In this document: positions 1-64,000 of the stretch, one piece after another
How the letters are laid out: each line of letters opens with the position of its first letter
Position numbering within the stretch: position 1 is the first letter of the stretch
Source: a bacterium
Lineage (GTDB): Bacteria > Bacteroidota > Ignavibacteria > Kapaibacteriales > Kapaibacteriaceae
Direction of reading: 5' to 3'
Length of the DNA: 64,000 nucleotides
Assembly (NCBI GenBank): GCA_036834845.1
Contig: DAITNB010000001.1
Span: 21,121 to 85,120, forward strand
Made by a program: the position numbers and the translations under genes
Notes under the pieces: generated by a model
What the model was told of the DNA's origin: nothing
Seen by the model: the letters and a program-made list of their open reading frames with translations, nothing else
The model's database searches: none

Positions 1-925
1 CGGTGGTATCGCAGACGTCGAGCTTCACATCGCAACGCGTGCAGAATTTGCAACCAGAAGGGAGGTTCATTATGCTTGGTACATTTCCGCTAATGGCCTT
101 GAGTCTTTCGTGCCCTTTGCGTTCCTTGCTTGGACGCGGAATGGAGTTCATCAAACCCGTGGTGTATGGGTGTTTAGGATTTGCAAACAACTCCGTAACC
201 GAAGCTACTTCCTGAATCTTCCCGCCATACATCACAATTACGCGCTGACACATTTCTGCTACCACGGCTAAATCGTGCGTGATAAGCACAATGGCCGCAT
301 CTTCGCGTCGACGTTTTAGTTCAAGCATCAACTCGAGGATTTGTGCTTGGATAGTTACGTCAAGTGCTGTTGTTGGCTCGTCTGCAATAAGCACAGAGGG
401 ATTACACGCCAATGCGATGGCAATCATCACGCGCTGGCGCATGCCACCGGAGAACTGATGCGGATAGTCGTGGACACGCTTTTCAGGGTCCGGTATACCA
501 ACAGCACGCAACATCTCCACGGCCTGCTTCGTGGCATCCTCTGCATTTAACTGAAGATGGGCCTGCAGAACCTCGGCTATCTGCATACCAACACGGAACA
601 CAGGATTCAGCGAGGTCATCGGCTCCTGAAAGATCATAGCAATCTCTCGACCGCGAATTGCATACATGTCTTCGTAAGACATCGCAACAATGTCCTTGCC
701 TTTATAGAGAATCTCGCCGCCCATTATCCTGCCCGGTGGATCGGGAATGAGCTTCATCAACGATAGTGCGGTTACGGATTTTCCCGAACCCGACTCTCCC
801 ACTATACCAAGAACCTCGCCCTTGAAGATGTCGAACGAAACACCATCAACGGCCTTGGCCCACGTACCTTCGATATTGAAGTACGTTTGAAGGTTTTTTA
901 CTTCTACGAGTTTTTCCTTTGTCAC
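1..925 (-). CDS. Oligopeptide/dipeptide-type ABC transporter ATP-binding protein (OppD/DppD/YejF-like); 3' end runs off the left window edge
   Basis: Absent from the ORF track because no stop codon lies inside the window. Hand translation of the reverse strand from GTG at 925 gives [26 protein letters not shown] (Walker A)..[12 protein letters not shown] (ABC signature)..[11 protein letters not shown] (Walker B)..ITHDL (H-loop)..[22 protein letters not shown] (Opp-type C-terminal Cys motif). It follows two permease genes and a binding-protein gene on the same strand. Confidence 0.9.
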
Positions 926-961
926 GAGATCTGCCGTACGTAGTGCATTGAATGGAAACAG

Positions 962-2086
962 TTACCGCAGACGCGAAAACACTTTTGGATCGAACGCTTC
1001 CCGAATGGCCTCGCCAATAAACACTACGAGCGTAAGCGTAAGGAACATTGCTCCGAACGGTACAACCACCAACCAGTAGCGTGTGATGTTCGATAATCCA
1101 ACACCTATCATCTGTCCCCAAGATGGTGTGGGAGGGGGCATACCAAACCCTAAATAATCCAACGATACCAGTGCGCTAATTCCACCCACCAACGCAAACG
1201 GGAAGAAGGTGATAATAGGAACTAAGGTGTTGGGCAAGATGTGCTTCAAAAGGATTGTGCGCGTTGGAACGCCAATAGACACGGCCGCAGCAACGTAATC
1301 TCGCGAACGTTCTCGGTAGAACTGAGCGCGCATTTGTGTTGCAATACCAAGCCACGAGAAGATTACCAACAAGAATACCAGCAAGGCAAATGTTGGTTCT
1401 ACAAAGGACACGATGATGATGATGAGGAACAAGAACGGAAGTGCATGCCAAATCTCCATAAACCGCTGCATTATCAAATCCAACGCACCTCCAAAGTACC
1501 CCATAACGGCCCCGATAGGAATTCCAATAAGGTACTCCAAGATGGCAATTAGCAACGCAAAACTCATGGAAACCTGAAAGCCATAGGCCATACGCGAAAA
1601 CACATCTCGGCCTACGTCGTCTGTTCCAAACGTGCGCACAAACCCCTTTCCGTCGGCCTCGAATGGAGCTACAAACTTCTCGTTGCCATCTACGGTAATG
1701 TCTTCGTTGGGTCCGAATGGATAGAGTGGCATCAGGATCCAGTTTTCACTGTTTTGCGCTTCCCACGTTGCCTGCAGTTCCCGATAATTGGCTTCTGCGG
1801 TAACGCCTGTAACTCCGAATTCTTCGGCTGCGCGGAAGCTCGACGGCGCAAGGCCGTCGATAAACGTAAGCGAAGCAACGAAGTCGAGAAGTGCCGGCGA
1901 AGACCAAGATCCCTGGTAGCTGATAATAAGGGGCTTGTTGTTTACGAGCAGTGGCAACGTAAAACTCAAGGCGTAGCTTACAAGAAGAACTACCAGCGAG
2001 TAGTAACCACGGCGGATGCTCTTGAACTTTTTCCACCGACGTTGATTAATCGACATCGATGTTGATGGTGCGGTTGCTTTAGTCAT
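962..2086 (-). CDS. ABC transporter permease, OppC/DppC/YejE-like
   Basis: ORF 962..2125 is a polytopic membrane protein with an Opp-type permease loop (MRAQFYRERSRDYVAAAVSIGVPTRTILLKHILPN). I prefer the internal Met (MTKATAPS.., 2086) because it clears the stop of the upstream permease at 2091. The longest-ORF alternative is 2125. Confidence 0.85.
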   Translation of the reverse strand: MTKATAPSTSMSINQRRWKKFKSIRRGYYSLVVLLVSYALSFTLPLLVNNKPLIISYQGSWSSPALLDFVASLTFIDGLAPSSFRAAEEFGVTGVTAEANYRELQATWEAQNSENWILMPLYPFGPNEDITVDGNEKFVAPFEADGKGFVRTFGTDDVGRDVFSRMAYGFQVSMSFALLIAILEYLIGIPIGAVMGYFGGALDLIMQRFMEIWHALPFLFLIIIIVSFVEPTFALLVFLLVIFSWLGIATQMRAQFYRERSRDYVAAAVSIGVPTRTILLKHILPNTLVPIITFFPFALVGGISALVSLDYLGFGMPPPTPSWGQMIGVGLSNITRYWLVVVPFGAMFLTLTLVVFIGEAIREAFDPKVFSRLR

Positions 2087-2090
2087 GGCG

Positions 2091-3323
2091 TTACGAGAAT
2101 CGAATCCGTGGGTCAACCAAGGCAAGCATAAAATCGGAGATGATGCTTCCTACAAGCGTTATGATGATGTTTATAACGGCAAACGCAAAAAACACTGCTT
2201 GATCTCTCTGACCAATTGCTTCGAACGAAAGTCTGCCAATTCCATCAATGTTAAAGGCATACTCAACCAGATAATTTCCTGCCAGAAAGATTCCAATGAT
2301 TCCGCCAATCGACGCAACGAGTGGGATGATGGAGTTCCGCATGGCATGCATCCACACCACTCGTTCCTCACGAATCCCTTTCGCGTACGCGGTACGAATG
2401 TAGTCCTGACCCATGGTCTCGAGAAGAGAGTTCTTCATCAAAAGGGTTACGGATGCAAATCCACCAAGTGTGTAGGCAATGGTTGGGAGCACGAAGTACC
2501 ATATGCGATCGCCGATCTTTTCGAGAATCGAGATGCTCTCGTAGTCGGTAGACTGAAAACCACCCGTTGGGAACCACGCCAGTGCAGAGCCCCCTCCTAG
2601 AAGAACGAGAAGTACGGCACCGAGTGCCCATCCAGGAACGGAAAAGGCAATGAACACCATACTCGAGCTAACCACATCGAACTTGCTGCCATGACGCAGC
2701 GCCTTTTGGGTTCCCAGGTAAAAGCACACAACGTACGTGATTACGAAACTTATCAGACCAAACTGCATCGACACAGGGAGCCGCTCTGCAATGAGTTCGG
2801 TAACGGGCTTGCGGTAGCGTTCGGATCTACCAAAGTCGAAGGTCAAAATACCGGACACTCCTACTTGATACACCCACACGTGGCCGTCCTTCAGCGATGG
2901 GTCCACGTACCAGTCTGCAAGTGGCTCGTTGTTGTCGCTTCGGTACACGGCGTACGAGCCATCTGCCCCCTTGCGCACTATCACGCGAAGGCCGCCACCA
3001 ACCCCCTGCGGTGTGTCTACCTGCGCAAGGTAATCGTTCACCGGACGCGACATAACGCCAAGCCATATCAGGTAGCGCTTCCAGATGGGCTCGTTAACTT
3101 GATAGTAGCGTTGGAGAGCTTCGAGCTGACTGGGTGGAATCGACATCATTTCGGTGCCTAATGCGGAACCGCCACCTTCAGAACCCTGACCCTTTCGAAG
3201 CGCATTCAACTGCTGCTCGTAGGGTCCGCCCGGCGCGAACTGCACAATAAAGAACACCACAACTGTAGAGCCAATGAACGTTGGAATGGCCAACAGTAAC
3301 CGTCGGATGATGTATTGAAGCAT
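2091..3323 (-). CDS. ABC transporter permease, OppB/DppB/YejB-like
   Basis: 410 aa. The N-terminus MLQYIIRRLLLAIPTFIGSTVVVFFIVQ is typical of OppB-type permeases, and there is an EAA-like loop (DYIRTAYAKGIREERVVWMHAMRNS). A long periplasmic-loop insertion sits between the first two hydrophobic segments. Confidence 0.85.
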   Translation of the reverse strand: MLQYIIRRLLLAIPTFIGSTVVVFFIVQFAPGGPYEQQLNALRKGQGSEGGGSALGTEMMSIPPSQLEALQRYYQVNEPIWKRYLIWLGVMSRPVNDYLAQVDTPQGVGGGLRVIVRKGADGSYAVYRSDNNEPLADWYVDPSLKDGHVWVYQVGVSGILTFDFGRSERYRKPVTELIAERLPVSMQFGLISFVITYVVCFYLGTQKALRHGSKFDVVSSSMVFIAFSVPGWALGAVLLVLLGGGSALAWFPTGGFQSTDYESISILEKIGDRIWYFVLPTIAYTLGGFASVTLLMKNSLLETMGQDYIRTAYAKGIREERVVWMHAMRNSIIPLVASIGGIIGIFLAGNYLVEYAFNIDGIGRLSFEAIGQRDQAVFFAFAVINIIITLVGSIISDFMLALVDPRIRFS

Positions 3324-3341
3324 CGGTGTTTCGGATAGAGG

Positions 3342-5312
3342 TTACTTCGACTCGGAGAAGTTCTTCCAGAACCGGAACTCGACGATCTCCTTGTTTCCGC
3401 CAAGATCCTTCTTGTTCTTGCGGGCATCTTCCAAGGCAGCAATCTTTTCAGGATCGGCCCACCAGGTAAGTCCGGCGGCACTGAATACATAGCTGAGTTG
3501 GGTGTATCTGCTGATGCCATATTCCGGCATTCCAAACTTATCCCAAACGGCCAAACGTATTCCCTTGGGATTCCACCAATGACTGCGCATCCAGTAGGAA
3601 TGGCAAATCGCGTCGATCTCGTTGATAATCTTAATCTGTCCGGCAACACTAAAGGTTGTGTCGTAAATCGGCAGCAACTCATCAACACGGGCGTTTTTAA
3701 AGCCCTGGATGTTGTTGTTGTTGTTCTGGTCTGCCAACGATCCCTTGAGGGATGTTTCTGGGTTTGGCGTAATTAAACCCGAATAGCCATAACCAAAGAT
3801 CTGGAAGTTCCGCTCGTCGATATTCTTGATAATCGAGTTCCAGTCCATCAACTTCAGCCGAAGATCGATACCAAGATTTCGCAGTTCTTGCTGATACGGC
3901 GTCATAAACCGCTCTTCCATCTTCGTTATCGCCATTTCGATCACAAACGGTTTGCCGTTTTTCACGAGCAGACCATCGCTGTTCCGAGAGGTCCACCCTG
4001 CCTCTGCAAGCAGAGCGGCGGCCTTGGCCGGATCGTATGGCGTCTTGGGGATGGTAGTGCTGGCGTAAGGGGTGTTCGGATAGTCCGTATCGAACACTTC
4101 GTACTCGTTGTACAGAAGCTTCTCTACAACGGTCTCACGCGGATATGCAAGGATAAATGCCTGGCGCACTCGGATGTCGTCGAACGGGGGCTTCCGCATA
4201 TTGAACGTAACGCCCTGTGTTCCCATTGGACCATTGTTGAAGAACCGATACCGGCGAACCCAGCCATTTTTGATCGCTTCGTAATCGGTGTCTTTAATCC
4301 ACTTCTCGGTGGTAGCCATGTTGAAGCGGAACAGATCAATTTCTCCTGCCTTGAACTTCTCGTACAGGAGGTTGGGGTTATCCTTTACTACAAGGTAGTT
4401 AATGTAGTCGAAGTTTGCGCCATACTTCGCCGTTGGATAGTCTGCAGCCCAGTAATCCGGACGCCGCGTTAGGCGCCAGCCATTGCCGGCCTTGATGTCT
4501 TTTTCGTTCAAATAATATGGACCGGTACCAGCAGGCATGTTGAAGTTATACTTCTCGAGAAACTCTTTACCGGTAAGCGCACCAATTTCATGGTCTGGGT
4601 AGATAATAAGGGCCGTGCCGAAGTAGAGGAGATTCCGAAAGTTCACCGTCTTTGCGGTTACCTGTACAATGTACTTCGAGATTGCTACCGGCTCTTCGAA
4701 CTTCTCGTATACCAAACTCGCTGCCGGTTCTAAGATGCCGGGATCTACCATGAGTTTCCATGAAGCAACCACGTCCCTGGCAACAACCGGTTTGCCGTCT
4801 GACCAACGAGCGTTTGGATCGATACGGAAGGTAAATGTCTTCTTATCTGGACTCACCTTCCAGTGCGACGCCAGAGATGGCATGTATTCGCGGCTAACAG
4901 GATGTTGAGCCAGTAGCGTTTCGTAGATGTATCCCTTGATCTCTGTGTTCACAACGAGTGACGAGTGTTGACCTTCAGGACGGAATGTTGTGGGGAACGT
5001 CATTTCACCGATGGTAATCTCGCCACCCTTTACTGCACGAGAATCGCCGAAGTACTTCATCTCATCGTCCTTCACCACATAGGTGCTGTAGCCAAGCTGC
5101 TCGGCGATCTTTTCGAAGCCGGCACCGCCAAGCGTATCCGGCACCGAAGGGTCCGCCCCGGGTGGAGTATCATACTTCTTCCATACGTTTTTAATGTCCG
5201 ACGCAGTATTAGACGCTGCTCCTCGTCTGCAGCCCGTTCCAAAGGCAACTACAACAAATGCGAGAATGGTTGCAACAGACAAAATTTTGCCGAATCGTTG
5301 GAATCGAAGCAT
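3342..5312 (-). CDS. Extracellular solute-binding protein, family 5 (OppA/YejA-like), probable lipoprotein
   Basis: The ORF track gives 3342..5696. The first 128 codons overlap the divergent gene and lack a signal peptide. The internal Met at 5312 starts MLRFQRFGKILSVATILAFVVVAFGTGC (signal peptide plus Cys). The body is a large SBP_bac_5-like protein (..WSDGKPVVARDVVASW.., ..NMRKPPFDDIRVRQAF..). A TATATTTG box lies 41 nt upstream. Confidence 0.85.
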   Translation of the reverse strand: MLRFQRFGKILSVATILAFVVVAFGTGCRRGAASNTASDIKNVWKKYDTPPGADPSVPDTLGGAGFEKIAEQLGYSTYVVKDDEMKYFGDSRAVKGGEITIGEMTFPTTFRPEGQHSSLVVNTEIKGYIYETLLAQHPVSREYMPSLASHWKVSPDKKTFTFRIDPNARWSDGKPVVARDVVASWKLMVDPGILEPAASLVYEKFEEPVAISKYIVQVTAKTVNFRNLLYFGTALIIYPDHEIGALTGKEFLEKYNFNMPAGTGPYYLNEKDIKAGNGWRLTRRPDYWAADYPTAKYGANFDYINYLVVKDNPNLLYEKFKAGEIDLFRFNMATTEKWIKDTDYEAIKNGWVRRYRFFNNGPMGTQGVTFNMRKPPFDDIRVRQAFILAYPRETVVEKLLYNEYEVFDTDYPNTPYASTTIPKTPYDPAKAAALLAEAGWTSRNSDGLLVKNGKPFVIEMAITKMEERFMTPYQQELRNLGIDLRLKLMDWNSIIKNIDERNFQIFGYGYSGLITPNPETSLKGSLADQNNNNNIQGFKNARVDELLPIYDTTFSVAGQIKIINEIDAICHSYWMRSHWWNPKGIRLAVWDKFGMPEYGISRYTQLSYVFSAAGLTWWADPEKIAALEDARKNKKDLGGNKEIVEFRFWKNFSESK

Positions 5313-5353
5313 GGATCTCCTCAAGGATGTGGTTTCATGTTCAGACCGAGGGG

Positions 5354-5361
5354 CAAATATA
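5354..5361 (-). promoter_or_regulatory. Bacteroides-type -7 promoter box TATATTTG upstream of the peptide-transporter operon
   Basis: Perfect match to TAnnTTTG on the minus strand, 41 nt upstream of the ATG at 5312. It is one of a recurring set in this window. Confidence 0.4.
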
Positions 5362-5421
5362 CATTCCACACTCCCGCTTCCCCACGTTTGCGCAAAGGCC
5401 CTGCTTCTCGTACCTTGTGGC

Positions 5422-6351
5422 ATGCAAACCTTCCTACCCGAAGATCTGTCCCATAGAGACAGGCACCAGTTGCTCCTTAGTGGAGTTTCGCCCCGCCCTA
5501 TCGCCTTTGTTACCTCTGTAGATACTGCTGGCATCGTTAACCTTAGCCCGTTCTCGTTCTTCAATGCCTTTGCCTCCAAGCCCCCTATCGTGGCCATTGG
5601 GCCTGCCATTGGGGCAAAATCCGGCAAGGCAAAACACACTCTCCTGAATATCCTGGCTACGGGCGAGTGTACCATCAGCACCGTGTCGTATTCCATGGTT
5701 CATGCCATGAACCTTACGGCTGCCGAGTACCCCAACGAGGTTGATGAATACGTTCAATCGGGGTTTACGAAACGTGCCTCCACCTTCGTTGCTCCTCCAA
5801 GTGTAGCAGAGTCTGCATACACAATGGAGTGCAAACTCATGGAAAACATCGAGTTACGGAGAGACATTGGTGGCAATGGTAATATCATGCTTTTAGAGGT
5901 TGTTGCTTTTCACGTAGCAGACAGCGTTCTGGTAGATGGAAAGGTAGACCCGCGCAGACTCGACCTGGTTGGCAGGATGGGTATGGCATATTATTCTCGC
6001 ACCACCGACATCTTTGAGGCAGTACAGCCACCGCATCTGCCCATAGGTATGGAAGCGCTCCCCGATCATATACGAACAAGCCCGGTTCTTACGGGAAACG
6101 AGCTTGCGCAACTTGCCTATGTGCCTGTTTTACCGATGCTCGATGGTTCGTTTCCACGGTTCGACGACGGGTTCCGGGCAGACTTCCTAGAAATCGAGCT
6201 CGAGTATGGCAGACCCGAAGGCGCCTTGTATGTATGGCTGCAAACGGCGGATCATTCAGATAGAGTTTCGCTGCACCGCATCGCGCAGCAGTTCATTCGA
6301 AGGGGGCAGATTGCCGAGGCATGGCAAACGCTGCTTCTCGACTATAACTAA
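5422..6351 (+). CDS. Flavin reductase-like (FMN-binding split-barrel) domain protein with a roughly 100-aa C-terminal extension
   Basis: ORF 5194..6351. I start it at MQTFLPEDL (5422) because upstream codons overlap the SBP gene. Motifs RPIAFVTSVD..GIVNLSPFSFFN..PPIVAI..KHTLLNILATGECTIS..VDPRRLDLVGRMG..YY are typical of the flavin reductase-like family. I do not recognise any family in the last ~100 aa. Confidence 0.7.
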   Translation: MQTFLPEDLSHRDRHQLLLSGVSPRPIAFVTSVDTAGIVNLSPFSFFNAFASKPPIVAIGPAIGAKSGKAKHTLLNILATGECTISTVSYSMVHAMNLTAAEYPNEVDEYVQSGFTKRASTFVAPPSVAESAYTMECKLMENIELRRDIGGNGNIMLLEVVAFHVADSVLVDGKVDPRRLDLVGRMGMAYYSRTTDIFEAVQPPHLPIGMEALPDHIRTSPVLTGNELAQLAYVPVLPMLDGSFPRFDDGFRADFLEIELEYGRPEGALYVWLQTADHSDRVSLHRIAQQFIRRGQIAEAWQTLLLDYN

Positions 6352-6353
6352 CG

Positions 6354-6833
6354 CTACGCCACGGGTTCGATGGTGCACAACAGCGCACCTTTTTCGAATG
6401 CTACTCCTTCGTTGGCGGTAACGTTACGCACCGTGCCTGCCACGGGAGTCTTAATCGCGTTTTCCATCTTCATGGCTTCGAGCGTAAAAAGGGTGTCGCC
6501 CTTTTTTACAGTAGCACCGTCTTTTGTAAGTACGGCTTTCAACAAACCGGGCATTGGTGCACTAATCTTTACCACACGCGACTGCTGAGCGGGCGACGCT
6601 TTAAGGATAGCAAGTAACGCGTTAACATTGGCTTCCAGTACCGTACATCGGTAGGCATATCCATTAATCGTAACGGTAACGCCGGCAATACCATCAGACT
6701 GGATATGAACAGGAATGTTCTTGGTACCGCTTGTGTAACGCCACACATGGGGCGTGGCAGTTGGGGTTAACTCCAAGGCGCGAACACATCGTTCAACGCC
6801 ATCGAGTTCACTTGTTACGATACACTGACTCAT
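6354..6833 (-). CDS. Biotin/lipoyl attachment domain protein (biotin carboxyl carrier-like)
   Basis: The C-terminal 70 aa read ISAPMPGLLKAVLTKDGATVKKGDTLFTLEAMKMENAIKTPVAGTV.., with the biotinylation motif EAMKM. I could not assign the N-terminal half. Confidence 0.8.
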   Translation of the reverse strand: MSQCIVTSELDGVERCVRALELTPTATPHVWRYTSGTKNIPVHIQSDGIAGVTVTINGYAYRCTVLEANVNALLAILKASPAQQSRVVKISAPMPGLLKAVLTKDGATVKKGDTLFTLEAMKMENAIKTPVAGTVRNVTANEGVAFEKGALLCTIEPVA

Positions 6834-6856
6834 TCTTGTTCCTTAAAAAGCAGTTG

Positions 6857-6864
6857 CAAAGATA
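6857..6864 (-). promoter_or_regulatory. -7 promoter box TATCTTTG upstream of the biotinyl-protein gene
   Basis: Perfect TAnnTTTG on the minus strand, 23 nt upstream of the ATG at 6833, inside a 44-nt intergenic gap. Confidence 0.35.
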
Positions 6865-6877
6865 CTCCGCGCCGCTG

Positions 6878-8125
6878 TTAGAGGGGCTTGCAGGTAAGTA
6901 AAAAGAGTCGTCCGGTTACAAGTCCAAGGGCCATAAAACTTTTTGATTGTTTGTTGTAGACTGCCGGACCCATAACGTCGCACATTTTTCCGAGCCGCAG
7001 AATGTTTGTTTCAACATTCACGTAGGCCAACGTTGTTGCGCTGGGCCATGCTACGGCGGTGTTGGAATTATCAAGAAGCAACGGAACGGTTAGGTTTACG
7101 GATCCTTTTACCCAATGTCGTTTTCCATTAATACAGACAAATGGATCGCCATCTACGCCACCGTAGCAGAGAGTACCCCCGTCATTCGAAAAGGCCAAGG
7201 GTCCGGTTTGTTTCCCGGCAGGATACATTGCCCCATTGTAGAGCACCATGGGATTGCCGTTGAGAATAACCTTTGCTGCCACAAGGGCCTCAACAGGCGA
7301 AATCACTACGCCGGCTGCGTGTTCTAATGGAACACTCATCCATGGGTTATTCATTTCTGCGGAGTAACAATACACACGCTGAAAACCAGCAGCGTCCAAC
7401 GCAGCCCAGGCACACGCCGTGCCGTTGGTATTTACCATCAACTGCGATACGGCTGCCAGTGAGGGGGCTATCTCTTGCGTTCCCGCATATACCCACCAAC
7501 GCAGCCCAAACTTGCGCGCATGAACAACGGAGCCGTCCGCGAGTATGCCACCGAGCAACACGTCATCGGCGATGGCCGCTTCTCGTCCATTCACAAGTAG
7601 GGCAAACTGAGTGCCTCGAGATTCAACCCACGCCACGATGGTACCTGTTGGATCGGAACATAAACCTTGTGGTGCAGACGCACAGCGGTACGATTGTTGA
7701 AACGTTGATATGCGCATGTCTGCGCCGTTTCCATGAATCCACCATGGCGTGCTCGACATCGAAGGCAAATACGTGTCATAGAGTACGTCTCCTTCGAGGG
7801 GTATCGAGTCTTCGATTGTGCGCACCACCCATCTACCCTGCACCTTAACGGAGGCCGCAAAGTTCGAACCATCGAATGAGAACCGGGGGTTCAGTACCGA
7901 TTCGTACGGACCGTAGGCTTTACCGTCTACAATCAATCCCATGAGATCTTCAAAGGGCTGGGTAACAGCCCACCAATGACCCGTTGAATCCAGATTCATG
8001 GTGCGTACCCGCTCTACAGCGTCTAAGAGAAGCACATCCGTGCACTCTTGTGCCGCTAGGGGCATTGCCGCAGTAACGCAGCACGCACACATTGCCATGC
8101 GAATCCAGAAGCCCAAATGTTTCAT
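6878..8125 (-). CDS. Hypothetical secreted repeat protein
   Basis: 415 aa with an N-terminal signal peptide (..CVTAAMPLAAQE). It contains loosely repeated units of the form (V/I)xGKxx..(F/L)SxDG..(W)VV, e.g. IVDGKAYGPYESVLNPRFSFDGSNFAASVKVQGRWVV, LVNGREAAI..ADGSVVHARKFGLRWWVY and LAFSNDGGTLCYGGVDGDPFVCINGKRHWV. I could not name a family with confidence. Its start overlaps the upstream stop (ATGA at 8122-8125). Confidence 0.6.
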   Translation of the reverse strand: MKHLGFWIRMAMCACCVTAAMPLAAQECTDVLLLDAVERVRTMNLDSTGHWWAVTQPFEDLMGLIVDGKAYGPYESVLNPRFSFDGSNFAASVKVQGRWVVRTIEDSIPLEGDVLYDTYLPSMSSTPWWIHGNGADMRISTFQQSYRCASAPQGLCSDPTGTIVAWVESRGTQFALLVNGREAAIADDVLLGGILADGSVVHARKFGLRWWVYAGTQEIAPSLAAVSQLMVNTNGTACAWAALDAAGFQRVYCYSAEMNNPWMSVPLEHAAGVVISPVEALVAAKVILNGNPMVLYNGAMYPAGKQTGPLAFSNDGGTLCYGGVDGDPFVCINGKRHWVKGSVNLTVPLLLDNSNTAVAWPSATTLAYVNVETNILRLGKMCDVMGPAVYNKQSKSFMALGLVTGRLFLLTCKPL

Positions 8126-8712
8126 TCAACGCTCTCCAGACGTGTGTACCATCGTTCCTCGGTTGCTACTCTGTGAAGGAACACATCATGTGATTCCGGA
8201 AGCAGTAATGGTTCTCGCTGACACTCATACGCCAATCCAATGCGGAAGGCAGTACACTGAGAAAGAAACTTGTCGTAATACCCCTTACCGTACCCCAAAC
8301 GATGACAATCGTTGTTAAAGGCCACCACCGGAACTACAACAGCAGTATCCACACCAAAGAACGAAGGGTTCGTTATTACATCATCCGCCGATTGTGGCAC
8401 TGGTTCCGAAATGCCAAATGCCCCCTCTCGCCACTGCGTCTGCCACGTTACCCTGCAATGATGAAGCACACCCGTGCCAGGAGGAACAAAGGGCACATAT
8501 ACTTGCTTGCCGGTGCCCCATGCATATTCCATAAACGGCGTTGTTTCTACTTCGTGTCGCACAGACCGATAGACGTGAACGACGTTGGCCAATTGAAATG
8601 CCGATGTTTTATGTGCGCGTTCAAAAATCAACTGGTCGAACAAACTGCGATCGTCGTTGGAAATCTCTGCTCTGCGTTGGAGAAACTTTGCTCGTATGTC
8701 CGCCTTAGTCAT
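8122..8712 (-). CDS. 5-formyltetrahydrofolate cyclo-ligase (MTHFS)
   Basis: KADIRAKFLQRRAEIS.. N-terminus and the C-terminal LGYGKGYYDKFL motif of the MTHFS family. I prefer the start at MTKADIR (8712), which overlaps the EamA stop by 8 nt. The longest ORF starts at 8754. Confidence 0.85.
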   Translation of the reverse strand: MTKADIRAKFLQRRAEISNDDRSLFDQLIFERAHKTSAFQLANVVHVYRSVRHEVETTPFMEYAWGTGKQVYVPFVPPGTGVLHHCRVTWQTQWREGAFGISEPVPQSADDVITNPSFFGVDTAVVVPVVAFNNDCHRLGYGKGYYDKFLSQCTAFRIGLAYECQREPLLLPESHDVFLHRVATEERWYTRLESVE

Positions 8713-9595
8713 GGTTTTTCCGGTAGAAGACGATGTCTGGTAGAACAATTGCAATCATGAGCACCACGGCACCCACAATCTGCCTGGCCGAGAACGATTC
8801 ACTGATAAGCATCCATGCAATCACAGACGCGGCAATTGGCTCGAGTGCAAAGATTACTCCCGCTCGTACGGGATGCGTAAAACGCTGATACCGCGTTTGC
8901 ACAAACGTTGGAATAACAGTTGCAAACACACCACAGTACCCTACGGCGATGAGCAGCGATGTATCTACTTCTACGTGAAGACTCTTTTCCGCCGCAGCAT
9001 CTGCGCCAATTGCCAGTGTTGCAATGGCAAGTGTTACAAGGAACTGCAACAACACCAGGGCGTTCTGCTTACGCGGATCACTATCGCGTTCGCCGGTCCA
9101 ACGATCGATGTACGTTAGGTATACGGCCCACAAGATTGCACTTGCCAGGGTAAGCACATCTCCAATGGTAAGCGCTCCGGTTTCGGGAGACGTAAACAAC
9201 GCCAATCCAATCAACACCAAAAGAATAGACACCGCATGATCTTTTCGAAGAGATGTGCCATTAACCACCCGCTGCACAAGCGGAACAAACACCACCATGG
9301 TTCCGGTGATGAAGGCCGAAGTTGATGCAGTGGTACTTGTTAGACCCATCGTTTGAAGAAGAAATCCCATTCCAAAGAGCGAGCCAACTACGAGACCTCG
9401 CATCAACGTTTTGGCATCTATCCCCCAAAGCTGTTTGCCCCAAATGGCCAGACCAATGATGCTTGCAACGCCAAAACGGAGTACTACAAACACACTTGGT
9501 AGAACATCCGTTACCTCCGTTTTAATCACGGCAAATGTTCCGGCCCACAACACCGTGATGAGAAGGAGCAGTAGCTCTGCTGAATGACGTTTCAT
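8705..9595 (-). CDS. EamA/DMT-family transporter
   Basis: 296 aa with about 10 hydrophobic helices and an N-terminus LLLLLITVLWAGTFAVIK typical of EamA-domain proteins. Confidence 0.8.
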   Translation of the reverse strand: MKRHSAELLLLLITVLWAGTFAVIKTEVTDVLPSVFVVLRFGVASIIGLAIWGKQLWGIDAKTLMRGLVVGSLFGMGFLLQTMGLTSTTASTSAFITGTMVVFVPLVQRVVNGTSLRKDHAVSILLVLIGLALFTSPETGALTIGDVLTLASAILWAVYLTYIDRWTGERDSDPRKQNALVLLQFLVTLAIATLAIGADAAAEKSLHVEVDTSLLIAVGYCGVFATVIPTFVQTRYQRFTHPVRAGVIFALEPIAASVIAWMLISESFSARQIVGAVVLMIAIVLPDIVFYRKNHD

Positions 9596-10962
9596 TTCTG
9601 CTCAGACATCAACTCGTAGAAGCGCGCCGCAGCCCGCATTCCGGTGTGAAAGTTATTGAGGTCGAAATGTTCATCCGGCGAATGGGCGTTCTCATTATTC
9701 AGACCAAAGCCCATAAGCACCGTAGGGGCGCGAAGTATCGTGTCGAACAACAGCACTACGGGTATCGATCCTCCCTCGCGGGTAAATCTGCATGGGGCTT
9801 CGAACGCTTCTTCTAAGGCCTTTACGGCAGCTCGCACCGCGGGAGTATCGCGCGAAACGATTACGGGGTTGGCACCATGTAAATCCGTTACACTCACCGT
9901 GAACCCCTCGGGAGTAATCTGATGGATGTAGTCGGAGATCTTTTGTACCACTTCATGATGATCTTGATTCGGCACTAAACGCATCGAAACCTTTGCCATG
10001 GCAACCGATGGTAGTACGGTTTTTGCACCTTCTCCAGTAAACCCACCAAGTATTCCGTTCACGTCCAAGGTTGGCCTTGCCCAGAGTCTTTCCGGGGTGG
10101 AATAGCCAGGTTCACCCATAAGTGCGCTCATGCCCACGTCCAACATCAGTCGCTCGTTGCTGTAGCCAAGGTCCGCAAGAGACTCGCGCTCCTTACTATC
10201 GAGCTCTACAACATTGTCGTAAAATCCGGGTATGGTAATGGTGCCGTCTTCGCTTTTGAGCTTGGCAATGATGTGTGCAAGTGCGTTCAGGGGATTGCCT
10301 ACCGCACCGCCGTACGAGCCAGAATGAAGGTCGCGATTCGGACCCGTAACATCTATCTGCACATAGGCAAGTCCGCGCAATCCATATACAATACTTGGAA
10401 CACCGGGAGCAAACATTGGTGTATCGGAAACAACTACAGCGTTGCACTGCAGTTTATGTGCGTTCTCCTCGAGGTACGGAGACAGGTTTGGACTACCAAT
10501 TTCTTCTTCTCCTTCGATGATGAGCTTTACGTTTACCGGCAGCGTAGTGCCCGCAGCATACAGCGCTTCGAGTGCATAGATGTGCAGTAACACTTGCCCC
10601 TTATCATCGGTAGCGCCACGTGCATACACCTTGCCATCGCGCACCACGGGTTCGAATGGTGGATTGGTCCATAAATTCAGTGGGTCTACGGGCTGTACGT
10701 CATAGTGACCATAAAACAACACTGTGGGTGCAGTGGCACCGGCGCGTAGGTCTTCGGCGTAAACAATGGGATGCCCATGTGTGGCGTGAATCTCCACCGT
10801 GGGCATACCGATGGATCGGAGTTTTGCTTCTAGCCAGTGGGCGCAGGCGGCTACGTCTGCCTCGTGTGCCGGGTCTGTGCTAATGCTTGGGATGCGGAGG
10901 AATTCGATGAGGTCGGCTTCGGCTTGTTCGCGTTTGCCTTGGAGATATTGATGGGTATTCAT
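9592..10962 (-). CDS. M20-family metallopeptidase (dipeptidase / ArgE-DapE-CPG2-like)
   Basis: ..LIEFLRIPSIS..HGHPIVYAE..FYGHYDVQPVDP..ARGATDDKGQ..IIEGEEEIGS.. are M20 metal-ligand motifs. I prefer the start at MNTHQYLQGK (10962). The longest ORF starts at 11052 and would overlap the divergent gene. Confidence 0.85.
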   Translation of the reverse strand: MNTHQYLQGKREQAEADLIEFLRIPSISTDPAHEADVAACAHWLEAKLRSIGMPTVEIHATHGHPIVYAEDLRAGATAPTVLFYGHYDVQPVDPLNLWTNPPFEPVVRDGKVYARGATDDKGQVLLHIYALEALYAAGTTLPVNVKLIIEGEEEIGSPNLSPYLEENAHKLQCNAVVVSDTPMFAPGVPSIVYGLRGLAYVQIDVTGPNRDLHSGSYGGAVGNPLNALAHIIAKLKSEDGTITIPGFYDNVVELDSKERESLADLGYSNERLMLDVGMSALMGEPGYSTPERLWARPTLDVNGILGGFTGEGAKTVLPSVAMAKVSMRLVPNQDHHEVVQKISDYIHQITPEGFTVSVTDLHGANPVIVSRDTPAVRAAVKALEEAFEAPCRFTREGGSIPVVLLFDTILRAPTVLMGFGLNNENAHSPDEHFDLNNFHTGMRAAARFYELMSEQK

Positions 10963-11044
10963 GGCTACAAAACTACCACGTCCTTGCTCCTGTGGCAGTT
11001 TACACCGATGTTTGTTGAGATTTTTCACTGATAAGGGGGCGGGC

Positions 11045-11728
11045 ATGGACACATATGGAATATTTGGTATTGAACTTCCGGAGTTATTGCTTCATCTGTC
11101 CTACCTTTTACTGGTGATTGGATCTCTGGTAAGAACAATACTGCCTCTGCGGGTACTCATCATTTTTTCGTGTATTGCCGGACTCCTCAGCGGGTTCTTC
11201 ACGGACTACGACGCAATGATGATATGGGAGGCCGGCTTTCTTGCGGTGAATGTTGTGCAGGTGGGCATTATCCTCCACGAACGAAATACTATTAACCTAA
11301 CACCCGAAGAGCGCGAGCTGCACGCAAAGAAATTTAGTGGACTCCAGTTGGTAGATTTTCACAAGCTGGTCCGCATTGGCTCGTGGGTTACGGCAGAGCC
11401 CGGTGTGCATCTAACCACACAAGGTAGTCCGGTTTCGCGTATTCTTCTCATCGCCGAGGGAACTGCCCAGGTAGAGATCGACGGCACGGTTGTTGCCTAT
11501 TGCGCTCTGGGCGATTTTGTAGGAGAAATGGCGTTTGTGTCTGGCAATCCGGCCAGTGCCACGGTTACAACCATTGCACAAACGCGTTATCTAATGTGGC
11601 GATTCGAGGAACTTCACGGCCTACTTGCCAAACATCCCGACATTCAGAGCGCGCTGCAAACGGTATTCTCAAAGAACCTTATCGAAAAACTGTCGCGCGA
11701 TTCAGCAGATCTTACAGCGAAAGTGTAA
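11045..11728 (+). CDS. Small membrane protein with three TM helices and a C-terminal cyclic-nucleotide-binding-like (CAP effector) domain
   Basis: Start re-picked at MDTYGIFGIE (ATG 11045). There are three hydrophobic helices, then a cNMP-binding-type beta-barrel ending in GDFVGEMAFVSGNPASATVTT. The usual phosphate-binding-cassette Arg (RSA) is replaced by Ala (ASA). Confidence 0.7.
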   Translation: MDTYGIFGIELPELLLHLSYLLLVIGSLVRTILPLRVLIIFSCIAGLLSGFFTDYDAMMIWEAGFLAVNVVQVGIILHERNTINLTPEERELHAKKFSGLQLVDFHKLVRIGSWVTAEPGVHLTTQGSPVSRILLIAEGTAQVEIDGTVVAYCALGDFVGEMAFVSGNPASATVTTIAQTRYLMWRFEELHGLLAKHPDIQSALQTVFSKNLIEKLSRDSADLTAKV

Positions 11729-11751
11729 GACACAAATCAATGGTTTTTCCG

Positions 11752-11759
11752 TAGTTTCC
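11752..11759 (+). promoter_or_regulatory. Variant -7 box TAGTTTCC (context CGTAGTTTCC) upstream of the MBL-fold gene
   Basis: 25 nt upstream of the ATG at 11785. It resembles the CGTAnnTTT(G/C)G boxes seen elsewhere in the window but is an imperfect match. Confidence 0.25.
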
Positions 11760-11784
11760 CCTATTCGTATCACGAAGGACCGAC

Positions 11785-12624
11785 ATGGTCGAACAGCCAA
11801 TTACACAACCCCTTACCCTCACAAACGATGGTTCTCTCGACATCGTTTTTATTGGTACCGGTACGGCATTTGCACGACAACTCTTTCAGACCAATCTTCT
11901 CATTATCAAGGGTAACTCCCATGTGTTAGTGGATTTTGGCATGACGGGTCCGCAAGCGCTTACGTCCTTGGGTCTATCGCCGCTTGATATTCGAACAATT
12001 CTGCCTACCCATTCGCATGCAGATCATATAGGGGGCCTGGAGTACCTAACGCTTGTAAATAGGTACATGGCTATCCCCGCCGGCAAACCCAAACTTCAAA
12101 TGATTGTTACGGACGAGTACCGTCCCGTGCTGTGGGATGCTTCGTTGCGTGGCGGACTTGAATACAACGAACAGAACGCAGAAGGAACTCGGTTGTCGTT
12201 TAACGACTTCTACGAAACCTTTACACCGCAACTGATTAGCACCGAGCCCCGTTCTGTATTTACGATAGACTTCGAAGGCATCCACATCGAGCTATTTCAT
12301 ACAAACCACATCCCGGGCGAAGCAGGCACCGCTAAGGATGCGTTTATCACGTACGGTTTGTTGATTGATAACAGGGTTTTCTACTCCGGTGATACGAAGT
12401 TCGATCCCGACCTGATTGCATCGTACTCCGATCGGGCCGAGGTGCTCTTTCATGACGCCAGCCGCACGCCGGTGCAAGTGCACGCATGGATCGAAAATCT
12501 GCGGACGTTGCCTGAAGATGTGCGCCGGAAAATGTATCTGGCGCATTACCAAGACGATGTCTCAGACAGCGACGCAGCCGATTTTGCGGGATTGGCAAAA
12601 CAAGGCGTTATCTACCGTTTTTAG
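11785..12624 (+). CDS. MBL-fold metallo-hydrolase
   Basis: The HxHxDH motif (PTHSHADHIGG) and later His/Asp ligands (..ELFHTNH.., ..YSGDTKF.., ..LFHDAS..) are arranged as in the metallo-beta-lactamase fold. Confidence 0.8.
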   Translation: MVEQPITQPLTLTNDGSLDIVFIGTGTAFARQLFQTNLLIIKGNSHVLVDFGMTGPQALTSLGLSPLDIRTILPTHSHADHIGGLEYLTLVNRYMAIPAGKPKLQMIVTDEYRPVLWDASLRGGLEYNEQNAEGTRLSFNDFYETFTPQLISTEPRSVFTIDFEGIHIELFHTNHIPGEAGTAKDAFITYGLLIDNRVFYSGDTKFDPDLIASYSDRAEVLFHDASRTPVQVHAWIENLRTLPEDVRRKMYLAHYQDDVSDSDAADFAGLAKQGVIYRF

Positions 12625-12654
12625 CGTCCTCAATACAGCGAGCCAAAGCAAGTA

Positions 12655-13788
12655 TCAGTCTTCGTGGGCTTTCATGGCCTTCGTGTACACGGCTTCGTAC
12701 ATCGGAACGATGCGATCGATGTTGAATAACTCCACGGCACGTTTGCGGGAGTTCTCGCGGAAAGCACCCAGCTTCTTCGGGTTAGTGAGCAATTCCACAC
12801 AATAACGCGCCATCCGCGATACGTCTCCCAGTTCGGCTACAAATCCTGTATCGTCTTGGCGCACTACCTCTGGTATACCACCAATGTTTGTGGCTACAAC
12901 AGGCACTCCACACGCCATTGCCTCTAAGGCACTCAGGCCAAAACTCTCTTGCTGCGATGGAAGTAGGAAGATGTCGGCTGCCGAGAGTATTTCGGGCAAG
13001 GCAGACTGCTTGCCCAGGAACGTAACGTACTCTTCTACGTGAAGCTCGCGGCACAAACGCTCCGCATCACTTCGTTCGGGTCCATCACCAACGAACACAA
13101 GGCGGGCCGACACCTTGTTCCGCACTTCTGCAAGTATTCGGATGCAGTCCTGCACACGCTTAACTGGACGGAAGTTCGACACATGCATCAGAATGTGCTC
13201 GCCGTTTGCGCGTAAGCGCCGCTCTACCTGAGAGCATTCGGTCCGTGTGTAGAACTCGGTGTCTACAAAGTTGGGAATCACTTCGATATTAAGGTCTGAA
13301 CCAAAACTCTGACGAGTTTTTTCCTGAAGGAACCGCGACACCGCCGTTACAACATCACTCTTTTCGATCGAGAACTTCACCAACGGCTGAAATGTTGGCT
13401 CGAGACCAACAAGTGTAATGTCTGTACCATGAAGCGTAGTAACCACCCTAAAAGGGGTAGACGATGCTGCTATTTCCTTGGCAAGGTAGGCACTAATGGC
13501 ATGAGGAATGGCATAATGAACATGAACCACGTCGAGGTGTTCGTATTTTGCCACATCGAGGATCTTTCCTGCTAACGCCAACGTGTATTGGTTAAACTCC
13601 AGCAATGGGTACGAAGGTGTTTCCACTTCGTGGTAGAAGATGTTATCCTGAAATCGATCGAGCCGCATTGGTTGGGCATACGTGATGAAGTGTACGCTGT
13701 GTCCCCTTCTGGCTAGGGCCTGACCAAGTTCGGTAGCTAAAACTCCGCTGCCCCCGTACGTGGGGTAACACACCATTCCAATACGCAT
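12655..13788 (-). CDS. bshA: N-acetyl-alpha-D-glucosaminyl L-malate synthase BshA (GT4 glycosyltransferase, bacillithiol pathway)
   Basis: The N-terminus MRIGMVCYPTYGGSGVLATELGQALARRGHSVHFIT.. and ..VVTTLHGTDITLVG.. closely follow the BshA pattern as I remember it from Bacillus BshA. The C-terminal GT4 motif is ..LLPSQQESFGLSALEAMACGVPVVATNIGGIPEVV. Confidence 0.8.
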   Translation of the reverse strand: MRIGMVCYPTYGGSGVLATELGQALARRGHSVHFITYAQPMRLDRFQDNIFYHEVETPSYPLLEFNQYTLALAGKILDVAKYEHLDVVHVHYAIPHAISAYLAKEIAASSTPFRVVTTLHGTDITLVGLEPTFQPLVKFSIEKSDVVTAVSRFLQEKTRQSFGSDLNIEVIPNFVDTEFYTRTECSQVERRLRANGEHILMHVSNFRPVKRVQDCIRILAEVRNKVSARLVFVGDGPERSDAERLCRELHVEEYVTFLGKQSALPEILSAADIFLLPSQQESFGLSALEAMACGVPVVATNIGGIPEVVRQDDTGFVAELGDVSRMARYCVELLTNPKKLGAFRENSRKRAVELFNIDRIVPMYEAVYTKAMKAHED

Positions 13789-13806
13789 GATTTCCTTTCT
13801 CGTGTA

Positions 13807-14427
13807 ATGAAGTTCCCACCGTACGAAAGCCTACGACGCGAAACCGAGGTCGAAATTACCATCAAACGCTCGGTCTTTCGCGCATCAATTGCTCCCTGCA
13901 CAACGAAAGATGAAGCTCAAGAGTTTCTCGACACTGTGCGGGCGAAGTATTGGGATGCGGTGCATCATTGCTATGCATGGCGTTTGGGTCCGCATGGGTT
14001 GGAGTATCGTATGAGCGACGACGGAGAACCCTCCGGCACGGCAGGAAAACCTATTCTGTTTGCGCTTCAGCGAGCAAATGTTAGCGATGCCATTGTTGTT
14101 GTTACACGCTACTTTGGTGGTGTTAAACTTGGCGTAGGCCCGCTGGCACGAGCGTACGCCGAAGTAACAGCCATGGCGCTAGAACAAGCCGAACGCTGGC
14201 TGGTGCGACAGATTGTGCACGTACGCGTGTTTTGTTCGTATGACGATGTATCAACTGTGACGAGAATCTTCGAGGCCGCAGACGCGCGCTATACCCCAAC
14301 CTATTCAGACGCCATTACGTTCGAAGTAGATGTGGCCGAAGAGGCAGCAGAGGCAATGCTCGAAGAAATTGTAGACAAAACGCAAGCCAGAGCAGGATAC
14401 TTAAAAGTCCCCGCCGAGCGAGAATAA
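13807..14427 (+). CDS. yigZ: IMPACT-family protein YigZ
   Basis: ..IKRSVFRASIAP.., ..AVHHCYAWRLG.., ..SDDGEPSGTAGKPIL.., ..VVVTRYFGGVKLG.. are the UPF0029/IMPACT signature blocks. Confidence 0.85.
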   Translation: MKFPPYESLRRETEVEITIKRSVFRASIAPCTTKDEAQEFLDTVRAKYWDAVHHCYAWRLGPHGLEYRMSDDGEPSGTAGKPILFALQRANVSDAIVVVTRYFGGVKLGVGPLARAYAEVTAMALEQAERWLVRQIVHVRVFCSYDDVSTVTRIFEAADARYTPTYSDAITFEVDVAEEAAEAMLEEIVDKTQARAGYLKVPAERE

Positions 14428-17400
14428 ATAGAACGGCTGAGATGTGCCGCCCCACGGCTCGTTTCTCCACGCCACATCGAAGCGCAGCGGAAGCCCGAGT
14501 GCTAAGGACCGTATGCCTACGCCAAAACTCGTGAGTACGGGGTTGGGTGCAGGGCGTCCGTCTGGCATCCACGCATTGCCATTGCGATCCCATGCGCCCC
14601 CTGCATCAAAAAATACCTGACCCTGCAATCCTTGGAACAAACTTGGAAGGGGGCCTGCCTGGAATGCAAACAGAAACGGAAATCGGAACTCGACATTCGA
14701 CACAAAGTATTGTGTACCGTTCCGCTCGTTCAATGCCCATCCGCGGAGTGGCCAGCCGGGTCGAGTAAACGCAAAGTCTTCTGGGTTTACAAAGGGCCAG
14801 CCGTTGTCGCTAAAAAATCTGTTGAACCAATTTTCTACGCCTCCGATGAAGAACTTCTGAGGATTGCCGCCAATACTAATACCGCCGTTGCCACGCACAG
14901 CAATGGTATAGTTGTCACCAAGACGCAGGTAATGCCTTGCATCGATGCGTGCTGTGGCAAACGACAATCCATTCACAGACCACCCCGGAGAGGCCTCGAG
15001 GGAAATGTTCATGCGGGTGCCTTTTACCGGAGCCCAAAATCCCCAGAGCACGTCGTCCATAACGTAGGACAACGTTGGAACGGTAACAAAGCGGGAGAGC
15101 ACCGGCTCCTGAGGCACGTCTACGTTCTCGCGGTTCATCACCATAACTTGAGCACCGACGTCTATTCTGCTATATCGCGAGAAGGGATAGGTTGCCCAGG
15201 CAATGGCGCCATAGTTCCGCAGACGGTAAAGGTAGGTGAAGGCCGATCCCTGTGGCTGGATGTACGTAAAGCCGGCGTTTTGGAATACGGCAACATGGTA
15301 GTCTACGATGTCTGGCAAATAGCCGTAGGACAAGAGAAAACTCGAATTGTTGAGATCGAGAAAGAGATTTGCACGGAAGTACAGCTCGTGATCGCCCATC
15401 ATGTCCGTAAAGAGTAGGTCTATCTGACCATTTGCCCCAAACCAGTTACTGTAGCCGGCGTTTCCTGTTACGATGTCTGGCGAAAACGTAACCTTGTAGT
15501 CCTTCGGTGTAAAATCTGTTGGCCCACGTCCGCCGTTGTTTGGACTGCGCTCGTCCTTGGTTGGCACCACAACGTCTTCGTTGGGCTTAACCGCCATTTG
15601 TTTAGAAAGATCCACATCGAAGTCGCCATAACTTACTGCCGTGGTATCCTTGGCAGCCAACCGGTCCATAACGCCCGCAAGGGAGTTCCGCTGCTCCACT
15701 TCCTGCTGCCGAAACCGCGTTAGAGGCAACGTGTCGAGTTCGCGCAGGTCGAGAGGAAATTTGATCATAAAGATATCGTAGCCCACTCTGTTCTGCGACG
15801 CAAACAGAAGTTTGCTACCATCTGGAGCCATTGATATCTGGCTAACCTCTTGTAGCGAGTTTGTAAGGGCTGCGCGCCTGCCTGTTGCAAGGTCGAGCTT
15901 CCAGAGATTCGATATCCCGTTATAGTCTGCGCAATACAAGAGCGAACCGCCGTCTGGAGTTATCTGCAGGGAATATTTGCCAACATCCGGATCTCTCGTA
16001 ATTCGCTCGATCTCACCGCCGTTTACGGAAACACGGTACACGTCGCGCGAGTCTACGTTGTGGTCCCACATTTCAAAGTTCTTCGTGGTCTCTAAACCAG
16101 AGGTAAACTTTGCTCTGTCGCTGATGAAGTAGATGTATCGCGAATCCGGCGTCCACGCCGGAGTCATGTCTGTAAACACGTCGTTGGTTACCTTGCGAAC
16201 CTTCTTTGTAGCGATTTCATAGACGTAGATATCGGAATGTTGTCCACCCGAGTCTGCATCAAATGCAATCATTGATCCATCGGGCGACCACGTAACGGCA
16301 CCAATGGTCTGAAAATTAAATGTGAGCATTTCGTAGGACTCAGATGCCACGTCGATCAGGTAAATAGCATCCTGTCCACCGGTCTTTGCACCAACCGCAA
16401 GTTTGGTACCTTCGGGATTCCAGGAAATTCCTGGTGTTAAGAAGTTCAGTTCCTCAAAATCTGTCGAACGCGCACTTGCGGCAAGTCTTCGCACATCCTT
16501 GGTGCGAATGTCCATAAGCCACAAACCAAACGTTCTATCTCCTCTGTCTGATATAAACGCCACACGTTCGCCGTCCGGAGAGAGCGCGGGAGACGTGTTG
16601 TAGAAGTAATTCTCTTTCTGGTGATTGGTAAGTCTGGTTGCGAAGTCTTCTACGTATTCGTACTTGTTTACATCTGGAAAGTAAAACTTCTTCTCGTCCT
16701 TCGCCCACTGCTCCGACATTTCTTCGTACGACATACCAAACGCGGCGCGAAAGGTTCTGTCTACATCACCTATTGTGCGGAAGCGGTTAAGTACCTCTCC
16801 CACCTTGCCCTTGCCATATTTTGTTGCGATGTAACTCCAAAATGCCTGACCTCCTCTATAAGCGAAATAGCCGTTGAGCTGTGAAATACCTCGCAGGTAC
16901 TCGCTCACTGCTACGTCGCGCATAAACATGTCGGTTTTTATGTCTAGTCCACCAGCACTCGAATACTCAGCAAAACCCTCGTTCATCCAGAGTGGCAGCA
17001 TTGCGGCTCCACTATTGCTCATGAGCGATTGAATAGAGCCACCGTAAAACATGTCGTTAATAACTGCGTGAACGAGTTCGTGATGGATTACATGGCGGAA
17101 CTTTGCATAGTCACCTTCGAACGGTATCACTACCCTGTTCTTAAACAGTTCTGTTACGCCCCCTATCCCCTCCGTCATAAACTCGTTGATAACGTTTGTT
17201 TGCTGAAACTGATTGTGCGAGTTATAAATGATAAACACAATGCGCTTCGATATAGAAAACGATAGCTCATCTTGTATCTGACTTAGGGCGTCTTCTGCTT
17301 TCAGTGCAGCGTAACGTGCTATGTAGTCTGCATCGCCGTGGTAATACACATCAAAGTTCTTCGACTGTATGTATTTCCAGTTAAACTTCTCGTACTGCTT

Positions 17401-17505
17401 CTTGTTCTTACCAAATGGCAGGCTACCCGCCATAAACTGCGCGTTGATCGCGGCCGAAGAAAGCAGCAGGAGAATGGGGAGGATAAATTTCATTGTATGG
17501 GGCAT
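14401..17505 (-). CDS. Outer-membrane multidomain protein: gluzincin-like metallopeptidase domain + PD40 (TolB-like) beta-propeller repeats + Omp85/surface-antigen (D15) beta-barrel
   Basis: I prefer the start at MPHTMKFILPILLLLSSAAINAQ (signal peptide, 17505); the longest ORF starts at 17649. HExxH with a downstream Glu motif: HVIHHELVHAV..(27 aa)..WMNEGFAEY. At least six PD40-like repeats are present (LSPDGERVAF, WNPEGTKLAV, WSPDGSMIAF, WTPDSRYIYF, ITPDGGSLLY, MAPDGSKLLF). The C-terminus ..FGVGIRSLALGLPLRFDVAW..FYLFSLGGDF ends in Phe, as in Omp85-type barrels. Confidence 0.75.
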   Translation of the reverse strand: MPHTMKFILPILLLLSSAAINAQFMAGSLPFGKNKKQYEKFNWKYIQSKNFDVYYHGDADYIARYAALKAEDALSQIQDELSFSISKRIVFIIYNSHNQFQQTNVINEFMTEGIGGVTELFKNRVVIPFEGDYAKFRHVIHHELVHAVINDMFYGGSIQSLMSNSGAAMLPLWMNEGFAEYSSAGGLDIKTDMFMRDVAVSEYLRGISQLNGYFAYRGGQAFWSYIATKYGKGKVGEVLNRFRTIGDVDRTFRAAFGMSYEEMSEQWAKDEKKFYFPDVNKYEYVEDFATRLTNHQKENYFYNTSPALSPDGERVAFISDRGDRTFGLWLMDIRTKDVRRLAASARSTDFEELNFLTPGISWNPEGTKLAVGAKTGGQDAIYLIDVASESYEMLTFNFQTIGAVTWSPDGSMIAFDADSGGQHSDIYVYEIATKKVRKVTNDVFTDMTPAWTPDSRYIYFISDRAKFTSGLETTKNFEMWDHNVDSRDVYRVSVNGGEIERITRDPDVGKYSLQITPDGGSLLYCADYNGISNLWKLDLATGRRAALTNSLQEVSQISMAPDGSKLLFASQNRVGYDIFMIKFPLDLRELDTLPLTRFRQQEVEQRNSLAGVMDRLAAKDTTAVSYGDFDVDLSKQMAVKPNEDVVVPTKDERSPNNGGRGPTDFTPKDYKVTFSPDIVTGNAGYSNWFGANGQIDLLFTDMMGDHELYFRANLFLDLNNSSFLLSYGYLPDIVDYHVAVFQNAGFTYIQPQGSAFTYLYRLRNYGAIAWATYPFSRYSRIDVGAQVMVMNRENVDVPQEPVLSRFVTVPTLSYVMDDVLWGFWAPVKGTRMNISLEASPGWSVNGLSFATARIDARHYLRLGDNYTIAVRGNGGISIGGNPQKFFIGGVENWFNRFFSDNGWPFVNPEDFAFTRPGWPLRGWALNERNGTQYFVSNVEFRFPFLFAFQAGPLPSLFQGLQGQVFFDAGGAWDRNGNAWMPDGRPAPNPVLTSFGVGIRSLALGLPLRFDVAWRNEPWGGTSQPFYLFSLGGDF

Positions 17506-17539
17506 GGCTGCGGATATGATACATCGCAATCGATGTTTG

Positions 17540-18370
17540 TTACTCCGCAGTCCTGCGCTGCTTGGTGGCACGCCGCGATAGATGATCGAGTCCGGCCTGC
17601 GCTGCGGCCTGCTCGGCGTCCTTCTTATTCTTTCCTGATCCGGTTCCAATAACCTTTTCGTCTACAACCACATTTACGGTAAAGTACTTCTCGTGATCCG
17701 GACCTTCCTCGCGCACAACAACGTAACGGGGCGCGGGTTGCCCCTTCCCTTGCACGGCCTCGAGAAGCAAACTCTTGAAATTGGTGTCGTGCACTAGTGA
17801 TTCTTGCACCATTATCGGCAAGAGTTTCTCTACAATAAATCGCCGCGCCTCATCGAATCCCCTGTCCAAATACACCGCAGCAATAATTGCCTCTAAGGCA
17901 TCGGCCAACATTCCATCGTTGCCGCGTTGGAGAGACTGGGCAGCCGAATACGAAATAAAAATGTAGGTGTCTAACTTTAGCGCCTTTGCGCAGATGGCTA
18001 ACGACTTCTTGTTTACGATCCACGAACGCATCTTCGTGAGTTCGCCTTCGAGAACCTCCTTGTTGTTGTAAAAGAGGTACTCTGCCGTGATGAGTCCGAG
18101 AATTGCATCGCCGAGGAACTCCAAACGTTCATTAGAGCGATGGTCGGGTGTGTTGGCTACCTGCAAATACGAACGGTGCGTAAGGGCCTGTTCGTAAAGT
18201 GGAGCGAGGTGTATGTCTACACCAAGAGATTTTTCTAACTCGGCCACACGTTCGTCCGAGAGCAGTCCCATTGGCGGGAACAATTCTCTGAACACCGCAT
18301 TATTTGCGGAACCTCTACCAGCGGTAAACTTGATGAGGTTTGAATAGAGCTGGCGGACGATATCTTTCAC
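17540..18370 (-). CDS. rnc: Ribonuclease III
   Basis: RNase III signature ERLEFLGDAILGL and a C-terminal dsRBD (..GPDHEKYFTVNVVVDEKVIGTGSGKNKKDAEQAAA..). The start is uncertain. GTG at 18370 (MKDIVRQL..) lies just after the fabF stop; ATG at 18271 (MGLLSDERV..) and the longest ORF (18448, overlapping fabF by 53 nt) are alternatives. Confidence 0.9.
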   Translation of the reverse strand: MKDIVRQLYSNLIKFTAGRGSANNAVFRELFPPMGLLSDERVAELEKSLGVDIHLAPLYEQALTHRSYLQVANTPDHRSNERLEFLGDAILGLITAEYLFYNNKEVLEGELTKMRSWIVNKKSLAICAKALKLDTYIFISYSAAQSLQRGNDGMLADALEAIIAAVYLDRGFDEARRFIVEKLLPIMVQESLVHDTNFKSLLLEAVQGKGQPAPRYVVVREEGPDHEKYFTVNVVVDEKVIGTGSGKNKKDAEQAAAQAGLDHLSRRATKQRRTAE

Positions 18371-18395
18371 AATCGGCCGTCGGATATGTGGTGAC

Positions 18396-19652
18396 TTATT
18401 CCGTAAAGGCTTTGAAGCACAGCGTTGCGTTATGGCCGCCAAATCCAAACGTGTTGCTCAGGGCAGCGCGAATAGCACGTTGCTTCGGTGCGTTCGGCAC
18501 GTAGTCCAGGGTACAATCCGGATCTGGGGTAAACTGATTAATCGTTGGCGGAACCATGCTCTTGGAAATGGCCAGCGCGGTAGCAATTGCTTCTACAGCG
18601 CCTGCTGCCCCAAGCAGGTGACCCGTCATGGACTTTGTTGAGCTAACAAGAAGGTTCTTTGCATGCTCTCCAAACACAGAACTAATTGCGGCAGACTCAG
18701 ACTTATCGTTGAACGGCGTAGATGTGCCGTGAGCGTTGATATAGTCGATGTCTTCCGGTACAAGCCCCGCATCTTCGATGGCAAGTTTCATAGACCGAAC
18801 AGCACCTTCGCCGCCCGCTGCCGGTTGGGTGATGTGATATGCATCGTCTGTTAACCCAATACCTGCCACCTCGGCGAGGATTGTTGCGCCACGATTTAGA
18901 GCGTGCTCTAAGGTTTCCATAACAAGGATTCCGCCCCCTTCGCCCATCACAAAACCATCGCGGTTAAGGTCGAACGGACGGCTTGCGGTTATGGGATCGT
19001 CATTTCTTGTGGACAGCGCCTTCATAGCATTAAAGCCGCCAATACCCATTGGGCATATAACGGCTTCGGAGCCACCAGCAAGCATTACGTCTGCCATTCC
19101 TCGTTGCATCAACATAAACGCATCGGCAATGGAATGCGACGATGTAGCGCAGGCAGAAACGGTACCGTAGTTCGGACCCTTTAAACCGTATCGAATGGCA
19201 ATGTGACCAGCAGCAATGTCCGAAATGAGCATCGGCACAAAGAAGGGCGAAATCCTATCCGGTTTTCCACCGCGCTCGTACAGGTTTTGCTGCTGATGAT
19301 GGTACGTCCACATCCCGCCGATACCGGAACCAAACACCACACCAACGCGGTTTCGGTCGGAATTTTCAAAGTTGATCCCGGCGTTCTCTACGGCCATTAC
19401 GGCCGCAGACATCGCGAACTGCGCAAACAAGTCCATACGCTGAACTTCCTTGCGCGAGATGTGCTGCAGCGGGTCGTAATCTTTAACCTCGCAGGCGAAC
19501 TTCGTATCGAATTCTGTGGCGTCGAACCGCGTAATCAGCGCCGATCCACTTCTGCCCTCCATCATACCCTGCCAGAAATCGGTGGCGGTGTTCCCAATGG
19601 GAGTAACCGCACCAACTCCGGTAATTACGACGCGTGGGATTGCTCGAGACAT
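18396..19652 (-). CDS. fabF: Beta-ketoacyl-ACP synthase II
   Basis: 418 aa. RVVITGVGAVTPIGN.., active-site context ..GPNYGTVSACATSSH.., ..INAHGTSTPFND.. and ..NTFGFGGHNATL are typical KAS II blocks. Confidence 0.95.
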   Translation of the reverse strand: MSRAIPRVVITGVGAVTPIGNTATDFWQGMMEGRSGSALITRFDATEFDTKFACEVKDYDPLQHISRKEVQRMDLFAQFAMSAAVMAVENAGINFENSDRNRVGVVFGSGIGGMWTYHHQQQNLYERGGKPDRISPFFVPMLISDIAAGHIAIRYGLKGPNYGTVSACATSSHSIADAFMLMQRGMADVMLAGGSEAVICPMGIGGFNAMKALSTRNDDPITASRPFDLNRDGFVMGEGGGILVMETLEHALNRGATILAEVAGIGLTDDAYHITQPAAGGEGAVRSMKLAIEDAGLVPEDIDYINAHGTSTPFNDKSESAAISSVFGEHAKNLLVSSTKSMTGHLLGAAGAVEAIATALAISKSMVPPTINQFTPDPDCTLDYVPNAPKQRAIRAALSNTFGFGGHNATLCFKAFTE

Positions 19653-19685
19653 ACGTACCTGCGATGGTTTGCTAAGTTGTTTGCG

Positions 19686-19919
19686 TTAAGACTTCGACTC
19701 GATGTAGGAGATTGCGTCTCCAACGGTTTGAATCTTCTCTGCATCACTGTCGTCGATGGTGAGATTAAACGCACGCTCGAACTCCATGATGAGTTCCACT
19801 GTGTCGAGTGAATCTGCGCCCAAATCGCCAGTAAAGGATGCTGTTGGCGTTACTTGTGATTCTTCAACACCGAGCTTTGAAACAATGATCTCGGTGACTT
19901 TTTGTGCCACTGCGGACAT
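19686..19919 (-). CDS. acpP: Acyl carrier protein
   Basis: Start at the internal Met: [38 protein letters not shown].. (DSL phosphopantetheine-attachment motif). The longest ORF (to 19985) adds an implausible 22-aa extension. Confidence 0.95.
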
Positions 19920-19963
19920 ACAAAAACCCTTGGTAAATGAATTTGGAAGTTCTGTTCGAGAGG

Positions 19964-20716
19964 TTACATCGCTAAACCACCGCACACGTTCAATACTTGT
20001 CCTGTGATGTACGATGATTCGGATGAAAGGAAGAAAGACACAACACTGGCAATTTCGTCTGCCTTTGCTGCTCTTTTCATAGGAATGTTGCCGAAGAACG
20101 AAGCTTTCTGTTCGTCCGAGAGTTTGTCTGTCATGTCTGTCTCAACAAATCCCGGAGCCACGCAATTTACGAAAACGTTCCGACTCGCGAGTTCACGGGC
20201 CAGACTCTTCGTTAAGCCCACCAAACCGGCCTTGGCACTGCTATAATTCACCTGTCCGGCGTTTCCTTGCAGGCCAACAATACTGCCAATATTCACGATT
20301 CTTCCCTGGCGTTGCGACATCATGGGGCGAGCAGCGGCCTTGCAGGCATAAAACACGCCGGTAAGGTTTGTATCTACCACATCTTGCCAGTCCGAGGCCG
20401 ACATCCTCATGATTAGGCCGTCCTTCGTTATTCCGGCATTATTCACCAATCCGTCTATTCTGCCGCCTTCGGCCACAACGGTATCTATAAATGTTCGCAC
20501 CGATGTTTCGTCTGCAACATTTACCTGAAGGAACGTTACCCTACCGCCTGCAGCGTTGAGTTCTTCGGCTACTTGTTGGGCTTTTTCCGGGTTAGAGTTA
20601 TAGGTGGCAAACACATGTGCCCCCTCCGAAGCAAGTCTGCGCACAATGGCTTGGCCAATTCCACGCGAACCGCCCGTAACGGCAATCACCTTGCCTGATA
20701 GGTTGAATGTACTCAT
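19964..20716 (-). CDS. fabG: 3-oxoacyl-ACP reductase
   Basis: SDR family. It has [12 protein letters not shown] (cofactor motif), ..NNAGI.. and YSSAKAG (YxxxK), and sits in the fab operon. Confidence 0.9.
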
Positions 20717-21648
20717 GATGATGCTCCTGCTAGTTCGCGTTCGATATCGGCTAGGGTGTCCACACCACGCACTACGGCACCTTCCAGTGTACGCTTAACA
20801 AGACCCTGCAACACCTTGCCCGGACCAATCTCGCAAAAGGATGTGATGCCATGGCTCCACATGTTGTTCATTGTATCGGTCCATAGAACGGGCTGTGTAA
20901 GCTGCCGTATCGCAGACTCACGCAAGTCTTCGGCCTGCGTAACGGGCTGCGCGGAAACATTCACGTACACCGGAACCGCTGCGTTATTGAAGGGGGTGGC
21001 ACGAATGCGTTCTGCCAGCGCAGACTCTGCGGCCTGCAGCAAGGGCGAATGAAACGCACCGCTCACTTGTAGTTCCTTCACAAGCTTGGCACCTCGTTCT
21101 TTAAACACAGGCATAACCAACCGAAGGTGGTCGGCCGATCCACTAACCACTACCTGACCGGGAGAGTTAAAGTTTGCCGGCACAACAATGGCGTTGGGTC
21201 CACTCGAGACTTCTTCACACACAGCGCGCACAGTGGCATCGTCTAATCCCACCACGGCAACCATTGTTCCCGTAATTCGCTCGCCTTCGGAGAACATAAG
21301 ATTGGCGCGAAGTTGAACGAGCTGCAAAGCATCATCGAAGGACAACACACCGGCGGCGTAGAGGGCGGAATATTCACCAAGGGAGTGCCCCGCCACGGCT
21401 GAAACGTTCTGGTGCGCCTTCGTAACCTCTAGTATCGCCGCTTCATGGAGAAAGAGAGCCGGCTGCGTGTATTTGGTTTGTCGCAGTACATCGTCTGGCC
21501 CGTTGAACATCACGCTGCTAAGGTTGTAACCAACAATCGTGTTGGCCTTGGTTATGATACTGGCAACTTCCGGATAGTGATCCGAAATGTCGCGGGCCAT
21601 ACCAACGTACTGCGAGCCCTGTCCGGAGAATATGAGAGCTTGAGACAT
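20713..21648 (-). CDS. fabD: Malonyl-CoA:ACP transacylase
   Basis: Start at MSQALIFSGQGSQYVGM (21648), which clears the fabH stop at 21668. It has the active-site GHSLGEYSAL motif. The longest ORF starts at 21747. Confidence 0.92.
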   Translation of the reverse strand: MSQALIFSGQGSQYVGMARDISDHYPEVASIITKANTIVGYNLSSVMFNGPDDVLRQTKYTQPALFLHEAAILEVTKAHQNVSAVAGHSLGEYSALYAAGVLSFDDALQLVQLRANLMFSEGERITGTMVAVVGLDDATVRAVCEEVSSGPNAIVVPANFNSPGQVVVSGSADHLRLVMPVFKERGAKLVKELQVSGAFHSPLLQAAESALAERIRATPFNNAAVPVYVNVSAQPVTQAEDLRESAIRQLTQPVLWTDTMNNMWSHGITSFCEIGPGKVLQGLVKRTLEGAVVRGVDTLADIERELAGASS

Positions 21649-21667
21649 TTTCTGCTCCGTTATTGCG

Positions 21668-22657
21668 CTATGAATCCATGGACCATCGGAGCAATATACT
21701 GCCCCACGTGTACCCTGCCCCGAAGGAAGAAAGAACGAGGTAATCACCCTTCTTCACCTTCTTCTGCTGATGTAACTCCGACAAACAAATCGGAATCGTT
21801 CCTGCAGTGGTATTGCCAAAACGGTCGATGTTAATCATCACCTTCTCCCGCGGCAGGCCCATTCGTTGCGCCGTTGCGTCGATTATTCGAAGATTGGCCT
21901 GATGCGGAACTAGCCAAGACACATCTTCCGATTTGAGAGAGTTGCGTTCCATGATTTCGAAGGACACATCGGCCATACCCTTTACGGCATTCTTGAACAC
22001 GGCCTGACCTTCTTGATACACAAAGTGCTCGCGGTTGGTAACCGTTTCAATGGATGGCGGACGCAAAGAGCCACCGGCAGGTTGATGAAGGTAGGCCTCG
22101 CCATTACCATCCATACGCATTATCGAGTCCAGTACGCCGTAGGATTCATCTTCTGATGCCTCGAGTAATACAGCGCCCCCTCCATCACCAAACAACACAC
22201 AGGTGGTGCGATCTTCGAAGTTGAGGATGGAGCTCATTTTGTCTCCGCCACACACGAGTACCCGCTTTCCCGCACCCGATTCTACAAACTTTGCTCCCGT
22301 AACTAACGCATACAGAAAGCCACTGCAGGCGCCGGCTAAATCGAAGCCCCATGCATTTGTTGCTCCAAGTTTGCGCTGCAGAATGGCGGCGCTCGATGGA
22401 AACACCCTATCGCCGGTGATTGTGGCAATAATGATAATGTCGATGTCTGTGGCGGCAAGACCTCGTTGCTTTAGCACCTCTTGCGCTGCCGGAAGCAGGA
22501 TATCTGTTAGGCCCCCTTCAAACGCAAAGTGGCGCTCGCGGATACCTGTTCGTGTTGTTATCCACTCGTCGGTGGTATCGATCTTACTTTCAAACCATAC
22601 ATTGTTGTACACGTCGGGCGGTACGTTGTGCGCCACGGCGGTAATGGCCGCTTTCAT
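21668..22657 (-). CDS. fabH: Beta-ketoacyl-ACP synthase III
   Basis: 329 aa. ..GFDLAGACSGFLYAL (active Cys), ..LVPHQANLRII.. (His) and ..DRFGNTTAGTIP.. (Asn) are present, in fab operon context. Confidence 0.95.
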   Translation of the reverse strand: MKAAITAVAHNVPPDVYNNVWFESKIDTTDEWITTRTGIRERHFAFEGGLTDILLPAAQEVLKQRGLAATDIDIIIIATITGDRVFPSSAAILQRKLGATNAWGFDLAGACSGFLYALVTGAKFVESGAGKRVLVCGGDKMSSILNFEDRTTCVLFGDGGGAVLLEASEDESYGVLDSIMRMDGNGEAYLHQPAGGSLRPPSIETVTNREHFVYQEGQAVFKNAVKGMADVSFEIMERNSLKSEDVSWLVPHQANLRIIDATAQRMGLPREKVMINIDRFGNTTAGTIPICLSELHQQKKVKKGDYLVLSSFGAGYTWGSILLRWSMDS

Positions 22658-23667
22658 ATGGTTTCCTTTAGAGCTTTTTCGATTGTACCGTTAACATCCT
22701 TGCGGACCATTTCAACGGCGCGTTGAATCATGTTTTCGATGGCAAGGGGCGAGCTGCTGCCGTGCCCAATTATTGCTACTCCATTGATGCCCAAAAGCGG
22801 CACACCACCGTACTCCTGGTAGTCCATGCCACTAAGTGCTTTGCGGAGAACAGGTGTAAATGCCGCCATAACAAGTTTTTGAACCACGCCGCGAGATGCG
22901 TATTCCCGAAACCGATGCTTTAGAAAACCAAGAATACTCTCGGCAAACTTCAGCACGATGTTTCCTTCAAACCCATCACACACCACAACGTCTACCGTGC
23001 CGGCAAGCACGTCCCGTCCTTCAACATTACCGATAAAGTTTACACCGTTGGATGATAACAGGGCGTGGGCTTCGCGCACGGTGTCTGTGCCCTTGCCTTC
23101 TTCTTCGCCCACGTTGAGAAGTCCAACCTTGGGGTTAGCAATCCCCAACATGAGTTGGGTGTACACGCTACCCATTACGGAGTAATCCGAGAGAAATTTG
23201 GGTTTGGATCCCACATTTGCTCCAACATCTAACAAGAGCGTGGGGCTGCCGGTTTTTGTGGGGAAGAACGATCCGATGGTGGGCCTGCTTACACCAGGGA
23301 TTCTCCCGCATACCATCGTTGCCGTGGCCATTACGCCGCCGGTGTTGCCGGCGCTCACAAATGCATCGGCTTGCTTGGCGCGCATCATCTCTAAGCCAAC
23401 GTAGAGCGATGATTCGCGACGGTTTTTTACGATAGTAGATGGTTCGTCCGCCATCCCAACTACGTCCGGGGCGTGCTTCACAAAAATGGAGCTCGGCGCG
23501 GACTGATCTCGGAGAATGGGGAGCAGCTCGTTTTCGCGTCCAACAAGCGTTATTTCTACTGCGCTGCCGAGGGTACGTGCAGCACGAATGGCACCCACAA
23601 CTTCGTTGTGTGGTGCATGATCACCGCCCATGGCGTCGAGCACCACGCGAACGGGAGAAGTTGCCAC
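22654..23667 (-). CDS. plsX: Phosphate acyltransferase PlsX
   Basis: VVLDAMGGDHAP.. N-terminal motif and ..GNVEGRD.. block, at the conserved rpmF-plsX-fabH position. Confidence 0.93.
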   Translation of the reverse strand: MATSPVRVVLDAMGGDHAPHNEVVGAIRAARTLGSAVEITLVGRENELLPILRDQSAPSSIFVKHAPDVVGMADEPSTIVKNRRESSLYVGLEMMRAKQADAFVSAGNTGGVMATATMVCGRIPGVSRPTIGSFFPTKTGSPTLLLDVGANVGSKPKFLSDYSVMGSVYTQLMLGIANPKVGLLNVGEEEGKGTDTVREAHALLSSNGVNFIGNVEGRDVLAGTVDVVVCDGFEGNIVLKFAESILGFLKHRFREYASRGVVQKLVMAAFTPVLRKALSGMDYQEYGGVPLLGINGVAIIGHGSSSPLAIENMIQRAVEMVRKDVNGTIEKALKETI

Positions 23668-23683
23668 AGTTGCTTTGTAGTGG

Positions 23684-23860
23684 TTAGTCTACGTTAATGA
23701 TCTTGCGGCCGTTGTAATACCCGCAGGATGGACAAACGATGTGGGGCTGCTTGGCGGCCGAACAATTTGGGCACGACATCACCGAAGGAGCTGTGGCCTT
23801 GTAGTGCGTACGGCGCTTTGCTCCGCGCGATTTTGAGTGACGTCTTTTTGGATTTGGCAT
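23684..23860 (-). CDS. rpmF: 50S ribosomal protein L32
   Basis: Not in the ORF track because at 58 aa it falls below the length cutoff. Hand translation of the minus strand gives MPNPKRRHSKSRGAKRRTHYKATAPSVMSCPNCSAAKQPHIVCPSCGYYNGRKIINVD*, with the L32 N-terminal basic motif and a CxxC..CxxC zinc ribbon. It lies between yceD and plsX, as in many bacteria. Confidence 0.92.
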   Translation of the reverse strand: MPNPKRRHSKSRGAKRRTHYKATAPSVMSCPNCSAAKQPHIVCPSCGYYNGRKIINVD

Positions 23861-23876
23861 GGCTGAGAACCTCTGA

Positions 23877-24401
23877 TTACTGTCGTTTCAATTTGGCGAG
23901 AGCAGACCAACGTTCGTCTATCGGACCATCTGATTCCGACTCGTGGCCTTCGCGCATAGAAGGGTGAATTTCGTCGAGTTCCTTATCTCGGTACGCCGGA
24001 GCAACCGCTCGAAGAGGTATGGACAAGCGCAAAACTTGCCGCACATCCTCGGATACGTCGATGACTTTGTCCTCTTCGCGTATTCCGCGGACCTCTTCAT
24101 CATCGAGTTCCGCAGTTCTTCCGCGCTGTGCCGCCGCGAGTGTGTGATCCACTACATAATCCAGTGAGATGGACGTTGTAATAACCTCATCAAACTCTTC
24201 GAGCGAGCGGTCGCAAGTGAGGCGAGCTGTTGCTTCCACATCGGCCTCCACAGAGTATCGAAGCCCATGTTTTCGCAACAAACCGGTAACAGTAACCATC
24301 CCGTGAAACTCCTCCCCAAGTCCTTCTATGGCACTTGCTTCTGAGTGGAGTTCGAAGGGGTGATTCCCGTCCCGAATGCCCACGATGGAAATGGCTATCA
24401 T
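23877..24401 (-). CDS. yceD: DUF177 / YceD-family protein (23S rRNA accumulation protein)
   Basis: 174 aa, acidic, directly upstream of rpmF. The layout ..TARLTCDRSLEEFDE.. with an acidic C-terminus matches YceD-type proteins, and synteny supports the call. Confidence 0.75.
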   Translation of the reverse strand: MIAISIVGIRDGNHPFELHSEASAIEGLGEEFHGMVTVTGLLRKHGLRYSVEADVEATARLTCDRSLEEFDEVITTSISLDYVVDHTLAAAQRGRTAELDDEEVRGIREEDKVIDVSEDVRQVLRLSIPLRAVAPAYRDKELDEIHPSMREGHESESDGPIDERWSALAKLKRQ

Positions 24402-24436
24402 GAGTGTTCAGGAGGGGTTCAACGTAGACAAGACTG

Positions 24437-24466
24437 CGAAATTACGAGACTTAGCGCGATTTTCAA
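24437..24466 (-). promoter_or_regulatory. Candidate promoter of the yceD-rpmF-plsX-fab-rnc operon (TTTTGAAA ... 16 nt ... TAATTTCG)
   Basis: On the minus strand there is TTGAAA at 24466-24461 and TAATTTCG at 24444-24437 (context CGTAATTTCG), 35 nt upstream of the yceD ATG. Confidence 0.35.
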
Positions 24467-24475
24467 AATGCCGGG

Positions 24476-26182
24476 TTAACCCCCGAGTGCTTTGAGATTC
24501 TTCTTCGCTGTGTCGTTGGCAGGGTCGAGCTTAAGTACTTCGCGGTAAGATTTCTTGGCATTTTCTACGTCTTGTTGCCCTTGATATCCAATTGCCAGGT
24601 ACAACCAAGCGGTGGACGACTTTGCGTCGAGTTCCACCCAAGTTTTGCTACGGTCAACGATACTTGCCCACTTCTTATCGGCCATGTCCTGGCTGTTCAG
24701 GCGCATAATTGCCTGTGTACCATACCGACGCTCATCGGCGTTTGTAGATGTTTTTGCCTCAGCAACCACCTGCTCGAGAAGGGGCTGCCCCCTATCGACA
24801 GCTCCGTGGGCAAGGTAGGCCTCTCCAAGACGAAGCGTGGCGTAGGTGTATCCGGGCTTCTTTGCCAGAGCACTTTCATAGGCAGCTATGGCACTGTCTA
24901 CCAGACTGTCGGCATAGAAGTTATTGCCAATGAATACGAGGATCTTTGGATCGAGTGAATCGGAGCAGTTTGCAAGGCGGACCCGGAAAATGTCGGTAGA
25001 CCGCGAATAGCTGTACCGCGATTGCAGGAGTACCGCATAACGAAACATAAACGTGCATTGCTTGGGGTCTCGCTCGGCGGCTTCGGCCATTACATTAATT
25101 GCGCGGGCCGTGTCGCCACTAACCACAAGGCTGGCGCCAAGAAACCAGTAGTCTATTGGGTCCCAACGCGCCTTAATGGGCAAGGCAGCCAGATAATATG
25201 TTGCAGCGTCTTTAAATCTCTTTGCCTGGAAGCTGCACTTTGCCATCAAGAGAGAAACCTTTGGCTTGAGCGAGTCTACAGAGGCAGCCGCATCTTCGAG
25301 GTGCTTCTTCGCGCTATCGCATTGGCCTGTTTTGTACAAGGACTCACCGAGATACCACGAGGCCATGGTTTCGCCAGTGCCGAGCGGACGAAGTTCTCGG
25401 TACTTCGTTAGCGCGTTCACTGCCTGTGGGTATCTGCCAGATAGGTAGAGAATCTTGCCTTCTTCGTACCAAGCCCGTGCATTTTTGGGATCGAGCTTCG
25501 TAACCAAATCCCATTCGCGTAAGCTCGACGTAAAGTATTCGCTGGCAAGCTCGTCGTCAGACTCCTTATTGCCCATTTTCCAATAACAGATAGCAAGGTT
25601 GAAGTGAGCTCCCACGTTTGATGGGTCGAGCTCTGCGGCCTTCTTATAGTTTTCACGGGCAAGTTCGAGAACCGGAATCGGTTTCGTATTAAAGTAGATG
25701 TTGCCAAGGGCAACGTACGATTCAGAGCTCGACGGGTACTTGTTCCGCGTGGTAGTGGCAACCAGTTCGGCAGTGTGCATCGAGTCTGCCGCAACCAGTG
25801 CATTCACGAGCGACAAACTACATTCAAGGTCATCTTGCTTTCGCAGATACTTGCGCAATACAACGGTTGCATCCGCTGCACGGCTATTGATCGTTAATGC
25901 TTCCGCGTACAACAGAACATTTTCCTTGTCGTTATCGCGGTCGTCATACACGCGTTTTGCGTACGAAAGTGCCGTATCGGCAATACTGAGCTCAATGTAG
26001 ATGCGGGCGGCAAGCTTCAGCGTTGGCATGTCGGTTGGCTTTGCTGCTACGGCCTTTCGGATGTGGCCAATGGCCTCTACCCAGTCCTGATTCTGAGCGG
26101 CAGCCTTCGCACTTTCGTACGAGTCGGCATACACGTGAGCGGATGCAACAAAAAACAAACAGATGAGAAAGAGGGTTCGCAT
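24476..26182 (-). CDS. Tetratricopeptide-repeat (TPR) protein, secreted/periplasmic
   Basis: 568 aa with signal peptide MRTLFLICLFFVASAHVYA, then many TPR-like A/Y/L-rich 34-aa units (..AWYEEGKILYLSGRYPQAVNALTKYRELRP.., ..AWLYLAIGYQGQQDVENAKKSYREVLKLDPAN..). It is the last gene of the Ton operon. Confidence 0.8.
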   Translation of the reverse strand: MRTLFLICLFFVASAHVYADSYESAKAAAQNQDWVEAIGHIRKAVAAKPTDMPTLKLAARIYIELSIADTALSYAKRVYDDRDNDKENVLLYAEALTINSRAADATVVLRKYLRKQDDLECSLSLVNALVAADSMHTAELVATTTRNKYPSSSESYVALGNIYFNTKPIPVLELARENYKKAAELDPSNVGAHFNLAICYWKMGNKESDDELASEYFTSSLREWDLVTKLDPKNARAWYEEGKILYLSGRYPQAVNALTKYRELRPLGTGETMASWYLGESLYKTGQCDSAKKHLEDAAASVDSLKPKVSLLMAKCSFQAKRFKDAATYYLAALPIKARWDPIDYWFLGASLVVSGDTARAINVMAEAAERDPKQCTFMFRYAVLLQSRYSYSRSTDIFRVRLANCSDSLDPKILVFIGNNFYADSLVDSAIAAYESALAKKPGYTYATLRLGEAYLAHGAVDRGQPLLEQVVAEAKTSTNADERRYGTQAIMRLNSQDMADKKWASIVDRSKTWVELDAKSSTAWLYLAIGYQGQQDVENAKKSYREVLKLDPANDTAKKNLKALGG

Positions 26183-26202
26183 AGGGATCGAATTGTTGTG
26201 TG

Positions 26203-27156
26203 TTATTCTTCGGGAAGTACCAAGCTGAACTTCGCATATCCGGGTTCAATTCCGGCAGACAAGAAGGTGCGTTGCGCGTTTCCACTTCGGGTTAAGAATT
26301 GCATAAGCCCAGAGGGCAAGCTGTACATATTCGGACGGTCCTTCAAATACACGTAGATGGGAACAGGAAACGGATACTTCCCCATTATGAGATACGACAC
26401 ATGCACCGGTTTGGGGTATTCATGCGAGCCGTCGGAGTTCGTATAACTCAGCCGAAGAAGTTTGACGTTCGGGTTACCATACACCTGCGACAGGTATGCA
26501 ACTCCCACAGCACCTGGTATTGTTGCAACGGTAGTGAGCAAACTGTCGAACGTATCAACAGTGGCTAAGCGCTTCACCGATGGAGCGCCACCTTTTAAAA
26601 CAACGTTCATGATGTTACCATAGACGGAAGACGTAGACCCTCCGGATATGATAAACTGCGGTGGGGCTGCAAGGGCCGGGTAACCGGACCACACCTTGTT
26701 CTCGCCGGCCAACCACATCCGAATGTGGTTGGAGTTCATCGTGTCATACGGAAACGATTTGGCTGCAAAGAACACAATAGCGTCTCGGGCCAGAAGCGAA
26801 CGCATCAGGGTATCGCCACCAATAACGCCTATAGCGCTATCCTCTTCCGGCGTATAATCGCGTGCTATAATGGCAATACGTTCTAGGCCATTGAGCATTC
26901 GATCCATCGTCGCGGCGGGGTCTTTGGCTACCAGCGTGATGTGCGCATTGGGGTGCTCTGCATCGTACAATGCTTTTGCCGAATCGAGTAGATGAAGGAT
27001 TGCTGCATCAACCGGAACAGTAATCGTTCCCGAAAGCGCGGTCTCAGCGCTGTTATCGCCTTTGCTTTCACCATCTGGGGTGCACGCAACTCCCGTCACC
27101 AACAGTGTGGCAAGTATACAACGTAAGATCCGGGGAGAAAGGTTACGACTCATCAT
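26203..27156 (-). CDS. PstS-like periplasmic binding protein (PBP-like type 2 fold), probable lipoprotein
   Basis: N-terminus MMSRNLSPRILRCILATLLVTGVAC. The body resembles phosphate-binding-protein-like domains (..GTITVPVD.., ..RIAIIARDYTPEE.., ..IPGAVGVAYLSQV..). It lies between tonB and the TPR gene. Confidence 0.6.
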   Translation of the reverse strand: MMSRNLSPRILRCILATLLVTGVACTPDGESKGDNSAETALSGTITVPVDAAILHLLDSAKALYDAEHPNAHITLVAKDPAATMDRMLNGLERIAIIARDYTPEEDSAIGVIGGDTLMRSLLARDAIVFFAAKSFPYDTMNSNHIRMWLAGENKVWSGYPALAAPPQFIISGGSTSSVYGNIMNVVLKGGAPSVKRLATVDTFDSLLTTVATIPGAVGVAYLSQVYGNPNVKLLRLSYTNSDGSHEYPKPVHVSYLIMGKYPFPVPIYVYLKDRPNMYSLPSGLMQFLTRSGNAQRTFLSAGIEPGYAKFSLVLPEE

Positions 27157-27337
27157 CGATCTCCTGTTTTCGTGACGTGAAAACCGTAATCAGGCGATAC
27201 GATCCAAACAAGATGACGACGATGCCGAACACTTCTTGCAGCGGCGAATCGAGAGTGTTAAGGGGCGGCACTCCAAGAAGTACTGCAATTCCAACGCAGA
27301 CTACAAGGGCACGAACAATGAGGTTAACAACGAACAA
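27143..27337 (-). CDS. Small hypothetical membrane protein (64 aa, two hydrophobic helices)
   Basis: MFVVNLIVRALVVCVGIAVLLGVPP..FGIVVILFGSYRLITVF... It starts 15 nt after the tonB stop, and its end overlaps the next gene by 14 nt. Without it, a tight operon would contain a 196-nt gap. Confidence 0.45.
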   Translation of the reverse strand: MFVVNLIVRALVVCVGIAVLLGVPPLNTLDSPLQEVFGIVVILFGSYRLITVFTSRKQEIDDES

Positions 27338-27352
27338 TGTTCATCAGGCGCA

Positions 27353-28138
27353 TTAGCGCAATTGGAAGCGGATAGGCACGCGTGCCCACACCCGAACGGG
27401 TTGACCGTTTTGTTGAGCAGGCGTAAACGTGGTTTCCTGTACGGCCTTCATGGCCGCGGCGTTAAGAATCTCGTTGTCCGTATCGAGAACTTGGATTTTT
27501 TCGATGCGACCATCTTTGCCGATGAGAACTCCAACAGTAACAATGCCTTCGATGCCGTTGCGGCGGGCCATGTCGGGGTACTTCACTCGCCGCGCGAGTG
27601 CAGCATCGTCATAGCCAATTTCTTTCTCAACGCTTACAAAGTCATCTGGATCGGGTTCTTCTTCGCGTGTGGCAATCACCACGTTGCCGCTACCAATATT
27701 GTCGGCAAATCCACCATTGTCTTCGCCATTTCCACCTGCGGCCGACGCACGATTAATCTCGTCTACGTTCGCAAAGTCCTTTGCATCGGGAGCAAGCTCG
27801 GCGTCGGGAATGGCTACTGGCGTACCGGCGCGGGCAGCTGGACCACTTGGCATACTTGCCGGAGCCATTGGTGGCGGTGGCGCTTCTTGATTTTGCGATT
27901 GTGGTGGTGGCAGATTGTCGAGTGTAACTCGAGAAACCTTCACCTTAACTACGTTTGGTGCGGGAAACAGCCATGCCTCAATGTAGGATCGAGTAAACGA
28001 AAACAGCGCTAAAAGCAGCAGAAGCGACATCGTGGCGAAAAACGCTGTCCGCGTGTTCTCCTCAATGACTCTTTTGATCTCGGACGCTCCGTAGCGGAGC
28101 GCCTCCATGGGCTGTTGAAGGGTGGCTGCAGTACTCAT
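27353..28138 (-). CDS. tonB: TonB-family energy transducer
   Basis: N-terminal TM helix, a Pro-rich spacer (LPPPQSQNQEAPPPPMAPASMPSGP) and a C-terminal TonB domain (..YPDMARRNGIEGIVTVGVLIGKDGRIEKIQVL..). Confidence 0.85.
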   Translation of the reverse strand: MSTAATLQQPMEALRYGASEIKRVIEENTRTAFFATMSLLLLLALFSFTRSYIEAWLFPAPNVVKVKVSRVTLDNLPPPQSQNQEAPPPPMAPASMPSGPAARAGTPVAIPDAELAPDAKDFANVDEINRASAAGGNGEDNGGFADNIGSGNVVIATREEEPDPDDFVSVEKEIGYDDAALARRVKYPDMARRNGIEGIVTVGVLIGKDGRIEKIQVLDTDNEILNAAAMKAVQETTFTPAQQNGQPVRVWARVPIRFQLR

Positions 28139-28140
28139 GG

Positions 28141-28686
28141 CTACTTAATCTCCTCTGCATCTTTGGGTTCGAACGGTGCAACGGTGAACTTCCGCTTCCG
28201 CTCGTTAATCCCACTCTTTTTCAAACCTTCAATAATTTCCGGTTCGGCTGCATTCAGCTCGTCGAGAACTTGAACTACTCTACCATACGGAGCGTTGCCG
28301 GAGGCCTTAAGCACTACGATACATCCATTCTTGAGTGCTACATTCTGATCAACAACAATTTTGCGTAGACCCGGAAGAGCGTTGATGCGCTCCGGAATAT
28401 CCTTGCCCATGTTGTAGAATATGGCACCGTCATCGCGCACACGAACCGTTAAGAGCTTCGACATTGGCACTTCTACAGGCACGTCGAGCTCGGGCGGTAC
28501 GTTCATCTCCATGGTTTGTGGAGTTATCATGGACGTAGTAAGCATGAAGAACGTAAGCAGAAGAAAGGTAATGTCTACCAACGGAGTCATATCCAATCGG
28601 AATCCGACTCGCTTTTTGGCTTTCCGCTTTCCGCCGCTACCGCGCCGTTGCTTCTGTCCGCCGCCTAATTCACCGCCACCTGCCAT
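28141..28686 (-). CDS. exbD: ExbD/TolR-family biopolymer transport protein
   Basis: ..RLDMTPLVDITFLLLTFFMLT.. is the ExbD TM signature, followed by a periplasmic domain. Confidence 0.85.
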   Translation of the reverse strand: MAGGGELGGGQKQRRGSGGKRKAKKRVGFRLDMTPLVDITFLLLTFFMLTTSMITPQTMEMNVPPELDVPVEVPMSKLLTVRVRDDGAIFYNMGKDIPERINALPGLRKIVVDQNVALKNGCIVVLKASGNAPYGRVVQVLDELNAAEPEIIEGLKKSGINERKRKFTVAPFEPKDAEEIK

Positions 28687-28734
28687 GTGGTCACCTGGGA
28701 TTTAAGAGTTGAGATGTTGAAAAGGCCGAATGAG

Positions 28735-29259
28735 TTACATTCCGCCCTTTTTCTCCGTAACAAAGTTGAATGTGGTAGCGAAGTTCTTTCGCATTTCGTT
28801 CATGGCTACCTCTACCCACTGATACCGTAGCCTGCTGTCTGCGTCTACCGCAAACGCTGCGCGTGGATTTACAATCCGACACTTGCCTACGATGGTTCCG
28901 AGCCACACACTATCGGTTACCTTGTACACTGTGGTGCGGTCATCGGCGCCGGGGTACTTTGCTTCAATCATTGCCTTGCGGAGTGCCAGGATGTCTTGCT
29001 CGTTGATCATCGACACGTAATACGCAGTGTCTTTGAGTACCGTATCAACGGCAATCTTGATCATTACGAGGTCTTTCTCCGGCAATTTGGCCGTATCGGC
29101 TTGCGTTTTTGGTCGCTTAATCTCGAACTTCTGTTGGTTCTCTGCTTCGCTTTTAAACTTCGCAGTGAACATGAAGAACGTGAGCAAAAGGAACGTGATA
29201 TCCACAAGTGGAGTCATGTCCAACACAAACCCAACGCGTTTCTTCTTGATCTTCGACAT
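28735..29259 (-). CDS. exbD: ExbD/TolR-family biopolymer transport protein (second copy)
   Basis: ..VLDMTPLVDITFLLLTFFMFT.. It is a paralogue of the downstream gene. Confidence 0.85.
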   Translation of the reverse strand: MSKIKKKRVGFVLDMTPLVDITFLLLTFFMFTAKFKSEAENQQKFEIKRPKTQADTAKLPEKDLVMIKIAVDTVLKDTAYYVSMINEQDILALRKAMIEAKYPGADDRTTVYKVTDSVWLGTIVGKCRIVNPRAAFAVDADSRLRYQWVEVAMNEMRKNFATTFNFVTEKKGGM

Positions 29260-29283
29260 GGTTATTCCCTACCGGTGAAACGA

Positions 29284-30078
29284 TCAAGCCTTGCCGCCAG
29301 TGCGAACGGATAGTGTTTCCATCAGGTCTAGGATGGCCTCGTCCATGCGGTAGGTAAAGTTGTCTACCTTCGTTGTGAAGAAGTTGAAAGCAAGAATCGA
29401 CAAAATGGCTGCAATGAGACCACCCGCGGTGTTGTACAATGCCTCGGAGATACCGATAGAGAGCTGCTGAGCCGAAACCGAACCTGCAGCACCAAGCGCT
29501 TGGAAGGCCCGAATCATACCAACGGTTGTTCCCAGCAGACCAATCATCGTAGACGTAGAGGCCACCGTGGACAGGACCACGAGATTCTTTTCAAGAAGCG
29601 GTGTTTCGAGATTCATGTTTTCGTCGATAACGCGCTGAGTTTCTTGCAGCTTTTGGTCCGCATTCAAGGTTGCATCGTTTTCAACCGTTCTAAAACGCTC
29701 TACGGCAGCGCGAAGCACATTTGCTAACGACCCTCGCTGGGCATCGCAAGCAGCAATGGCACCGCTGTAGTTGCCATTAGAAACTGCCGACACAACAGAT
29801 TGACCAAAGGTATGCATGTCTGCCTTACCTGATGCTTTGTTGATCGAGAGCATCCGCTCAACCGTAAAAGTTATGGCTACGAGAATACATGCAATGAGAA
29901 GGCCCACGAGTGGACCGCCTGTGTAGATCATGCCTAGGGCATTTTGTGGCAGGTGCATGTCCACGGCCCCTGTCTTCGGATCGGTGAAGTTTCCTTCAGC
30001 ACCGAGCACGAGATAAAAAACAGCATAGGCAGCAATCAGACAGGCCACGATATAAATCGTGTTCGTCAGGTTCTTCAT
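29284..30078 (-). CDS. exbB: MotA/TolQ/ExbB proton-channel protein
   Basis: 264 aa. The C-terminal blocks ..TSTMIGLLGTTVGMIRAF.. and ..GISEALYNTAGGLIAAI.. are the ExbB/TolQ signature helices. Confidence 0.9.
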   Translation of the reverse strand: MKNLTNTIYIVACLIAAYAVFYLVLGAEGNFTDPKTGAVDMHLPQNALGMIYTGGPLVGLLIACILVAITFTVERMLSINKASGKADMHTFGQSVVSAVSNGNYSGAIAACDAQRGSLANVLRAAVERFRTVENDATLNADQKLQETQRVIDENMNLETPLLEKNLVVLSTVASTSTMIGLLGTTVGMIRAFQALGAAGSVSAQQLSIGISEALYNTAGGLIAAILSILAFNFFTTKVDNFTYRMDEAILDLMETLSVRTGGKA

Positions 30079-30446
30079 AGTTCACCCTTCGTTGAATCTG
30101 AGATGGTATTGATCGTTTCGAAAACAAGGTCAAGTCTAGTTACGCGAAGTATCTCGGCAACTGTTGGAGGAACGTTGTGCAGTACAATCGTTCCGCCAGT
30201 GCGAGATATCGACGTATGTGCGGCAAGCAGTGCACCGATGAACGAGGAGTTCACGTAGGTAACCGCCGCCATATCCACAACAACTCGTCTGGATGCCTCT
30301 CCGCCGGCACTTTGAAGGGCTCGCTGGGCAGCTTCCGTTTCCTCACCACCGGTAAACTGACCAGATAAGGCAACGACGATGTCTTGGCCATCGTTGCGCT
30401 GCTCTATTTGTTCGTGTTCCGGCGCGTCCGAGAGTGTCGGGTTCAT
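30075..30446 (-). CDS. STAS-domain protein (anti-sigma-factor-antagonist / SpoIIAA-like)
   Basis: ..RRVVVDMAAVTYVNSSFIGALLAAHTSISRTGGTIVLHNVPPTVAEILRVTRLDLVF.. follows the STAS fold pattern. Its TGA overlaps the exbB ATG (ATGA at 30075-30078). Confidence 0.7.
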   Translation of the reverse strand: MNPTLSDAPEHEQIEQRNDGQDIVVALSGQFTGGEETEAAQRALQSAGGEASRRVVVDMAAVTYVNSSFIGALLAAHTSISRTGGTIVLHNVPPTVAEILRVTRLDLVFETINTISDSTKGEL

Positions 30447-30468
30447 GAGGCTTTTGTTGTGAGATCGT

Positions 30469-30476
30469 CGAAACTA
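30469..30476 (-). promoter_or_regulatory. Variant -7 box TAGTTTCG (context CGTAGTTTCG) upstream of the STAS-exbB operon
   Basis: 22 nt upstream of the ATG at 30446. An identical 10-mer, CGTAGTTTCG, also sits upstream of the Rieske gene at 43250-43259. Confidence 0.3.
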
Positions 30477-30517
30477 CGAAAAAAGTATGCTTCGTTCTTG
30501 GTGTATGACTGTGCTCA

Positions 30518-31435
30518 TTATGAGTTTGTAACACCTAAGTTCTCAACAATGGCTAATCGCGGAATTCCCGCCATGTCGTCCACAATGGAGCAGGAAAGCC
30601 CCCTATCACGAAGAATTTGGCCTACATCGTCTTTCTGACCATGCCCTATTTCGAGCAGGGCTACACCGCCGGGTGCCATAATGTCTGGAGCGATTTCGGC
30701 AAACCTGCGGTAGAAACGTAGTCCGTCTGCATTATCCGTTAATGCTGTGTGGGGCTCGTGCAAGCGCACTTCGGGCTGCAAGGTTTCTATCTCGTCCGGT
30801 GGGATATACGGCGGATTCATGGTAATGAGCTGAAATCTACCCATCGGCATTGTGTCGAGTATATCTAACACCTGCATCTCGAAGCGATCTTGTACGCTGT
30901 GTGCAACGGCGTTTCTATGGGCTACATCGAGTGCCTCATGAGACATGTCTATACCCAACCACCGGCTAGTACGCTCGTGCAGGCAGGCGGCAATAGGGAT
31001 GCAACCGCTGCCGGTTCCGATATCTAAACAAAGGGCGTTGGGATGATCTTTTAACCACCGAATTGCGCGCTCGGCCAAAAGTTCAGTTTCTGGACGTGGT
31101 ATGAGTACGTGGGGGTCTACTGCTACATCGAGTCCGTAGAAGTTCGCCTTGCCAAGTATGTATTGCAATGGCTCGTGTTCTGCTCTCCTGCGCACATACT
31201 CGCGCAGCCGCGACCGTTCCTCTGTTGTAAGGGGACGGTCGTGATCGGTGTAGAGATAGATGCGAGATACACCTAACACGTGGCATAACAACAACTCGAT
31301 TGTTAGCCGTGGCGAGTCTACGTCATGGTCCTGGAAGAACTTTGTTGTCCACTGAACTACTTCCAGGATTGTCCATATTTTTTCCTCGTCAGGATTTTTC
31401 CTGCGCATAATGATCTTGGAGTGACGTAGCGGCAA
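30518..31435 (-). CDS. prmC: Release-factor glutamine N5-methyltransferase PrmC (HemK)
   Basis: ..[13 protein letters not shown].. (SAM motif) and ..ITMNPPYIP.. (NPPY). The start is either 31435 or MRRKNP at 31408, and both overlap the carB 3' end. Confidence 0.85.
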
Positions 31436-34400
31436 GCGATTCCGTGCGCAGCGTGGCTACGCCATGAAGCGAGGCCTCGGCCGCTGCCAGCGTGGTGAAG
31501 AATGGAACCTTATACTTCATTGCCGTTCTTCCCATCACGGCTTCATCAAATCGTGCACTCTCACCAAGGGGCGTGTTAATCACAATCTGCACCTCGCCGT
31601 TGGCAATCTTGTCTATAATACTTGGTCTGCCTTCATAGTGCTTTAGCACCGTTGTGGCCTCGATGTTATGTTCACCGAGGAATGCGGCAGTGCCCTTGGT
31701 GGCTAAAATTCCAAATCCAAGATCGCGATATCCCCGCGCCATTGCAATGGCACGCGATGTTTTTTCGTGTGTGCTAAGGGAGATAAATACATTTCCGGCA
31801 AGGGGCAATGTGTTGCCGGAAGAAATGTGGCTCTTAACGATTGCTCGTCCGAAGCTACTATCCATGCCCATTACTTCGCCGGTAGAACGCATTTCGGGAC
31901 CGAGGAACACGCTGGCGTGCGGGAACTTTGCGAATGGAAACACCGACTCCTTAATCGCCGTGCGAGTCATTCTGGGGTTGAACTCGGGCACGTTCATATC
32001 TACAAGTTTTTCGCCCACCATTACCCGCGTTGCGATTTGTGCCAACTGAACGCCGGTTGCCTTACTCACAAACGGAACAGTGCGCGATGCGCGTGGGTTT
32101 ACTTCGAGAATGTATACAACATTGTTCTGCACGGCAAACTGAATGTTGAGAAGGCCTACAACGTGCAGCTCACGGGCGAGTTGTTTTGCGTACACCTTCA
32201 TTGCATCAAGAATGTCGGTACCAACACTGTAGGGCGGCAGTACGCAGGACGAATCACCAGAGTGAACACCAGCCTCTTCGATGTGTTGCATAATGCCCCC
32301 TATCACGGCGGTCTCGCCATCACTTACGGCATCCACATCAAATTCTAGAGCATTCTCCAAGAAGTGGTCGATAAGCACTGGTCTTGTTGGATCCTGTGCG
32401 ATAGCCGTGCGCATATAGGCGCGCAGCGACTCTTCGCGGTAACATATCTGCATGGCACGTCCGCCAAGCACATACGATGGGCGCACGAGGACGGGATATC
32501 CAATTTTGTCGGCTATTGCAACGGCGTCATCTTCGGTAACGCTTGTGCCCCATGGAGGACATGGTATGCCTAGGCGGTCTAACAAGTCGCCAAATCTGCG
32601 ACGATCTTCGGCAAGATCGATTCCCTCGGGTGATGTACCGATAAGGGGCACGCCTGCTTCGTAGAGTCGCTGTGCAAGCTTCAGTGGTGTCTGCCCACCA
32701 AAGGTTACCACAACACCGTCTGGACGCTCTAACTCGATTACGTTCATTACGTCTTCGAACGTAAGTGGCTCGAAGTAGAGTTTGCTAGTTGTGTCGTAAT
32801 CGGTGGAAACGGTTTCGGGATTACAGTTCACCATGATGGCTTCGTAACCCAATGCCTTTAGAGCGAACACACCCTGCACACAGCAATAGTCGAACTCGAT
32901 ACCCTGACCGATGCGATTGGGTCCACTTCCAAGGATGATGACCTTTTTAGCGGACGACGCTATGGCCTCGTTTTCGGAGTCGTAACACGAATAGTGGTAT
33001 GGCGTTTCCGACTCAAATTCAGCAGCACAGGTATCTACCGTTTTGTACACAGGCACAACGCCCAGGTCTGTTCGACGTCTGCGCACCGCAGCTTCGCTGG
33101 CACGCATCGCGATGGCGATCTGATAATCGGAGAAACCGTACTTCTTTAAACGTCGCATCCGAGCAGCACTTAGCGCAGACAGCGTAAGCCCACCCTCAAC
33201 GTCGCGGATTAACTCGATTGCCTCGTCTACGATTTGTTTGCACTGCACAATGAACCACGGATCGTACTTCGTTATGCGATGAATTTCGTCTACCGACATT
33301 CCGGAGCGGAGCGCATCACAGAGATGAAAGATCGAGTTCGATGTACGCGCGAGAAGTTTTGTGCGCAGTGGTGCCAGATCCGACTCAGGCGGAGGATCGA
33401 TGTTTAAGTACTCTGCGCTATCGAATCCAAAGCCCATTCGCTTCTGCTCCAGAGAGCGAAGTGCCTTTTGAAATGCCTCTTTAAAGTTGCGTCCAAAGGC
33501 CATGGCCTCACCAACGCTCTTCATCTGCACGCCAAGCGAATTATCGGCCTCGTGGAATTTCTCGAAGTCCCACCGAGGAATCTTTACCACAACGTAGTCG
33601 ATCGACGGCTCGAAGCACGCCGGTGTTTTTTTCGTGATGTCATTAACAATTTCGTCCAGCGTATATCCAACAGCAAGCTTTGCCGCCATCTTCGCTATTG
33701 GGAAACCTGTTGCTTTCGAAGCCAAGGCCGAGCTTCTCGATACACGTGGGTTCATTTCAATCACCACCATCCGTCCGTCTGCGGGGTTCACGGCAAACTG
33801 AATGTTGGAACCACCGGTTTCTACTCCAATCTCTCGGATGATTTTCAGAGAGGCATCGCGCATGCGCTGGTACTCTCGGTCGGTTAGCGTCTGTGCCGGA
33901 GCTACGGTTATTGAGTCGCCGGTGTGCACACCCATGGGATCTACATTCTCGATGGAACAGATGATCACCACATTGTCCTTGCGGTCTCGCATCACCTCGA
34001 GTTCGTACTCTTTCCATCCAATAATGCTCTCTTCAACGAGAACACGCTGGATTGGGCTGGCAACGAGTCCGTTGCGGAGCATGTCGCGGAACTCTTCAGC
34101 GTTGTACGCAATACCGCCGCCTGTTCCGCCAAGCGTAAAAGACGGACGGATGATGGCGGGGAATCCAATCGAGTCGATCATCGCCATGCCTTCTTCGAAC
34201 TCGTGCACAAAGCCCCCTCGTGGCATCTCCATGCCAATCTTCTTCATGGCGGCAAGGAACAGCTCGCGGTCTTCGGCTTTGTGAATCGATTCTATCTGAG
34301 AACCAATGAGTTCGATCCCATACTTCACTAGGATGCCGGCTTCGTGCAAACCAACGGCGGCGTTAAGAGCAACCTGACCACCCATTGTGGGAAGTATGGC

Positions 34401-34652
34401 ATCTGGACGTTCTTTCTTGATAACCTCTTCGATGAACTGCGTTGTAATGGGCTCTACGTACGTTGCATCTGCAACATCCGGATCGGTCATAATTGTGGCC
34501 GGATTCGAGTTGATGAGCACCACGCGGTATCCTTCTTCGCGCAGAACTTTGCAGGCCTGCGTTCCCGAGTAGTCGAACTCGCACGCCTGACCAATTACAA
34601 TTGGACCCGATCCGATAACGAGAATGGTAGAGATGTCTGTACGTTTTGGCAT
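31389..34652 (-). CDS. carB: Carbamoyl-phosphate synthase large subunit
   Basis: 1087 aa. [33 protein letters not shown].., duplicated ATP-grasp halves and a C-terminal MGS-like domain. No carA is adjacent. Confidence 0.97.
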
Positions 34653-34682
34653 GAGTGTTTTCTAGGGGGCTTGTGTGGATTT

Positions 34683-35591
34683 TCAGGAATGAAGGATAGA
34701 CCGCAGGATTGCCATGCGCACGGCAACACCGTGCGTTACCTGACGGTGAATAAGAGTTGAAGGCATCGAGAGAACGGCTTCATCAATTTCTACACCTACG
34801 TTAACCGGACCCGGATGCATGATGGCTACGGCTGGAAACGCCACAGCACGTTCCGTTGTTAAGGCATAGCGTTCTCGGTACCGCATTGTGCCAAGTTCAA
34901 CACTGTTGTCCATCCTCTCGTGTTGAATGCGAAGCAGGTACACTGCGTTGGCCCAGTTCAGACATTCATCAATGGATTCGAAACGAGGAAGGGCAGCCAG
35001 CTCCGTGTCCGTAGGACTCAGTTCGTTCGGCGCACACCACGCAATGAGGGCTCCCAAACGCTGCAACACGTCTGCGGTGGATCGTGCAACGCGAGAATGA
35101 GCTAAATCTCCCACAATGGCAACGCGCACACCTTCTACAGTGCCGAAACGTTCGCGCATTGCGCTTGCGTCCAGCAATGCCTGAGAGGGATGTTGATGCG
35201 AGCCCTCGCCGGCGTTAATTACAGACATTGTGGCGTATGAGGCGATTTCCGACATCACACCATTCCGGCCATGACGAATAATCAGGGCATCGAAGCCCAT
35301 TGCCTGGATTGTTTCGATTGTTTCGCGGAGAGTTTCGCCCTTTTCTACGCTACTACCCTGCGTCTGAAAAAAGATCGACGAGGCCCCCAAGCGCTCGGCT
35401 GCCGATTCGAAACTCAGGCGCGTGCGCGTAGACGGTTCAAAGAATGCAAGAACAATTCTCTTTCCCGTGCACTCTCGAAACACTGTGGGTGCAATTCCCT
35501 GTGGGGTAAGAACGGCGGCGGCATCGTCGAGAATTTGTGTGATGTCCCCGACGGACAGTTGATGTGTTGAAACAAGGTGGTGCAGCGCCAT
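34683..35591 (-). CDS. pyrB: Aspartate carbamoyltransferase catalytic subunit
   Basis: ..FEPSTRTRLSFE.. (carbamoyl-phosphate site), ..HQHPSQALLD.. and ..MHPGPVN.. motifs. Confidence 0.93.
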   Translation of the reverse strand: MALHHLVSTHQLSVGDITQILDDAAAVLTPQGIAPTVFRECTGKRIVLAFFEPSTRTRLSFESAAERLGASSIFFQTQGSSVEKGETLRETIETIQAMGFDALIIRHGRNGVMSEIASYATMSVINAGEGSHQHPSQALLDASAMRERFGTVEGVRVAIVGDLAHSRVARSTADVLQRLGALIAWCAPNELSPTDTELAALPRFESIDECLNWANAVYLLRIQHERMDNSVELGTMRYRERYALTTERAVAFPAVAIMHPGPVNVGVEIDEAVLSMPSTLIHRQVTHGVAVRMAILRSILHS

Positions 35592-35596
35592 CAGAG

Positions 35597-35604
35597 CAAA
35601 AATA
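35597..35604 (-). promoter_or_regulatory. -7 box TATTTTTG only 5 nt upstream of the pyrB ATG (predicted leaderless or very short-leader transcript)
   Basis: Perfect TAnnTTTG on the minus strand, immediately after the hup terminator T-tract. The spacer to the ATG is CTCTG. Confidence 0.3.
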
Positions 35605-35608
35605 GGGC

Positions 35609-35637
35609 AAAAAAAAGGCCCGCCGTTGGGGCGGGCC
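35609..35637 (-). terminator. Rho-independent terminator downstream of hup
   Basis: The minus strand reads GGCCCGCC-CCAAC-GGCGGGCC followed by TTTTTTTT. This is an 8-bp all-GC stem, a 5-nt loop and a T8 tract. It begins 16 nt after the hup stop. Confidence 0.85.
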
Positions 35638-35653
35638 GAACGCTAGAAGTTCA

Positions 35654-36007
35654 TCACTTCTTCTTCTTTGCTGCTGCCTTCTTCGGAGCGGCCTTCTTAG
35701 GAGCTGCTTTCTTTGCTCCACCGGCCTTCTTATCTCCATTCACGATCGCTTTGAGATCGGAACCTGCGGAGAACTTTGGAACCTTGCGTGCAGCGATTTT
35801 CAACGTTGCACCTGTCTGCGGGTTACGACCCGTACGTGCACCACGCTTGCTGGTGCTGAATGTGCCAAACCCGATAAGCGACACACTGCCGCCCTTGCCG
35901 AGTTCAGACTTGATGGCGCCGATGGCGGCGCTCAACGCAGTATCAGCTTGAGACTTGCTGAGTCCTGCAGAGTTGGCAATTGCTTCGATAAGCTCTGCCT
36001 TGTTCAT
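35654..36007 (-). CDS. hup: HU-family DNA-binding protein with Lys/Ala/Pro-rich C-terminal tail
   Basis: MNKAELIEAIA..GFGTFSTSKRGARTGRNPQTGATLKIAARKVPKFSAG.. is a canonical HU core (about 90 aa). It is followed by DKKAGGAKKAAPKKAAPKKAAAKKKK. Confidence 0.93.
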   Translation of the reverse strand: MNKAELIEAIANSAGLSKSQADTALSAAIGAIKSELGKGGSVSLIGFGTFSTSKRGARTGRNPQTGATLKIAARKVPKFSAGSDLKAIVNGDKKAGGAKKAAPKKAAPKKAAAKKKK

Positions 36008-36049
36008 GGATGCCCCACAAAAAACTGTTGGTGAAAACCAATTGCACAG

Positions 36050-36081
36050 CGAAGATATCCCCTGTTTGCGCGGGTTTTCAA
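36050..36081 (-). promoter_or_regulatory. Candidate hup promoter (TTGAAA ... 18 nt ... TATCTTCG)
   Basis: On the minus strand there is TTGAAA at 36081-36076 and TATCTTCG at 36057-36050, 42 nt upstream of the hup ATG. Confidence 0.3.
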
Positions 36082-36172
36082 GGATGATTTATCCACAACG
36101 ACCGATTTTATTGGGGTTTTGGGGCAAGCCCCCTGCCAAACCCGCGATTCTACGCGGTTCTTCGGAGGGTGT

Positions 36173-36697
36173 TCACCACCCAATCTGTGGGGGAACGGCA
36201 ATGCCAAGAACCATGAGCGCCGTGGCAATAAGTTGTACCGCAATGCCCGTGAACAGCGCGGCTACAACATCGTCTGCAAGCACTGCCCATGCTTCGGTTC
36301 GGTTGTTAATTACGCTTATTGGCCAAGGTTTGCGCACGTCGAAGAGGCGAAACAAAAACAGAGATGTGCACCACATTACCCAGCCCGAAGACGCAGCGGG
36401 AAAAAGAAACACGATGCTCATGCCAATTGCTTCGTCGATAACCACAACACTGGGATCGCTTCCCCACTCTTTCTGAATTCTGGGTACACTCCAAAATCCC
36501 GCAACACAGAACAGCACTGCAGCAATGGCATAGGCCAACTGAAGTTGCTCTAGGGTGCTTACAACAAAAAGTGCGGGTAGCGCAACCACGATGCTACACC
36601 ACGAACCGGGCATAATGGGTAGCAATCCAATGCCGCCTGTGGTTGCCAGCACTTCTGCGAGATTGCGAATGGGTGGACGTTTAATGTAATCAGCCAC
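36173..36697 (-). CDS. pgpA: Phosphatidylglycerophosphatase A
   Basis: ..TTGGIGLLPIMPGSWCS.., ..DPSVVVIDEAIGM.. and ..LFRLFDVRKPWPI.. are PgpA-family blocks. Confidence 0.85.
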   Translation of the reverse strand: MADYIKRPPIRNLAEVLATTGGIGLLPIMPGSWCSIVVALPALFVVSTLEQLQLAYAIAAVLFCVAGFWSVPRIQKEWGSDPSVVVIDEAIGMSIVFLFPAASSGWVMWCTSLFLFRLFDVRKPWPISVINNRTEAWAVLADDVVAALFTGIAVQLIATALMVLGIAVPPQIGW

Positions 36698-37280
36698 GAC
36701 GGAAGAGTTCCTTGTTACGAATGATATACGATGCCAGGGTGTAGAGAGACAGCAGCGTGATGAGCAACATTACAGCCGTTGTCCAAGTTGAATACAATGC
36801 GTTGTGTGCCCAGAGTCTGTGCGCCTCGGTGTTCCACGTTTGCTGTATCCAGTACAACACAAGCGTCCACGAAATAAACACCAACTGCAAGAACGTTTTT
36901 GCCTTTGCCGCCTGTGATGTTTGCATCACAGTTCCCTTGTCGTCGGCAATACTTCGTAGCGCCGTGGTGCCGAAGTCTCGAAGAACAACTACAATAACCA
37001 TCCACAATGGAATCACGTCCAGGAGAAACAATGCGATGAAGGCCATCGTGGTTAATACTTTGTCTGCAAGCGGATCGAGGAACACACCATGATCGCTAAC
37101 CTGACCATATCTGCGGGCAAGGTAACCATCGAGCCAGTCTGACCATGCGGCAATGATGAAGATCACTACGCCGGTGGTGATTACCCACTCTGTGCTTGCA
37201 AGAATGCAGAGCAAGAACAGCGGCGAAAGGAAGAGTCGCGCGAGTGTTACGATGTTCGCTATCGTAAATGTCATTGCCAT
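36690..37280 (-). CDS. pgsA: CDP-diacylglycerol--glycerol-3-phosphate 3-phosphatidyltransferase
   Basis: CDP-alcohol phosphatidyltransferase motif DWLDGYLARRYGQVSDHGVFLDPLADK. An alternative start at 37274 forms an ATGA overlap with the tpiA stop. Confidence 0.85.
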   Translation of the reverse strand: MAMTFTIANIVTLARLFLSPLFLLCILASTEWVITTGVVIFIIAAWSDWLDGYLARRYGQVSDHGVFLDPLADKVLTTMAFIALFLLDVIPLWMVIVVVLRDFGTTALRSIADDKGTVMQTSQAAKAKTFLQLVFISWTLVLYWIQQTWNTEAHRLWAHNALYSTWTTAVMLLITLLSLYTLASYIIRNKELFRRG

Positions 37281-38035
37281 GCACCTGCAGCGGAGGTGTA
37301 GATTTCCACGAAGGACTCAGCAGAGAGCGACGCACCACCAATAAGCGCTCCGTCGATGTTGCCACAAGCGAATAGTTCGGCAGCATTGGCAGGCGTTACA
37401 CTTCCGCCGTATACAATCGGTATGGCGCAGTATGTTACGGTGGAGAGACACTCGCGAATTGTTCCATGTGTTTCCTGCGCCTGCTCTGGAGTGGCTGCCA
37501 AACCTGTTCCGATTGCCCACACCGGCTCGTAGGCAACAATTACACTCTCGAGGTTGGTAGACTGCATCGCGGCGAAAACTTCTTCAATCTGCCTCATAAC
37601 TACCTTGGTTGTGCTTCCGGCGTTGCGTTCTTCAAGCAACTCGCCTACACAGATAATGGGTCGAAGTCCGCTCTCAATCGCCCGCACGGCCTTTTTTCCT
37701 ATCAGCTCGTTTGATTCTTGCTGATAGCGCCTACGCTCGGAGTGCCCTACAATCACAAAATCACAACCCAGTTCACGCAGCGCCACGGCACTTACTTCGC
37801 CTGTGTATGCCCCCTTTTCATCGTGGTGACAATTCTGAGCGCCTAATTGTATGTGGGAATCCTGGATCTCCCGCTGCGCTGCTTCGAGTGACGTGTACGG
37901 CGGACACACAACTACGGCAACAGAGCTCGCAGCGGCGGATTGCGGCATTTGCGCGCGAATAGACGCTACCAGACGCGCAGATTCCGTTGGAGTGGTGTGC
38001 ATTTTCCAGTTGCCAACCACAAGCTTTTCTCTCAT
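37271..38035 (-). CDS. tpiA: Triose-phosphate isomerase
   Basis: VVGNWKMH, ..VIVGHSERR.. and ..AYEPVWAIGTG.. motifs. Confidence 0.95.
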   Translation of the reverse strand: MREKLVVGNWKMHTTPTESARLVASIRAQMPQSAAASSVAVVVCPPYTSLEAAQREIQDSHIQLGAQNCHHDEKGAYTGEVSAVALRELGCDFVIVGHSERRRYQQESNELIGKKAVRAIESGLRPIICVGELLEERNAGSTTKVVMRQIEEVFAAMQSTNLESVIVAYEPVWAIGTGLAATPEQAQETHGTIRECLSTVTYCAIPIVYGGSVTPANAAELFACGNIDGALIGGASLSAESFVEIYTSAAGAWQ

Positions 38036-38580
38036 GGACGGTGCTCTCCTGTAACCTTGAAGATCTTGTAATGGGTAAGATACTGGTCGGACTCGAAGCC
38101 CGTTCCATGGATTGTTTCTGCCGGAGTAATTACCACCACCTTTTCGTTTGATTGAATTCGTTGCGTGGTATGGATCCAGTTCAAGCGGGGAGTTTTAAGC
38201 GTTGTGCGCACCGAGTCTGCACGGACAACAACATTGCCAAATGCCGTCATGTCCTTGGTTCGGTCTTCAATGACAACAGAGTCTGCCGTTAGCCGCGCCG
38301 CCCGGGCAGAATAGTCTTTGCGGTAGAAGTCTACAACTACGTTCCCGCTGAGACATGTTTGCTGTCTGTCCTCTCGCAGGATGCCCACATCAGCAGTTAT
38401 GTGTGCTTTTACAAACGAAGAGTCCGACAAAAGAATGTCGATCCCATACGAAATATGTGTTGGTGCCGTTAGAAATGGGTCGTCCTTTGCCTTCGAAGGC
38501 ATAACTCTTGGTTCGCAGCTAACGAGCACCGCGAACAACAGCAAAGCAAGCAGCATCTTGTTGAACATTAACGATGCCAA
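38032..38580 (-). CDS. lptC: LptC-like LPS export periplasmic protein (lipoprotein-type signal)
   Basis: Signal/lipobox ..LLLFAVLVSC, then an OstA/LptC-like beta-jellyroll pattern (..LSGNVVVDFY.., ..LTADSVVIEDRTKDMTAFGNVVVRAD.., ..TPRLNWIHTTQRIQSNEKVVVITPAETIHGTGFESDQYLTHYKIF). It lies directly downstream of kdsA. Confidence 0.55.
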   Translation of the reverse strand: MASLMFNKMLLALLLFAVLVSCEPRVMPSKAKDDPFLTAPTHISYGIDILLSDSSFVKAHITADVGILREDRQQTCLSGNVVVDFYRKDYSARAARLTADSVVIEDRTKDMTAFGNVVVRADSVRTTLKTPRLNWIHTTQRIQSNEKVVVITPAETIHGTGFESDQYLTHYKIFKVTGEHRP

Positions 38581-39347
38581 TGGTCTAGCACCATAGAAAG
38601 GAAATCTTTGGCCTCGCTTAACGGAAGTTGCGTAGCGGCGTCGCTTAACGCAGAGGCAGGATTAGGATGTGTTTCGAAAAACAATCCATCAATTCCAACG
38701 GCGGCAGCGGCTCTAGCCAAGGCAGGAATAAACTCTCTTTTTCCGCCCGATTGCGCCCCAACGGACGGTTGCTGAACGCTGTGTGTTGCGTCGAAGATCA
38801 CGGGATACCCCGCAGAGCGCATAATCACAAGGGATCGGAAATCCACCACTAGGTCGTGATACCCAAAACTCGTTCCACGTTCGGTTAGCCAAACGGAGGT
38901 GTTACCGGCACCTACCACCTTTGCGGCGGCTTTTGCCATATCGTCTGGCGCCATGAACTGCGCTTTTTTGATGTTTACTGTTTTGCCGGTGCGGGCCGCC
39001 GCCTCGAGCAGTGATGTTTGTCTGCTCAAAAAGGCAGGGATCTGCAGTACGTCTACATACGCTGCAGCCATTGCCGCTTCTGCATCGGCATGAATATCTG
39101 TAAGAGTGCGGGCGCCAATTGTCTTCCCTGCTTCGTGGAGATACTCGAGGGCTGCCAGATCTCCGATTCCCTGAAACGAACCCGCGCTGGTGCGGTTGGC
39201 TTTTCGGTAGGATCCCTTCAAAACAAGATCAACCGGGAGATCCGCGCAGATGTTTGCCAAATGCTCGGCAACATGCATGATTACATCGCGCGATTCCACA
39301 AGGCATGGTCCGGCGATGATAAGTGGTCTGGAGGTGGAAGACTGCAT
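38568..39347 (-). CDS. kdsA: 3-deoxy-8-phosphooctulonate (KDO8P) synthase
   Basis: ..LIIAGPCLVESRD.., ..KGSYRKANRTS.., ..DVLQIPAFLSRQT.., ..VNIKKAQFMAP.., ..IFDATHSVQQP.. and ..DGLFFETHPNP... The start is uncertain. I prefer MQSSTSRPLIIAGPC (39347) because a TAATTTCG box sits 5 nt upstream. Alternatives are 39365 (MDNFDPM) and the longest ORF at 39473. Confidence 0.9.
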   Translation of the reverse strand: MQSSTSRPLIIAGPCLVESRDVIMHVAEHLANICADLPVDLVLKGSYRKANRTSAGSFQGIGDLAALEYLHEAGKTIGARTLTDIHADAEAAMAAAYVDVLQIPAFLSRQTSLLEAAARTGKTVNIKKAQFMAPDDMAKAAAKVVGAGNTSVWLTERGTSFGYHDLVVDFRSLVIMRSAGYPVIFDATHSVQQPSVGAQSGGKREFIPALARAAAAVGIDGLFFETHPNPASALSDAATQLPLSEAKDFLSMVLDHWHR

Positions 39348-39394
39348 GGGGTCGAAATTATCCATTAAATTGGGCTCAGCAGCGAAAAGAGGTA

Positions 39395-42160
39395 ATGGCA
39401 GCACGTCCAGACAATATTCCCCTTCGTCGTCGAACATCATCAGATTCCGGTACTCCACCGGTAGACGACTCATCTCGTCCTCAGCAACGAACGCTGCAGG
39501 ATGAGCAAGACCGTATCCGTCGGTTCAAAATTGCTGCATGCCTAATGGCTCTTTTGGCCGTAATGGTTATGATAGCGCTGGTTTCCTACACTCAACGAGA
39601 CGAAGCGAATGCCCAACTCACGCTTCGAGACATGATGGGTGTTATTCGCGGCGATGATGCGCTGCGTGTGCGGTTCGACACAACGTACAATTGGCTGGGA
39701 TTGCTCGGAGCCGTAATCGCGCATTGGATGTTCACTGCAACAACAGGAATTTGGTCTGCCGTTATCCCCGTTTTAATGGGATTTTGGGCTGCAGATCTGT
39801 TTCGGTTCCAGCGTATTACGCCGCTGATTCGCCGTAGAAGCATCACGGCTCTGGTTACCGCTGTGTCCGTAGCCGCTTTCCTTGGAACACTTCAACTTGT
39901 AGAGTTTACCTCGTGGTTGCCCCGCGAAAGCTGTGGTGCTATTGGTCAGTTCTTGGCCGGTGTTACCACACAATTTGTGGGTCGTGCCGGCAGTGCTCTT
40001 GTTTGGATTACGGTGCTCGCCTTTACGGTTGTCCTTGGATTCGATCTGGATCTCTCTCGACTTGGCATTGCCTCTAAGGGGCTGGCAGAAAAGTTCAGGC
40101 AGCAACTGCAGCGCAAACCCGTCCGGACCGAAGATCCGGGCGAGCCAGAAGATGCGGATCCGCAGCCGGAGCACCTCACCGATGAAGACGTGTCTGATGT
40201 TGCACCGAGCAATGAAGGCATAGGTTTTATCCGCCGTCCGGCCCGTGTGGAGAAGCGAGACGAAGAACCGGCCGCCATGATTCCGCGCGGAAAGCCACTA
40301 CTCGATGATGAGGAAGAGGCGCCAGGCGCACCTCGGCAACTTTCGGGCTCGGTGCGTATCCTGCGCCCCACGCCTCCTAAACCGCCCGCACCAATTGCAG
40401 AAGACATACCCGAGGAAGACAGAGAATCGGAACCGCCAACGGTGAAGATCGAGGATCTTAAGCGGAAGATCCAGGAGTTGCATCCAGGCAGGGTAGTAGA
40501 CGGCGAAGACCCGGCCGAGGATGATACCGCCGATGATGAGGTAGACACTGAAGACTCGCCCGAGGCAAAACCTGTGGTTTCGCATCCACGGCCGCGCGTG
40601 GATCGCCCCCTAACCGTAACCGTGCAAGACACTCTGTTTCCGGTTGAGCCCGAGATTCAGCTTGCCAACAAAACTCTCTACGACGAAGAGATTGCCTATC
40701 GTCCGCCTACTGCCGGACTTCTCGTAGAAGTGAAGGACGATGCGGGTGTAAACGATGCAGAGCTCGAAGCTAATGCACGAACACTCCAAGAAAAACTCGA
40801 GACATTCCGTGTGCGGATCGAAAACCTTACTGTTACGCCGGGTCCGGTAGTTACGCAGTATGAGTTCGTGCCCGCATCGGGAATTAAGGTGTCGCAGATC
40901 GAAAACCTTGCCGACGATATAGCACTGGCGCTGAAAGCCCAGGGTGTGCGCATCATTGCTCCAATCCCCGGCAAAGGAACCGTGGGTATCGAGATACCCA
41001 ATCAGCATCCTTCGATTGTTCGCTTTAGTTCAATCATCAAGAGTCCTAAGTACCACAATGCAGACATCAAGCTGCCGTTGGCAATGGGCAAAACGGTTAT
41101 TGGCGAGGTATACTGCGCAGACCTAACGAAGATGCCCCACCTACTTATTGCAGGTGCAACAGGCAAGGGCAAGTCTGTGGGTATTAATACGATTATTGCC
41201 TCGCTGCTTTATCGTATGCATCCTCGCGATTTAAAGTTTGTGATCATCGATCCAAAGCGCGTAGAGATGAACCTGTATGCTGCGTTGCGTGATCACTTCT
41301 TGGCTGTTTCGCCAGACATCGAAGAGTCTATCGTTACCTCGCCACAGAATGCTGTTACCGTGCTCAAGGCATTGGTCGAAGAAATGCAGCAACGGTTCAG
41401 TATACTGGCTGCGGCCGGACAGCGAAACATCACAGACTACAATCAGAAGGTTCGCGACGGAAAGATTAAGGACAAGGGTGGCATCATTCATCGTCCGATG
41501 CCATTCATCGTTGTGATTATAGACGAGCTGGCAGACCTTATGATGACGGCATCAAAGGAAGTTGAAGAGCCAATCTGTAGGTTGGCGCAGCTTGCTCGCG
41601 CCGTTGGTATCCACTGTATTGTGGCAACACAACGGCCAAGTGTAGACGTAGTTACCGGGCTTATCAAAGCCAACTTCCCAGCACGTATTGCCTACCAAGT
41701 ATCTTCTCGGATAGACTCCCGCACAATTCTCGATGGTACGGGAGCAGAACATCTCATTGGTAATGGAGACATGTTGTTTGCACCGGGTAACACACCGTTA
41801 CCTATCCGGATGCAAAACGCGTTTATCTCCACCGAAGAGGTGGAGGCTATCTGCGAATGGATTGGTGGCCAACACGGGTACTCCACACCCTACATGCTGC
41901 CGAGCGTTTCTAAACGCTCCGGCAACGCTGGATCTGGTTCTGATGACCGCGATGCATTGTTTGAGGATGCCGCAAGGATATTTATTCAGCTTCAGCAAGC
42001 ATCTACATCAACGCTGCAGCGCCGTTTGAAAATCGGCTACGCTCGGGCCGCCCGCATTGTAGACGAACTTGAGATGGCCGGAATCGTTGGTCCGCCCGAT
42101 GGCTCTCGTGGACGTCCGGTATTGCTGCAAAGCGAGTCGGAACTCGAGGCCTATCTCTAG
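39395..42160 (+). CDS. ftsK: DNA translocase FtsK/SpoIIIE
   Basis: N-terminal TM helices, a long acidic/Pro-rich linker, a motor domain with Walker A (LLIAGATGKGKSV) and Walker B-like (VVIIDELADLM), and a C-terminal gamma winged-helix (..STSTLQRRLKIGYARAARIVDELE..). I prefer the start at MAARPDN (39395, preceded by AAGAGG). The longest ORF starts at 39323. Confidence 0.93.
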   Translation: MAARPDNIPLRRRTSSDSGTPPVDDSSRPQQRTLQDEQDRIRRFKIAACLMALLAVMVMIALVSYTQRDEANAQLTLRDMMGVIRGDDALRVRFDTTYNWLGLLGAVIAHWMFTATTGIWSAVIPVLMGFWAADLFRFQRITPLIRRRSITALVTAVSVAAFLGTLQLVEFTSWLPRESCGAIGQFLAGVTTQFVGRAGSALVWITVLAFTVVLGFDLDLSRLGIASKGLAEKFRQQLQRKPVRTEDPGEPEDADPQPEHLTDEDVSDVAPSNEGIGFIRRPARVEKRDEEPAAMIPRGKPLLDDEEEAPGAPRQLSGSVRILRPTPPKPPAPIAEDIPEEDRESEPPTVKIEDLKRKIQELHPGRVVDGEDPAEDDTADDEVDTEDSPEAKPVVSHPRPRVDRPLTVTVQDTLFPVEPEIQLANKTLYDEEIAYRPPTAGLLVEVKDDAGVNDAELEANARTLQEKLETFRVRIENLTVTPGPVVTQYEFVPASGIKVSQIENLADDIALALKAQGVRIIAPIPGKGTVGIEIPNQHPSIVRFSSIIKSPKYHNADIKLPLAMGKTVIGEVYCADLTKMPHLLIAGATGKGKSVGINTIIASLLYRMHPRDLKFVIIDPKRVEMNLYAALRDHFLAVSPDIEESIVTSPQNAVTVLKALVEEMQQRFSILAAAGQRNITDYNQKVRDGKIKDKGGIIHRPMPFIVVIIDELADLMMTASKEVEEPICRLAQLARAVGIHCIVATQRPSVDVVTGLIKANFPARIAYQVSSRIDSRTILDGTGAEHLIGNGDMLFAPGNTPLPIRMQNAFISTEEVEAICEWIGGQHGYSTPYMLPSVSKRSGNAGSGSDDRDALFEDAARIFIQLQQASTSTLQRRLKIGYARAARIVDELEMAGIVGPPDGSRGRPVLLQSESELEAYL

Positions 42161-43224
42161 AGTAACCGCGCGATGATTCGATGAAATGCATGAACACCCT
42201 GTTCGCGCAAGGGTGAATACCGCCCCCTCGTATATGCCCTGCTTTGCAGACCCTTGGCTACACTTTCTACAATCTCATCATCTTCGTGCTCTACAGTATC
42301 TAGGTCCGACCCCGCCCCCGTATTCAACAGATCATCCCGCAGAACATAGGTGCGGTAGTGAACAATCGTTTCGTTCGTAGAAACCGGTTCAACAATGTTC
42401 AATGAAATCCCCCATGGGTACACATTGATCATGATGTTGGGAAACACAAAGTAGTAGTAGGCCGCAACGCGCTTTCCTGCGTCAACATGGTTGGGCGGCA
42501 GGTGGAACACAACATCGTTCTCCCGAGCGATGCCAATCTGCAGTACCGACCAAGGAAGAATGTGTGTTTCATAGAGACTAAAGTCGAGCACAGCATTTAA
42601 GCCACCGTGCACAAACGGGATATGAAAACCCTCGAGGTAGTTTTCCACATACGTGGCCCAATGACACTGTACCGTAAACGAACGCAGAAGATCGGTGCGC
42701 AACGAGCAGTTCTGTAACTCTAGGTAGCCGGTTCGGCGTCGAATATCTGCAAACACCTCCTCAAACAGCATGTTCTCCCGGCCAATACACGTAAACAGCA
42801 GACCTTCCCACTCCCGCAGCGGATACTGCTTTAGGTGGTCTGTAGCAGACGGAAAACCCTCTACGCCGCCGAATTCCGGCATGTAGGAGCATTTCCCGTT
42901 GCTGCTAAAACGTCGGCCATGATATCCGCAGCGGATCTCTTTTAGGGGGCAGGCACTCCGCAGAAGGATGTTTCCACGATGCGTGCACACGTTCGAGAGA
43001 ATGCTCGGAGTACTGCCATCGGACACAAGAATCACCGGCTCGGCAAGAGTCTTTGGAAGCAGAGTTAGCGGTTCCATTCCGCTGCTACGCGGGTTTTCCG
43101 AAACAAACTGCCACGAACCAAGAAATAGTGCCTCTAAGGCCTGGGCAAATGCCGCGCTGCTACGATACCATTCGGAGGGAATTGTCTCGGCGCGGGCAAT
43201 GTTAGGATCGATGGTAAAGTGCAT
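42157..43224 (-). CDS. Rieske [2Fe-2S] non-heme-iron oxygenase, alpha-subunit-like
   Basis: Rieske motif CTHRGNIL..(17 aa)..CGYHGRRF, and a catalytic-domain His pair region (..NYLEGFHIPFVHGG..). Confidence 0.8.
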   Translation of the reverse strand: MHFTIDPNIARAETIPSEWYRSSAAFAQALEALFLGSWQFVSENPRSSGMEPLTLLPKTLAEPVILVSDGSTPSILSNVCTHRGNILLRSACPLKEIRCGYHGRRFSSNGKCSYMPEFGGVEGFPSATDHLKQYPLREWEGLLFTCIGRENMLFEEVFADIRRRTGYLELQNCSLRTDLLRSFTVQCHWATYVENYLEGFHIPFVHGGLNAVLDFSLYETHILPWSVLQIGIARENDVVFHLPPNHVDAGKRVAAYYYFVFPNIMINVYPWGISLNIVEPVSTNETIVHYRTYVLRDDLLNTGAGSDLDTVEHEDDEIVESVAKGLQSRAYTRGRYSPLREQGVHAFHRIIARLL

Positions 43225-43249
43225 TCTCTTTCCTCAGTGTTTGCGATTG

Positions 43250-43257
43250 CGAAACTA
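43250..43257 (-). promoter_or_regulatory. Variant -7 box TAGTTTCG (context CGTAGTTTCG) upstream of the Rieske oxygenase gene
   Basis: 25 nt upstream of the ATG at 43224. It sits back-to-back with the uvrA box in the same 85-bp divergent intergenic region. Confidence 0.3.
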
Positions 43258-43282
43258 CGCCCATTGGGCAGCAGGACAGTCG

Positions 43283-43290
43283 TAACTTTG
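43283..43290 (+). promoter_or_regulatory. -7 box TAACTTTG (context CGTAACTTTG) upstream of uvrA
   Basis: Perfect TAnnTTTG, 25 nt upstream of the ATG at 43316. The same 10-mer occurs upstream of gyrA. Confidence 0.4.
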
Positions 43291-43315
43291 TGGTCACGCA
43301 GTTTCTATAGTGCCA

Positions 43316-46219
43316 ATGAAGCCCCCTTTCGACCCCACAACAGTTATCGGCCAAGAGCATACAACCATCTCCGTGCGTGGTGCGCGCGAGCACAATCTCA
43401 AGAACATTTCGCTCGATATCCCGCGTGATACCTTAACGGTAATAACCGGACTTAGCGGTTCGGGAAAGTCTTCGCTGGCGTTCGACACGGTATATGCCGA
43501 GGGTCAGCGTAGATACGTAGAATGTATGTCGTCCTACGCCCGGCAGTTTCTCGGCGTTATGAAGAAGCCGGATGTGGATGTAATAGAGGGTTTATCCCCC
43601 GCCATCTCTATCGAGCAAAAAAGCGTTGGAATGAGTCCACGCTCAACCGTGGGCACCGTTACAGAGATTTACGACTACCTGCGATTACTCTACGCGAAGA
43701 TTGGTGTGCAGTATTGTGTTCAGTGCAACATTCCGGTTCGGCAGCAGACACTCGATCAGATACTCGACTCGCTGTATGCACATCCCGTGGGCACAAGACT
43801 CCAGATTCTTAGTCCGGTAGTGAAGGGGCGCAAAGGACACTATCGAGAGCTGTTCGAGCAGTTTCGGCGTCAAGGTTTTACTCGTGTGCGCATAGATGGC
43901 GAGCTAGTGGAGATAACCGAGGGCATGCAGTTAGCGCGGTACAAGGTGCACACCATCGAACTCGTTATCGACAGACTTGCCACCGAGCCCGATAACCCCA
44001 AAAGACTTCGCGAGAGTGTAGAAACAGCACTCCATCTTGGTGAAGGGGGCATTACCATTCTCCGAGAGGAAGCCAACGGCGGGTGGGCAGAACATTTCTA
44101 CAGTACACAGTATGCATGTCCACAATGCGGAACATCATACGAAACACCCGCTCCCAACATGTTTTCGTTTAACTCTCCGTTTGGGGCATGTAACGTGTGC
44201 TCCGGTATTGGGGAGATGAACGACTTCGACAAGGCGTTGGTGGTGCCCGATCCAAATTTGGCGCTTGACTCGGGAGGTATTGCCCCCTTAGGAAAACGTC
44301 GCGAAACGTGGTTGTGGAAACAAGTTCACGCGTGGTGCGAGCAGCGTGGAATTGCCCTGAATACAAAGATTTCCGACTTCGATCCGAAGGCACTTCAGGA
44401 GCTTCTTTATGGTTCCGAAGGCGAGTCTGTTAACGTAACGTATGGCACCACACACGTAAAACACTCCTTTATTGGCGTCCTACCATCATTGCGCCATCAG
44501 TACGAGCAAACAACTACGACTACTGTTCGCAAGAGCATCGAGCGCTACTTTGCTACGGTTCCCTGCCGCGCTTGCCAAGGGCATCGGCTAAAGCGCGCAC
44601 ACCTACACGTGCGTGTGGCAGACAAAGGTATTCATCAGGTAACCACACTCGATATCCTCTCGGCCAAGGACTGGTTCACAACTCTCTCCGTGCAACTCAC
44701 GGATCGTCAGCAGATCATCGCGCACCTTATCCTCAAAGAAATAACCACCCGACTTGGCTTTCTTAGCGAGGTTGGATTAAACTACCTCACGCTCGATCGC
44801 AGTGCGCGCACCCTTTCGGGCGGCGAGTCGCAACGCATCCGACTAGCATCGCAGATTGGGTCGCAGCTTGTTGGAGTAACATACGTTCTTGACGAGCCAA
44901 GTATTGGTCTGCACCAACACGACAACGCCAAACTCATTGCATCGCTAAAGACACTACGCAACATTGGAAACACCATTGTAGTGGTAGAGCATGACAGAGA
45001 GATGATAGAGGAGGCCGATCATGTAATAGACATTGGACCCGGCGCCGGCGTACATGGTGGAGAAATTGTTGCCACGTTTTCTATGATGAGCGAAGCAACT
45101 CGGCCCAAATCCCTTTCATCTGCAACCGTGGATCGCTCCTTAACGCTGCAATACCTCACCGGAAAACGCACCGTAGAAACGCCATCAGAGCGTAGAGTGG
45201 GCAACGGCAAAACGCTCCGACTTGTAGGAGCCCGTGGCAACAATCTCAACAATGTAACTGTGGAGATACCGCTTGGCACCTTTACATGCGTAACCGGAAT
45301 GAGCGGTTCGGGAAAAAGCACGCTTATCAATGATACCCTTTACCCGATCCTCTCGAAGCACTTTCATCATGCCGATGTGGCGGCGCTACCATATGATTCG
45401 ATTGAGGGTTTAGACAGTATCGATAAAGTGATCGAGATTGATCAGACCCCTATTGGGCGCACGCCTCGGTCGAATCCGGCAACATACACTGGGCTATTCA
45501 CGCAGATTCGCGACTTCTTTACGCTGCTTCCGGAAGCGAAGATTCGCGGCTATGCTGCCGGACGATTTAGCTTTAATGTTTCTGGAGGTAGGTGCGAAGA
45601 GTGCGAAGGTGTAGGCATACGCAAAATCGAGATGAGCTTTCTGCCCGACGTGTACGTTCCGTGCGATAGTTGCGGAGGGAGGCGGTATAACACCGAAACG
45701 CTCAGTGTACGGTTTAAGGGCAAATCAATATCCGATGTGCTGAATATGACCGTTGAGGAGGCATATGCGTTGTTCGCAGACATACCTAAGATCCGCACAA
45801 AACTTGGTGCGTTGATGGATGTGGGTCTTACGTACATCACCCTGGGTCAGCAGGCGCCTACCCTTTCTGGTGGTGAGGCACAACGTGTGAAACTTGCCAC
45901 CGAACTCTCGAGAGCCAGCACCGGTAAAACACTCTACCTGTTAGATGAACCAACAACCGGACTGCATTTCGAAGACACACGTGTGCTGCTTCGGCTTCTG
46001 AATAAACTGGTGGAAAAAGGCAATACGGTTGTTGTAATCGAACACAACTTGGACGTAATCACGTTTGCCGACCATATCATCGATCTGGGTCCGGGCGGCG
46101 GAAGAGACGGTGGCTACCTTGTGGCAGCCGGAACGCCGGAGCACGTGGCGGGCATACCGGAAAGCATCACCGGTAGATATATTCGATCGGAGCTCGACGC
46201 AATTCGATTGAGACGGTAG
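43316..46219 (+). CDS. uvrA: Excinuclease ABC subunit A
   Basis: ..[37 protein letters not shown].., zinc-finger Cys pairs, and a second ATPase with ..[15 protein letters not shown].. and ..[12 protein letters not shown]... ATG at 43316 is preferred; GTG at 43310 is the ORF-track start. Confidence 0.97.
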
Positions 46220-46292
46220 GCAACAGAATCAGGGACTAAACGTCGTGGGCACGGCATAACTTGCATGAATTTGTACCGGGGACTAACTACGA

Positions 46293-48500
46293 ATGACCTT
46301 TGACCTTCGGCAGTGGCAAAAGCAGGCGTTGGATATATTGATCGAGGTTGCCGGACTAACGCAACGGCCCTCGGCCTTTAACCGAGCGCGCGCCCGCATC
46401 CTCGACATAACCGATCCACAATCCGCAACACTCGAGACCATTGCATCTGCGCTGCGGGAATTGGGTGTGGTTGCCCTCCTCCAAACAGCACCGGACGACG
46501 GAACGCCGCTAGAGTCTACCTCCACCGTGGTAATCCTCAAGGATGAATACCCCGAAAAACGTGTGCTACAAGCCGGCACCGATGCATGGCTGCACATACC
46601 AACGAACAGTAATGGAGAACGTCCGTTCGTTTTGATAATGGGAGACGTGAACTCCTTCCTCACGTCAGACGCGTCTATGCCCGAACATCGGGGTCACGAA
46701 CTACACTCACACGACCATCCGCTGGAAACAGGTTCCGGACACCACGGCCTCGGTGCCACGAAGTTGAAGGACGTGTGGCCGGCGATGAAGCGCATACTTA
46801 GGGCAGAGAAGAAGGACATCTACATTATCATCGTGTACTCCGTTTTGTCCAGCGTACTCGGTCTGGCGGTGCCCCTTAGCTCACAGGCAATTGTGAACGC
46901 CGTGGCTCTCGGAGTGTTTAGCCAGCAGTTGGTGGTGCTGTGTATCGTGGTGTTTATCGCCATGTTTGGTACGGCCGTTATTGCCGTATTCGAGCGATAC
47001 GTAATCGATATGGTGCAGAGACGAGTGTTCGTGAGTAGCGCGTTCGACATCATATACCGGCTGCCCCATTTCACTCACGCCTCTGTGCGCTCTACGTACA
47101 CACCCGAGCTTGTAAACCGGTTCTTCGATGTAATGACGATTCAGAAGTCTATCGGCAAGTTTCTCCTCGAAGGAGTAAACGCCGTTCTTGTATTGCTTGT
47201 AGGATTGTTGGTTTTGGGTATCTATCACCCATTCTTTCTCCTTTACGATATTCTCTTCATCTTCTTCATTCCGATTCTTGTTTTGGTTCTGGGCAAGGGA
47301 GCTATTGCCACTGCCGTAGAAGTATCGAAAAAGAAATACCTCACCGCTTCATGGTTAGAAGATGTGGCGCGCAACCAACTAGGAATCAAACTTGCAGACG
47401 CTACACCGTTTACATTCTCTCGCATTAACGAGATTGCCACCGGCTACGTAGAAGCGAAGCACAAACACTACATAGTGCTTGCCAGACAAATCTTCGGGTC
47501 CTTCTTATTCAAGGGTTTTGCAACAGTCGGAGTTCTTGCGCTGGGTGGAATTCTCGTTCTTGAGCAAGCAATTTCGCTTGGTCAGCTCGTTGCCGCAGAA
47601 ATTATCATCATCCTGATTCTTGGCGCAATGGAGAAGTTGATCAATCAATTCGATTTGTTTTACGACCTCGTGGCGGCTGTAGACAAACTCAGCATGATTG
47701 CCGATCAACCACTCGAAGATGTAGGGGGCGTGGCGGTTCCCCACCGGAAAGGTGGTGGAGAGGTTGCCATCCACAACGTGTCTTTTGCCTACAATCACCA
47801 TGATGTGCTTCATGGGGTTTCATTAACCGTAAAAGCCGGAGAGCGCATCAGCTTAGTGGGAGCAAGCGGCGCCGGTAAGTCCACCTTGGCCGCGCTAATT
47901 CTTGGGCTTGATGCGCCAAGTAGCGGGGCCATCGAGGTAAACGGCGTAGATACAAGAGTTGCCGATGTAAAAACGCTTCGTTCTCGTGTTGGTTATGTGT
48001 TTCCGGAAAGTCAAATATTGGCGGGAACTATACTCGACAATATCACATTGGGGCGCAGAGTAGATACGGCAACACTTAACTGGGCCCTTCAAATTGCGCG
48101 CCTTACGGAGCTTATCCGGGAGCTACCACTTGGAATCCACACAAAAATCTCGTCGAGTGGCGAGAGTATCTCCTATGGGGCGCGCAGGCGAATTCTCTTC
48201 GCACGAGCAATACTCGGAAAGCCAGAGATCCTGATAATTGATGAGGCGTTTGAAGGCATCGAGGATAGTACGAAGCTTGCGATGCTCGATGACGTAATGG
48301 CGCATTCAGATTGGACTGTAATCAACATTACCCACGACCCCGAAGTGGTGCATCGCACAAACATTGTGCACGTGCTCAACGAAGGTCACATCTGCGAAAC
48401 GGGAAGCCCGAGCGAGCTCCGTTCGCGTTCCGGTATGTTCTGCACACTCTTCCCGCACGAAGACACACGCTTCGGAAACGGAGGCACAAATGTCCGATAA
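46293..48500 (+). CDS. ABC exporter (TMD+NBD) with an N-terminal cysteine-free C39-peptidase-like domain; type I secretion / bacteriocin-exporter-like
   Basis: 735 aa. The first ~130 aa have a C39-like layout (..ALDILIEVAG..TLETIASALRELGVVA..STVVILKDEY..) but the first 170 residues contain no Cys at all. A His-rich linker follows (PEHRGHELHSHDHPLETGSGHHG), then a six-helix ABC exporter TMD and an NBD with Walker A GASGAGKST, Walker B ILIIDEA and H-loop ITHD. The signature motif reads ISYGARRR where LSGGQRQR is expected. Confidence 0.8.
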   Translation: MTFDLRQWQKQALDILIEVAGLTQRPSAFNRARARILDITDPQSATLETIASALRELGVVALLQTAPDDGTPLESTSTVVILKDEYPEKRVLQAGTDAWLHIPTNSNGERPFVLIMGDVNSFLTSDASMPEHRGHELHSHDHPLETGSGHHGLGATKLKDVWPAMKRILRAEKKDIYIIIVYSVLSSVLGLAVPLSSQAIVNAVALGVFSQQLVVLCIVVFIAMFGTAVIAVFERYVIDMVQRRVFVSSAFDIIYRLPHFTHASVRSTYTPELVNRFFDVMTIQKSIGKFLLEGVNAVLVLLVGLLVLGIYHPFFLLYDILFIFFIPILVLVLGKGAIATAVEVSKKKYLTASWLEDVARNQLGIKLADATPFTFSRINEIATGYVEAKHKHYIVLARQIFGSFLFKGFATVGVLALGGILVLEQAISLGQLVAAEIIIILILGAMEKLINQFDLFYDLVAAVDKLSMIADQPLEDVGGVAVPHRKGGGEVAIHNVSFAYNHHDVLHGVSLTVKAGERISLVGASGAGKSTLAALILGLDAPSSGAIEVNGVDTRVADVKTLRSRVGYVFPESQILAGTILDNITLGRRVDTATLNWALQIARLTELIRELPLGIHTKISSSGESISYGARRRILFARAILGKPEILIIDEAFEGIEDSTKLAMLDDVMAHSDWTVINITHDPEVVHRTNIVHVLNEGHICETGSPSELRSRSGMFCTLFPHEDTRFGNGGTNVR

Positions 48501-49764
48501 GCGCACACCACGGGTGGACTTTACAGACGTGTTGCCGCTGTACCAGCAGCGGAGTGTTTTTCGGCTTGTGTCTACAAACGGACTCCACAGACGACTAGTG
48601 GTGTTCATTGTGGCCCTAGTAGTGGCTACAGTTTTGTTCTTGGTATTTGTGCCATGGCAACAAACCGTAGTTGGAAGCGGGATTGTAACATCGTTTGCTC
48701 CCGATGCCCGACCCCAAACGGTTGAGAGTCAGATCTCGGGCAGGATTGTGCAATGGTTTGTTCGCGAAGGTGATGTGGTGCAGAAGGGCGACACTATATG
48801 TGTGCTGGCCGACATCAACGTGAACTTCATGGATACGGCATTGTTAAATCGCCTCCAAACACTTCGAGAGCGCACATTCGACGCACAAGAACGCGTTGTA
48901 GGTGTTGCTGTGCAGCGCCGAAAGCAGGCCGAGCAACGGTATCGCGCGTCGCTAGCACGATTTGAACGAAGTCTCATCGACTTAGAAATCGCTCGTACCC
49001 GATTCCGTCGCGCAGACACATTGTTCCGAGATGGTCTTATCTCTACACGAGACTTTGAATCAGCCCAAGCCGCACTTCAGGGTGCCGTTGCAGACTCCGT
49101 TACCTTTTCTACCGGGCTAACGGCAGCGCAGCAGGACATTGTGGCCTTTGTTGCCGAAGAAGAACGGGCCATGAATCAGGCCCTCGTGGCCATGCAGGAA
49201 GTAGATGTTCGCGTTGGGAATGCGCAGGGCAGGGTTGGTGCCGGCGTAGTTCTTGCGCCCATTAAGGGCACCGTTGTGCGCATTGCGAAGGCCGGCTCGG
49301 GCCAAACCGTGAAGGAAGGCGAGGAGCTTGCTCTCATCGTTCCCAAAACGTCCGATCAGGCCGTGGAGATTTACGTTGGCTCTATGGACGCTGCTCTAAT
49401 TGAACCAGGTAGATACGTGTCTCTGCAGTTTGCTGGATTCCCTGCGTTTCAGGTTAGCGGATGGCAAAATGTAAATGTGGGCATCTTTCATGGCAGAGTA
49501 AAAGTTGTTGATGCCGTAGACGATGGCACCGGACGATTCCGCGTCCTCGTTGTTCCAACAGAAGATTCCTACTACAAAGCATGGCCAAGCGACCGGTATC
49601 TGCGTCAGGGAACCGATGTATCCGGTTGGGTGCTTCTTGATGAAGTACCTATTGGTTACGAGCTTTGGCGAAGACTCATGGGCTTCCCGCCACAGTTCCC
49701 CGTAACCACCAAGGAGTCTTCCAAAGAATCGTCGAAGTCTGCCTCGAAGGACGCCAAGAAATGA
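48490..49764 (+). CDS. HlyD-family membrane fusion / periplasmic adaptor protein
   Basis: Start at MSDKRTP (48490, 11-nt overlap with the ABC gene). It has an N-terminal TM (LVVFIVALVVATVLFLVFV), a lipoyl-like hairpin (..ISGRIVQWFVREGDVVQKGDTICVL..), a long coiled-coil region and a C-terminal beta-barrel. The tail is Ser/Lys-rich. Confidence 0.85.
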   Translation: MSDKRTPRVDFTDVLPLYQQRSVFRLVSTNGLHRRLVVFIVALVVATVLFLVFVPWQQTVVGSGIVTSFAPDARPQTVESQISGRIVQWFVREGDVVQKGDTICVLADINVNFMDTALLNRLQTLRERTFDAQERVVGVAVQRRKQAEQRYRASLARFERSLIDLEIARTRFRRADTLFRDGLISTRDFESAQAALQGAVADSVTFSTGLTAAQQDIVAFVAEEERAMNQALVAMQEVDVRVGNAQGRVGAGVVLAPIKGTVVRIAKAGSGQTVKEGEELALIVPKTSDQAVEIYVGSMDAALIEPGRYVSLQFAGFPAFQVSGWQNVNVGIFHGRVKVVDAVDDGTGRFRVLVVPTEDSYYKAWPSDRYLRQGTDVSGWVLLDEVPIGYELWRRLMGFPPQFPVTTKESSKESSKSASKDAKK

Positions 49765-51140
49765 CGCACACTCTTCTTGTGCAGTTCCTTGCCCTGCTCG
49801 TTGTGTTCGTTTCCACTCTGCCTCCCACAACGGCACAGGTGTTAACGCTCGATGGGTTTCTTCTTCAGGTAGAGCGCACACACCCTTCACTTCGTTCTGC
49901 CGATTTCGAACCCGAACTCGCAGAAGCAGAGGTACGCAGTGCTCTCGGTAGGTTCGACCCCGTTCTCGATGTAACCTACGACTATAAAGACAAGGCAGGC
50001 TCGGATAAACTCAACCTGTTCGAAAGCAGCGTAGAGCTGCCACTCGATGTGTTGTTTGGTCCAAAAGTAAAAGCATCCTACAGTCGCGGTATTGGCTTTC
50101 AGATCGACCCCCAAAACCTAACCTCGCTGCCAGGTCAGGCCAGCATTGGTGTTTCGCTTCCGGTGCTGCAAGGCATTTTTACCGATGCCCGCCGAAACCA
50201 GTTACGGAAAGCACTGCTTCGACCCGACTTGGCCCTTGCGCAGTATCAGTTGGAGCGCAACAACCTTCTGCGCGCCGCCGCATTACGCTATTGGGATTGG
50301 AGTGAGGCCCAACAACTCGTGGCTGTGGCAGACAGTATCCTCGCACTCGCAGACCAGCGTCTGCAGTTCGTTGTTCGCAGAGCTCGCGCCGGCGAATCGG
50401 CCAGAATAGACAGCGTAGAAATTGCGCAAGAGGTGCAGCGGAGAATTGGCGAACGCTATCGGGCGCTGCGAATCTCCGAGCAGTCTGCCGTAGACCTTGG
50501 CGTGTTTCTTTGGAATCCCGACGGAACTCCTCGCCCCCTATCCGAGGTGCCCGAATTGCTTCCACTGAAGGCAGACACATCAGTTCGATCGCTTGACGCG
50601 GCAAACCTTGCGCGCCTGCGCAGACCAGAGGTGCGCCGGATAGACGTTATTCGACAAACATCGCGGCTCGACTCTTCATTGGCCTCCGAGCTTCTGCGTC
50701 CCTATGTTGAACTGCAGGCCGGCTTAGTTAGCTATGACGTAACGGCACCCTCTAAACTCGACTACAGCGTTGGTTTCAAAGTGCATCAACCTCTGTTGTT
50801 TCGTCAGGCAAATGCCTCCGTGCAAACTGCAGACATTGCGGTAAAGCGCGCCGACCTATCAGCAACCCTCGTTGAACGCCTTGTAGAAGCTGATGCCATA
50901 AACGCCGTTATTGCGCTCGACAGATCACGCGAGCGACTCGTTGCCGCCGACGAAGAGGTGCGTCTAGCGCGGATAATGGTAGATGCAGAACAGCGCCGTT
51001 TTCTCTCCGGCGATGCCTCGCTTTTGCAAGTAAACCTGCGCGAACGATTCTACGCCGAGGCCCTACTTCGCCAGGTGTCTGCACGCGCAGACTGGGCCCG
51101 AGCACTAATTGGTCTGAGATGGGCCACGGGAACCCTTTGA
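49761..51140 (+). CDS. TolC-family outer-membrane efflux protein
   Basis: Start at MTHTLLVQFLALLVVFVSTLPPTTAQ (signal peptide, ATGA overlap with the HlyD stop). Two repeated alpha-helical/beta-strand halves are typical of OEP/TolC proteins. Confidence 0.8.
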   Translation: MTHTLLVQFLALLVVFVSTLPPTTAQVLTLDGFLLQVERTHPSLRSADFEPELAEAEVRSALGRFDPVLDVTYDYKDKAGSDKLNLFESSVELPLDVLFGPKVKASYSRGIGFQIDPQNLTSLPGQASIGVSLPVLQGIFTDARRNQLRKALLRPDLALAQYQLERNNLLRAAALRYWDWSEAQQLVAVADSILALADQRLQFVVRRARAGESARIDSVEIAQEVQRRIGERYRALRISEQSAVDLGVFLWNPDGTPRPLSEVPELLPLKADTSVRSLDAANLARLRRPEVRRIDVIRQTSRLDSSLASELLRPYVELQAGLVSYDVTAPSKLDYSVGFKVHQPLLFRQANASVQTADIAVKRADLSATLVERLVEADAINAVIALDRSRERLVAADEEVRLARIMVDAEQRRFLSGDASLLQVNLRERFYAEALLRQVSARADWARALIGLRWATGTL

Positions 51141-51146
51141 TTCCCG

Positions 51147-51154
51147 TATCTTTG
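51147..51154 (+). promoter_or_regulatory. -7 box TATCTTTG (context CGTATCTTTG) upstream of etfB
   Basis: Perfect TAnnTTTG, 34 nt upstream of the ATG at 51189. Confidence 0.4.
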
Positions 51155-51188
51155 TGATCTTATTCCGTCAATTCAACAAGAGACAAGC

Positions 51189-51935
51189 ATGAAGATCCTC
51201 GTCTGCATCAGCCAGGTGCCGGACACTACAACGCGAGTTGCAGTAGGTACCGACGGGCGCAGCATTAACCCCGCCGGGGTGAAGTTTATTCTGAATCCAT
51301 ACGATGAATTTGCCATCGAAGAAGGCTTGCGCCTGCGTGAAAAACATGGTGGAACTGTTACCACCGTTACCGTTGGCCCAGACACGTCGAAAGAAGTTCT
51401 CCGCACCGCATTGGCAATGGGATCGGACACGGCTGTTCTCGTAAAGGACGATGCCCGTGCCGACAGCTTTGTAGTTGCCTCCGCAATCGCAGAGCTTGCC
51501 CGCGACGTCCAGCCAGACGTGGTGCTGTTTGGCAGACAGTCTATCGACTTCGATTCTTTTGTTCTTCCCTCCTTTGTGGCCGAGCTTCTTGGATGGCCAA
51601 ATGTGTCTATGGTTTCGGCACTGGAGATTGAAGGAACCGATGTTCGTGCCGAACGCGACATTGAAGGGGGCAAGGAACGAGTTTCTTCCTCGCTTCCGTG
51701 TGTGATTAGTGCACAAAAGGGATTGAACGACCCACGATATCCCAAGCTGCCAGACATTATGAAGGCCAAGTCGAAGCCTATAGAGGAACGCGCCGCCTCC
51801 GCCGCACAGCAGCGTGTAGAAACGCTTTCGATGACGCTTCCGGAAACGAAGCGCCTAAACCGCATCGTCGGTGATGCTGATACAGACATCGCCCAAATCG
51901 TACAACTCCTCCACGAAGAAGCAAAGGTGATTTAA
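51189..51935 (+). CDS. etfB: Electron transfer flavoprotein beta subunit
   Basis: MKILVCISQVPDTTTRV.. N-terminus and the overall EtfB pattern (..NPYDEFAIEEGLRL..). It is followed 1 nt later by etfA. Confidence 0.92.
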   Translation: MKILVCISQVPDTTTRVAVGTDGRSINPAGVKFILNPYDEFAIEEGLRLREKHGGTVTTVTVGPDTSKEVLRTALAMGSDTAVLVKDDARADSFVVASAIAELARDVQPDVVLFGRQSIDFDSFVLPSFVAELLGWPNVSMVSALEIEGTDVRAERDIEGGKERVSSSLPCVISAQKGLNDPRYPKLPDIMKAKSKPIEERAASAAQQRVETLSMTLPETKRLNRIVGDADTDIAQIVQLLHEEAKVI

Positions 51936-51936
51936 G

Positions 51937-52905
51937 ATGAGCATTCTTGTTTTTTGCGAGCCGGCCAATCAGGGATTTAAGCGTTCCACCTACGAGGCCA
52001 TTACGGCGGCAACATCTATCGCCAATGGTGCACCAGTTGTAGGTATCTGTTTCAACGCTTCAGACGAGCAAATTCAGTCCGCCGCTGCCTACGGTCTTCA
52101 ATCGTGCTACAATATTCAGGATGCAAGCTGGAACGAGTTCCGCAATGCCTCCGTTGCCTCGGCTATTGCTCAAGCGGCCACCGCAGCTGGTGCGCAAACT
52201 GTTCTCTTTGCTGGTAACGCCACAGGCAAGGACGTTGCACCACGCGTTGCTATTCGGCTGCAGGGCGGATTGCTCGCAGATTGTGTGGAGTTGCACGGTT
52301 CGCCGAATTCTCTCGAAGCCATCCGTCCGGTGTACGCCGGTAAGGCACTCATCCGCGTCAAGGCATCAACACCGGTAACGGTTGCCACATTACGTCCTAA
52401 CGTTTTTACACCGAAGGCCACTGCCAGCGGATCGGTTACCGTTCAGGCGTTTTCGCCCACGGTTGATTCCGCCGTTCGAAGCTCCGTAGTAACCGGCTTG
52501 CTGAAGAACGAAGGAACTCTGGACGTTGCCGAGGCAGACATCATTGTCTCCGGTGGTAGGGGGCTTAAGGGTCCCGAGAACTTCCATCTCATCGAGTCGC
52601 TCGCCCGTTCATTAGGAGCAGCCGTTGGCGCCTCTCGCGCAGTTGTAGATGCCGGTTGGAGACCTCACCGCGAGCAAGTAGGCCAAACCGGCAAAACGGT
52701 AAGTCCAACCATGTACGTTGCCTGCGGCATCAGCGGTGCCGTTCAGCATCTTGCCGGCATGTCTTCGAGCAAGATTATTGTTGCCATCAACAAAGACAAA
52801 GACGCGCCAATATTCAAGGTTGCAGACTACGGTATTGTTGGAGACGTGTTTGAAGTATTGCCTCGCCTCACAGAGAAAATTTCAACGGTAACGGGACGTA
52901 GCTAA
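51937..52905 (+). CDS. etfA: Electron transfer flavoprotein alpha subunit
   Basis: C-terminal FAD-binding block ..IIVSGGRGL..GASRAVVDAGW..QVGQTGKTVSPTMYVACGISGAVQHLAGM..IVAINKDKDAPIF.. Confidence 0.93.
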   Translation: MSILVFCEPANQGFKRSTYEAITAATSIANGAPVVGICFNASDEQIQSAAAYGLQSCYNIQDASWNEFRNASVASAIAQAATAAGAQTVLFAGNATGKDVAPRVAIRLQGGLLADCVELHGSPNSLEAIRPVYAGKALIRVKASTPVTVATLRPNVFTPKATASGSVTVQAFSPTVDSAVRSSVVTGLLKNEGTLDVAEADIIVSGGRGLKGPENFHLIESLARSLGAAVGASRAVVDAGWRPHREQVGQTGKTVSPTMYVACGISGAVQHLAGMSSSKIIVAINKDKDAPIFKVADYGIVGDVFEVLPRLTEKISTVTGRS

Positions 52906-52915
52906 CGCCAACGCC

Positions 52916-53545
52916 ATGAACAAGATTCAGGTAGACATACTCGGATTGTCCATCAACCCGAATTCACAGCGTGCCTATGCTCTCCTACTCAAAGAGCTGG
53001 ATGGTCCGCGTAGACTACCGATTGTTATTGGTGAACCCGAAGCACAGGCAATTGCCAACGAACTCGAGGGTGTACGTCCGCAGCGTCCGATGACACACGA
53101 TCTGCTGAAAACCGTGGTGGAAGTTCTGGGTGCAACCGTAAAGGAGATCACCATTACAAGCATTAAGGACGGCACATTCTACGCCACCATCGTGTTTGAA
53201 TATTCGGACCTCGAAGTAGACGCCCGTCCAAGCGACGCAATTGCGCTTGCCGTGCGGTGCGGTGCTCCTATGTACGTGGCAGAGTCCATCATGGACGAGG
53301 TTGCCATGCAAGAAGAAGATTTAACCGATCTGGACGCGGATGCATCACCGGAAACGGCAGAGGAAGACGAAGACAACGAGATTCAACGTCTGCAACAATC
53401 TGTGCAACAGGAAGGCGTAGACCAGCCCCTTACCTTCCGCCAGCAGTTGGAGCAAGAACTCGATCAGGCAATTCGCGTGGAAGACTACGAAGCTGCTGCA
53501 CGCATTCGCGACGAGTTGCAGAGACTGGGAAGCGATCAACAGTAA
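52916..53545 (+). CDS. Bifunctional nuclease (DUF151/BFN) family protein with C-terminal UVR motif
   Basis: ..LPIVIGEPEAQAIANEL..RPMTHDLL..VTITSIKDGTFYA..DARPSDAIALAVR..P(I/M)YV.. is the BFN domain. The C-terminal LEQELDQAIRVEDYEAAARIRDEL is a UvrB/UvrC-type UVR helix. Confidence 0.8.
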   Translation: MNKIQVDILGLSINPNSQRAYALLLKELDGPRRLPIVIGEPEAQAIANELEGVRPQRPMTHDLLKTVVEVLGATVKEITITSIKDGTFYATIVFEYSDLEVDARPSDAIALAVRCGAPMYVAESIMDEVAMQEEDLTDLDADASPETAEEDEDNEIQRLQQSVQQEGVDQPLTFRQQLEQELDQAIRVEDYEAAARIRDELQRLGSDQQ

Positions 53546-53566
53546 CACTTATTTCCGGCGGCTTCG

Positions 53567-53574
53567 TATCTTTG
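53567..53574 (+). promoter_or_regulatory. -7 box TATCTTTG (context CGTATCTTTG) upstream of tRNA-Met
   Basis: Perfect TAnnTTTG, 11 nt upstream of the predicted mature tRNA 5' end. It is embedded in a GGCGGC...GCCGCC inverted repeat. Confidence 0.4.
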
Positions 53575-53585
53575 CCGCCTCGAAT

Positions 53586-53659
53586 GCCGGAGTAGCTCAG
53601 GTGGTTAGAGCAACGGAATCATAATCCGTGTGTCGGGGGTTCAAGTCCCTCCTCCGGTA
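53586..53659 (+). tRNA. tRNA with CAT anticodon (elongator tRNA-Met; tRNA-Ile2 cannot be excluded)
   Basis: Hand-folded cloverleaf. The acceptor stem is GCCGGAG/CTCCGGT (one G-U pair). The D-arm is TAGCTCAGGTGGTTAGAGCA. The anticodon stem ACGGA/TCCGT carries loop ATCATAA. The T-arm is GGGGG-TTCAAGT-CCCTC. The discriminator base is A, and no CCA is encoded. It lacks initiator features (no C1:A72 mismatch, no GGG/CCC anticodon stem). Confidence 0.88.
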
Positions 53660-53686
53660 CTTTACACTGTACGATAACCTAGTTAG

Positions 53687-54217
53687 CTATTCGTGTTTCA
53701 ATAGTTTTAACGCGGCTCTCTCTGCGGGGAGTCGCACAAACCAGAGCATTGCGCCATTTACAACCGTACCTATCAGCGCAGTTACTGGAGCGCCCACCAA
53801 GAGTGGCACGCTGATAAATTCCAGCATAACTGCCACGTAGTTTGGATGGGGCAAAAACGTGTACGGACCTCGCCGCACCAACACTGAACCCGGAACAACG
53901 ATGATCCGCGTGTTCCATGCATCGCCTAGTGAGGAAATAGACCAGTACCGGAGAAACTGTGCTGCAACAAAAACGCTCGCCCAAAGTGTCCACAGGGGTT
54001 GCAATTCCACTGTTGAATGGTTGGAGGACCGCATAATCGATTCGGCATTGAAGGCAATAAACCACGCCGCATGCAGCACAACAACAAACGGGTAGTGTGA
54101 GGCGCCAAACTCTACGCCGCCACGTTCAAAGGCTCGTTTTGCGTTTCTCCGAGCAAGTACAAGTTCGCTCGCGCGTTGGAGCACAAGTACCACCGTTACC
54201 AATTCTAACACAAGCAT
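53687..54217 (-). CDS. ICMT/PEMT-type membrane methyltransferase (BpsB/SrsB-like)
   Basis: 176 aa, multi-TM, with ..VRRGPYTFLPHPNYVAVMLEFISVPLL.., the isoprenylcysteine carboxyl methyltransferase family motif. It lies directly downstream of a type III PKS. Confidence 0.75.
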   Translation of the reverse strand: MLVLELVTVVLVLQRASELVLARRNAKRAFERGGVEFGASHYPFVVVLHAAWFIAFNAESIMRSSNHSTVELQPLWTLWASVFVAAQFLRYWSISSLGDAWNTRIIVVPGSVLVRRGPYTFLPHPNYVAVMLEFISVPLLVGAPVTALIGTVVNGAMLWFVRLPAERAALKLLKHE

Positions 54218-54238
54218 GGGACGAAGATACGGTGCGAA

Positions 54239-55285
54239 CTACGGTTGAAACAGAAGAACCTGTTCTGCAGAAAATCCGGGTCCTAGTGCCGCCATCAAAC
54301 TGTATCCCGACCTTTTGGTTCGTTGCTGGCTCTGGAGCCACCGTTCCAATACGAATAGCACCGAGGCACTGGACATATTGCCAAACTCTTGCAGCACGCT
54401 CCGAGCAATAGAAAATGCCGGCGGCGTTCGGCCTAGCGCCGCAGCATAGGCATCAAGAACCTTCGAACCGCCGGGGTGCGCTATCACATCGGCAATGTTC
54501 TGCAGATCAATCCCCCATTCCGCACAGGCATTGGTTAGGATAGAAGGAATGTTCTCCCGCACAAAGGCAGGAATGTCTCGGGAAAATCTCACCTTTAGTC
54601 CATCATCCGAAACATCCCACCCCATTATGTCTTCGGTGGACGGAAAGAGTGTGCTGTAGCTATTGTGTACAACCGGACCCGTTCCGTTCCACGAAAGAAG
54701 CACGGCTGCTGCCCCATCGCCGAAGATAGAACTCCCAACGATGTTCGACTTCGAGAAATCGTTCTTCTGGAAGGTAGTACTACATACCTCCACGGCAACG
54801 AAGAGAACTGGATGTCCGTTAAGAGCAGCACATACTTCTGCTGCACGAGCAAGCCCACTCACTCCTGCCGCACACCCAAGGCCAAACACGGGTAAACGTT
54901 TACATGTAGACCGCAGATGTAATGTCTGCATCAATGCTGCATCAAGAGAGGGCGTCATAATGCCGGTAGTGCTGGCCACAACAATTGCCTCTACCTGCGC
55001 GCTGCTTCTATCAAGGGCCTTCTGTGCTGCCTCTGTTGCGAGAAGAACCGCTTGTTCTGAATAGACAGAATTTCGATAGGCAAACGAATGATCCTCTGCG
55101 TACCACTCCGGTGGCATCACAAAACGTCGGGTGCGAACGTGTTCATGTTCGAACACTCGCAACACATGCGCTAAAGACAACTCATGTCTGCCGAGTAGTT
55201 GCTCGATAATACTTCGCACCTGATGTTGATGCACAACGTGCGGTGGCACCGCGGTGCCAATACCGGCTATCCGAACGTTGTTCAT
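54239..55285 (-). CDS. Type III polyketide synthase (chalcone-synthase superfamily)
   Basis: Start at [16 protein letters not shown] (55285, ATGA overlap with the upstream stop). The catalytic triad contexts are in the expected order: [13 protein letters not shown] (Cys), [12 protein letters not shown] (His), [14 protein letters not shown] (Asn). Confidence 0.85.
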
Positions 55286-56079
55286 AAGGTGGGTTCCGCA
55301 TCGGGCTCGGGGATTGCACACGTATTGCGAAACGCTAACTGAGAGAGTCGCTTACGATGGTCGCTTCGCCAGTCTATTCTTGGCCTCTGTGTGTTTGGTG
55401 GCAGGTATCCCAAGCGATACACAGCCATAAGTTCAAGTTCATCCGGCACCTGAAGAATTTTCTTCAGGTCGTCCCACGCCCCAGGAATCTCCATTGGTGT
55501 AGAGATAAACTGAATTCCCATTCCCAATGTGCCCGTTAACAACCAAATGTGTTCAATGGCCATACCAAGGGATAGTGTGCAGTAGTACCCGGAAAGTTCG
55601 CCGGGACGGTATTCTTCCTTCGTAAGCAAGGCCGCAAGCAAAAGTGGACTGCCCTCTATAAGCTTACGGTTGTCTTCTCCTAACAACCTGGCTACACCTA
55701 GCTTCGATAGCACGTTCATTACGTTGTCTGTAAACACCTGCTTGATAAACGGACGCAATGCGAGGGGCATTTGATCGATGAGGATACCATCTCGACGCTC
55801 TTCCATCTCTTCCTGCGAAAAACGAAAGTACTTGCGGTAGCGCGTAAAGAAGGAGCCCCCTTCAATGAGCTGCGTCATTGTTCTGCCGCCAATCTCGGCA
55901 ATACGCCGGCGGATCTCGGGGTCGTCTATGAGGATAAACCTCCAGGGTTGAGAGTTAAAGTGACTTGGTGCCCGTTCAGCGGCTTCAATCAACATCCGCT
56001 GATGTTCAATGCTTACCGGACGATTTTCGAAGTGTCCATTTGTTGTCTTCCGCGTTCTGATAGCATCACGCAGGTTCAT
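55282..56079 (-). CDS. Nitroreductase-fold flavoprotein
   Basis: ..[48 protein letters not shown].. is the nitroreductase-family N-terminal pattern. ATGA overlaps occur at both ends (56076-56079 and 55282-55285). Confidence 0.7.
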
Positions 56080-57836
56080 ACATGCCTTTCATAAAGTCCG
56101 TCTATGATATCGGAATAGGCCGCCAACACTGCTTTTCGTTTTACCTTCAGTGTTGGAGTTAACATTCCGTTGTCGATTGTAAATGGCTCCGGCAGAATTG
56201 CGAAACGCCGAACACGTTCGTATTTGGCAAGATCTCGCTGAAGCACGTTGATGTCTGCTTCGATCAGTTTGTGCAAATCGGCAGAGGGATCCTTCGCCAA
56301 CAGTTCCTTCACTACCTCTGCCTGCGGCACAACGAGTGCCGTGCAATACTCACGCGCGTCTCCTACAAGCATTATTTGGTCGATGAGGGGGCTTTGCAGC
56401 AACAATTGTTCAATCGGCTGTGGTGCTATGTTTTTACCGCCGCTCGATACAAGAAGGTGTTTCTTCCGGTCGGTGATCCGCAAATGCCCATTGCTGTCTA
56501 TCTCGCCAATGTCGCCCGTGTGCAGCCAACCGTCTGGAGTTAACACTTCCTTCGTTGCCACATCATTCTTCCAGTACCCTTTCATGATGCTGGGTCCGCG
56601 CACAAGGATTTCGCCATCATCAGCAATACGCACCATTACATTGTCCAGCGGAGGTCCAACCGTTCCAAGAACAATATCGTTAAGACTGTGCACGGCAATC
56701 ACCGGAGACGTTTCTGTAAGTCCATAACCTTCTACAATCCGAATTCCAACAATGCGGAAGAACCGTCCCAATTCGGCCCCGAGTGCTGCTCCGCCCGATA
56801 CGAAGAACCGCAACCGACCGCCCATTCGTTCCCTGATTTTGCTAAAAACCAACCTGTCGGCTAAGGATCGCTGCAAGCGCACGAGCGGACTCGTGTGCCC
56901 CCTATCAAACTCGTCCCCCACGGCCATGGCCCAATGGAAAATCCGTTGTTTACGTGGCGAATCTCGTTCAACAGAACCAAGAATCCGTGCGCGTATTCGC
57001 TCGAACAACCGCGGCACAGACGTCATGATAGTTGGACGCACCTCGCGCATACGTTCGGCTACACTGTCTATAGACTCGGCAATGTATACGCTGGCGCCGG
57101 CAAAAAATGCAAGGTAGTATCCAGACATGCGCTCGTAGCTGTGGCAAAGGGGCAGGTACGATACAAACACATCGGTATCTGTAACGGAAATTCTCTTCAA
57201 TCCCGCCTCGATGTTCGCTACCAGGTTTCCGTGTGTAAGCATCACACCCTTGGGCTCGCCGGTGGTTCCGCTGGTATAGATAATTGTAAGCACGTCTGCG
57301 GCGTGAACACGCTCTGCCATCTGTTCGAGTTTATCGTGTTGTTGCTCCAACGATGTATGGGTGCGCTCAATCTCTATCAGGTTGTCGAGATGTACAACAC
57401 GCCTGTCTTCTATATCAATGGCCTCGATAGTAACAACGAACTGCAGAGACGGCAGCTCTGGCCAAATCTCGAGGATCTTCTTCAGCTGAAACGCGTTCGA
57501 TACAACAACGGCGGCGGCACCGGAGTCTTCAAAGATGTACTGGAGCTGTGGTGCAGTAAGTGTTGGAAACACGGGTACGTCTACAAGTCCTGCGCAGGTG
57601 GCTGCGTAGTTGCATATGGCCCACTCCGTTCGGTTTTCGCTTACAATACCTATTCGATCGCCTGGTACCAATCCCATTCGCAACAAACCAAGGGCTACAC
57701 CGGCAACACTGTCCAACAGCTGATCATGCGTGTGGTAAACCCACTCGCCCCCTTTTCGTTGTGCGTATGCAACCTTGTTGGATACACCCGCAAAGCGGCG
57801 GCACGTAGAGAGAAACATTTGCGGAATTGTAGACAT
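56076..57836 (-). CDS. Long-chain fatty acid--CoA ligase (AMP-forming, FadD-like)
   Basis: 586 aa. AMP-binding motif [21 protein letters not shown], plus ..GYGLTETSP.. and ..[31 protein letters not shown]... Confidence 0.88.
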
Positions 57837-57865
57837 GCTAACCTCCTACCGCAATATGTGCCGAA

Positions 57866-59830
57866 TCAGTCGAAGAACGACCAATCAACGCTTAGGCGAA
57901 TAGATCGGGCTATCTCGGGTGCTAAGGCAGTAGTGTACCAACGCTGACCAAGAATATTCTCGAAACTAGCGCGTACGGTTGCGTTACCTACTATGGCAAC
58001 AAGAAATGCGTTCAGTCCATCGTACTGCACCCCGGTGCTTGTAAGGGGTGATGCATAGGTCCAAGACGGTGCCACAAATTGCTGAAACATCGCCGAGGTA
58101 AGGGTAGAACCCGAAACACCAAGTCGGACGGAATTTTTCCCAACCTCATACACAAATGCTACACGCAGCGAAGCCATCACCAAGGGAAAACGTTCATCGC
58201 TTTGCGAATCGGACATTGATGAATGCAGCCGCACGGTTGGACCAATTTCGATGGGACCCGTTCGCCACAATGCGCTGGCCACCGCACCCGCAATAAGCCG
58301 ACTGCTACCATTGGCAAATGCTGCCAGCGGAATGGTTTCTGTTTCCTGCCGAACCACGGACGCCACAATGGGACTCTCAATACGCCTGCCGAAAACAGTT
58401 ACCGATGCCTGTAGCTGAGAAACGTTCCAATTACCGGCAAGCGATACAACAAAGTGTCGCTCTGGAGTGAGGGAAAACCCTTCGTTCGGTGTGGGTGCAC
58501 GTTCTATGGTTGCTGCGTCAAATGTATACCGAGACGCTCCACCACCATACACAAGTCCAACGCCGGCGCCACTGAGAAGTTGTTGTTGCTCATAGGCAAA
58601 TCGGGCCGCCACCTTGGCCGTGAGTTCCTCGGAAAATGGTATCCGAAGATGGGCAAATGCCTGAGGAAGTACATTGGTTTGCGCTGCGGTGTACACACTT
58701 TGACCTGTGGTGCGGTACTCCGCACCAACGCCTACTCGTAGTCGTAACGTACCCAGTTGTTGGTCTAACCGGGCAATGCCCCCTACCATACCGCCATGAA
58801 TAGTTACGCCTCGGCCTGTGTCTGCAAGTGAGGTATAGAGTGTAGAGTCTCGCAACCGCAGGAGCGAAGCAGCAGTACCGTAGGCAACAGTGCTGAGTAC
58901 GGACGACGAATCGTCACCAAGGATCTGTGTGAAGGTAGCGGTAAGGTCGTGCCTGCGCGACTCGTCGCGCAGTTCAACGTTCACAACTGGTGCGGCATCT
59001 TCGGTGAAGCGCGAATCGAGTGCAATGGTTCGCAAACCACCCCAGAGATCTGTATTGTGCGAGGCAAGCTGGTACTCCACGAGCAGGTGCTGTTGCGCAC
59101 TCATCGTCCAGCGAATGCCTGCACGAACATTCCAGATATCGAAGCCGGTGTTCACGTAGCGTCCGCGTGCTCCACTTCTGCGAACACCAACACTGAGGTT
59201 CAGGTTTTCGGCCACGTTCTGCGAAAACGTTGCGTCTGCACCAATGATATCGCCGCCACCCTGATGATACCACAAGGCGGTATATGGCGTAGCGGTATTG
59301 TGGATCATGGACTGCATGTTTACCGCCGAGAGCGTCATCCCGGGCGCCAACCCCACAGCATCTGTACCGGTGAGAACTTCTACGCGTTCAAGAGCGGCCG
59401 GCTGTGCCTGTACCAATTGGAACATGCCAGACCAGGGGTCGGACAACGGCCTTCCATCGATACTCACTCCAAGATCAACGTTTGCACCGCCAAGCACGCT
59501 AATGGCATCATGCTGTCCGAAGCCCCCATGGGAAAGGGGCATCCAGGGCGTAGATAGTGCAAGCGCATCTGCAAGCTGCGAATACGCCAAAGTGCGCATC
59601 GTGCGTTTTGTGATCTCGTTGCTAAGCTCTGTGCTGTCTATAGAAAGTCTGCCAAGATGTTTCCACGATGCAAGCAGCGAGTCTGGCCTAATTATCGTGC
59701 GCTGGGTAAACGCGGTATCGCGCGCCGGCGGGAGGTTCGACGGCGGCGTTTGCTGTTGAGCAAACATGGCGATCGGCGCAAGCGCGCCGATCGCCAGGAT
59801 TTTAGCTTTCCGTGGTAGTGTTCTCAGCAC
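57866..59830 (-). CDS. TonB-dependent-receptor-like outer-membrane beta-barrel protein
   Basis: Plug-like segment ..[39 protein letters not shown].., then about 500 aa of alternating beta-strand pattern. I prefer the GTG start at 59830, giving (M)[25 protein letters not shown] (signal peptide). The longest ORF (59908) overlaps gyrA by 107 nt; the GTG start still overlaps it by 29 nt. Confidence 0.55.
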
Positions 59831-62297
59831 CGGTAAGGTCCACCGTGTCCTCAGAAGATTCTTCGTCTTCTTCCCGAGTAACCGTTGTGATATCGGCAAT
59901 TTGATCACCCTCTTCGAGGCGAATCAACCGCACACCTTGGGTGTTACGCCCAAGCTGACGTATATCCTTTACCGGCTGACGTATGAGGATGCCGTTGGTG
60001 GTGATTACAACAAGGTCCTCGGTATCGTGCACTTCGAGGATAGCACAAATTGGACCCGTCTTCTCGGTCTGGTTCATCGCGATTACACCCTTTGCACCGC
60101 GCTTCGTCATGCGGAACTCGTCTACAACGGTGCGTTTACCAACACCACGCGATCCAACCACTACAATTTGTGCATCGCTTCTGCGAACGGCCGTAAGGGA
60201 GATAACATGGTTGCCTTCTACAAGGGAAATACCCTTTACACCAGCCGCCGTTCTACCCATTGACCGAACGTCGGATTCCGGGAATCGCACTGCAAGTCCG
60301 TTCGAGGCGCCGATAAGAATCTCCATCTTACCATCGGTGAGGCGCGCGCCAATGAGACGGTCTTCCTCATCGAGATTTACGGCAATGATGCCGTTCGAGC
60401 GCACGTTGGCAAAGTCCTTAAGAGACGTCTTCTTTACGGTGCCAAACTTGGTTGCCATAAAGATGTAGAGGTCATCACGGTCGAAGTCTGTAACGCTAAG
60501 GTATGCAGTTACTTTTTCGTCTTGCTGCTTGTGAATTACGTTCGCAATAGACCTGCCTTTGGCGTTGCGCGACCCTTCGGGGATATCGTAGACTTTCTGA
60601 CGGTATACTCTTCCACGATCGGTGAAGAACAGGAGATAGTGGTGCGTAGATGCACGGAAGACTACCTCTACCCAATCGTCATCGTACGTTCCTGCGCCGG
60701 CAACACCTCTGCCTCCCCGGTGCTGCCTGCGATAGGTGGCAACTGGAGTGCGCTTAATGAAGCCGTTGTGCGAGATAGACACAATCACCTCTTCGTTGGC
60801 AATCATGTCTTCGAGCGTAAAGTCTTTTGCGTCGTATACAACCTGCGTGCGACGCTCATCGCCATGTTTCGCGGCAAGATCGAGGAGCTCTTGCCCAATG
60901 ATCTGCATCTGGAGTTCCTTACTTGCAAGGATGGCGCGTAGACGCTCGATGGTTTCGATGATTTCGCGGTATTCAGCCTGGATTTTTTCGCGCTCAAGTC
61001 CGGTAAGACGTTGCAGGCGCATGTCGAGGATTGCCTTGGCCTGTATCTCCGACAAGCTGAACCGTTTTTGCAAACGCTCCGAAGCTTGCTGGGCGTCTTT
61101 CGACTCCTTAATGGTCTTAATCACTTCGTCGATATTGTCGAGCGCAATGATAAAACCTTCCAAGATGTGTGCACGCTTTTCGGCAGCATCTAGGTCGAAC
61201 TGGGTACGCCGGACAACAACTTCTACACGATGCTTAAGGAACTCTTCGATGAGTTCCTTCAGTGTAAGGATTCGCGGACGTCCATTTACAAGCGCCAGCA
61301 TAATTACGCCGAACGTAACCTGCATTTGTGTGTGCTTGTACAGGTTGTTGAGCACAACCATTGGAACACCATCGCGCTTGAGTTCAATAACGATGCGCAT
61401 TCCTTCGCGGTCAGACTCGTCCCGAATGTCGCTGATGTCTTCGAGTGATTTCGCTTTTACAAGGTCTGCAATCTTTTCGATCAACCCGGCCTTACTTACT
61501 TGGTACGGAAGCTCTGTAATAACAATTGCTTCCCTACCCTGCTTGTTTGTTTCAATGCTTGCCTTGGCACGAACGAGGATCTTCCCTCTTCCCGTTGTAT
61601 AGGCATTCCGAACACCTTCGTATCCATAGATGATGCCACCGGTTGGAAAGTCGGGTGCCGAAACGTACTTGAGAAGCTCTTCGTTGGTAATCGAGGGGTC
61701 TGCGATAACAGCAGAAATACCGTTAACTATCTCACGAAGGTTATGCGGAGGAATGTTTGTTGCCATACCAACGGCAATGCCGTTGGCGCCGTTAACGAGT
61801 AATGTTGGCAGAACGGACGGCAGTACCGTTGGCTCTTGGAGAGAATCATCGAAGTTCGAACGAAACTCAACGGTATTCTTGTCCAAATCGCGCAGTACTT
61901 CGAGTGCAAGATTGTCCATCCTTGCTTCGGTGTACCTCATGGCTGCCGGCGAGTCGCCGTCTACCGATCCAAAGTTGCCTTGTCCGTCTATCAATGGATA
62001 CCGCATCGACCAGGTTTGTGCCAGGCGAACCATTGCGTCGTACACGGCGGAGTCGCCATGGGGGTGGTATTTACCCAGCACCTCGCCCACGATACGGGCA
62101 GATTTCTTGTAGGGTCTGTTGGGCATCATGCCCAATTCGTACATAGCGTAAAGAATACGCCTATGAACAGGTTTTAGACCGTCTCGCACGTCCGGAAGGG
62201 CGCGCGAGACGATAACGGACATTGAATAATCGAGATACGAATCCCGCATCTCGTCCTCCATTAGGACGGGCAGGATTTTTTCGTTGTATAAGGCCAT
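59802..62297 (-). CDS. gyrA: DNA gyrase subunit A
   Basis: ..[57 protein letters not shown].. (active-site Tyr region ..AMRYTEARM..). It has C-terminal beta-pinwheel repeats and an acidic tail. Confidence 0.97.
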
Positions 62298-62329
62298 ATC
62301 CCCGGTGTTTCGGCGTTCGTGAGAAGCGG

Positions 62330-62337
62330 CAAAGTTA
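62330..62337 (-). promoter_or_regulatory. -7 box TAACTTTG (context CGTAACTTTG) upstream of gyrA
   Basis: Perfect TAnnTTTG on the minus strand, 32 nt upstream of the ATG at 62297. Confidence 0.4.
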
Positions 62338-62365
62338 CGAAATCACAGCGTCCTAAATGGGGCTT

Positions 62366-64000
62366 TTACCTCAGTATTATAAGTCCTCCGGTGGCTGCAG
62401 AGGCCTCTGTGCCCTGAGAGTTTTCCACACTAATGCGCCACCAGTACGGACCAACGGGAAGCATCTGTCCGGCATCGCCAAATCCATCCCACGAGACGTA
62501 TGCCCTACCCACCGGAATAACTCCGGAAAGCGAGCGCACCCGCCTTCCTTGAGTGTCGTACACATCAATTCGCACGGCCGATGTTGGAGTGGTAGCAACA
62601 TGGTCTACAACAAACGTTACCGCTCCCTCCGTGGGATTCGGTACCACCTGTGTTTCTTGTACAACCACGTCTGTAGTGGTTATGAGTGGCACTTCTACGG
62701 TGTCTGAGTTATCTCCGGCATCTGTGGCACGAACGATAAGAAGATTGTCGCCGAGTTCGAGTGGGAACACAAATTGCAAAGCAGCACGGACGTTCTGGCC
62801 GGGCCATAATGCTTCTGCTTCTGCTGTTGGAATAAAACGAAATCCGGTGGTATTGTCTGCACGAATGCGCGTACCATTTACGAACACGATAAGTTTTGTG
62901 GGGTCGGTTATGGGAAGGGGCGAATTATCGCGCATGCGAATGTCGAACTGTGGCTCGCGATACACCGTGCCCCCCGCAGGCAGGTATCTGCCGTCGATGA
63001 TTATGTCGATGGTTGGTGGCTCTTGATCCGCGCCAATTGTTAACCGTGCTGTGGCGCGGTCTCTCACGCGGTAGAGTTCGGGGTCTACTACCCCTATGGT
63101 TGTTTGCACAGTAGCAACCGGAGGCAAAGACGCTGTGGGTATGTCTATTGGAGTGATACTTTTTGCATCGGAAGCAATGACTCCTATCTGAATGTTCTGT
63201 CGGCTTACTTCGCCACCGGCGCTGTTCCGAACGGTAGTAATAACCTGCGTTGGCGGTGCACTCCACAAGGTGCGAGCGTTTCGAATGGTAAGTATACCTT
63301 GTGCTGTGTCTCCACGCGCTACGGTTGTTTGCGCAAACTGGAGTGCATTGTTTTCTAACAGCCATTGCGGCAGTGGTTCGTACTGCGCATCAACACTACG
63401 CACGTATGCCTCTGGCTGCTCCTCGGTGCCTGTTACATTCCACTGGTAAAATACTGTCGGTATGGACGTGTCGGCACCGGTAGGTGTCCATTGTAGCTCT
63501 GTTCCAAGCACCACGGGCGGTGTTCCCGCACTAGACACTCCGTAGAGCGTGCTCTGAACGTTTGCCGATGCATCAACACTGGAGCTCTTCCAACGCCGCG
63601 CTGGACCAATGGCTGGACTCGACGCGCTGCCTCCGGGATAGTGAAACACGCACGTGTCGAGAGCAGTTACCATAAACTGGGGTGCCCCCTTCCAACTCTC
63701 TGCAATACCATCGGTTCCGTAGTTGGCGCCACCTACAAATGCGTACGAGCTGGCAAGTGTAAGTGAGTCTGCAAGTTGTGCGCCGAACACACGGAGCTGT
63801 GCGCGGAGTGTATCGATTAATCCGTCGGAGACGAAACGCGCGAACGACTCGTTACACGCGGCAATAATTACACGGTCGGTTGATCGAATAGAATCGCGGA
63901 GGTAGGTTATGCACTCGCGCGCAAATCCGTAGTGACCCGTTTCGATGGGAAGTGGATCGGCCGATGTGTCGTATCTGCGTATAGCAACAGGCACCGAGTC
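62366..64000 (-). CDS. C-terminal part of a large secreted protein; possible clan-CD (C25 gingipain/PorU-like) peptidase remnant at the window edge plus Ig-like repeats and a FlgD-Ig/T9SS-type C-terminal domain
   Basis: The reading frame is open to the right window edge, so the true start is probably outside. The C-terminal ~90 aa (..VVPNPTEGAVTFVVDHV..VRIDVYDTQGRRVRSLSG..VSWDGFGDAGQMLPVGPYWWRI..) resemble FlgD-Ig / T9SS sorting domains. Near the edge, ..ETGHYGF..(20 aa)..RVIIAACNESF resembles the His...(hydrophobic)4-Ala-Cys dyad of clan CD peptidases. This last point is weak. Confidence 0.5.
   Translation of the reverse strand, partial: DSVPVAIRRYDTSADPLPIETGHYGFARECITYLRDSIRSTDRVIIAACNESFARFVSDGLIDTLRAQLRVFGAQLADSLTLASSYAFVGGANYGTDGIAESWKGAPQFMVTALDTCVFHYPGGSASSPAIGPARRWKSSSVDASANVQSTLYGVSSAGTPPVVLGTELQWTPTGADTSIPTVFYQWNVTGTEEQPEAYVRSVDAQYEPLPQWLLENNALQFAQTTVARGDTAQGILTIRNARTLWSAPPTQVITTVRNSAGGEVSRQNIQIGVIASDAKSITPIDIPTASLPPVATVQTTIGVVDPELYRVRDRATARLTIGADQEPPTIDIIIDGRYLPAGGTVYREPQFDIRMRDNSPLPITDPTKLIVFVNGTRIRADNTTGFRFIPTAEAEALWPGQNVRAALQFVFPLELGDNLLIVRATDAGDNSDTVEVPLITTTDVVVQETQVVPNPTEGAVTFVVDHVATTPTSAVRIDVYDTQGRRVRSLSGVIPVGRAYVSWDGFGDAGQMLPVGPYWWRISVENSQGTEASAATGGLIILR

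What the first reader, a model, noticed from the sequence alone, without database searches (positions are those of the whole stretch)
46293..51140. Tripartite ABC/HlyD/TolC exporter with a cysteine-free C39-like domain, His-rich linker and degenerate ABC signature; no cargo gene nearby
Seen in the sequence:
- Three genes are coupled by overlaps: 11 nt at 48490-48500 and ATGA at 49761-49764.
- The ABC protein has about 165 extra N-terminal residues laid out like a C39 bacteriocin-processing peptidase. The first 170 residues contain no cysteine, so it cannot be an active Cys protease.
- The linker PEHRGHELHSHDHPLETGSGHHG carries 7 His in 23 aa.
- The C-loop reads ISYGARRR where LSGGQRQR is expected. 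Walker A, Walker B and the H-loop look intact.
- The flanking genes are uvrA and etfBA, and the flanking gaps (73 and 48 nt) hold no small ORF.

Established knowledge: inactive C39-like domains (CLDs) occur in HlyB-type type I secretion ABC proteins, where they dock unprocessed substrates. Active C39 domains cleave GG-leader peptides.

Inference:
- This is a type I-like secretion machine whose substrate is encoded elsewhere.
- A homodimer would have two degenerate signature motifs, which suggests atypical ATPase behaviour.
- The His cluster might bind metal.
Basis: partly seen in the sequence, partly recalled or inferred. Interest (0 to 1): 0.6.

Follow-up and report, generated by a model that had tools for sequence, protein, structure and literature searches.

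The report
Three-part exporter with non-standard ATP motor
These three genes encode an envelope-spanning export pump from an undescribed family found across the Bacteroidota; its relic protease-like domain is dispensable and its ATP motor departs from the standard design, so what it exports and how it is powered remain open.

Summary
All sequence observations hold: gene overlaps, flanking gaps, a Cys-free N-terminus, 7 His in 23 residues, ISYGARRR in place of LSGGQ, and intact Walker A, Walker B and H-loop.

The N-domain is a remote C39 relative. Pfam misses it. Profile-profile comparison gives 92% probability (score 41, shuffled controls at most 13.8), and a confident AF2 model finds PCAT1, LahT and HlyB C39 domains first. 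It has no catalytic triad and no HlyB-type His/Trp pair. It was lost at least 4 times, including in a congener at the same locus.

The Q-loop Gln is missing family-wide and the D-loop is changed. One sister clade at the same locus has also lost the catalytic Glu and the H-loop His. Remote Bacteroidota orthologues, all with the same three genes, have dead Walker B and H-loop motifs. The membrane domain is more conserved than the NBD.

The genome holds no RTX, GG-leader, NHLP or Nif11 cargo, and no gene travels with the trio in about 12 neighbourhoods.

This is the least-decayed branch of an undescribed, T1SS-derived, Bacteroidota-wide family. Substrate and energy source are unknown. The scan has flagged this or closely related families before on other DNA.

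The parts
46293..48500 (+). ABC protein (735 aa): relic C39-like domain, His-rich linker, six-helix type IV exporter membrane domain, and a non-canonical NBD
   Evidence: ORF. Pfam finds ABC_membrane and ABC_tran only. The best NCBIfam match, TIGR03797, scores 253 bits against a cut-off of 709. The genome holds no paralogue.
46293..46667 (+). N-terminal C39-like domain (residues 1-125), with three helices and a four-stranded sheet and no Cys/His/Asp triad
   Evidence: AF2 models have pLDDT 82.5 and 83.3. The sensible top Foldseek hits are all C39 structures: 7n87 at probability 0.80-0.82, also PCAT1, 6mpz and 3zua. hhalign in local mode gives 92.3% probability and score 41, against controls of at most 13.8. 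The catalytic His column holds P87 and the Cys column falls in a gap. Pfam gives no hit.
46680..46748 (+). His-rich stretch (residues 130-152, 7 His in 23 aa) inside a disordered linker spanning residues 126-159
   Evidence: Located. pLDDT is below 50 for residues 138-152. His enrichment across the family is 13.2% in the linker against 2.1% elsewhere.
46770..47732 (+). Membrane domain (residues 160-480) carrying the family-defining motifs PELVNRFFDV, YHPFF, SKKKY..WLEDVAR and GQLVAAE, the last containing the conserved TM6 residue Glu436
   Evidence: Mean pairwise identity is 60% and 34% of columns are at least 90% conserved, against 46% and 16% for the NBD. The motifs are shared with orthologues of about 32% identity across the phylum and are absent from a generic exporter in the same genome.
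47859..47885 (+). Walker A, GASGAGKST (residues 523-531), intact
   Evidence: G116, K115 and T114 of 117 sequences.
48003..48005 (+). Q-loop position holds Pro571 in place of the invariant Gln
   Evidence: Alignment to ABCB1. Family census at this column: P61, S14, T11, A9, with Gln essentially absent. All four other exporters in the genome have Q.
48168..48191 (+). Degenerate signature ISYGARRR (residues 626-633) where LSGGQ[KR]QR is expected
48228..48266 (+). Walker B ILIIDE, with the catalytic Glu651 retained, followed by an altered D-loop AFEGIED in place of ATSALD
   Evidence: The Glu is replaced by Ser in the P0051 clade, and the motif reads ND, ED or EE in remote orthologues.
48333..48335 (+). 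H-loop His681, retained here
   Evidence: census: H86, N13, F11, V4. The His is lost in the P0051 clade and in remote orthologues.
48490..49764 (+). HlyD-type adaptor (424 aa) with a 36-aa cytoplasmic N-terminus, one TM helix, and a Lys/Ser-rich C-terminal tail
   Evidence: Pfam finds Biotin_lipoyl_2, HlyD_3 and HlyD_D23. The best NCBIfam match is type_I_hlyD at 70 bits, below its cut-off. The best solved relative is HlyD, 8dck_C, E 4.5e-5. It has no paralogue in the genome. Specific orthologues sit beside every family ABC gene examined.
49761..51140 (+). TolC-like outer-membrane factor (459 aa) with a signal peptide and no lipobox Cys
   Evidence: PF02321 matches twice, E 1.7e-29. The N-terminus is shown. 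It is one of about 7 OEP genes in the genome. Orthologues follow the adaptor gene in every locus examined.
51126..51147 (+). Terminator-like hairpin overlapping the OEP stop codon, immediately before the etfB promoter box TATCTTTG (51147-51154)
   Evidence: No TAnnTTTG box lies between uvrA and the ABC gene, so the trio may be read from the uvrA promoter at 43283-43290.

Best explanation
**What it is (shown)**
- The three genes encode one envelope-spanning exporter of T1SS architecture: a homodimeric type IV ABC-fold inner-membrane protein, a TM-anchored HlyD-type adaptor and a TolC-like channel.
- It belongs to an orthologous three-gene family present across the Bacteroidota. I could not find the family described in the papers searched.
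- The family is defined by a strongly conserved membrane domain, not by its NBD.
- The N-terminal domain descends from a C39 peptidase but has lost the catalytic triad. It has no conserved surface residue, and lineages that keep the pump have deleted it. It is therefore a relic or accessory, not the essential substrate dock it is in HlyB.
- The NBD of this member keeps the ATP-binding and hydrolytic residues: the Walker A Lys, the Walker B Asp-Glu and the H-loop His.
- The NBD lacks the Q-loop Gln, the canonical signature and the canonical D-loop.
- Orthologues in a sister clade and in other Bacteroidota families lack the catalytic residues altogether.

**How it most likely works (inferred)**
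- Canonical alternating ATP hydrolysis is not what selection maintains in this family.
- In this member, ATP binding, with at most slow hydrolysis, probably gates or regulates the dimer.
- The His-rich cytosolic linker is a candidate metal or regulatory element.
- The substrate is a conserved cell product not encoded next to the pump.
- It is not an RTX protein or a double-glycine-leader peptide.
- I put about 55% on a non-gene-encoded envelope lipid, glycolipid or metabolite, about 30% on a protein or peptide with an unrecognised signal, and the rest on something else.
For: **Architecture and family**
- Architecture.
- The genes are coupled by overlaps.
- The genome holds no paralogue of any of the three genes.
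- The same trio sits in about 12 different neighbourhoods from Kapabacteria to Chloroherpeton with no recurrent neighbour.
- Orthologues were found in 30 of 41 related genomes.
- In 8 of 8 remote Bacteroidota loci examined, specific adaptor and OEP orthologues lie beside the ABC gene.

**C39 ancestry**
- Foldseek top hits: 7n87, PCAT1, 6mpz, 3zua.
- hhalign: 92% probability, score 41, against 30 shuffled controls of at most 13.8.
- One family member scores 21 bits against a C39 HMM over the His strand.

**Relic status of the N-domain**
- Only 1 of 125 columns is at least 90% conserved.
- The domain was lost at least 4 times.
- It is deleted at the same locus in G024 and in P0050.

**Non-canonical NBD**
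- Motif census over 117 homologues.
- The P0051 clade, at the same uvrA-trio-etfBA locus, has catalytic Glu to Ser, H-loop His to Phe/Val, and the A-loop aromatic to Asp/Glu.
- Remote orthologues have ND, ED or EE Walker B motifs and no H-loop His.
- The membrane domain is more conserved than the NBD.

**No classical cargo**
- PF00353, TIGR03798 and PF03412 found nothing in a genome that is 99.6% complete. TIGR03793 also found nothing, but its controls did not ring, so that search is uninformative.
- Regex scans for GG leaders and GGxGxD arrays found nothing convincing.
Against: - This member keeps every residue strictly needed to hydrolyse ATP, so it may be an ordinary, if slow, ATPase.
- ISYGA keeps the Ser and the second Gly that contact the gamma-phosphate, and natural signatures vary at the other positions.
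- A Gln or Glu three residues after P571 (Q49/E39 in the family) might substitute for the Q-loop Gln.
- The C39 fold matches have weak Foldseek E-values (0.12 or worse; TM 0.41-0.48).
- The substrate class is pure inference from missing linkage and missing known cargo signals. C-terminal T1SS signals cannot be recognised from sequence.
- The homodimer is assumed, not shown.
- Nothing has been measured.
Confidence: 0.65

Rival explanations
1. It is a classical group-2 (CLD-type) type I secretion system. The homodimer hydrolyses ATP normally despite a variant signature. The C39-like domain docks an unfolded protein substrate that carries a C-terminal signal and is encoded elsewhere in the genome.
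For: - Walker A, Walker B with Glu651, and the H-loop His are intact.
- The signature keeps the Ser and the second Gly.
- The adaptor's nearest solved relative is HlyD.
- The ABC protein's best family matches are peptide and T1SS exporters.
- The N-domain is C39-like without the Cys.
Against: - CLD systems go with RTX substrates (Lecher et al. as summarised in PMC8277102), and no RTX protein is present.
- The His/Trp pair typical of CLDs is not conserved.
- The domain is deleted in congeners that keep the pump at the same locus.
- The Q-loop Gln is lost family-wide.
- Orthologues with dead NBDs keep the trio.
Confidence: 0.2
2. The ABC protein works as a heterodimer with an unlinked half-transporter that supplies a canonical signature. 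That would give one consensus and one degenerate ATP site, as in TM287/288 or TmrAB.
For: - The pattern of intact Walker A, Walker B and H-loop with a degenerate signature is that of the catalytically active chain of such heterodimers (general knowledge; PMC7756269).
- The genome has a singleton half-transporter at C7:94529-96286 with a canonical LSGGQ and Walker B Glu replaced by Asp.
Against: - Only one ABC gene travels with the adaptor and OEP in every locus examined.
- The lost Q-loop Gln lies in what would be the consensus site.
- The C7 protein is a generic exporter of 26% identity. It has another plausible partner, C7:9039-10793, whose signature is LSVGQ.
- T1SS and PCAT ABC proteins are homodimers.
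Confidence: 0.05
3. It is a metal or metallophore exporter, and the cytosolic His-rich linker binds or senses the metal.
For: - His enrichment in the linker is 6-fold and recurs in lineages where the linker sequence cannot be aligned.
- One orthologue lies next to a Haem_bd gene and another next to a cbb3 oxidase.
Against: - Several clades have no His in the linker, or no linker at all, and still keep the pump.
- The neighbours are not recurrent.
- No metallophore biosynthesis genes are linked.
Confidence: 0.08
4. It is a drug or lipid efflux pump of a characterised ABC tripartite family such as MacAB-TolC or DevBCA/HgdBC.
For: It has a tripartite layout with an adaptor and an OEP. Weak NCBIfam matches of the adaptor to DevB and EmrA fall far below their cut-offs.
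Against: - The ABC protein has the type IV exporter membrane domain (PF00664), not the FtsX/MacB_PCD domains.
- The NBD is fused C-terminally.
- No family cut-off is reached.
Confidence: 0.02

Closest known systems
HlyB-HlyD-TolC haemolysin type I secretion system of E. coli (group 2 T1SS; CLD structure 3ZUA, complex 8DCK)
   Same: - Three components in the same order of function.
- A type IV ABC fold with an N-terminal C39-like domain that lacks the catalytic Cys.
- A TM-anchored HlyD-type adaptor; HlyD is the adaptor's best solved relative.
- A TolC-like channel.
   Different: - No RTX substrate exists and no substrate gene is linked.
- The N-domain is too diverged for Pfam to detect, lacks the conserved His/Trp pair, and is dispensable.
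- The Q-loop Gln, signature and D-loop are non-canonical.
- The OEP is encoded within the operon.
- The membrane domain, not the NBD, is the conserved core.
PCAT1, ComA and LahT peptidase-containing ABC exporters (4RY2, 7N87, 8HF7, 6MPZ)
   Same: - They give the best structural matches to the N-domain.
- They are among the best solved sequence relatives of the transporter core.
   Different: - The Cys/His/Asp triad is absent here.
- No double-glycine-leader peptide was found.
- PCATs of Gram-positive bacteria have no adaptor or OEP.
NHLP bacteriocin export ABC subunit 2 (NCBIfam TIGR03797)
   Same: It gives the highest-scoring curated family match, 253 bits over residues 162-719.
   Different: - The score is far below the cut-off of 709.
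- The N-domain is not covered by the match.
- No second ABC subunit is present, and the NHLP-leader search found nothing but its controls did not ring, so it is uninformative.
Heterodimeric type IV ABC exporters with one degenerate site (TM287/288, TmrAB, BmrCD)
   Same: The signature is degenerate while Walker A, Walker B and the H-loop are intact in the same chain.
   Different: - There is a single ABC gene, so both sites would be degenerate.
- The Q-loop is also lost.
- Orthologues lose the catalytic residues as well.

Membership tests
Group 2 T1SS (HlyB-type, with CLD) | Type IV ABC exporter with a C-terminal NBD, plus a HlyD-type adaptor and a TolC-like OMF | tested here: met
   Pfam and NCBIfam results. 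HlyD 8dck_C is the adaptor's best solved relative.
Group 2 T1SS (HlyB-type, with CLD) | N-terminal domain with the C39 fold and the catalytic Cys replaced | tested here: met
   hhalign gives 92% probability and score 41, against controls of at most 13.8. The top sensible Foldseek hits are all C39 structures, at weak E-values. There is no Cys before residue 217.
Group 2 T1SS (HlyB-type, with CLD) | Conserved His stacked on a conserved Trp in the CLD (PMC8277102) | tested here: not met
   Only G58 is nearly invariant across 30 N-domains. The His column holds Pro in the query and His in about 5 of 30 sequences. No Trp is conserved.
Group 2 T1SS (HlyB-type, with CLD) | An RTX (GGxGxD repeat) substrate with a C-terminal signal | tested here: not met
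   PF00353 finds nothing in a 99.6%-complete genome. No ORF has more than 3 GGxGxD motifs. No cargo gene is linked in about 12 neighbourhoods.
Group 2 T1SS (HlyB-type, with CLD) | Canonical NBD motifs (Q-loop Gln, LSGGQ, SALD) | tested here: not met
   P571, ISYGA and EGIE occupy these positions, and the deviations are family-wide.
PCAT / AMS exporters (active Peptidase_C39, PF03412) | A PF03412 match and a catalytic Cys/His/Asp triad | tested here: not met
   PF03412 gives no hit at E up to 1. The triad positions are a gap, Pro87, and a non-conserved residue.
PCAT / AMS exporters (active Peptidase_C39, PF03412) | A double-glycine-leader peptide substrate | tested here: not met
   The TIGR03798 search and the regex scan found no convincing candidate; the TIGR03793 search found nothing but its controls did not ring, so it is uninformative.
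NHLP bacteriocin exporter ABC2 (TIGR03797) | A score above the curated cut-off of 709 bits | tested here: not met
   The score is 253 bits.
MacAB-TolC / DevBCA (type VII ABC tripartite pumps) | An FtsX/MacB_PCD membrane domain with a separate or N-terminal NBD | tested here: not met
   The membrane domain is PF00664 and no FtsX domain is found.
Heterodimeric ABC exporter with one degenerate site | A second, co-encoded half-transporter | tested here: not met
   Every locus examined has a single ABC gene, and the genome holds no close paralogue.
Bacteroidota-wide ABC-adaptor-OEP family (undescribed; defined here) | The membrane-domain motifs PEL(V/M)NRFFD, YHPFF, SK.KY..WLEE.AR and GQ(L/F)VA(A/S)E, with co-encoded specific adaptor and OEP orthologues | tested here: met
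   All motifs are present in the query and in 8 of 8 remote loci. Adaptor E-values run from 1e-52 to 1e-105 and OEP E-values from 1e-23 to 1e-103.

The most novel reading that the evidence does not exclude
This Kapabacteria gene is the transitional form of a Bacteroidota-wide family of T1SS-derived three-part exporters that have given up ATP hydrolysis as their power stroke. The ATP site survives here only as a binding or regulatory switch. Transport of a conserved housekeeping envelope component is driven some other way, for example through the invariant membrane-embedded Glu436 in TM6 and the proton gradient.
Probability: 0.3. Interest if true: 0.8.

Novelty: new variant of a known kind. Interest (0 to 1): 0.55.

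Why it matters
- ABC exporters and type I secretion are textbook ATP-driven machines, and their NBDs are normally the best-conserved part.
- In this family that pattern is inverted. The membrane domain and its two partners are held constant from Kapabacteria and Chlorobi relatives to other Bacteroidota, while the NBD drifts.
- The NBD ranges from non-canonical but probably ATP-binding, as here, to clearly hydrolysis-dead, and the C39-like domain is shed repeatedly.
- This gives a natural series for asking what ATP binding, as opposed to hydrolysis, contributes to tripartite export.
- It also points to an unidentified housekeeping export function in a major phylum.
- It breaks the published correlation between CLD-bearing transporters and RTX substrates.

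Tried and rejected
- **Sequence searches for C39.** Pfam and a PDB profile search with the N-domain found no C39. The PDB search's best hit, exopolyphosphatase at E 0.0036, has no structural support and was dismissed.
- **N-domain profile against 1.84 billion representatives.** It returned only 22 clusters, all from this ABC family or fragments of it. It gave no bridge to true C39 domains.
- **Cargo searches.** RTX, NHLP, Nif11 and C39 searches of the genome found nothing. The NHLP control did not ring anywhere, so that negative result is weak.
- **Regex scan for GG leaders.** It gave only 9 distinct hits (13 before merging alternative starts), all implausible ORFs or fragments.
- **Neighbourhood comparison for a travelling cargo gene.** About 12 loci showed nothing recurrent. 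A T9SS-tailed protein lies downstream in two related genomes only.
- **Link to the nearby type III PKS lipid cassette.** Rejected, because the proximity holds only within the family that shares the whole ftsK-uvrA-...-PKS gene order and not elsewhere.
- **Shifted LSGGQ.** Rejected.
- **MacAB and DevCBA.** Rejected.
- **Literature.** Five searches found no description of this family.

Full report
**Observation**

The three ORFs are as described. The ABC gene is 46293-48500 (735 aa). The adaptor is 48490-49764 (424 aa from the ATG, matching the 403-455 aa of its orthologues). The outer-membrane factor is 49761-51140 (459 aa with a signal peptide).

One search confirms the following:
- the 11-nt overlap and the ATGA overlap;
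- the 73-nt and 48-nt flanking gaps;
- the linker PEHRGHELHSHDHPLETGSGHHG at residues 130-152, with 7 His in 23 aa.

The first Cys is residue 217. The C-loop is ISYGARRR at residues 626-633. The protein contains no SGG or GGQ anywhere, so a shifted alignment cannot restore LSGGQ. Walker A, Walker B and the H-loop are intact.

**Family assignment**

Pfam sees only ABC_membrane and ABC_tran in the ABC protein, HlyD and biotin-lipoyl-like domains in the adaptor, and two OEP repeats in the third protein. There is no FtsX/MacB domain, which excludes MacAB and DevBCA.

No NCBIfam cut-off is reached. The ranking is NHLP ABC2 at 253 bits, then NHLP ABC1, LssB, bacteriocin_ABC, HlyB and PrtD. This places the core among the peptide and protein exporters. 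The adaptor's best solved relative is HlyD of the HlyB/HlyD complex (8dck_C, E 4.5e-5).

**The N-domain**

Sequence methods fail to recognise it. PF03412 gives no hit at E up to 1. A 30-sequence profile finds no C39 chain in the PDB.

Structure and profile-profile methods succeed:
- Two AF2 models built on a 44-sequence alignment are confident (pLDDT 82.5 and 83.3, above 90 over residues 1-100). They show three helices followed by a four-stranded sheet.
- In Foldseek against the PDB, the sensible top hits are all C39 domains. These are the PCAT1 peptidase domain 7n87 (probability 0.80-0.82, TM 0.41-0.47), seven PCAT1 full-length entries, LahT150 6mpz (TM 0.45-0.48) and the HlyB CLD 3zua (TM 0.36-0.43). 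No E-value is better than 0.12.
- I built a C39 alignment from 20 PF03412-positive loci of the same class and compared it with the N-domain alignment by hhalign. Local mode gives 92.3% probability, E 5.4e-7 and score 41.0 over 101 columns. Thirty column-shuffled controls reach at most 13.8 and the reversed control 13.0.
- One family member (P0025) scores 21 bits against the C39 HMM on its own. Its GHIVRV segment aligns with the catalytic-His strand.

In these alignments the catalytic Cys column falls in a gap of the family profile. The His column holds Pro87 in the query and His in only about 5 of 30 members. No Asp is conserved.

It is not a HlyB-type CLD, for three reasons:
- The His/Trp stacking pair described as characteristic of CLDs (PMC8277102) is absent.
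- Only one column (G58) of 125 is at least 90% conserved.
- The domain occurs in only 22 clusters among 1.84 billion representatives, always on this ABC protein.

It is also dispensable:
- On a tree of 117 homologues it was lost at least 4 times by well-supported branches, and 10 times by parsimony.
- In congener G024 the 575-aa orthologue starts about 49 nt after the uvrA stop, at the same uvrA-ABC-adaptor-OEP locus.
- P0050 (587 aa) shows the same deletion within the full ftsK-uvrA-trio-etfBA gene order.

**The NBD**

A census over 117 homologues, with the genome's four ordinary exporters as references, shows:

| Motif | State in the family |
|---|---|
| Walker A | conserved |
| Q-loop Gln | essentially never present (P61, S14, T11, A9) |
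| Signature | [LIV][SAP][YLFE][GS][LMV]RRR |
| D-loop | x-G-[IL]-[ED] in place of SALD |
| Walker B Asp | invariant |
| Catalytic Glu | E97, S15 |
| H-loop His | H86, N13, F11, V4 |

The replacement motifs are themselves conserved (for example DEAF.GIE and N-I-[ST]-H-D-P-E). This looks like an altered design, not random decay.

Broken down by clade, the query's clade keeps Glu651 and His681. The P0051 clade sits at the same uvrA-trio-etfBA locus. It has the A-loop aromatic replaced by Asp/Glu, the second signature Gly by Ser, the catalytic Glu by Ser, and the H-loop His by Phe/Val.

The genome holds no partner ABC gene, and no paralogue of the adaptor or OEP at E below 1e-5. A homodimer would therefore have two non-canonical sites.

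**Extent of the family**

Orthologues occur in 30 of 41 related genomes. In a 301-genome sample of the phylum, 51 genomes have a match at E of 1e-90 or better. I fetched eight of the more distant loci, at 29-49% identity. All eight have the ABC gene followed by specific orthologues of this adaptor (E 1e-52 to 1e-105) and this OEP (E 1e-23 to 1e-103).

Their NBDs are progressively dead. Walker B reads ILND, LEDP, LEEP or LEDA. The H-loop His is replaced by Asn, Ser, Gly or Asp.

Their membrane domains share the motifs PEL(V/M)NRFFD, YHPFF, SK.KY..WLEE.AR and GQ(L/F)VA(A/S)E, along with EK.I and YD.LTA. A generic exporter from the same genome lacks all of them.

Within the closer family, conservation by domain is:

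| Domain | Mean pairwise identity | Columns at least 90% conserved |
|---|---|---|
| Membrane domain | 60% | 34% |
| NBD | 46% | 16% |
| N-domain | 22% | 1% |

Against the remote orthologues, the query's membrane domain (34-37% identity) is generally closer than its NBD (26-30% in six of the seven; the two are about equal, 36% and 37%, in L043). Against the generic exporter the order is reversed: NBD 35%, membrane domain 17%. Selection in this family acts on the membrane domain and its two partners, not on ATP hydrolysis.

**Cargo**

The 99.6%-complete genome gave no hit for the following:
- PF03412;
- RTX repeats;
- an NHLP leader, though that search's controls did not ring, so it is a weak negative;
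- a Nif11 leader;
- a convincing double-glycine leader, or any GGxGxD array.

The trio sits in unrelated neighbourhoods. These include Chloroherpeton, a Thermochlorobacter-like genome, 'Ca. Kapabacteria thiocyanatum' and several other Kapabacteria. Nothing recurs beside it.

The published rule that CLD transporters go with RTX substrates does not hold here.

**His-rich linker**

The linker is predicted to be disordered (pLDDT below 50). Across 81 full-length homologues, His makes up 13.2% of linker residues against 2.1% elsewhere. The enrichment recurs in lineages whose linkers cannot be aligned. Several clades have none. It is probably functional where present, as a metal-binding or regulatory element, but it is not essential to the pump.

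**Interpretation**

The best-supported reading is a T1SS-derived tripartite exporter. It belongs to an undescribed Bacteroidota-wide family whose functional core is the membrane domain, the adaptor and the OEP. This member is the least-decayed form. It can probably still bind ATP and may hydrolyse it slowly. Because orthologues with dead sites keep the whole machine, canonical hydrolysis is unlikely to be the conserved power stroke.

The substrate is unknown. Unlinked, single-copy, core-like conservation and the lack of known cargo signals make me favour a non-gene-encoded envelope molecule over a protein, but this is inference.

Rivals, all listed with odds:
- a classical CLD-type T1SS;
- an unlinked heterodimer partner, such as the singleton with Glu replaced by Asp at C7:94529;
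- a metal-related exporter;
- a MacAB-like pump.

**Literature and earlier scan notes**

Five full-text searches found no description of this family.

The scan's own earlier notes had flagged the same or closely related families on other genomes as three-part exporters with dead ATPase domains. I used those as leads and tested them here with the clade census and the phylum-wide loci. They hold for the sister and remote clades but not literally for this gene, which keeps its catalytic residues.

**Limits**
- Nothing has been measured.
- The fold matches are weak by E-value.
- The homodimer is assumed.
- The absence of cargo rests on known signal types only.

Noticed in passing
window 43283-51154: Perfect TAnnTTTG boxes precede uvrA (43283-43290) and etfB (51147-51154), but none lies in the 73-nt gap before the ABC gene. 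A terminator-like hairpin sits at 51126-51147. The trio may be co-transcribed with uvrA, and the uvrA-trio adjacency is conserved in this family of Kapabacteria (L002, L009, L034, L037). The box is depleted in the window as a whole: 16 found against 29 expected.
   Followed up: partly
own genome, contig C7:94529-96286 and C7:9039-10793 (outside the window): Two unlinked generic ABC half-transporters have complementary deviations. One has Walker B ILILDD (catalytic Glu replaced by Asp) with a canonical LSGGQ. The other has signature LSVGQ with a canonical Walker B. They may form a heterodimer with one degenerate site even though they lie 84 kb apart.
   Followed up: no
L032 (P0112) and L038 (P0102): A sister clade (P0099-P0118, about 605 aa) has signature LSESILCR, H-loop Asn and no N-domain. 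It stands alone without an adaptor or OEP. In one case a small cNMP-binding protein follows it.
   Followed up: partly
window 49700-49761: The adaptor ends in a low-complexity Lys/Ser tail, TTKESSKESSKSASKDAKK. The G024 orthologue has a similar tail (KDTKVSSKSSAKDEAT).
   Followed up: no
L035 12345-14573 and L036 13619-15874: In two related Kapabacteria genomes, a protein of about 745 aa with a T9SS C-terminal tail (CarboxypepD_reg / He_PIG) lies within 2 kb downstream of the trio. This is not seen in the other neighbourhoods.
   Followed up: no
L034 1-3846: In the P0051-clade genome, a separate OEP-TetR-adaptor-MacB operon lies divergently upstream of uvrA. That genome therefore carries a conventional MacAB-type pump right beside the non-canonical trio.
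   Followed up: no
L001 3697-4383 and window 53687-54217: An ICMT/PEMT-type membrane methyltransferase lies within about 6 kb of the trio both in Chloroherpeton (without a PKS) and in the Kapabacteria locus (as part of the type III PKS cassette). This is probably coincidence.
   Followed up: no

Follow-up and report, generated by a model that had tools for sequence, protein, structure and literature searches.

Four genes on the minus strand of a 64,000-nucleotide stretch of bacterial DNA (the whole of which we call the window; Kapaibacteriaceae, contig DAITNB010000001.1) raise the question of which of them belong together as a biosynthetic cassette, and of what that cassette might make. A sequence-only reading had taken all four as one dedicated set, made up of an acyl-CoA ligase, a nitroreductase-fold protein (NTR), a type III PKS and an ICMT-type methyltransferase.

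Organization of the locus

ORF calls in the window return the same four minus-strand genes between 53687 and 57836, and direct reading of the sequence confirmed each of the junctions described earlier. In the order of transcription, an acyl-CoA ligase of 586 aa (56076-57836) is followed by the nitroreductase-fold flavoprotein NTR (55282-56079; 265 aa), the type III PKS of the long-chain alkylpyrone/alkylresorcinol-synthase type (54239-55285; 348 aa counted from ATG) and an integral-membrane methyltransferase of the ICMT family, BpsB/SrsB/DquB-like, of 176 aa (53687-54217). An ATGA at 56079-56076 contains both the stop codon of the ligase and the start codon of NTR, a second ATGA at 55285-55282 joins NTR to the PKS, and a spacer of 21 nt lies between the PKS and ICMT genes. 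A GTG-extended PKS ORF of 360 aa is also present, its extension lying inside the upstream gene. The last three genes, of which NTR is the first, span ~2.4 kb. A Plug/Porin_10 outer-membrane protein (57866-59908, minus strand; Pfam Plug 35 bits, Porin_10 28 bits) is encoded 29 nt upstream of the ligase and is context, not a cassette member. On the other side, a tRNA-Met (CAT) predicted by ARAGORN on the plus strand (53586-53660) is convergent with the ICMT gene, lies 26 nt past its stop and marks the downstream boundary of the operon.

The four are genuine genes and not chance ORFs, because each has hundreds to thousands of homologs and the E-values of non-identical relatives go down to 1e-140 to 1e-269. 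The source names of these homologs are Kapabacteria/Ignavibacteria; the genome is a MAG of that type, which bears out the FCB affiliation guessed in the sequence-only reading. All four of the domain assignments made earlier pass the Pfam gathering thresholds.

The type III PKS and its methyltransferase

Judged by its domains and motifs, the 348-aa protein is a true type III PKS, most probably one that makes long-chain alkylpyrones or alkylresorcinols. Both chalcone/stilbene-synthase domains exceed the Pfam cutoff of 27 bits (Chal_sti_synt_N 77 bits, Chal_sti_synt_C 81 bits). The Cys/His/Asn contexts noticed in the sequence-only reading, GLGCAAG (residues 135-141), AHPGG (269-273) and GNMSSAS (302-308), are borne out, with Cys138, His270 and Asn303 aligning with the triad of Mycobacterium tuberculosis Pks11 and being invariant in 59 homologs. 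Pks11 is the best solved relative (8e-56, residues 6-345), followed in the PDB by THNS, CylI, PKS18 and CHS, and homologs are named "alkylresorcinol/alkylpyrone synthase" or "BpsA" in their sources. F188 and W223 are invariant and are the counterparts of F191 and W226 of DquA, which in turn correspond to the Pks11 residues with a reported part in binding long acyl chains (PMC9827899). Enzymes of this kind take long-chain acyl thioester starters, and the rule based on ArsB W281 and ArsC G284 fails for DquA (PMC9827899).

The idea that this protein is instead an initiating ketosynthase of fatty-acid synthesis, of the FabH/KAS III type, draws on weak secondary hits in Pfam and NCBIfam to models of the ACP_syn_III/FabH kind (ACP_syn_III 25 bits and ACP_syn_III_C 34 bits in Pfam) and has almost no chance of being right. 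The two chalcone/stilbene-synthase domains score higher and are above threshold, the FabH model of NCBIfam gives 71 bits against a cutoff of 249, and every one of the 60 listed PDB matches is a type III PKS or a chalcone/stilbene synthase (among them Pks11, Streptomyces 1u0m, CylI and PKS18), with no FabH in that set. We reject the FabH/KAS III identity, which the Pfam, NCBIfam and PDB matches all contradict.

The last gene fits its earlier description as a multi-TM protein with an ICMT-family motif. PF04140 scores 81 bits against a cutoff of 24, the motif RGPYTFLPHPNY occupies residues 116-127, and within the conserved GPYxxxxHPNY the residues G117, H124, P125, N126 and Y127 are invariant in 59 homologs. 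A Kyte-Doolittle scan, which is a crude method, finds four hydrophobic 19-residue segments in this protein and none in the ligase, NTR or PKS. Its sole PDB match is the ICMT structure 4a2n. As a protein-S-isoprenylcysteine O-methyltransferase proper (NCBIfam NF040696) it scores 34 bits against a cutoff of 160, and it is a member of the family only. The pairing of a PKS with an ICMT-like methyltransferase, as in BpsA/BpsB, is thus as had been proposed.

The nitroreductase-fold protein

NTR matches PF00881 with 68 bits (cutoff 23.5). Its AF2 model (pLDDT 73.6, pTM 0.72) retrieves 149 PDB chains at E<=0.001 with Foldseek, and the 50 matches listed all belong to the nitroreductase superfamily, headed by uncharacterized structural-genomics proteins and then by iodotyrosine deiodinase (IYD), BluB and the C-terminal domain of FbiB (FbiB-C). 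These three have in common with NTR the fold and the N-terminal APSxxNSQPW region, a superfamily hallmark that NTR keeps, but their identity to NTR is only 14-24% and no functional residues can be transferred from them. Among these structural neighbors, FbiB-C is an ene-reductase and IYD acts on phenols.

On its sequence motifs NTR is probably FMN-dependent: in the N-terminal phosphate-binding motif R10 and T12 are invariant, although Asn14 stands where the canonical RxSxR has its third basic residue. The C-terminal RPRIDW region is modeled with low confidence. NTR falls below the cutoff of every characterized subfamily in NCBIfam (score/cutoff: BluB 52/150, Acg 55/199, NfsB-type 27/227, FbiB-C 24/250, RutE-type malonic semialdehyde reductase 26/152), the best match, a weak one, being to the Acg family. 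The family occurs in 417 species genomes, and at E<1e-30 a search of 1.84 billion representatives yields just 24 clusters (50% identity). By these sequence comparisons it is a tight group set apart from general nitroreductases. Mean pairwise identity is 70% for NTR versus about 50-53% for its partners.

Conservation of the three-gene unit

To describe co-occurrence, we used 80 species-level genomes carrying this NTR family and counted over loci with enough flanking sequence. Of 73 such loci, 71 have a type III PKS directly downstream of NTR; for an ICMT gene within 5 kb the figure is 57 of 66. The genomes with the trio belong to Kapabacteria/Ignavibacteria, Anaerolineae, Meiothermus/Calidithermus, Nannocystaceae and Leptospiraceae. 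NTR, PKS and ICMT always keep one order and one strand across at least five phyla, with the other neighbors wholly different. The conserved unit therefore consists of three genes, NTR then PKS then ICMT. Pairwise identities of NTR and PKS across loci are correlated (Spearman 0.64), which is consistent with co-inheritance of the two sequences. No FAD-monooxygenase family was present in the window operon or conserved near the cassette in the 80 loci. Outside Kapabacteria, a small unannotated membrane protein occupies the position of the ligase.

It could be argued that NTR serves in general detoxification and stands beside a BpsA/BpsB-like pair by chance. A few NTR genes do stand alone, without a PKS (L004-6, L042, L058), and PKS-ICMT pairs are also found without NTR. 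The PKSs of these pairs nest among the NTR-linked PKSs in a rough NJ tree, so NTR is dispensable for the basic PKS-ICMT pair. Against incidental adjacency stand the near-constant linkage in species-level genomes from at least five phyla, with strand and order kept, and the separation of the compact NTR family from general nitroreductases; the co-occurrence data effectively refute it, and we give it only a very slight chance. NTR had been seen as an accessory part absent from described systems, and so it is, but its tie to the PKS proves tighter than had been supposed. The sequence-only reading knew of no characterized cluster of this composition; we likewise found none in the literature searched, nor any description there of the NTR-PKS-ICMT trio.

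The acyl-CoA ligase as a neighbor

The ligase carries AMP-binding (275 bits) and AMP-binding_C_3 (54 bits) domains in Pfam, has FadD11 as its best NCBIfam model, under that model's cutoff, and has homologs named long-chain acyl-CoA synthetase in their sources. Of 70 loci, 32 have it directly upstream of NTR, and these are confined to the Kapabacteria clade. Two cassette-less loci (L101 and L102) keep gyrA, porin and ligase in the absence of NTR, PKS and ICMT, and their ligases are orthologous with 51-52% identity. The porin is syntenic with gyrA and the ligase across the Kapabacteria loci and in these two. Because gyrA-porin-ligase persists without the cassette, the ligase and the outer-membrane gene form an older synteny block.

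A dedicated four-gene cassette, in which the ligase would be a pathway-specific activator of the starter, comparable to the Myxococcus ftp fatty acyl-AMP ligase, is consistent with several features of the locus. The ATGA overlap joins the ligase stop to the NTR start, the order ligase-NTR-PKS-ICMT recurs in the 32 Kapabacteria-clade loci with ligase identities of 54-68%, and such PKSs use long-chain acyl thioester starters (PMC9827899). We nevertheless consider this arrangement unlikely. The cassettes of Meiothermus, Calidithermus, Nannocystaceae, Anaerolineae and Leptospiraceae are without a ligase, one locus (L043) has the porin followed by NTR-PKS-ICMT and no ligase, and a dedicated ligase would be absent whenever the cassette is absent, whereas in L101 and L102 it is present. 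Adjacency alone is weak evidence here, because the whole Kapabacteria neighborhood, including the ETF and BFN genes, is syntenic. The ligase is not specific to the cassette, which in other phyla operates in its absence. Of the co-conservation proposed for all four genes, that of NTR, PKS and ICMT holds and that of the ligase fails outside Kapabacteria. The ligase may supply acyl-CoA for the starter, but the dedicated role once assigned to it is not supported.

Comparison with known systems

The PKS-ICMT pair is an established module, known from BpsA/BpsB and DquA/DquB (PMC9827899). In Bacillus subtilis (BpsA/BpsB) and Sporomusaceae (DquA/DquB) the PKS is followed by an ICMT-family methyltransferase, as in the window, and F191/W226/K278 of DquA match F188/W223/Lys275 of the window PKS. 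However, these systems consist of two genes and no redox enzyme, whereas in the window NTR precedes the PKS and overlaps its start, an arrangement kept across phyla. Three-gene operons in which a type III PKS, a methyltransferase and one oxidoreductase give alkylresorcinol-derived lipids or quinones are found as SrsABC in Streptomyces griseus, PkqABC in Mycobacterium smegmatis and Streptomyces sp. MNU77, HidABC in cyanobacteria, and Mtr-Fdo-T3PKS in planctomycetes (PMC10896814; PMC9927152). The window trio follows the same three-gene logic, but the oxidoreductase of those operons is FAD-dependent (described for S. griseus as a hydroxylase) and that of the window has the unrelated nitroreductase fold, and the order NTR, PKS, methyltransferase also differs. 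The operon in the window is not of the SrsABC/PkqABC/HidABC type, the FAD-dependent oxidoreductase being absent from it and a nitroreductase-fold gene standing instead.

Pks11 (PDB 4jao), the closest solved structure, aligns with the window PKS in its triad and hydrophobic-tunnel residues, and its genomic context presumably includes neither an ICMT nor a nitroreductase gene. The Ftp cluster of Myxococcus xanthus, for which PMC10896814 cites Hayashi et al. (2011), reportedly combines a type III PKS with a fatty acyl-AMP ligase and an ACP. It differs from the window, where the ligase is of the CoA-ligase type (AMP-binding_C_3, FadD11-like) and not cassette-specific and no ACP gene is nearby.

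Proposed pathway

We favor, at somewhat better than even odds, an explanation in which NTR-PKS-ICMT is a biosynthetic cassette for a membrane phenolic lipid and the ligase is a non-specific neighbor. By homology, the PKS would start from a long-chain fatty acid bound as a thioester, and extension of this starter by malonyl or methylmalonyl units would give the head group, either an alkyl-alpha-pyrone or an alkylresorcinol. By analogy with BpsB, SrsB and DquB, the ICMT-family membrane enzyme would then O-methylate that head group. NTR would be a soluble protein, probably FMN-dependent, that works with the PKS and carries out one two-electron redox step, either on the PKS product directly or on a late intermediate, and it would fill the slot held by the FAD-dependent oxidoreductase in the srsABC, pkqABC, hidABC and planctomycetal operons. 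Action on the pyrone or resorcinol ring is favored, since the cassette has no hydroxylase that would first make a quinone. For the chemistry itself, reduction of an ene or keto tautomer, the default for the fold, has a little less than an even chance, and O2-dependent hydroxylation or dehydrogenation is possible but rather doubtful. In the Kapabacteria genome studied here, the pre-existing gyrA-porin-ligase block is immediately followed by the cassette, with NTR overlapping the ligase stop. Co-transcription of this housekeeping-type ligase with the cassette is probable, and the enzyme may raise the local supply of acyl-CoA.

Members of the nitroreductase superfamily most commonly catalyze the two-electron reduction of quinones. 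NTR might accordingly serve as an NAD(P)H:quinone reductase with no part in tailoring, maintaining an alkylquinone/hydroquinone lipid in its reduced state within an antioxidant or electron-carrier cycle like that of the polyketide quinones in mycobacteria and Streptomyces. The weak best NCBIfam match to the Acg family points the same way, as does the production of respiratory polyketide quinones by type III PKS/methyltransferase/oxidoreductase operons (PMC9927152). However, neither the cassette nor its conserved neighbors include a hydroxylase that turns resorcinol into quinone, so a quinone substrate would need an unlinked gene, and NTR is tied most tightly to the PKS and not to any respiratory gene. 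We regard such a cycle as quite improbable. More tentatively than the membrane phenolic lipid cassette itself, we suggest that a widespread clade of type III PKSs could depend on NTR as an obligate partner, NTR performing a head-group step new to phenolic lipids or to the fold and, with the small His-rich membrane protein of most phyla, giving a new class of membrane lipid in >400 species and at least five phyla. One candidate step would be flavin-dependent reduction or dearomatization of an alkylresorcinol or alkylpyrone; another would be an O2-dependent hydroxylation by a single component, in place of the FAD monooxygenases of the SrsC type.

Lipids made by type III PKSs and methyltransferases have been implicated in membrane-associated roles, as alternative respiratory quinones in mycobacteria and Streptomyces, as cyst lipids in Azotobacter, and as envelope components that confer antibiotic tolerance. 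In hundreds of species that belong to unrelated phyla, a third gene, very strongly conserved and of a different fold, stands beside such a PKS, and this linkage points to uncharacterized head-group chemistry and probably to an uncharacterized lipid. Solving the role of NTR would also explain what an orphan branch of the nitroreductase superfamily does. The head-group question is directly testable by heterologous expression, because the cassette is small and is carried by culturable strains, among them Meiothermus taiwanensis, M. hypogaeus, M. rufus, Calidithermus chliarophilus, C. roseus and Plesiocystis pacifica.

Organization of the cassette in the window

Four genes lie on the minus strand of the window at the positions claimed by the sequence-only reading: a long-chain acyl-CoA ligase (56076-57836, 586 aa), a nitroreductase-fold protein (NTR; 55282-56079, 265 aa), a type III polyketide synthase (PKS; 54239-55285, 348 aa counted from the ATG) and an ICMT-like membrane methyltransferase (53687-54217, 176 aa). 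The ATGA overlaps and the 21-nt gap described in that reading were also found by direct inspection of the window sequence, with the ligase and NTR genes overlapping at 56079-56076, the NTR and PKS genes at 55285-55282, and the spacer between the PKS and ICMT genes. Downstream, the operon is bordered by an oppositely oriented tRNA-Met gene (53586-53660), 26 nt past the ICMT stop. On the 5' side, the gene for a Plug/Porin_10 outer-membrane protein stops 29 nt short of the ligase start and is itself preceded by gyrA. A consensus scan detected no promoter or terminator signals within the operon above shuffled expectation. All four gene assignments pass the Pfam gathering thresholds. The source names given for near-identical homologues put the organism with MAGs of Kapabacteria/Ignavibacteria.

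Conservation of NTR, PKS and ICMT across phyla

We scanned an alignment of the NTR family against one genome per species and obtained relatives from 417 genomes; the 80 best loci were then retrieved and compared with the window proteins by tblastn. Of the 73 loci with sufficient flanking sequence, 71 have a type III PKS gene immediately 3' of the NTR gene and in the same orientation, so that chance adjacency of the two genes can be rejected, and an ICMT gene is found no more than 5 kb away in 57/66 loci. Going by their record titles, the loci include Kapaibacterium and other Ignavibacteria, Anaerolineae and other Chloroflexota, Meiothermus and Calidithermus, Nannocystaceae and other Myxococcota, and Leptospiraceae. 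Outside the cassette the neighboring genes are wholly different from phylum to phylum while the adjacency of the three genes is kept, and we therefore regard NTR-PKS-ICMT as a conserved unit. This cassette is widespread and is carried by cultured strains (Meiothermus taiwanensis, M. hypogaeus, M. rufus, Calidithermus chliarophilus, C. roseus, Plesiocystis pacifica SIR-1 and Nannocystaceae strain ST9), and hence is open to experiment.

Some loci show variations on this arrangement. Two Chloroflexota loci, one titled Candidatus Trichofilum aggregatum and the other from an Anaerolineae MAG, have an AidB-like acyl-CoA dehydrogenase (588 aa) after NTR-PKS, at the usual place of the ICMT gene (L080 12031-13797; L081 11849-13618). 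In some Ignavibacteria-type loci the NTR and PKS genes are separated by a membrane protein of about 150 aa that gives only weak DUF3995/CAAD matches, under threshold (L044 10824-11381; L069 10792-11244; L041 5191-5769).

A small hydrophobic protein (about 80-95 aa), which we call f12, is present in 39 loci that do not carry the ligase (for example L059 5704-5985, L046 9708-9971 and L001 7736-7975), and in the loci examined f12 and the ligase are mutually exclusive. Its hosts are Meiothermus, Calidithermus, Nannocystaceae, Anaerolineae, Leptospiraceae and some Ignavibacteria, and its gene is placed directly 5' of the NTR gene or, in four Ignavibacteria-type loci, after the ICMT gene. L059 is the locus of M. 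taiwanensis DSM 14542 (NZ_AXWR01000049.1), where the cassette together with the f12 gene spans 5704-8313. The family has no Pfam match and is recognized by two conserved His-rich motifs, HFGxWHHxLY and P[KR]xRPxTWxHP. No counterpart was detected in the window, where no tblastn match was better than E=0.09.

The ligase and the gyrA-porin block

By type (FadD11/AMP-binding_C_3), the ligase is a generic long-chain fatty-acid-CoA ligase. It lies directly 5' of the NTR gene in 32/70 loci, all belonging to the Kapabacteria-type clade. In this clade the gene order is gyrA, porin, ligase and cassette, with the BFN and ETF genes next, in the opposite orientation. Orthologous ligases with 51-52% identity occupy the same gyrA-porin-ligase arrangement in loci of related genomes from which the NTR, PKS and ICMT genes are all absent by tblastn: in L102 the order gyrA-porin-ligase is followed by unrelated genes, and L101 has the order porin-TPR-ligase-ComEC. 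Conversely, in L043 the porin gene is followed directly by NTR-PKS-ICMT, with no ligase. We therefore reject a ligase dedicated to the cassette, and the four-gene unit proposed from the sequence alone is not supported; co-conservation extends across phyla for NTR-PKS-ICMT and is confined to the Kapabacteria-type clade for the ligase. The simplest reading is that a three-gene cassette lies behind an older gyrA-porin-ligase block. An acyl-CoA ligase is nevertheless a sensible upstream neighbor, since the PKS needs fatty-acyl starters, and the ATGA overlap makes co-transcription of the ligase with the cassette likely.

Identity of the PKS and the ICMT-like protein

Both chalcone/stilbene-synthase domains of the PKS outscore the FabH domains in Pfam. 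Among the PDB matches listed, the closest solved relative is Mycobacterium tuberculosis Pks11, with an end-to-end alignment at 8e-56; next come a Streptomyces type III PKS (1u0m), CylI, PKS18 and plant chalcone synthases, and FabH does not appear among the 60 matches listed. Across 59 homologues, Cys138, His270 and Asn303 are invariant. The type III PKS identity put forward earlier is thus upheld, and the alternative that the protein is a FabH is rejected by the domain scores and the PDB matches. F188 and W223 are likewise invariant and are the counterparts of F191/W226 of DquA, residues reported for long-chain acyl binding in Pks11 (PMC9827899). At the position where Ala versus Lys/Arg has served as a rule for CoA versus ACP starters, the PKS has Lys275. 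DquA also has Lys there; its assays used fatty-acyl-CoA starters, and the enzyme is described as extending long-chain fatty acyl-CoA (PMC9827899), so the rule is not decisive for the starter of this PKS. The rule based on ArsB W281 and ArsC G284 for pyrone versus resorcinol products is unreliable, as DquA shows (PMC9827899).

The ICMT-like protein carries the motif GPYxxxxHPNY, in which G117, H124, P125, N126 and Y127 are invariant, and has four hydrophobic segments; together with the Pfam assignment, these agree with its earlier description as a multi-TM protein with the ICMT-family motif. Its sole PDB match is an ICMT, and it scores far under the equivalog cutoff of the true prenylcysteine methyltransferase.

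The NTR family

The NTR lies above the PF00881 threshold and reaches none of the curated NCBIfam subfamily cutoffs. An AlphaFold2 model (pLDDT 73.6, pTM 0.72) has the nitroreductase fold; its top structural matches are uncharacterized structural-genomics proteins, and after these come iodotyrosine deiodinase, BluB and the C-terminal domain of FbiB at 14-24% identity. Sequence and fold searches of the PDB gave no functional assignment, the matches being generic relatives with the nitroreductase fold. FMN binding is plausible, judging from a conserved ten-residue region and from R10 and T12. The NTR is the most conserved member of the cassette, with a mean pairwise identity of 70% (PKS, 50%; ICMT-like protein, 53%), and its divergence correlates with that of the PKS (Spearman 0.64). 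The family is compact: at E<1e-30, the 1.84 billion representatives searched contain only 24 clusters (50% identity).

A scan with a distant paralogue, P0253 (38% identical), yielded three usable loci, in which the neighboring genes encode acetyl-CoA synthetase, NAD(P)HX repair and Fic proteins and no PKS is present; these loci are uninformative. A minority of NTR genes stand alone without a neighboring PKS (L004-L006, with the L004 NTR at 8001-8786; L042; L058), and those of L004-L006 and L042 are 70-72% identical to the window NTR. In L004-L006 the NTR gene is followed on the 3' side by a protein of 339-387 aa without a Pfam match and by a TPR protein; in the protein set of these stand-alone loci, the ligase homologue P0510 is found in an unrelated context (L100).

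Relation to known systems and proposed role of the NTR

BpsA/BpsB and DquA/DquB represent an established PKS-ICMT module that makes long-chain alkylpyrones or alkylresorcinols, O-methylated in Bacillus subtilis (PMC9827899). The same pairing is found here, as the sequence-only reading had proposed, and the NTR is the addition of the present cassette. PKS-ICMT pairs without an NTR also occur, in a Desulfocapsaceae MAG (L087) and in L088, with PKSs 52-53% identical to that of the window. In a rough neighbor-joining tree these NTR-less PKSs nest among the NTR-linked Kapabacteria-type PKSs, which implies that gain or loss of the NTR has occurred and that the basic pair does not require it. The three-gene srsABC, pkqABC, hidABC and planctomycetal operons add an FAD-dependent oxidoreductase (PMC10896814; PMC9927152), whereas here the NTR, of unrelated fold, takes that slot, and no gene for an FAD-dependent oxidoreductase is conserved near the cassette in the 80 loci. 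The nitroreductase-fold protein is thus a component beyond the described systems, as had been suggested. We found no description of the NTR-PKS-ICMT trio in the full-text literature searched (nitroreductase with type III PKS, phenolic lipids, Meiothermus, myxobacterial alkylpyrones).

By homology, the PKS is predicted to join a long-chain acyl starter and malonyl-type extenders into a pyrone or resorcinol head group, which the ICMT-like enzyme, by analogy, may O-methylate in the membrane. The NTR would act on the PKS product, or on a late intermediate, in a flavin-dependent two-electron step. If it were purely a quinone reductase, an unlinked hydroxylase would be required, because the cassette carries nothing that converts a resorcinol to a quinone; we do not favor this role, and for the same reason we favor direct action of the NTR on the ring. 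As to the nature of such a ring-directed step, we tentatively suggest reduction of a pyrone or enone, or of a keto tautomer, with hydroxylation or dehydrogenation in place of the SrsC-type enzymes as a somewhat less likely alternative. On this evidence, we read the locus as a phenolic-lipid locus of the BpsA/BpsB type with a new and tightly coupled redox partner.

Other features of the surrounding genes

The gyrA, Plug/Porin_10 and ligase genes (window 57866-62297; L101; L102) form a synteny block of Kapabacteria/Ignavibacteria that occurs with or without the PKS cassette. Just past the gyrA stop (59802), the minus strand has a 13-bp GC-rich hairpin with a T-rich tail (59767-59796). The porin ORF as listed begins with a GTG at 59908 and overlaps gyrA by 107 nt; the hairpin and tail fall inside its N-terminal part, where they encode a hydrophobic stretch of 11 residues, and the true porin start is therefore uncertain. 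In one Kapabacteria subclade a bPH_2 (bacterial PH-domain) protein is encoded between the porin gene and the ligase (L027 7226-7771; L029; L031; L089 2892-3422). On the strand opposite to the cassette, the window encodes an ABC transporter with a long N-terminal extension, an HlyD-like adaptor and a TolC-like outer-membrane factor (46293-51140), the ETF beta and alpha subunits (51189-52905) and a BFN-UVR bifunctional-nuclease-domain protein (52916-53545), and this gene set (46293-53545) is syntenic with the cassette in Kapabacteria only.
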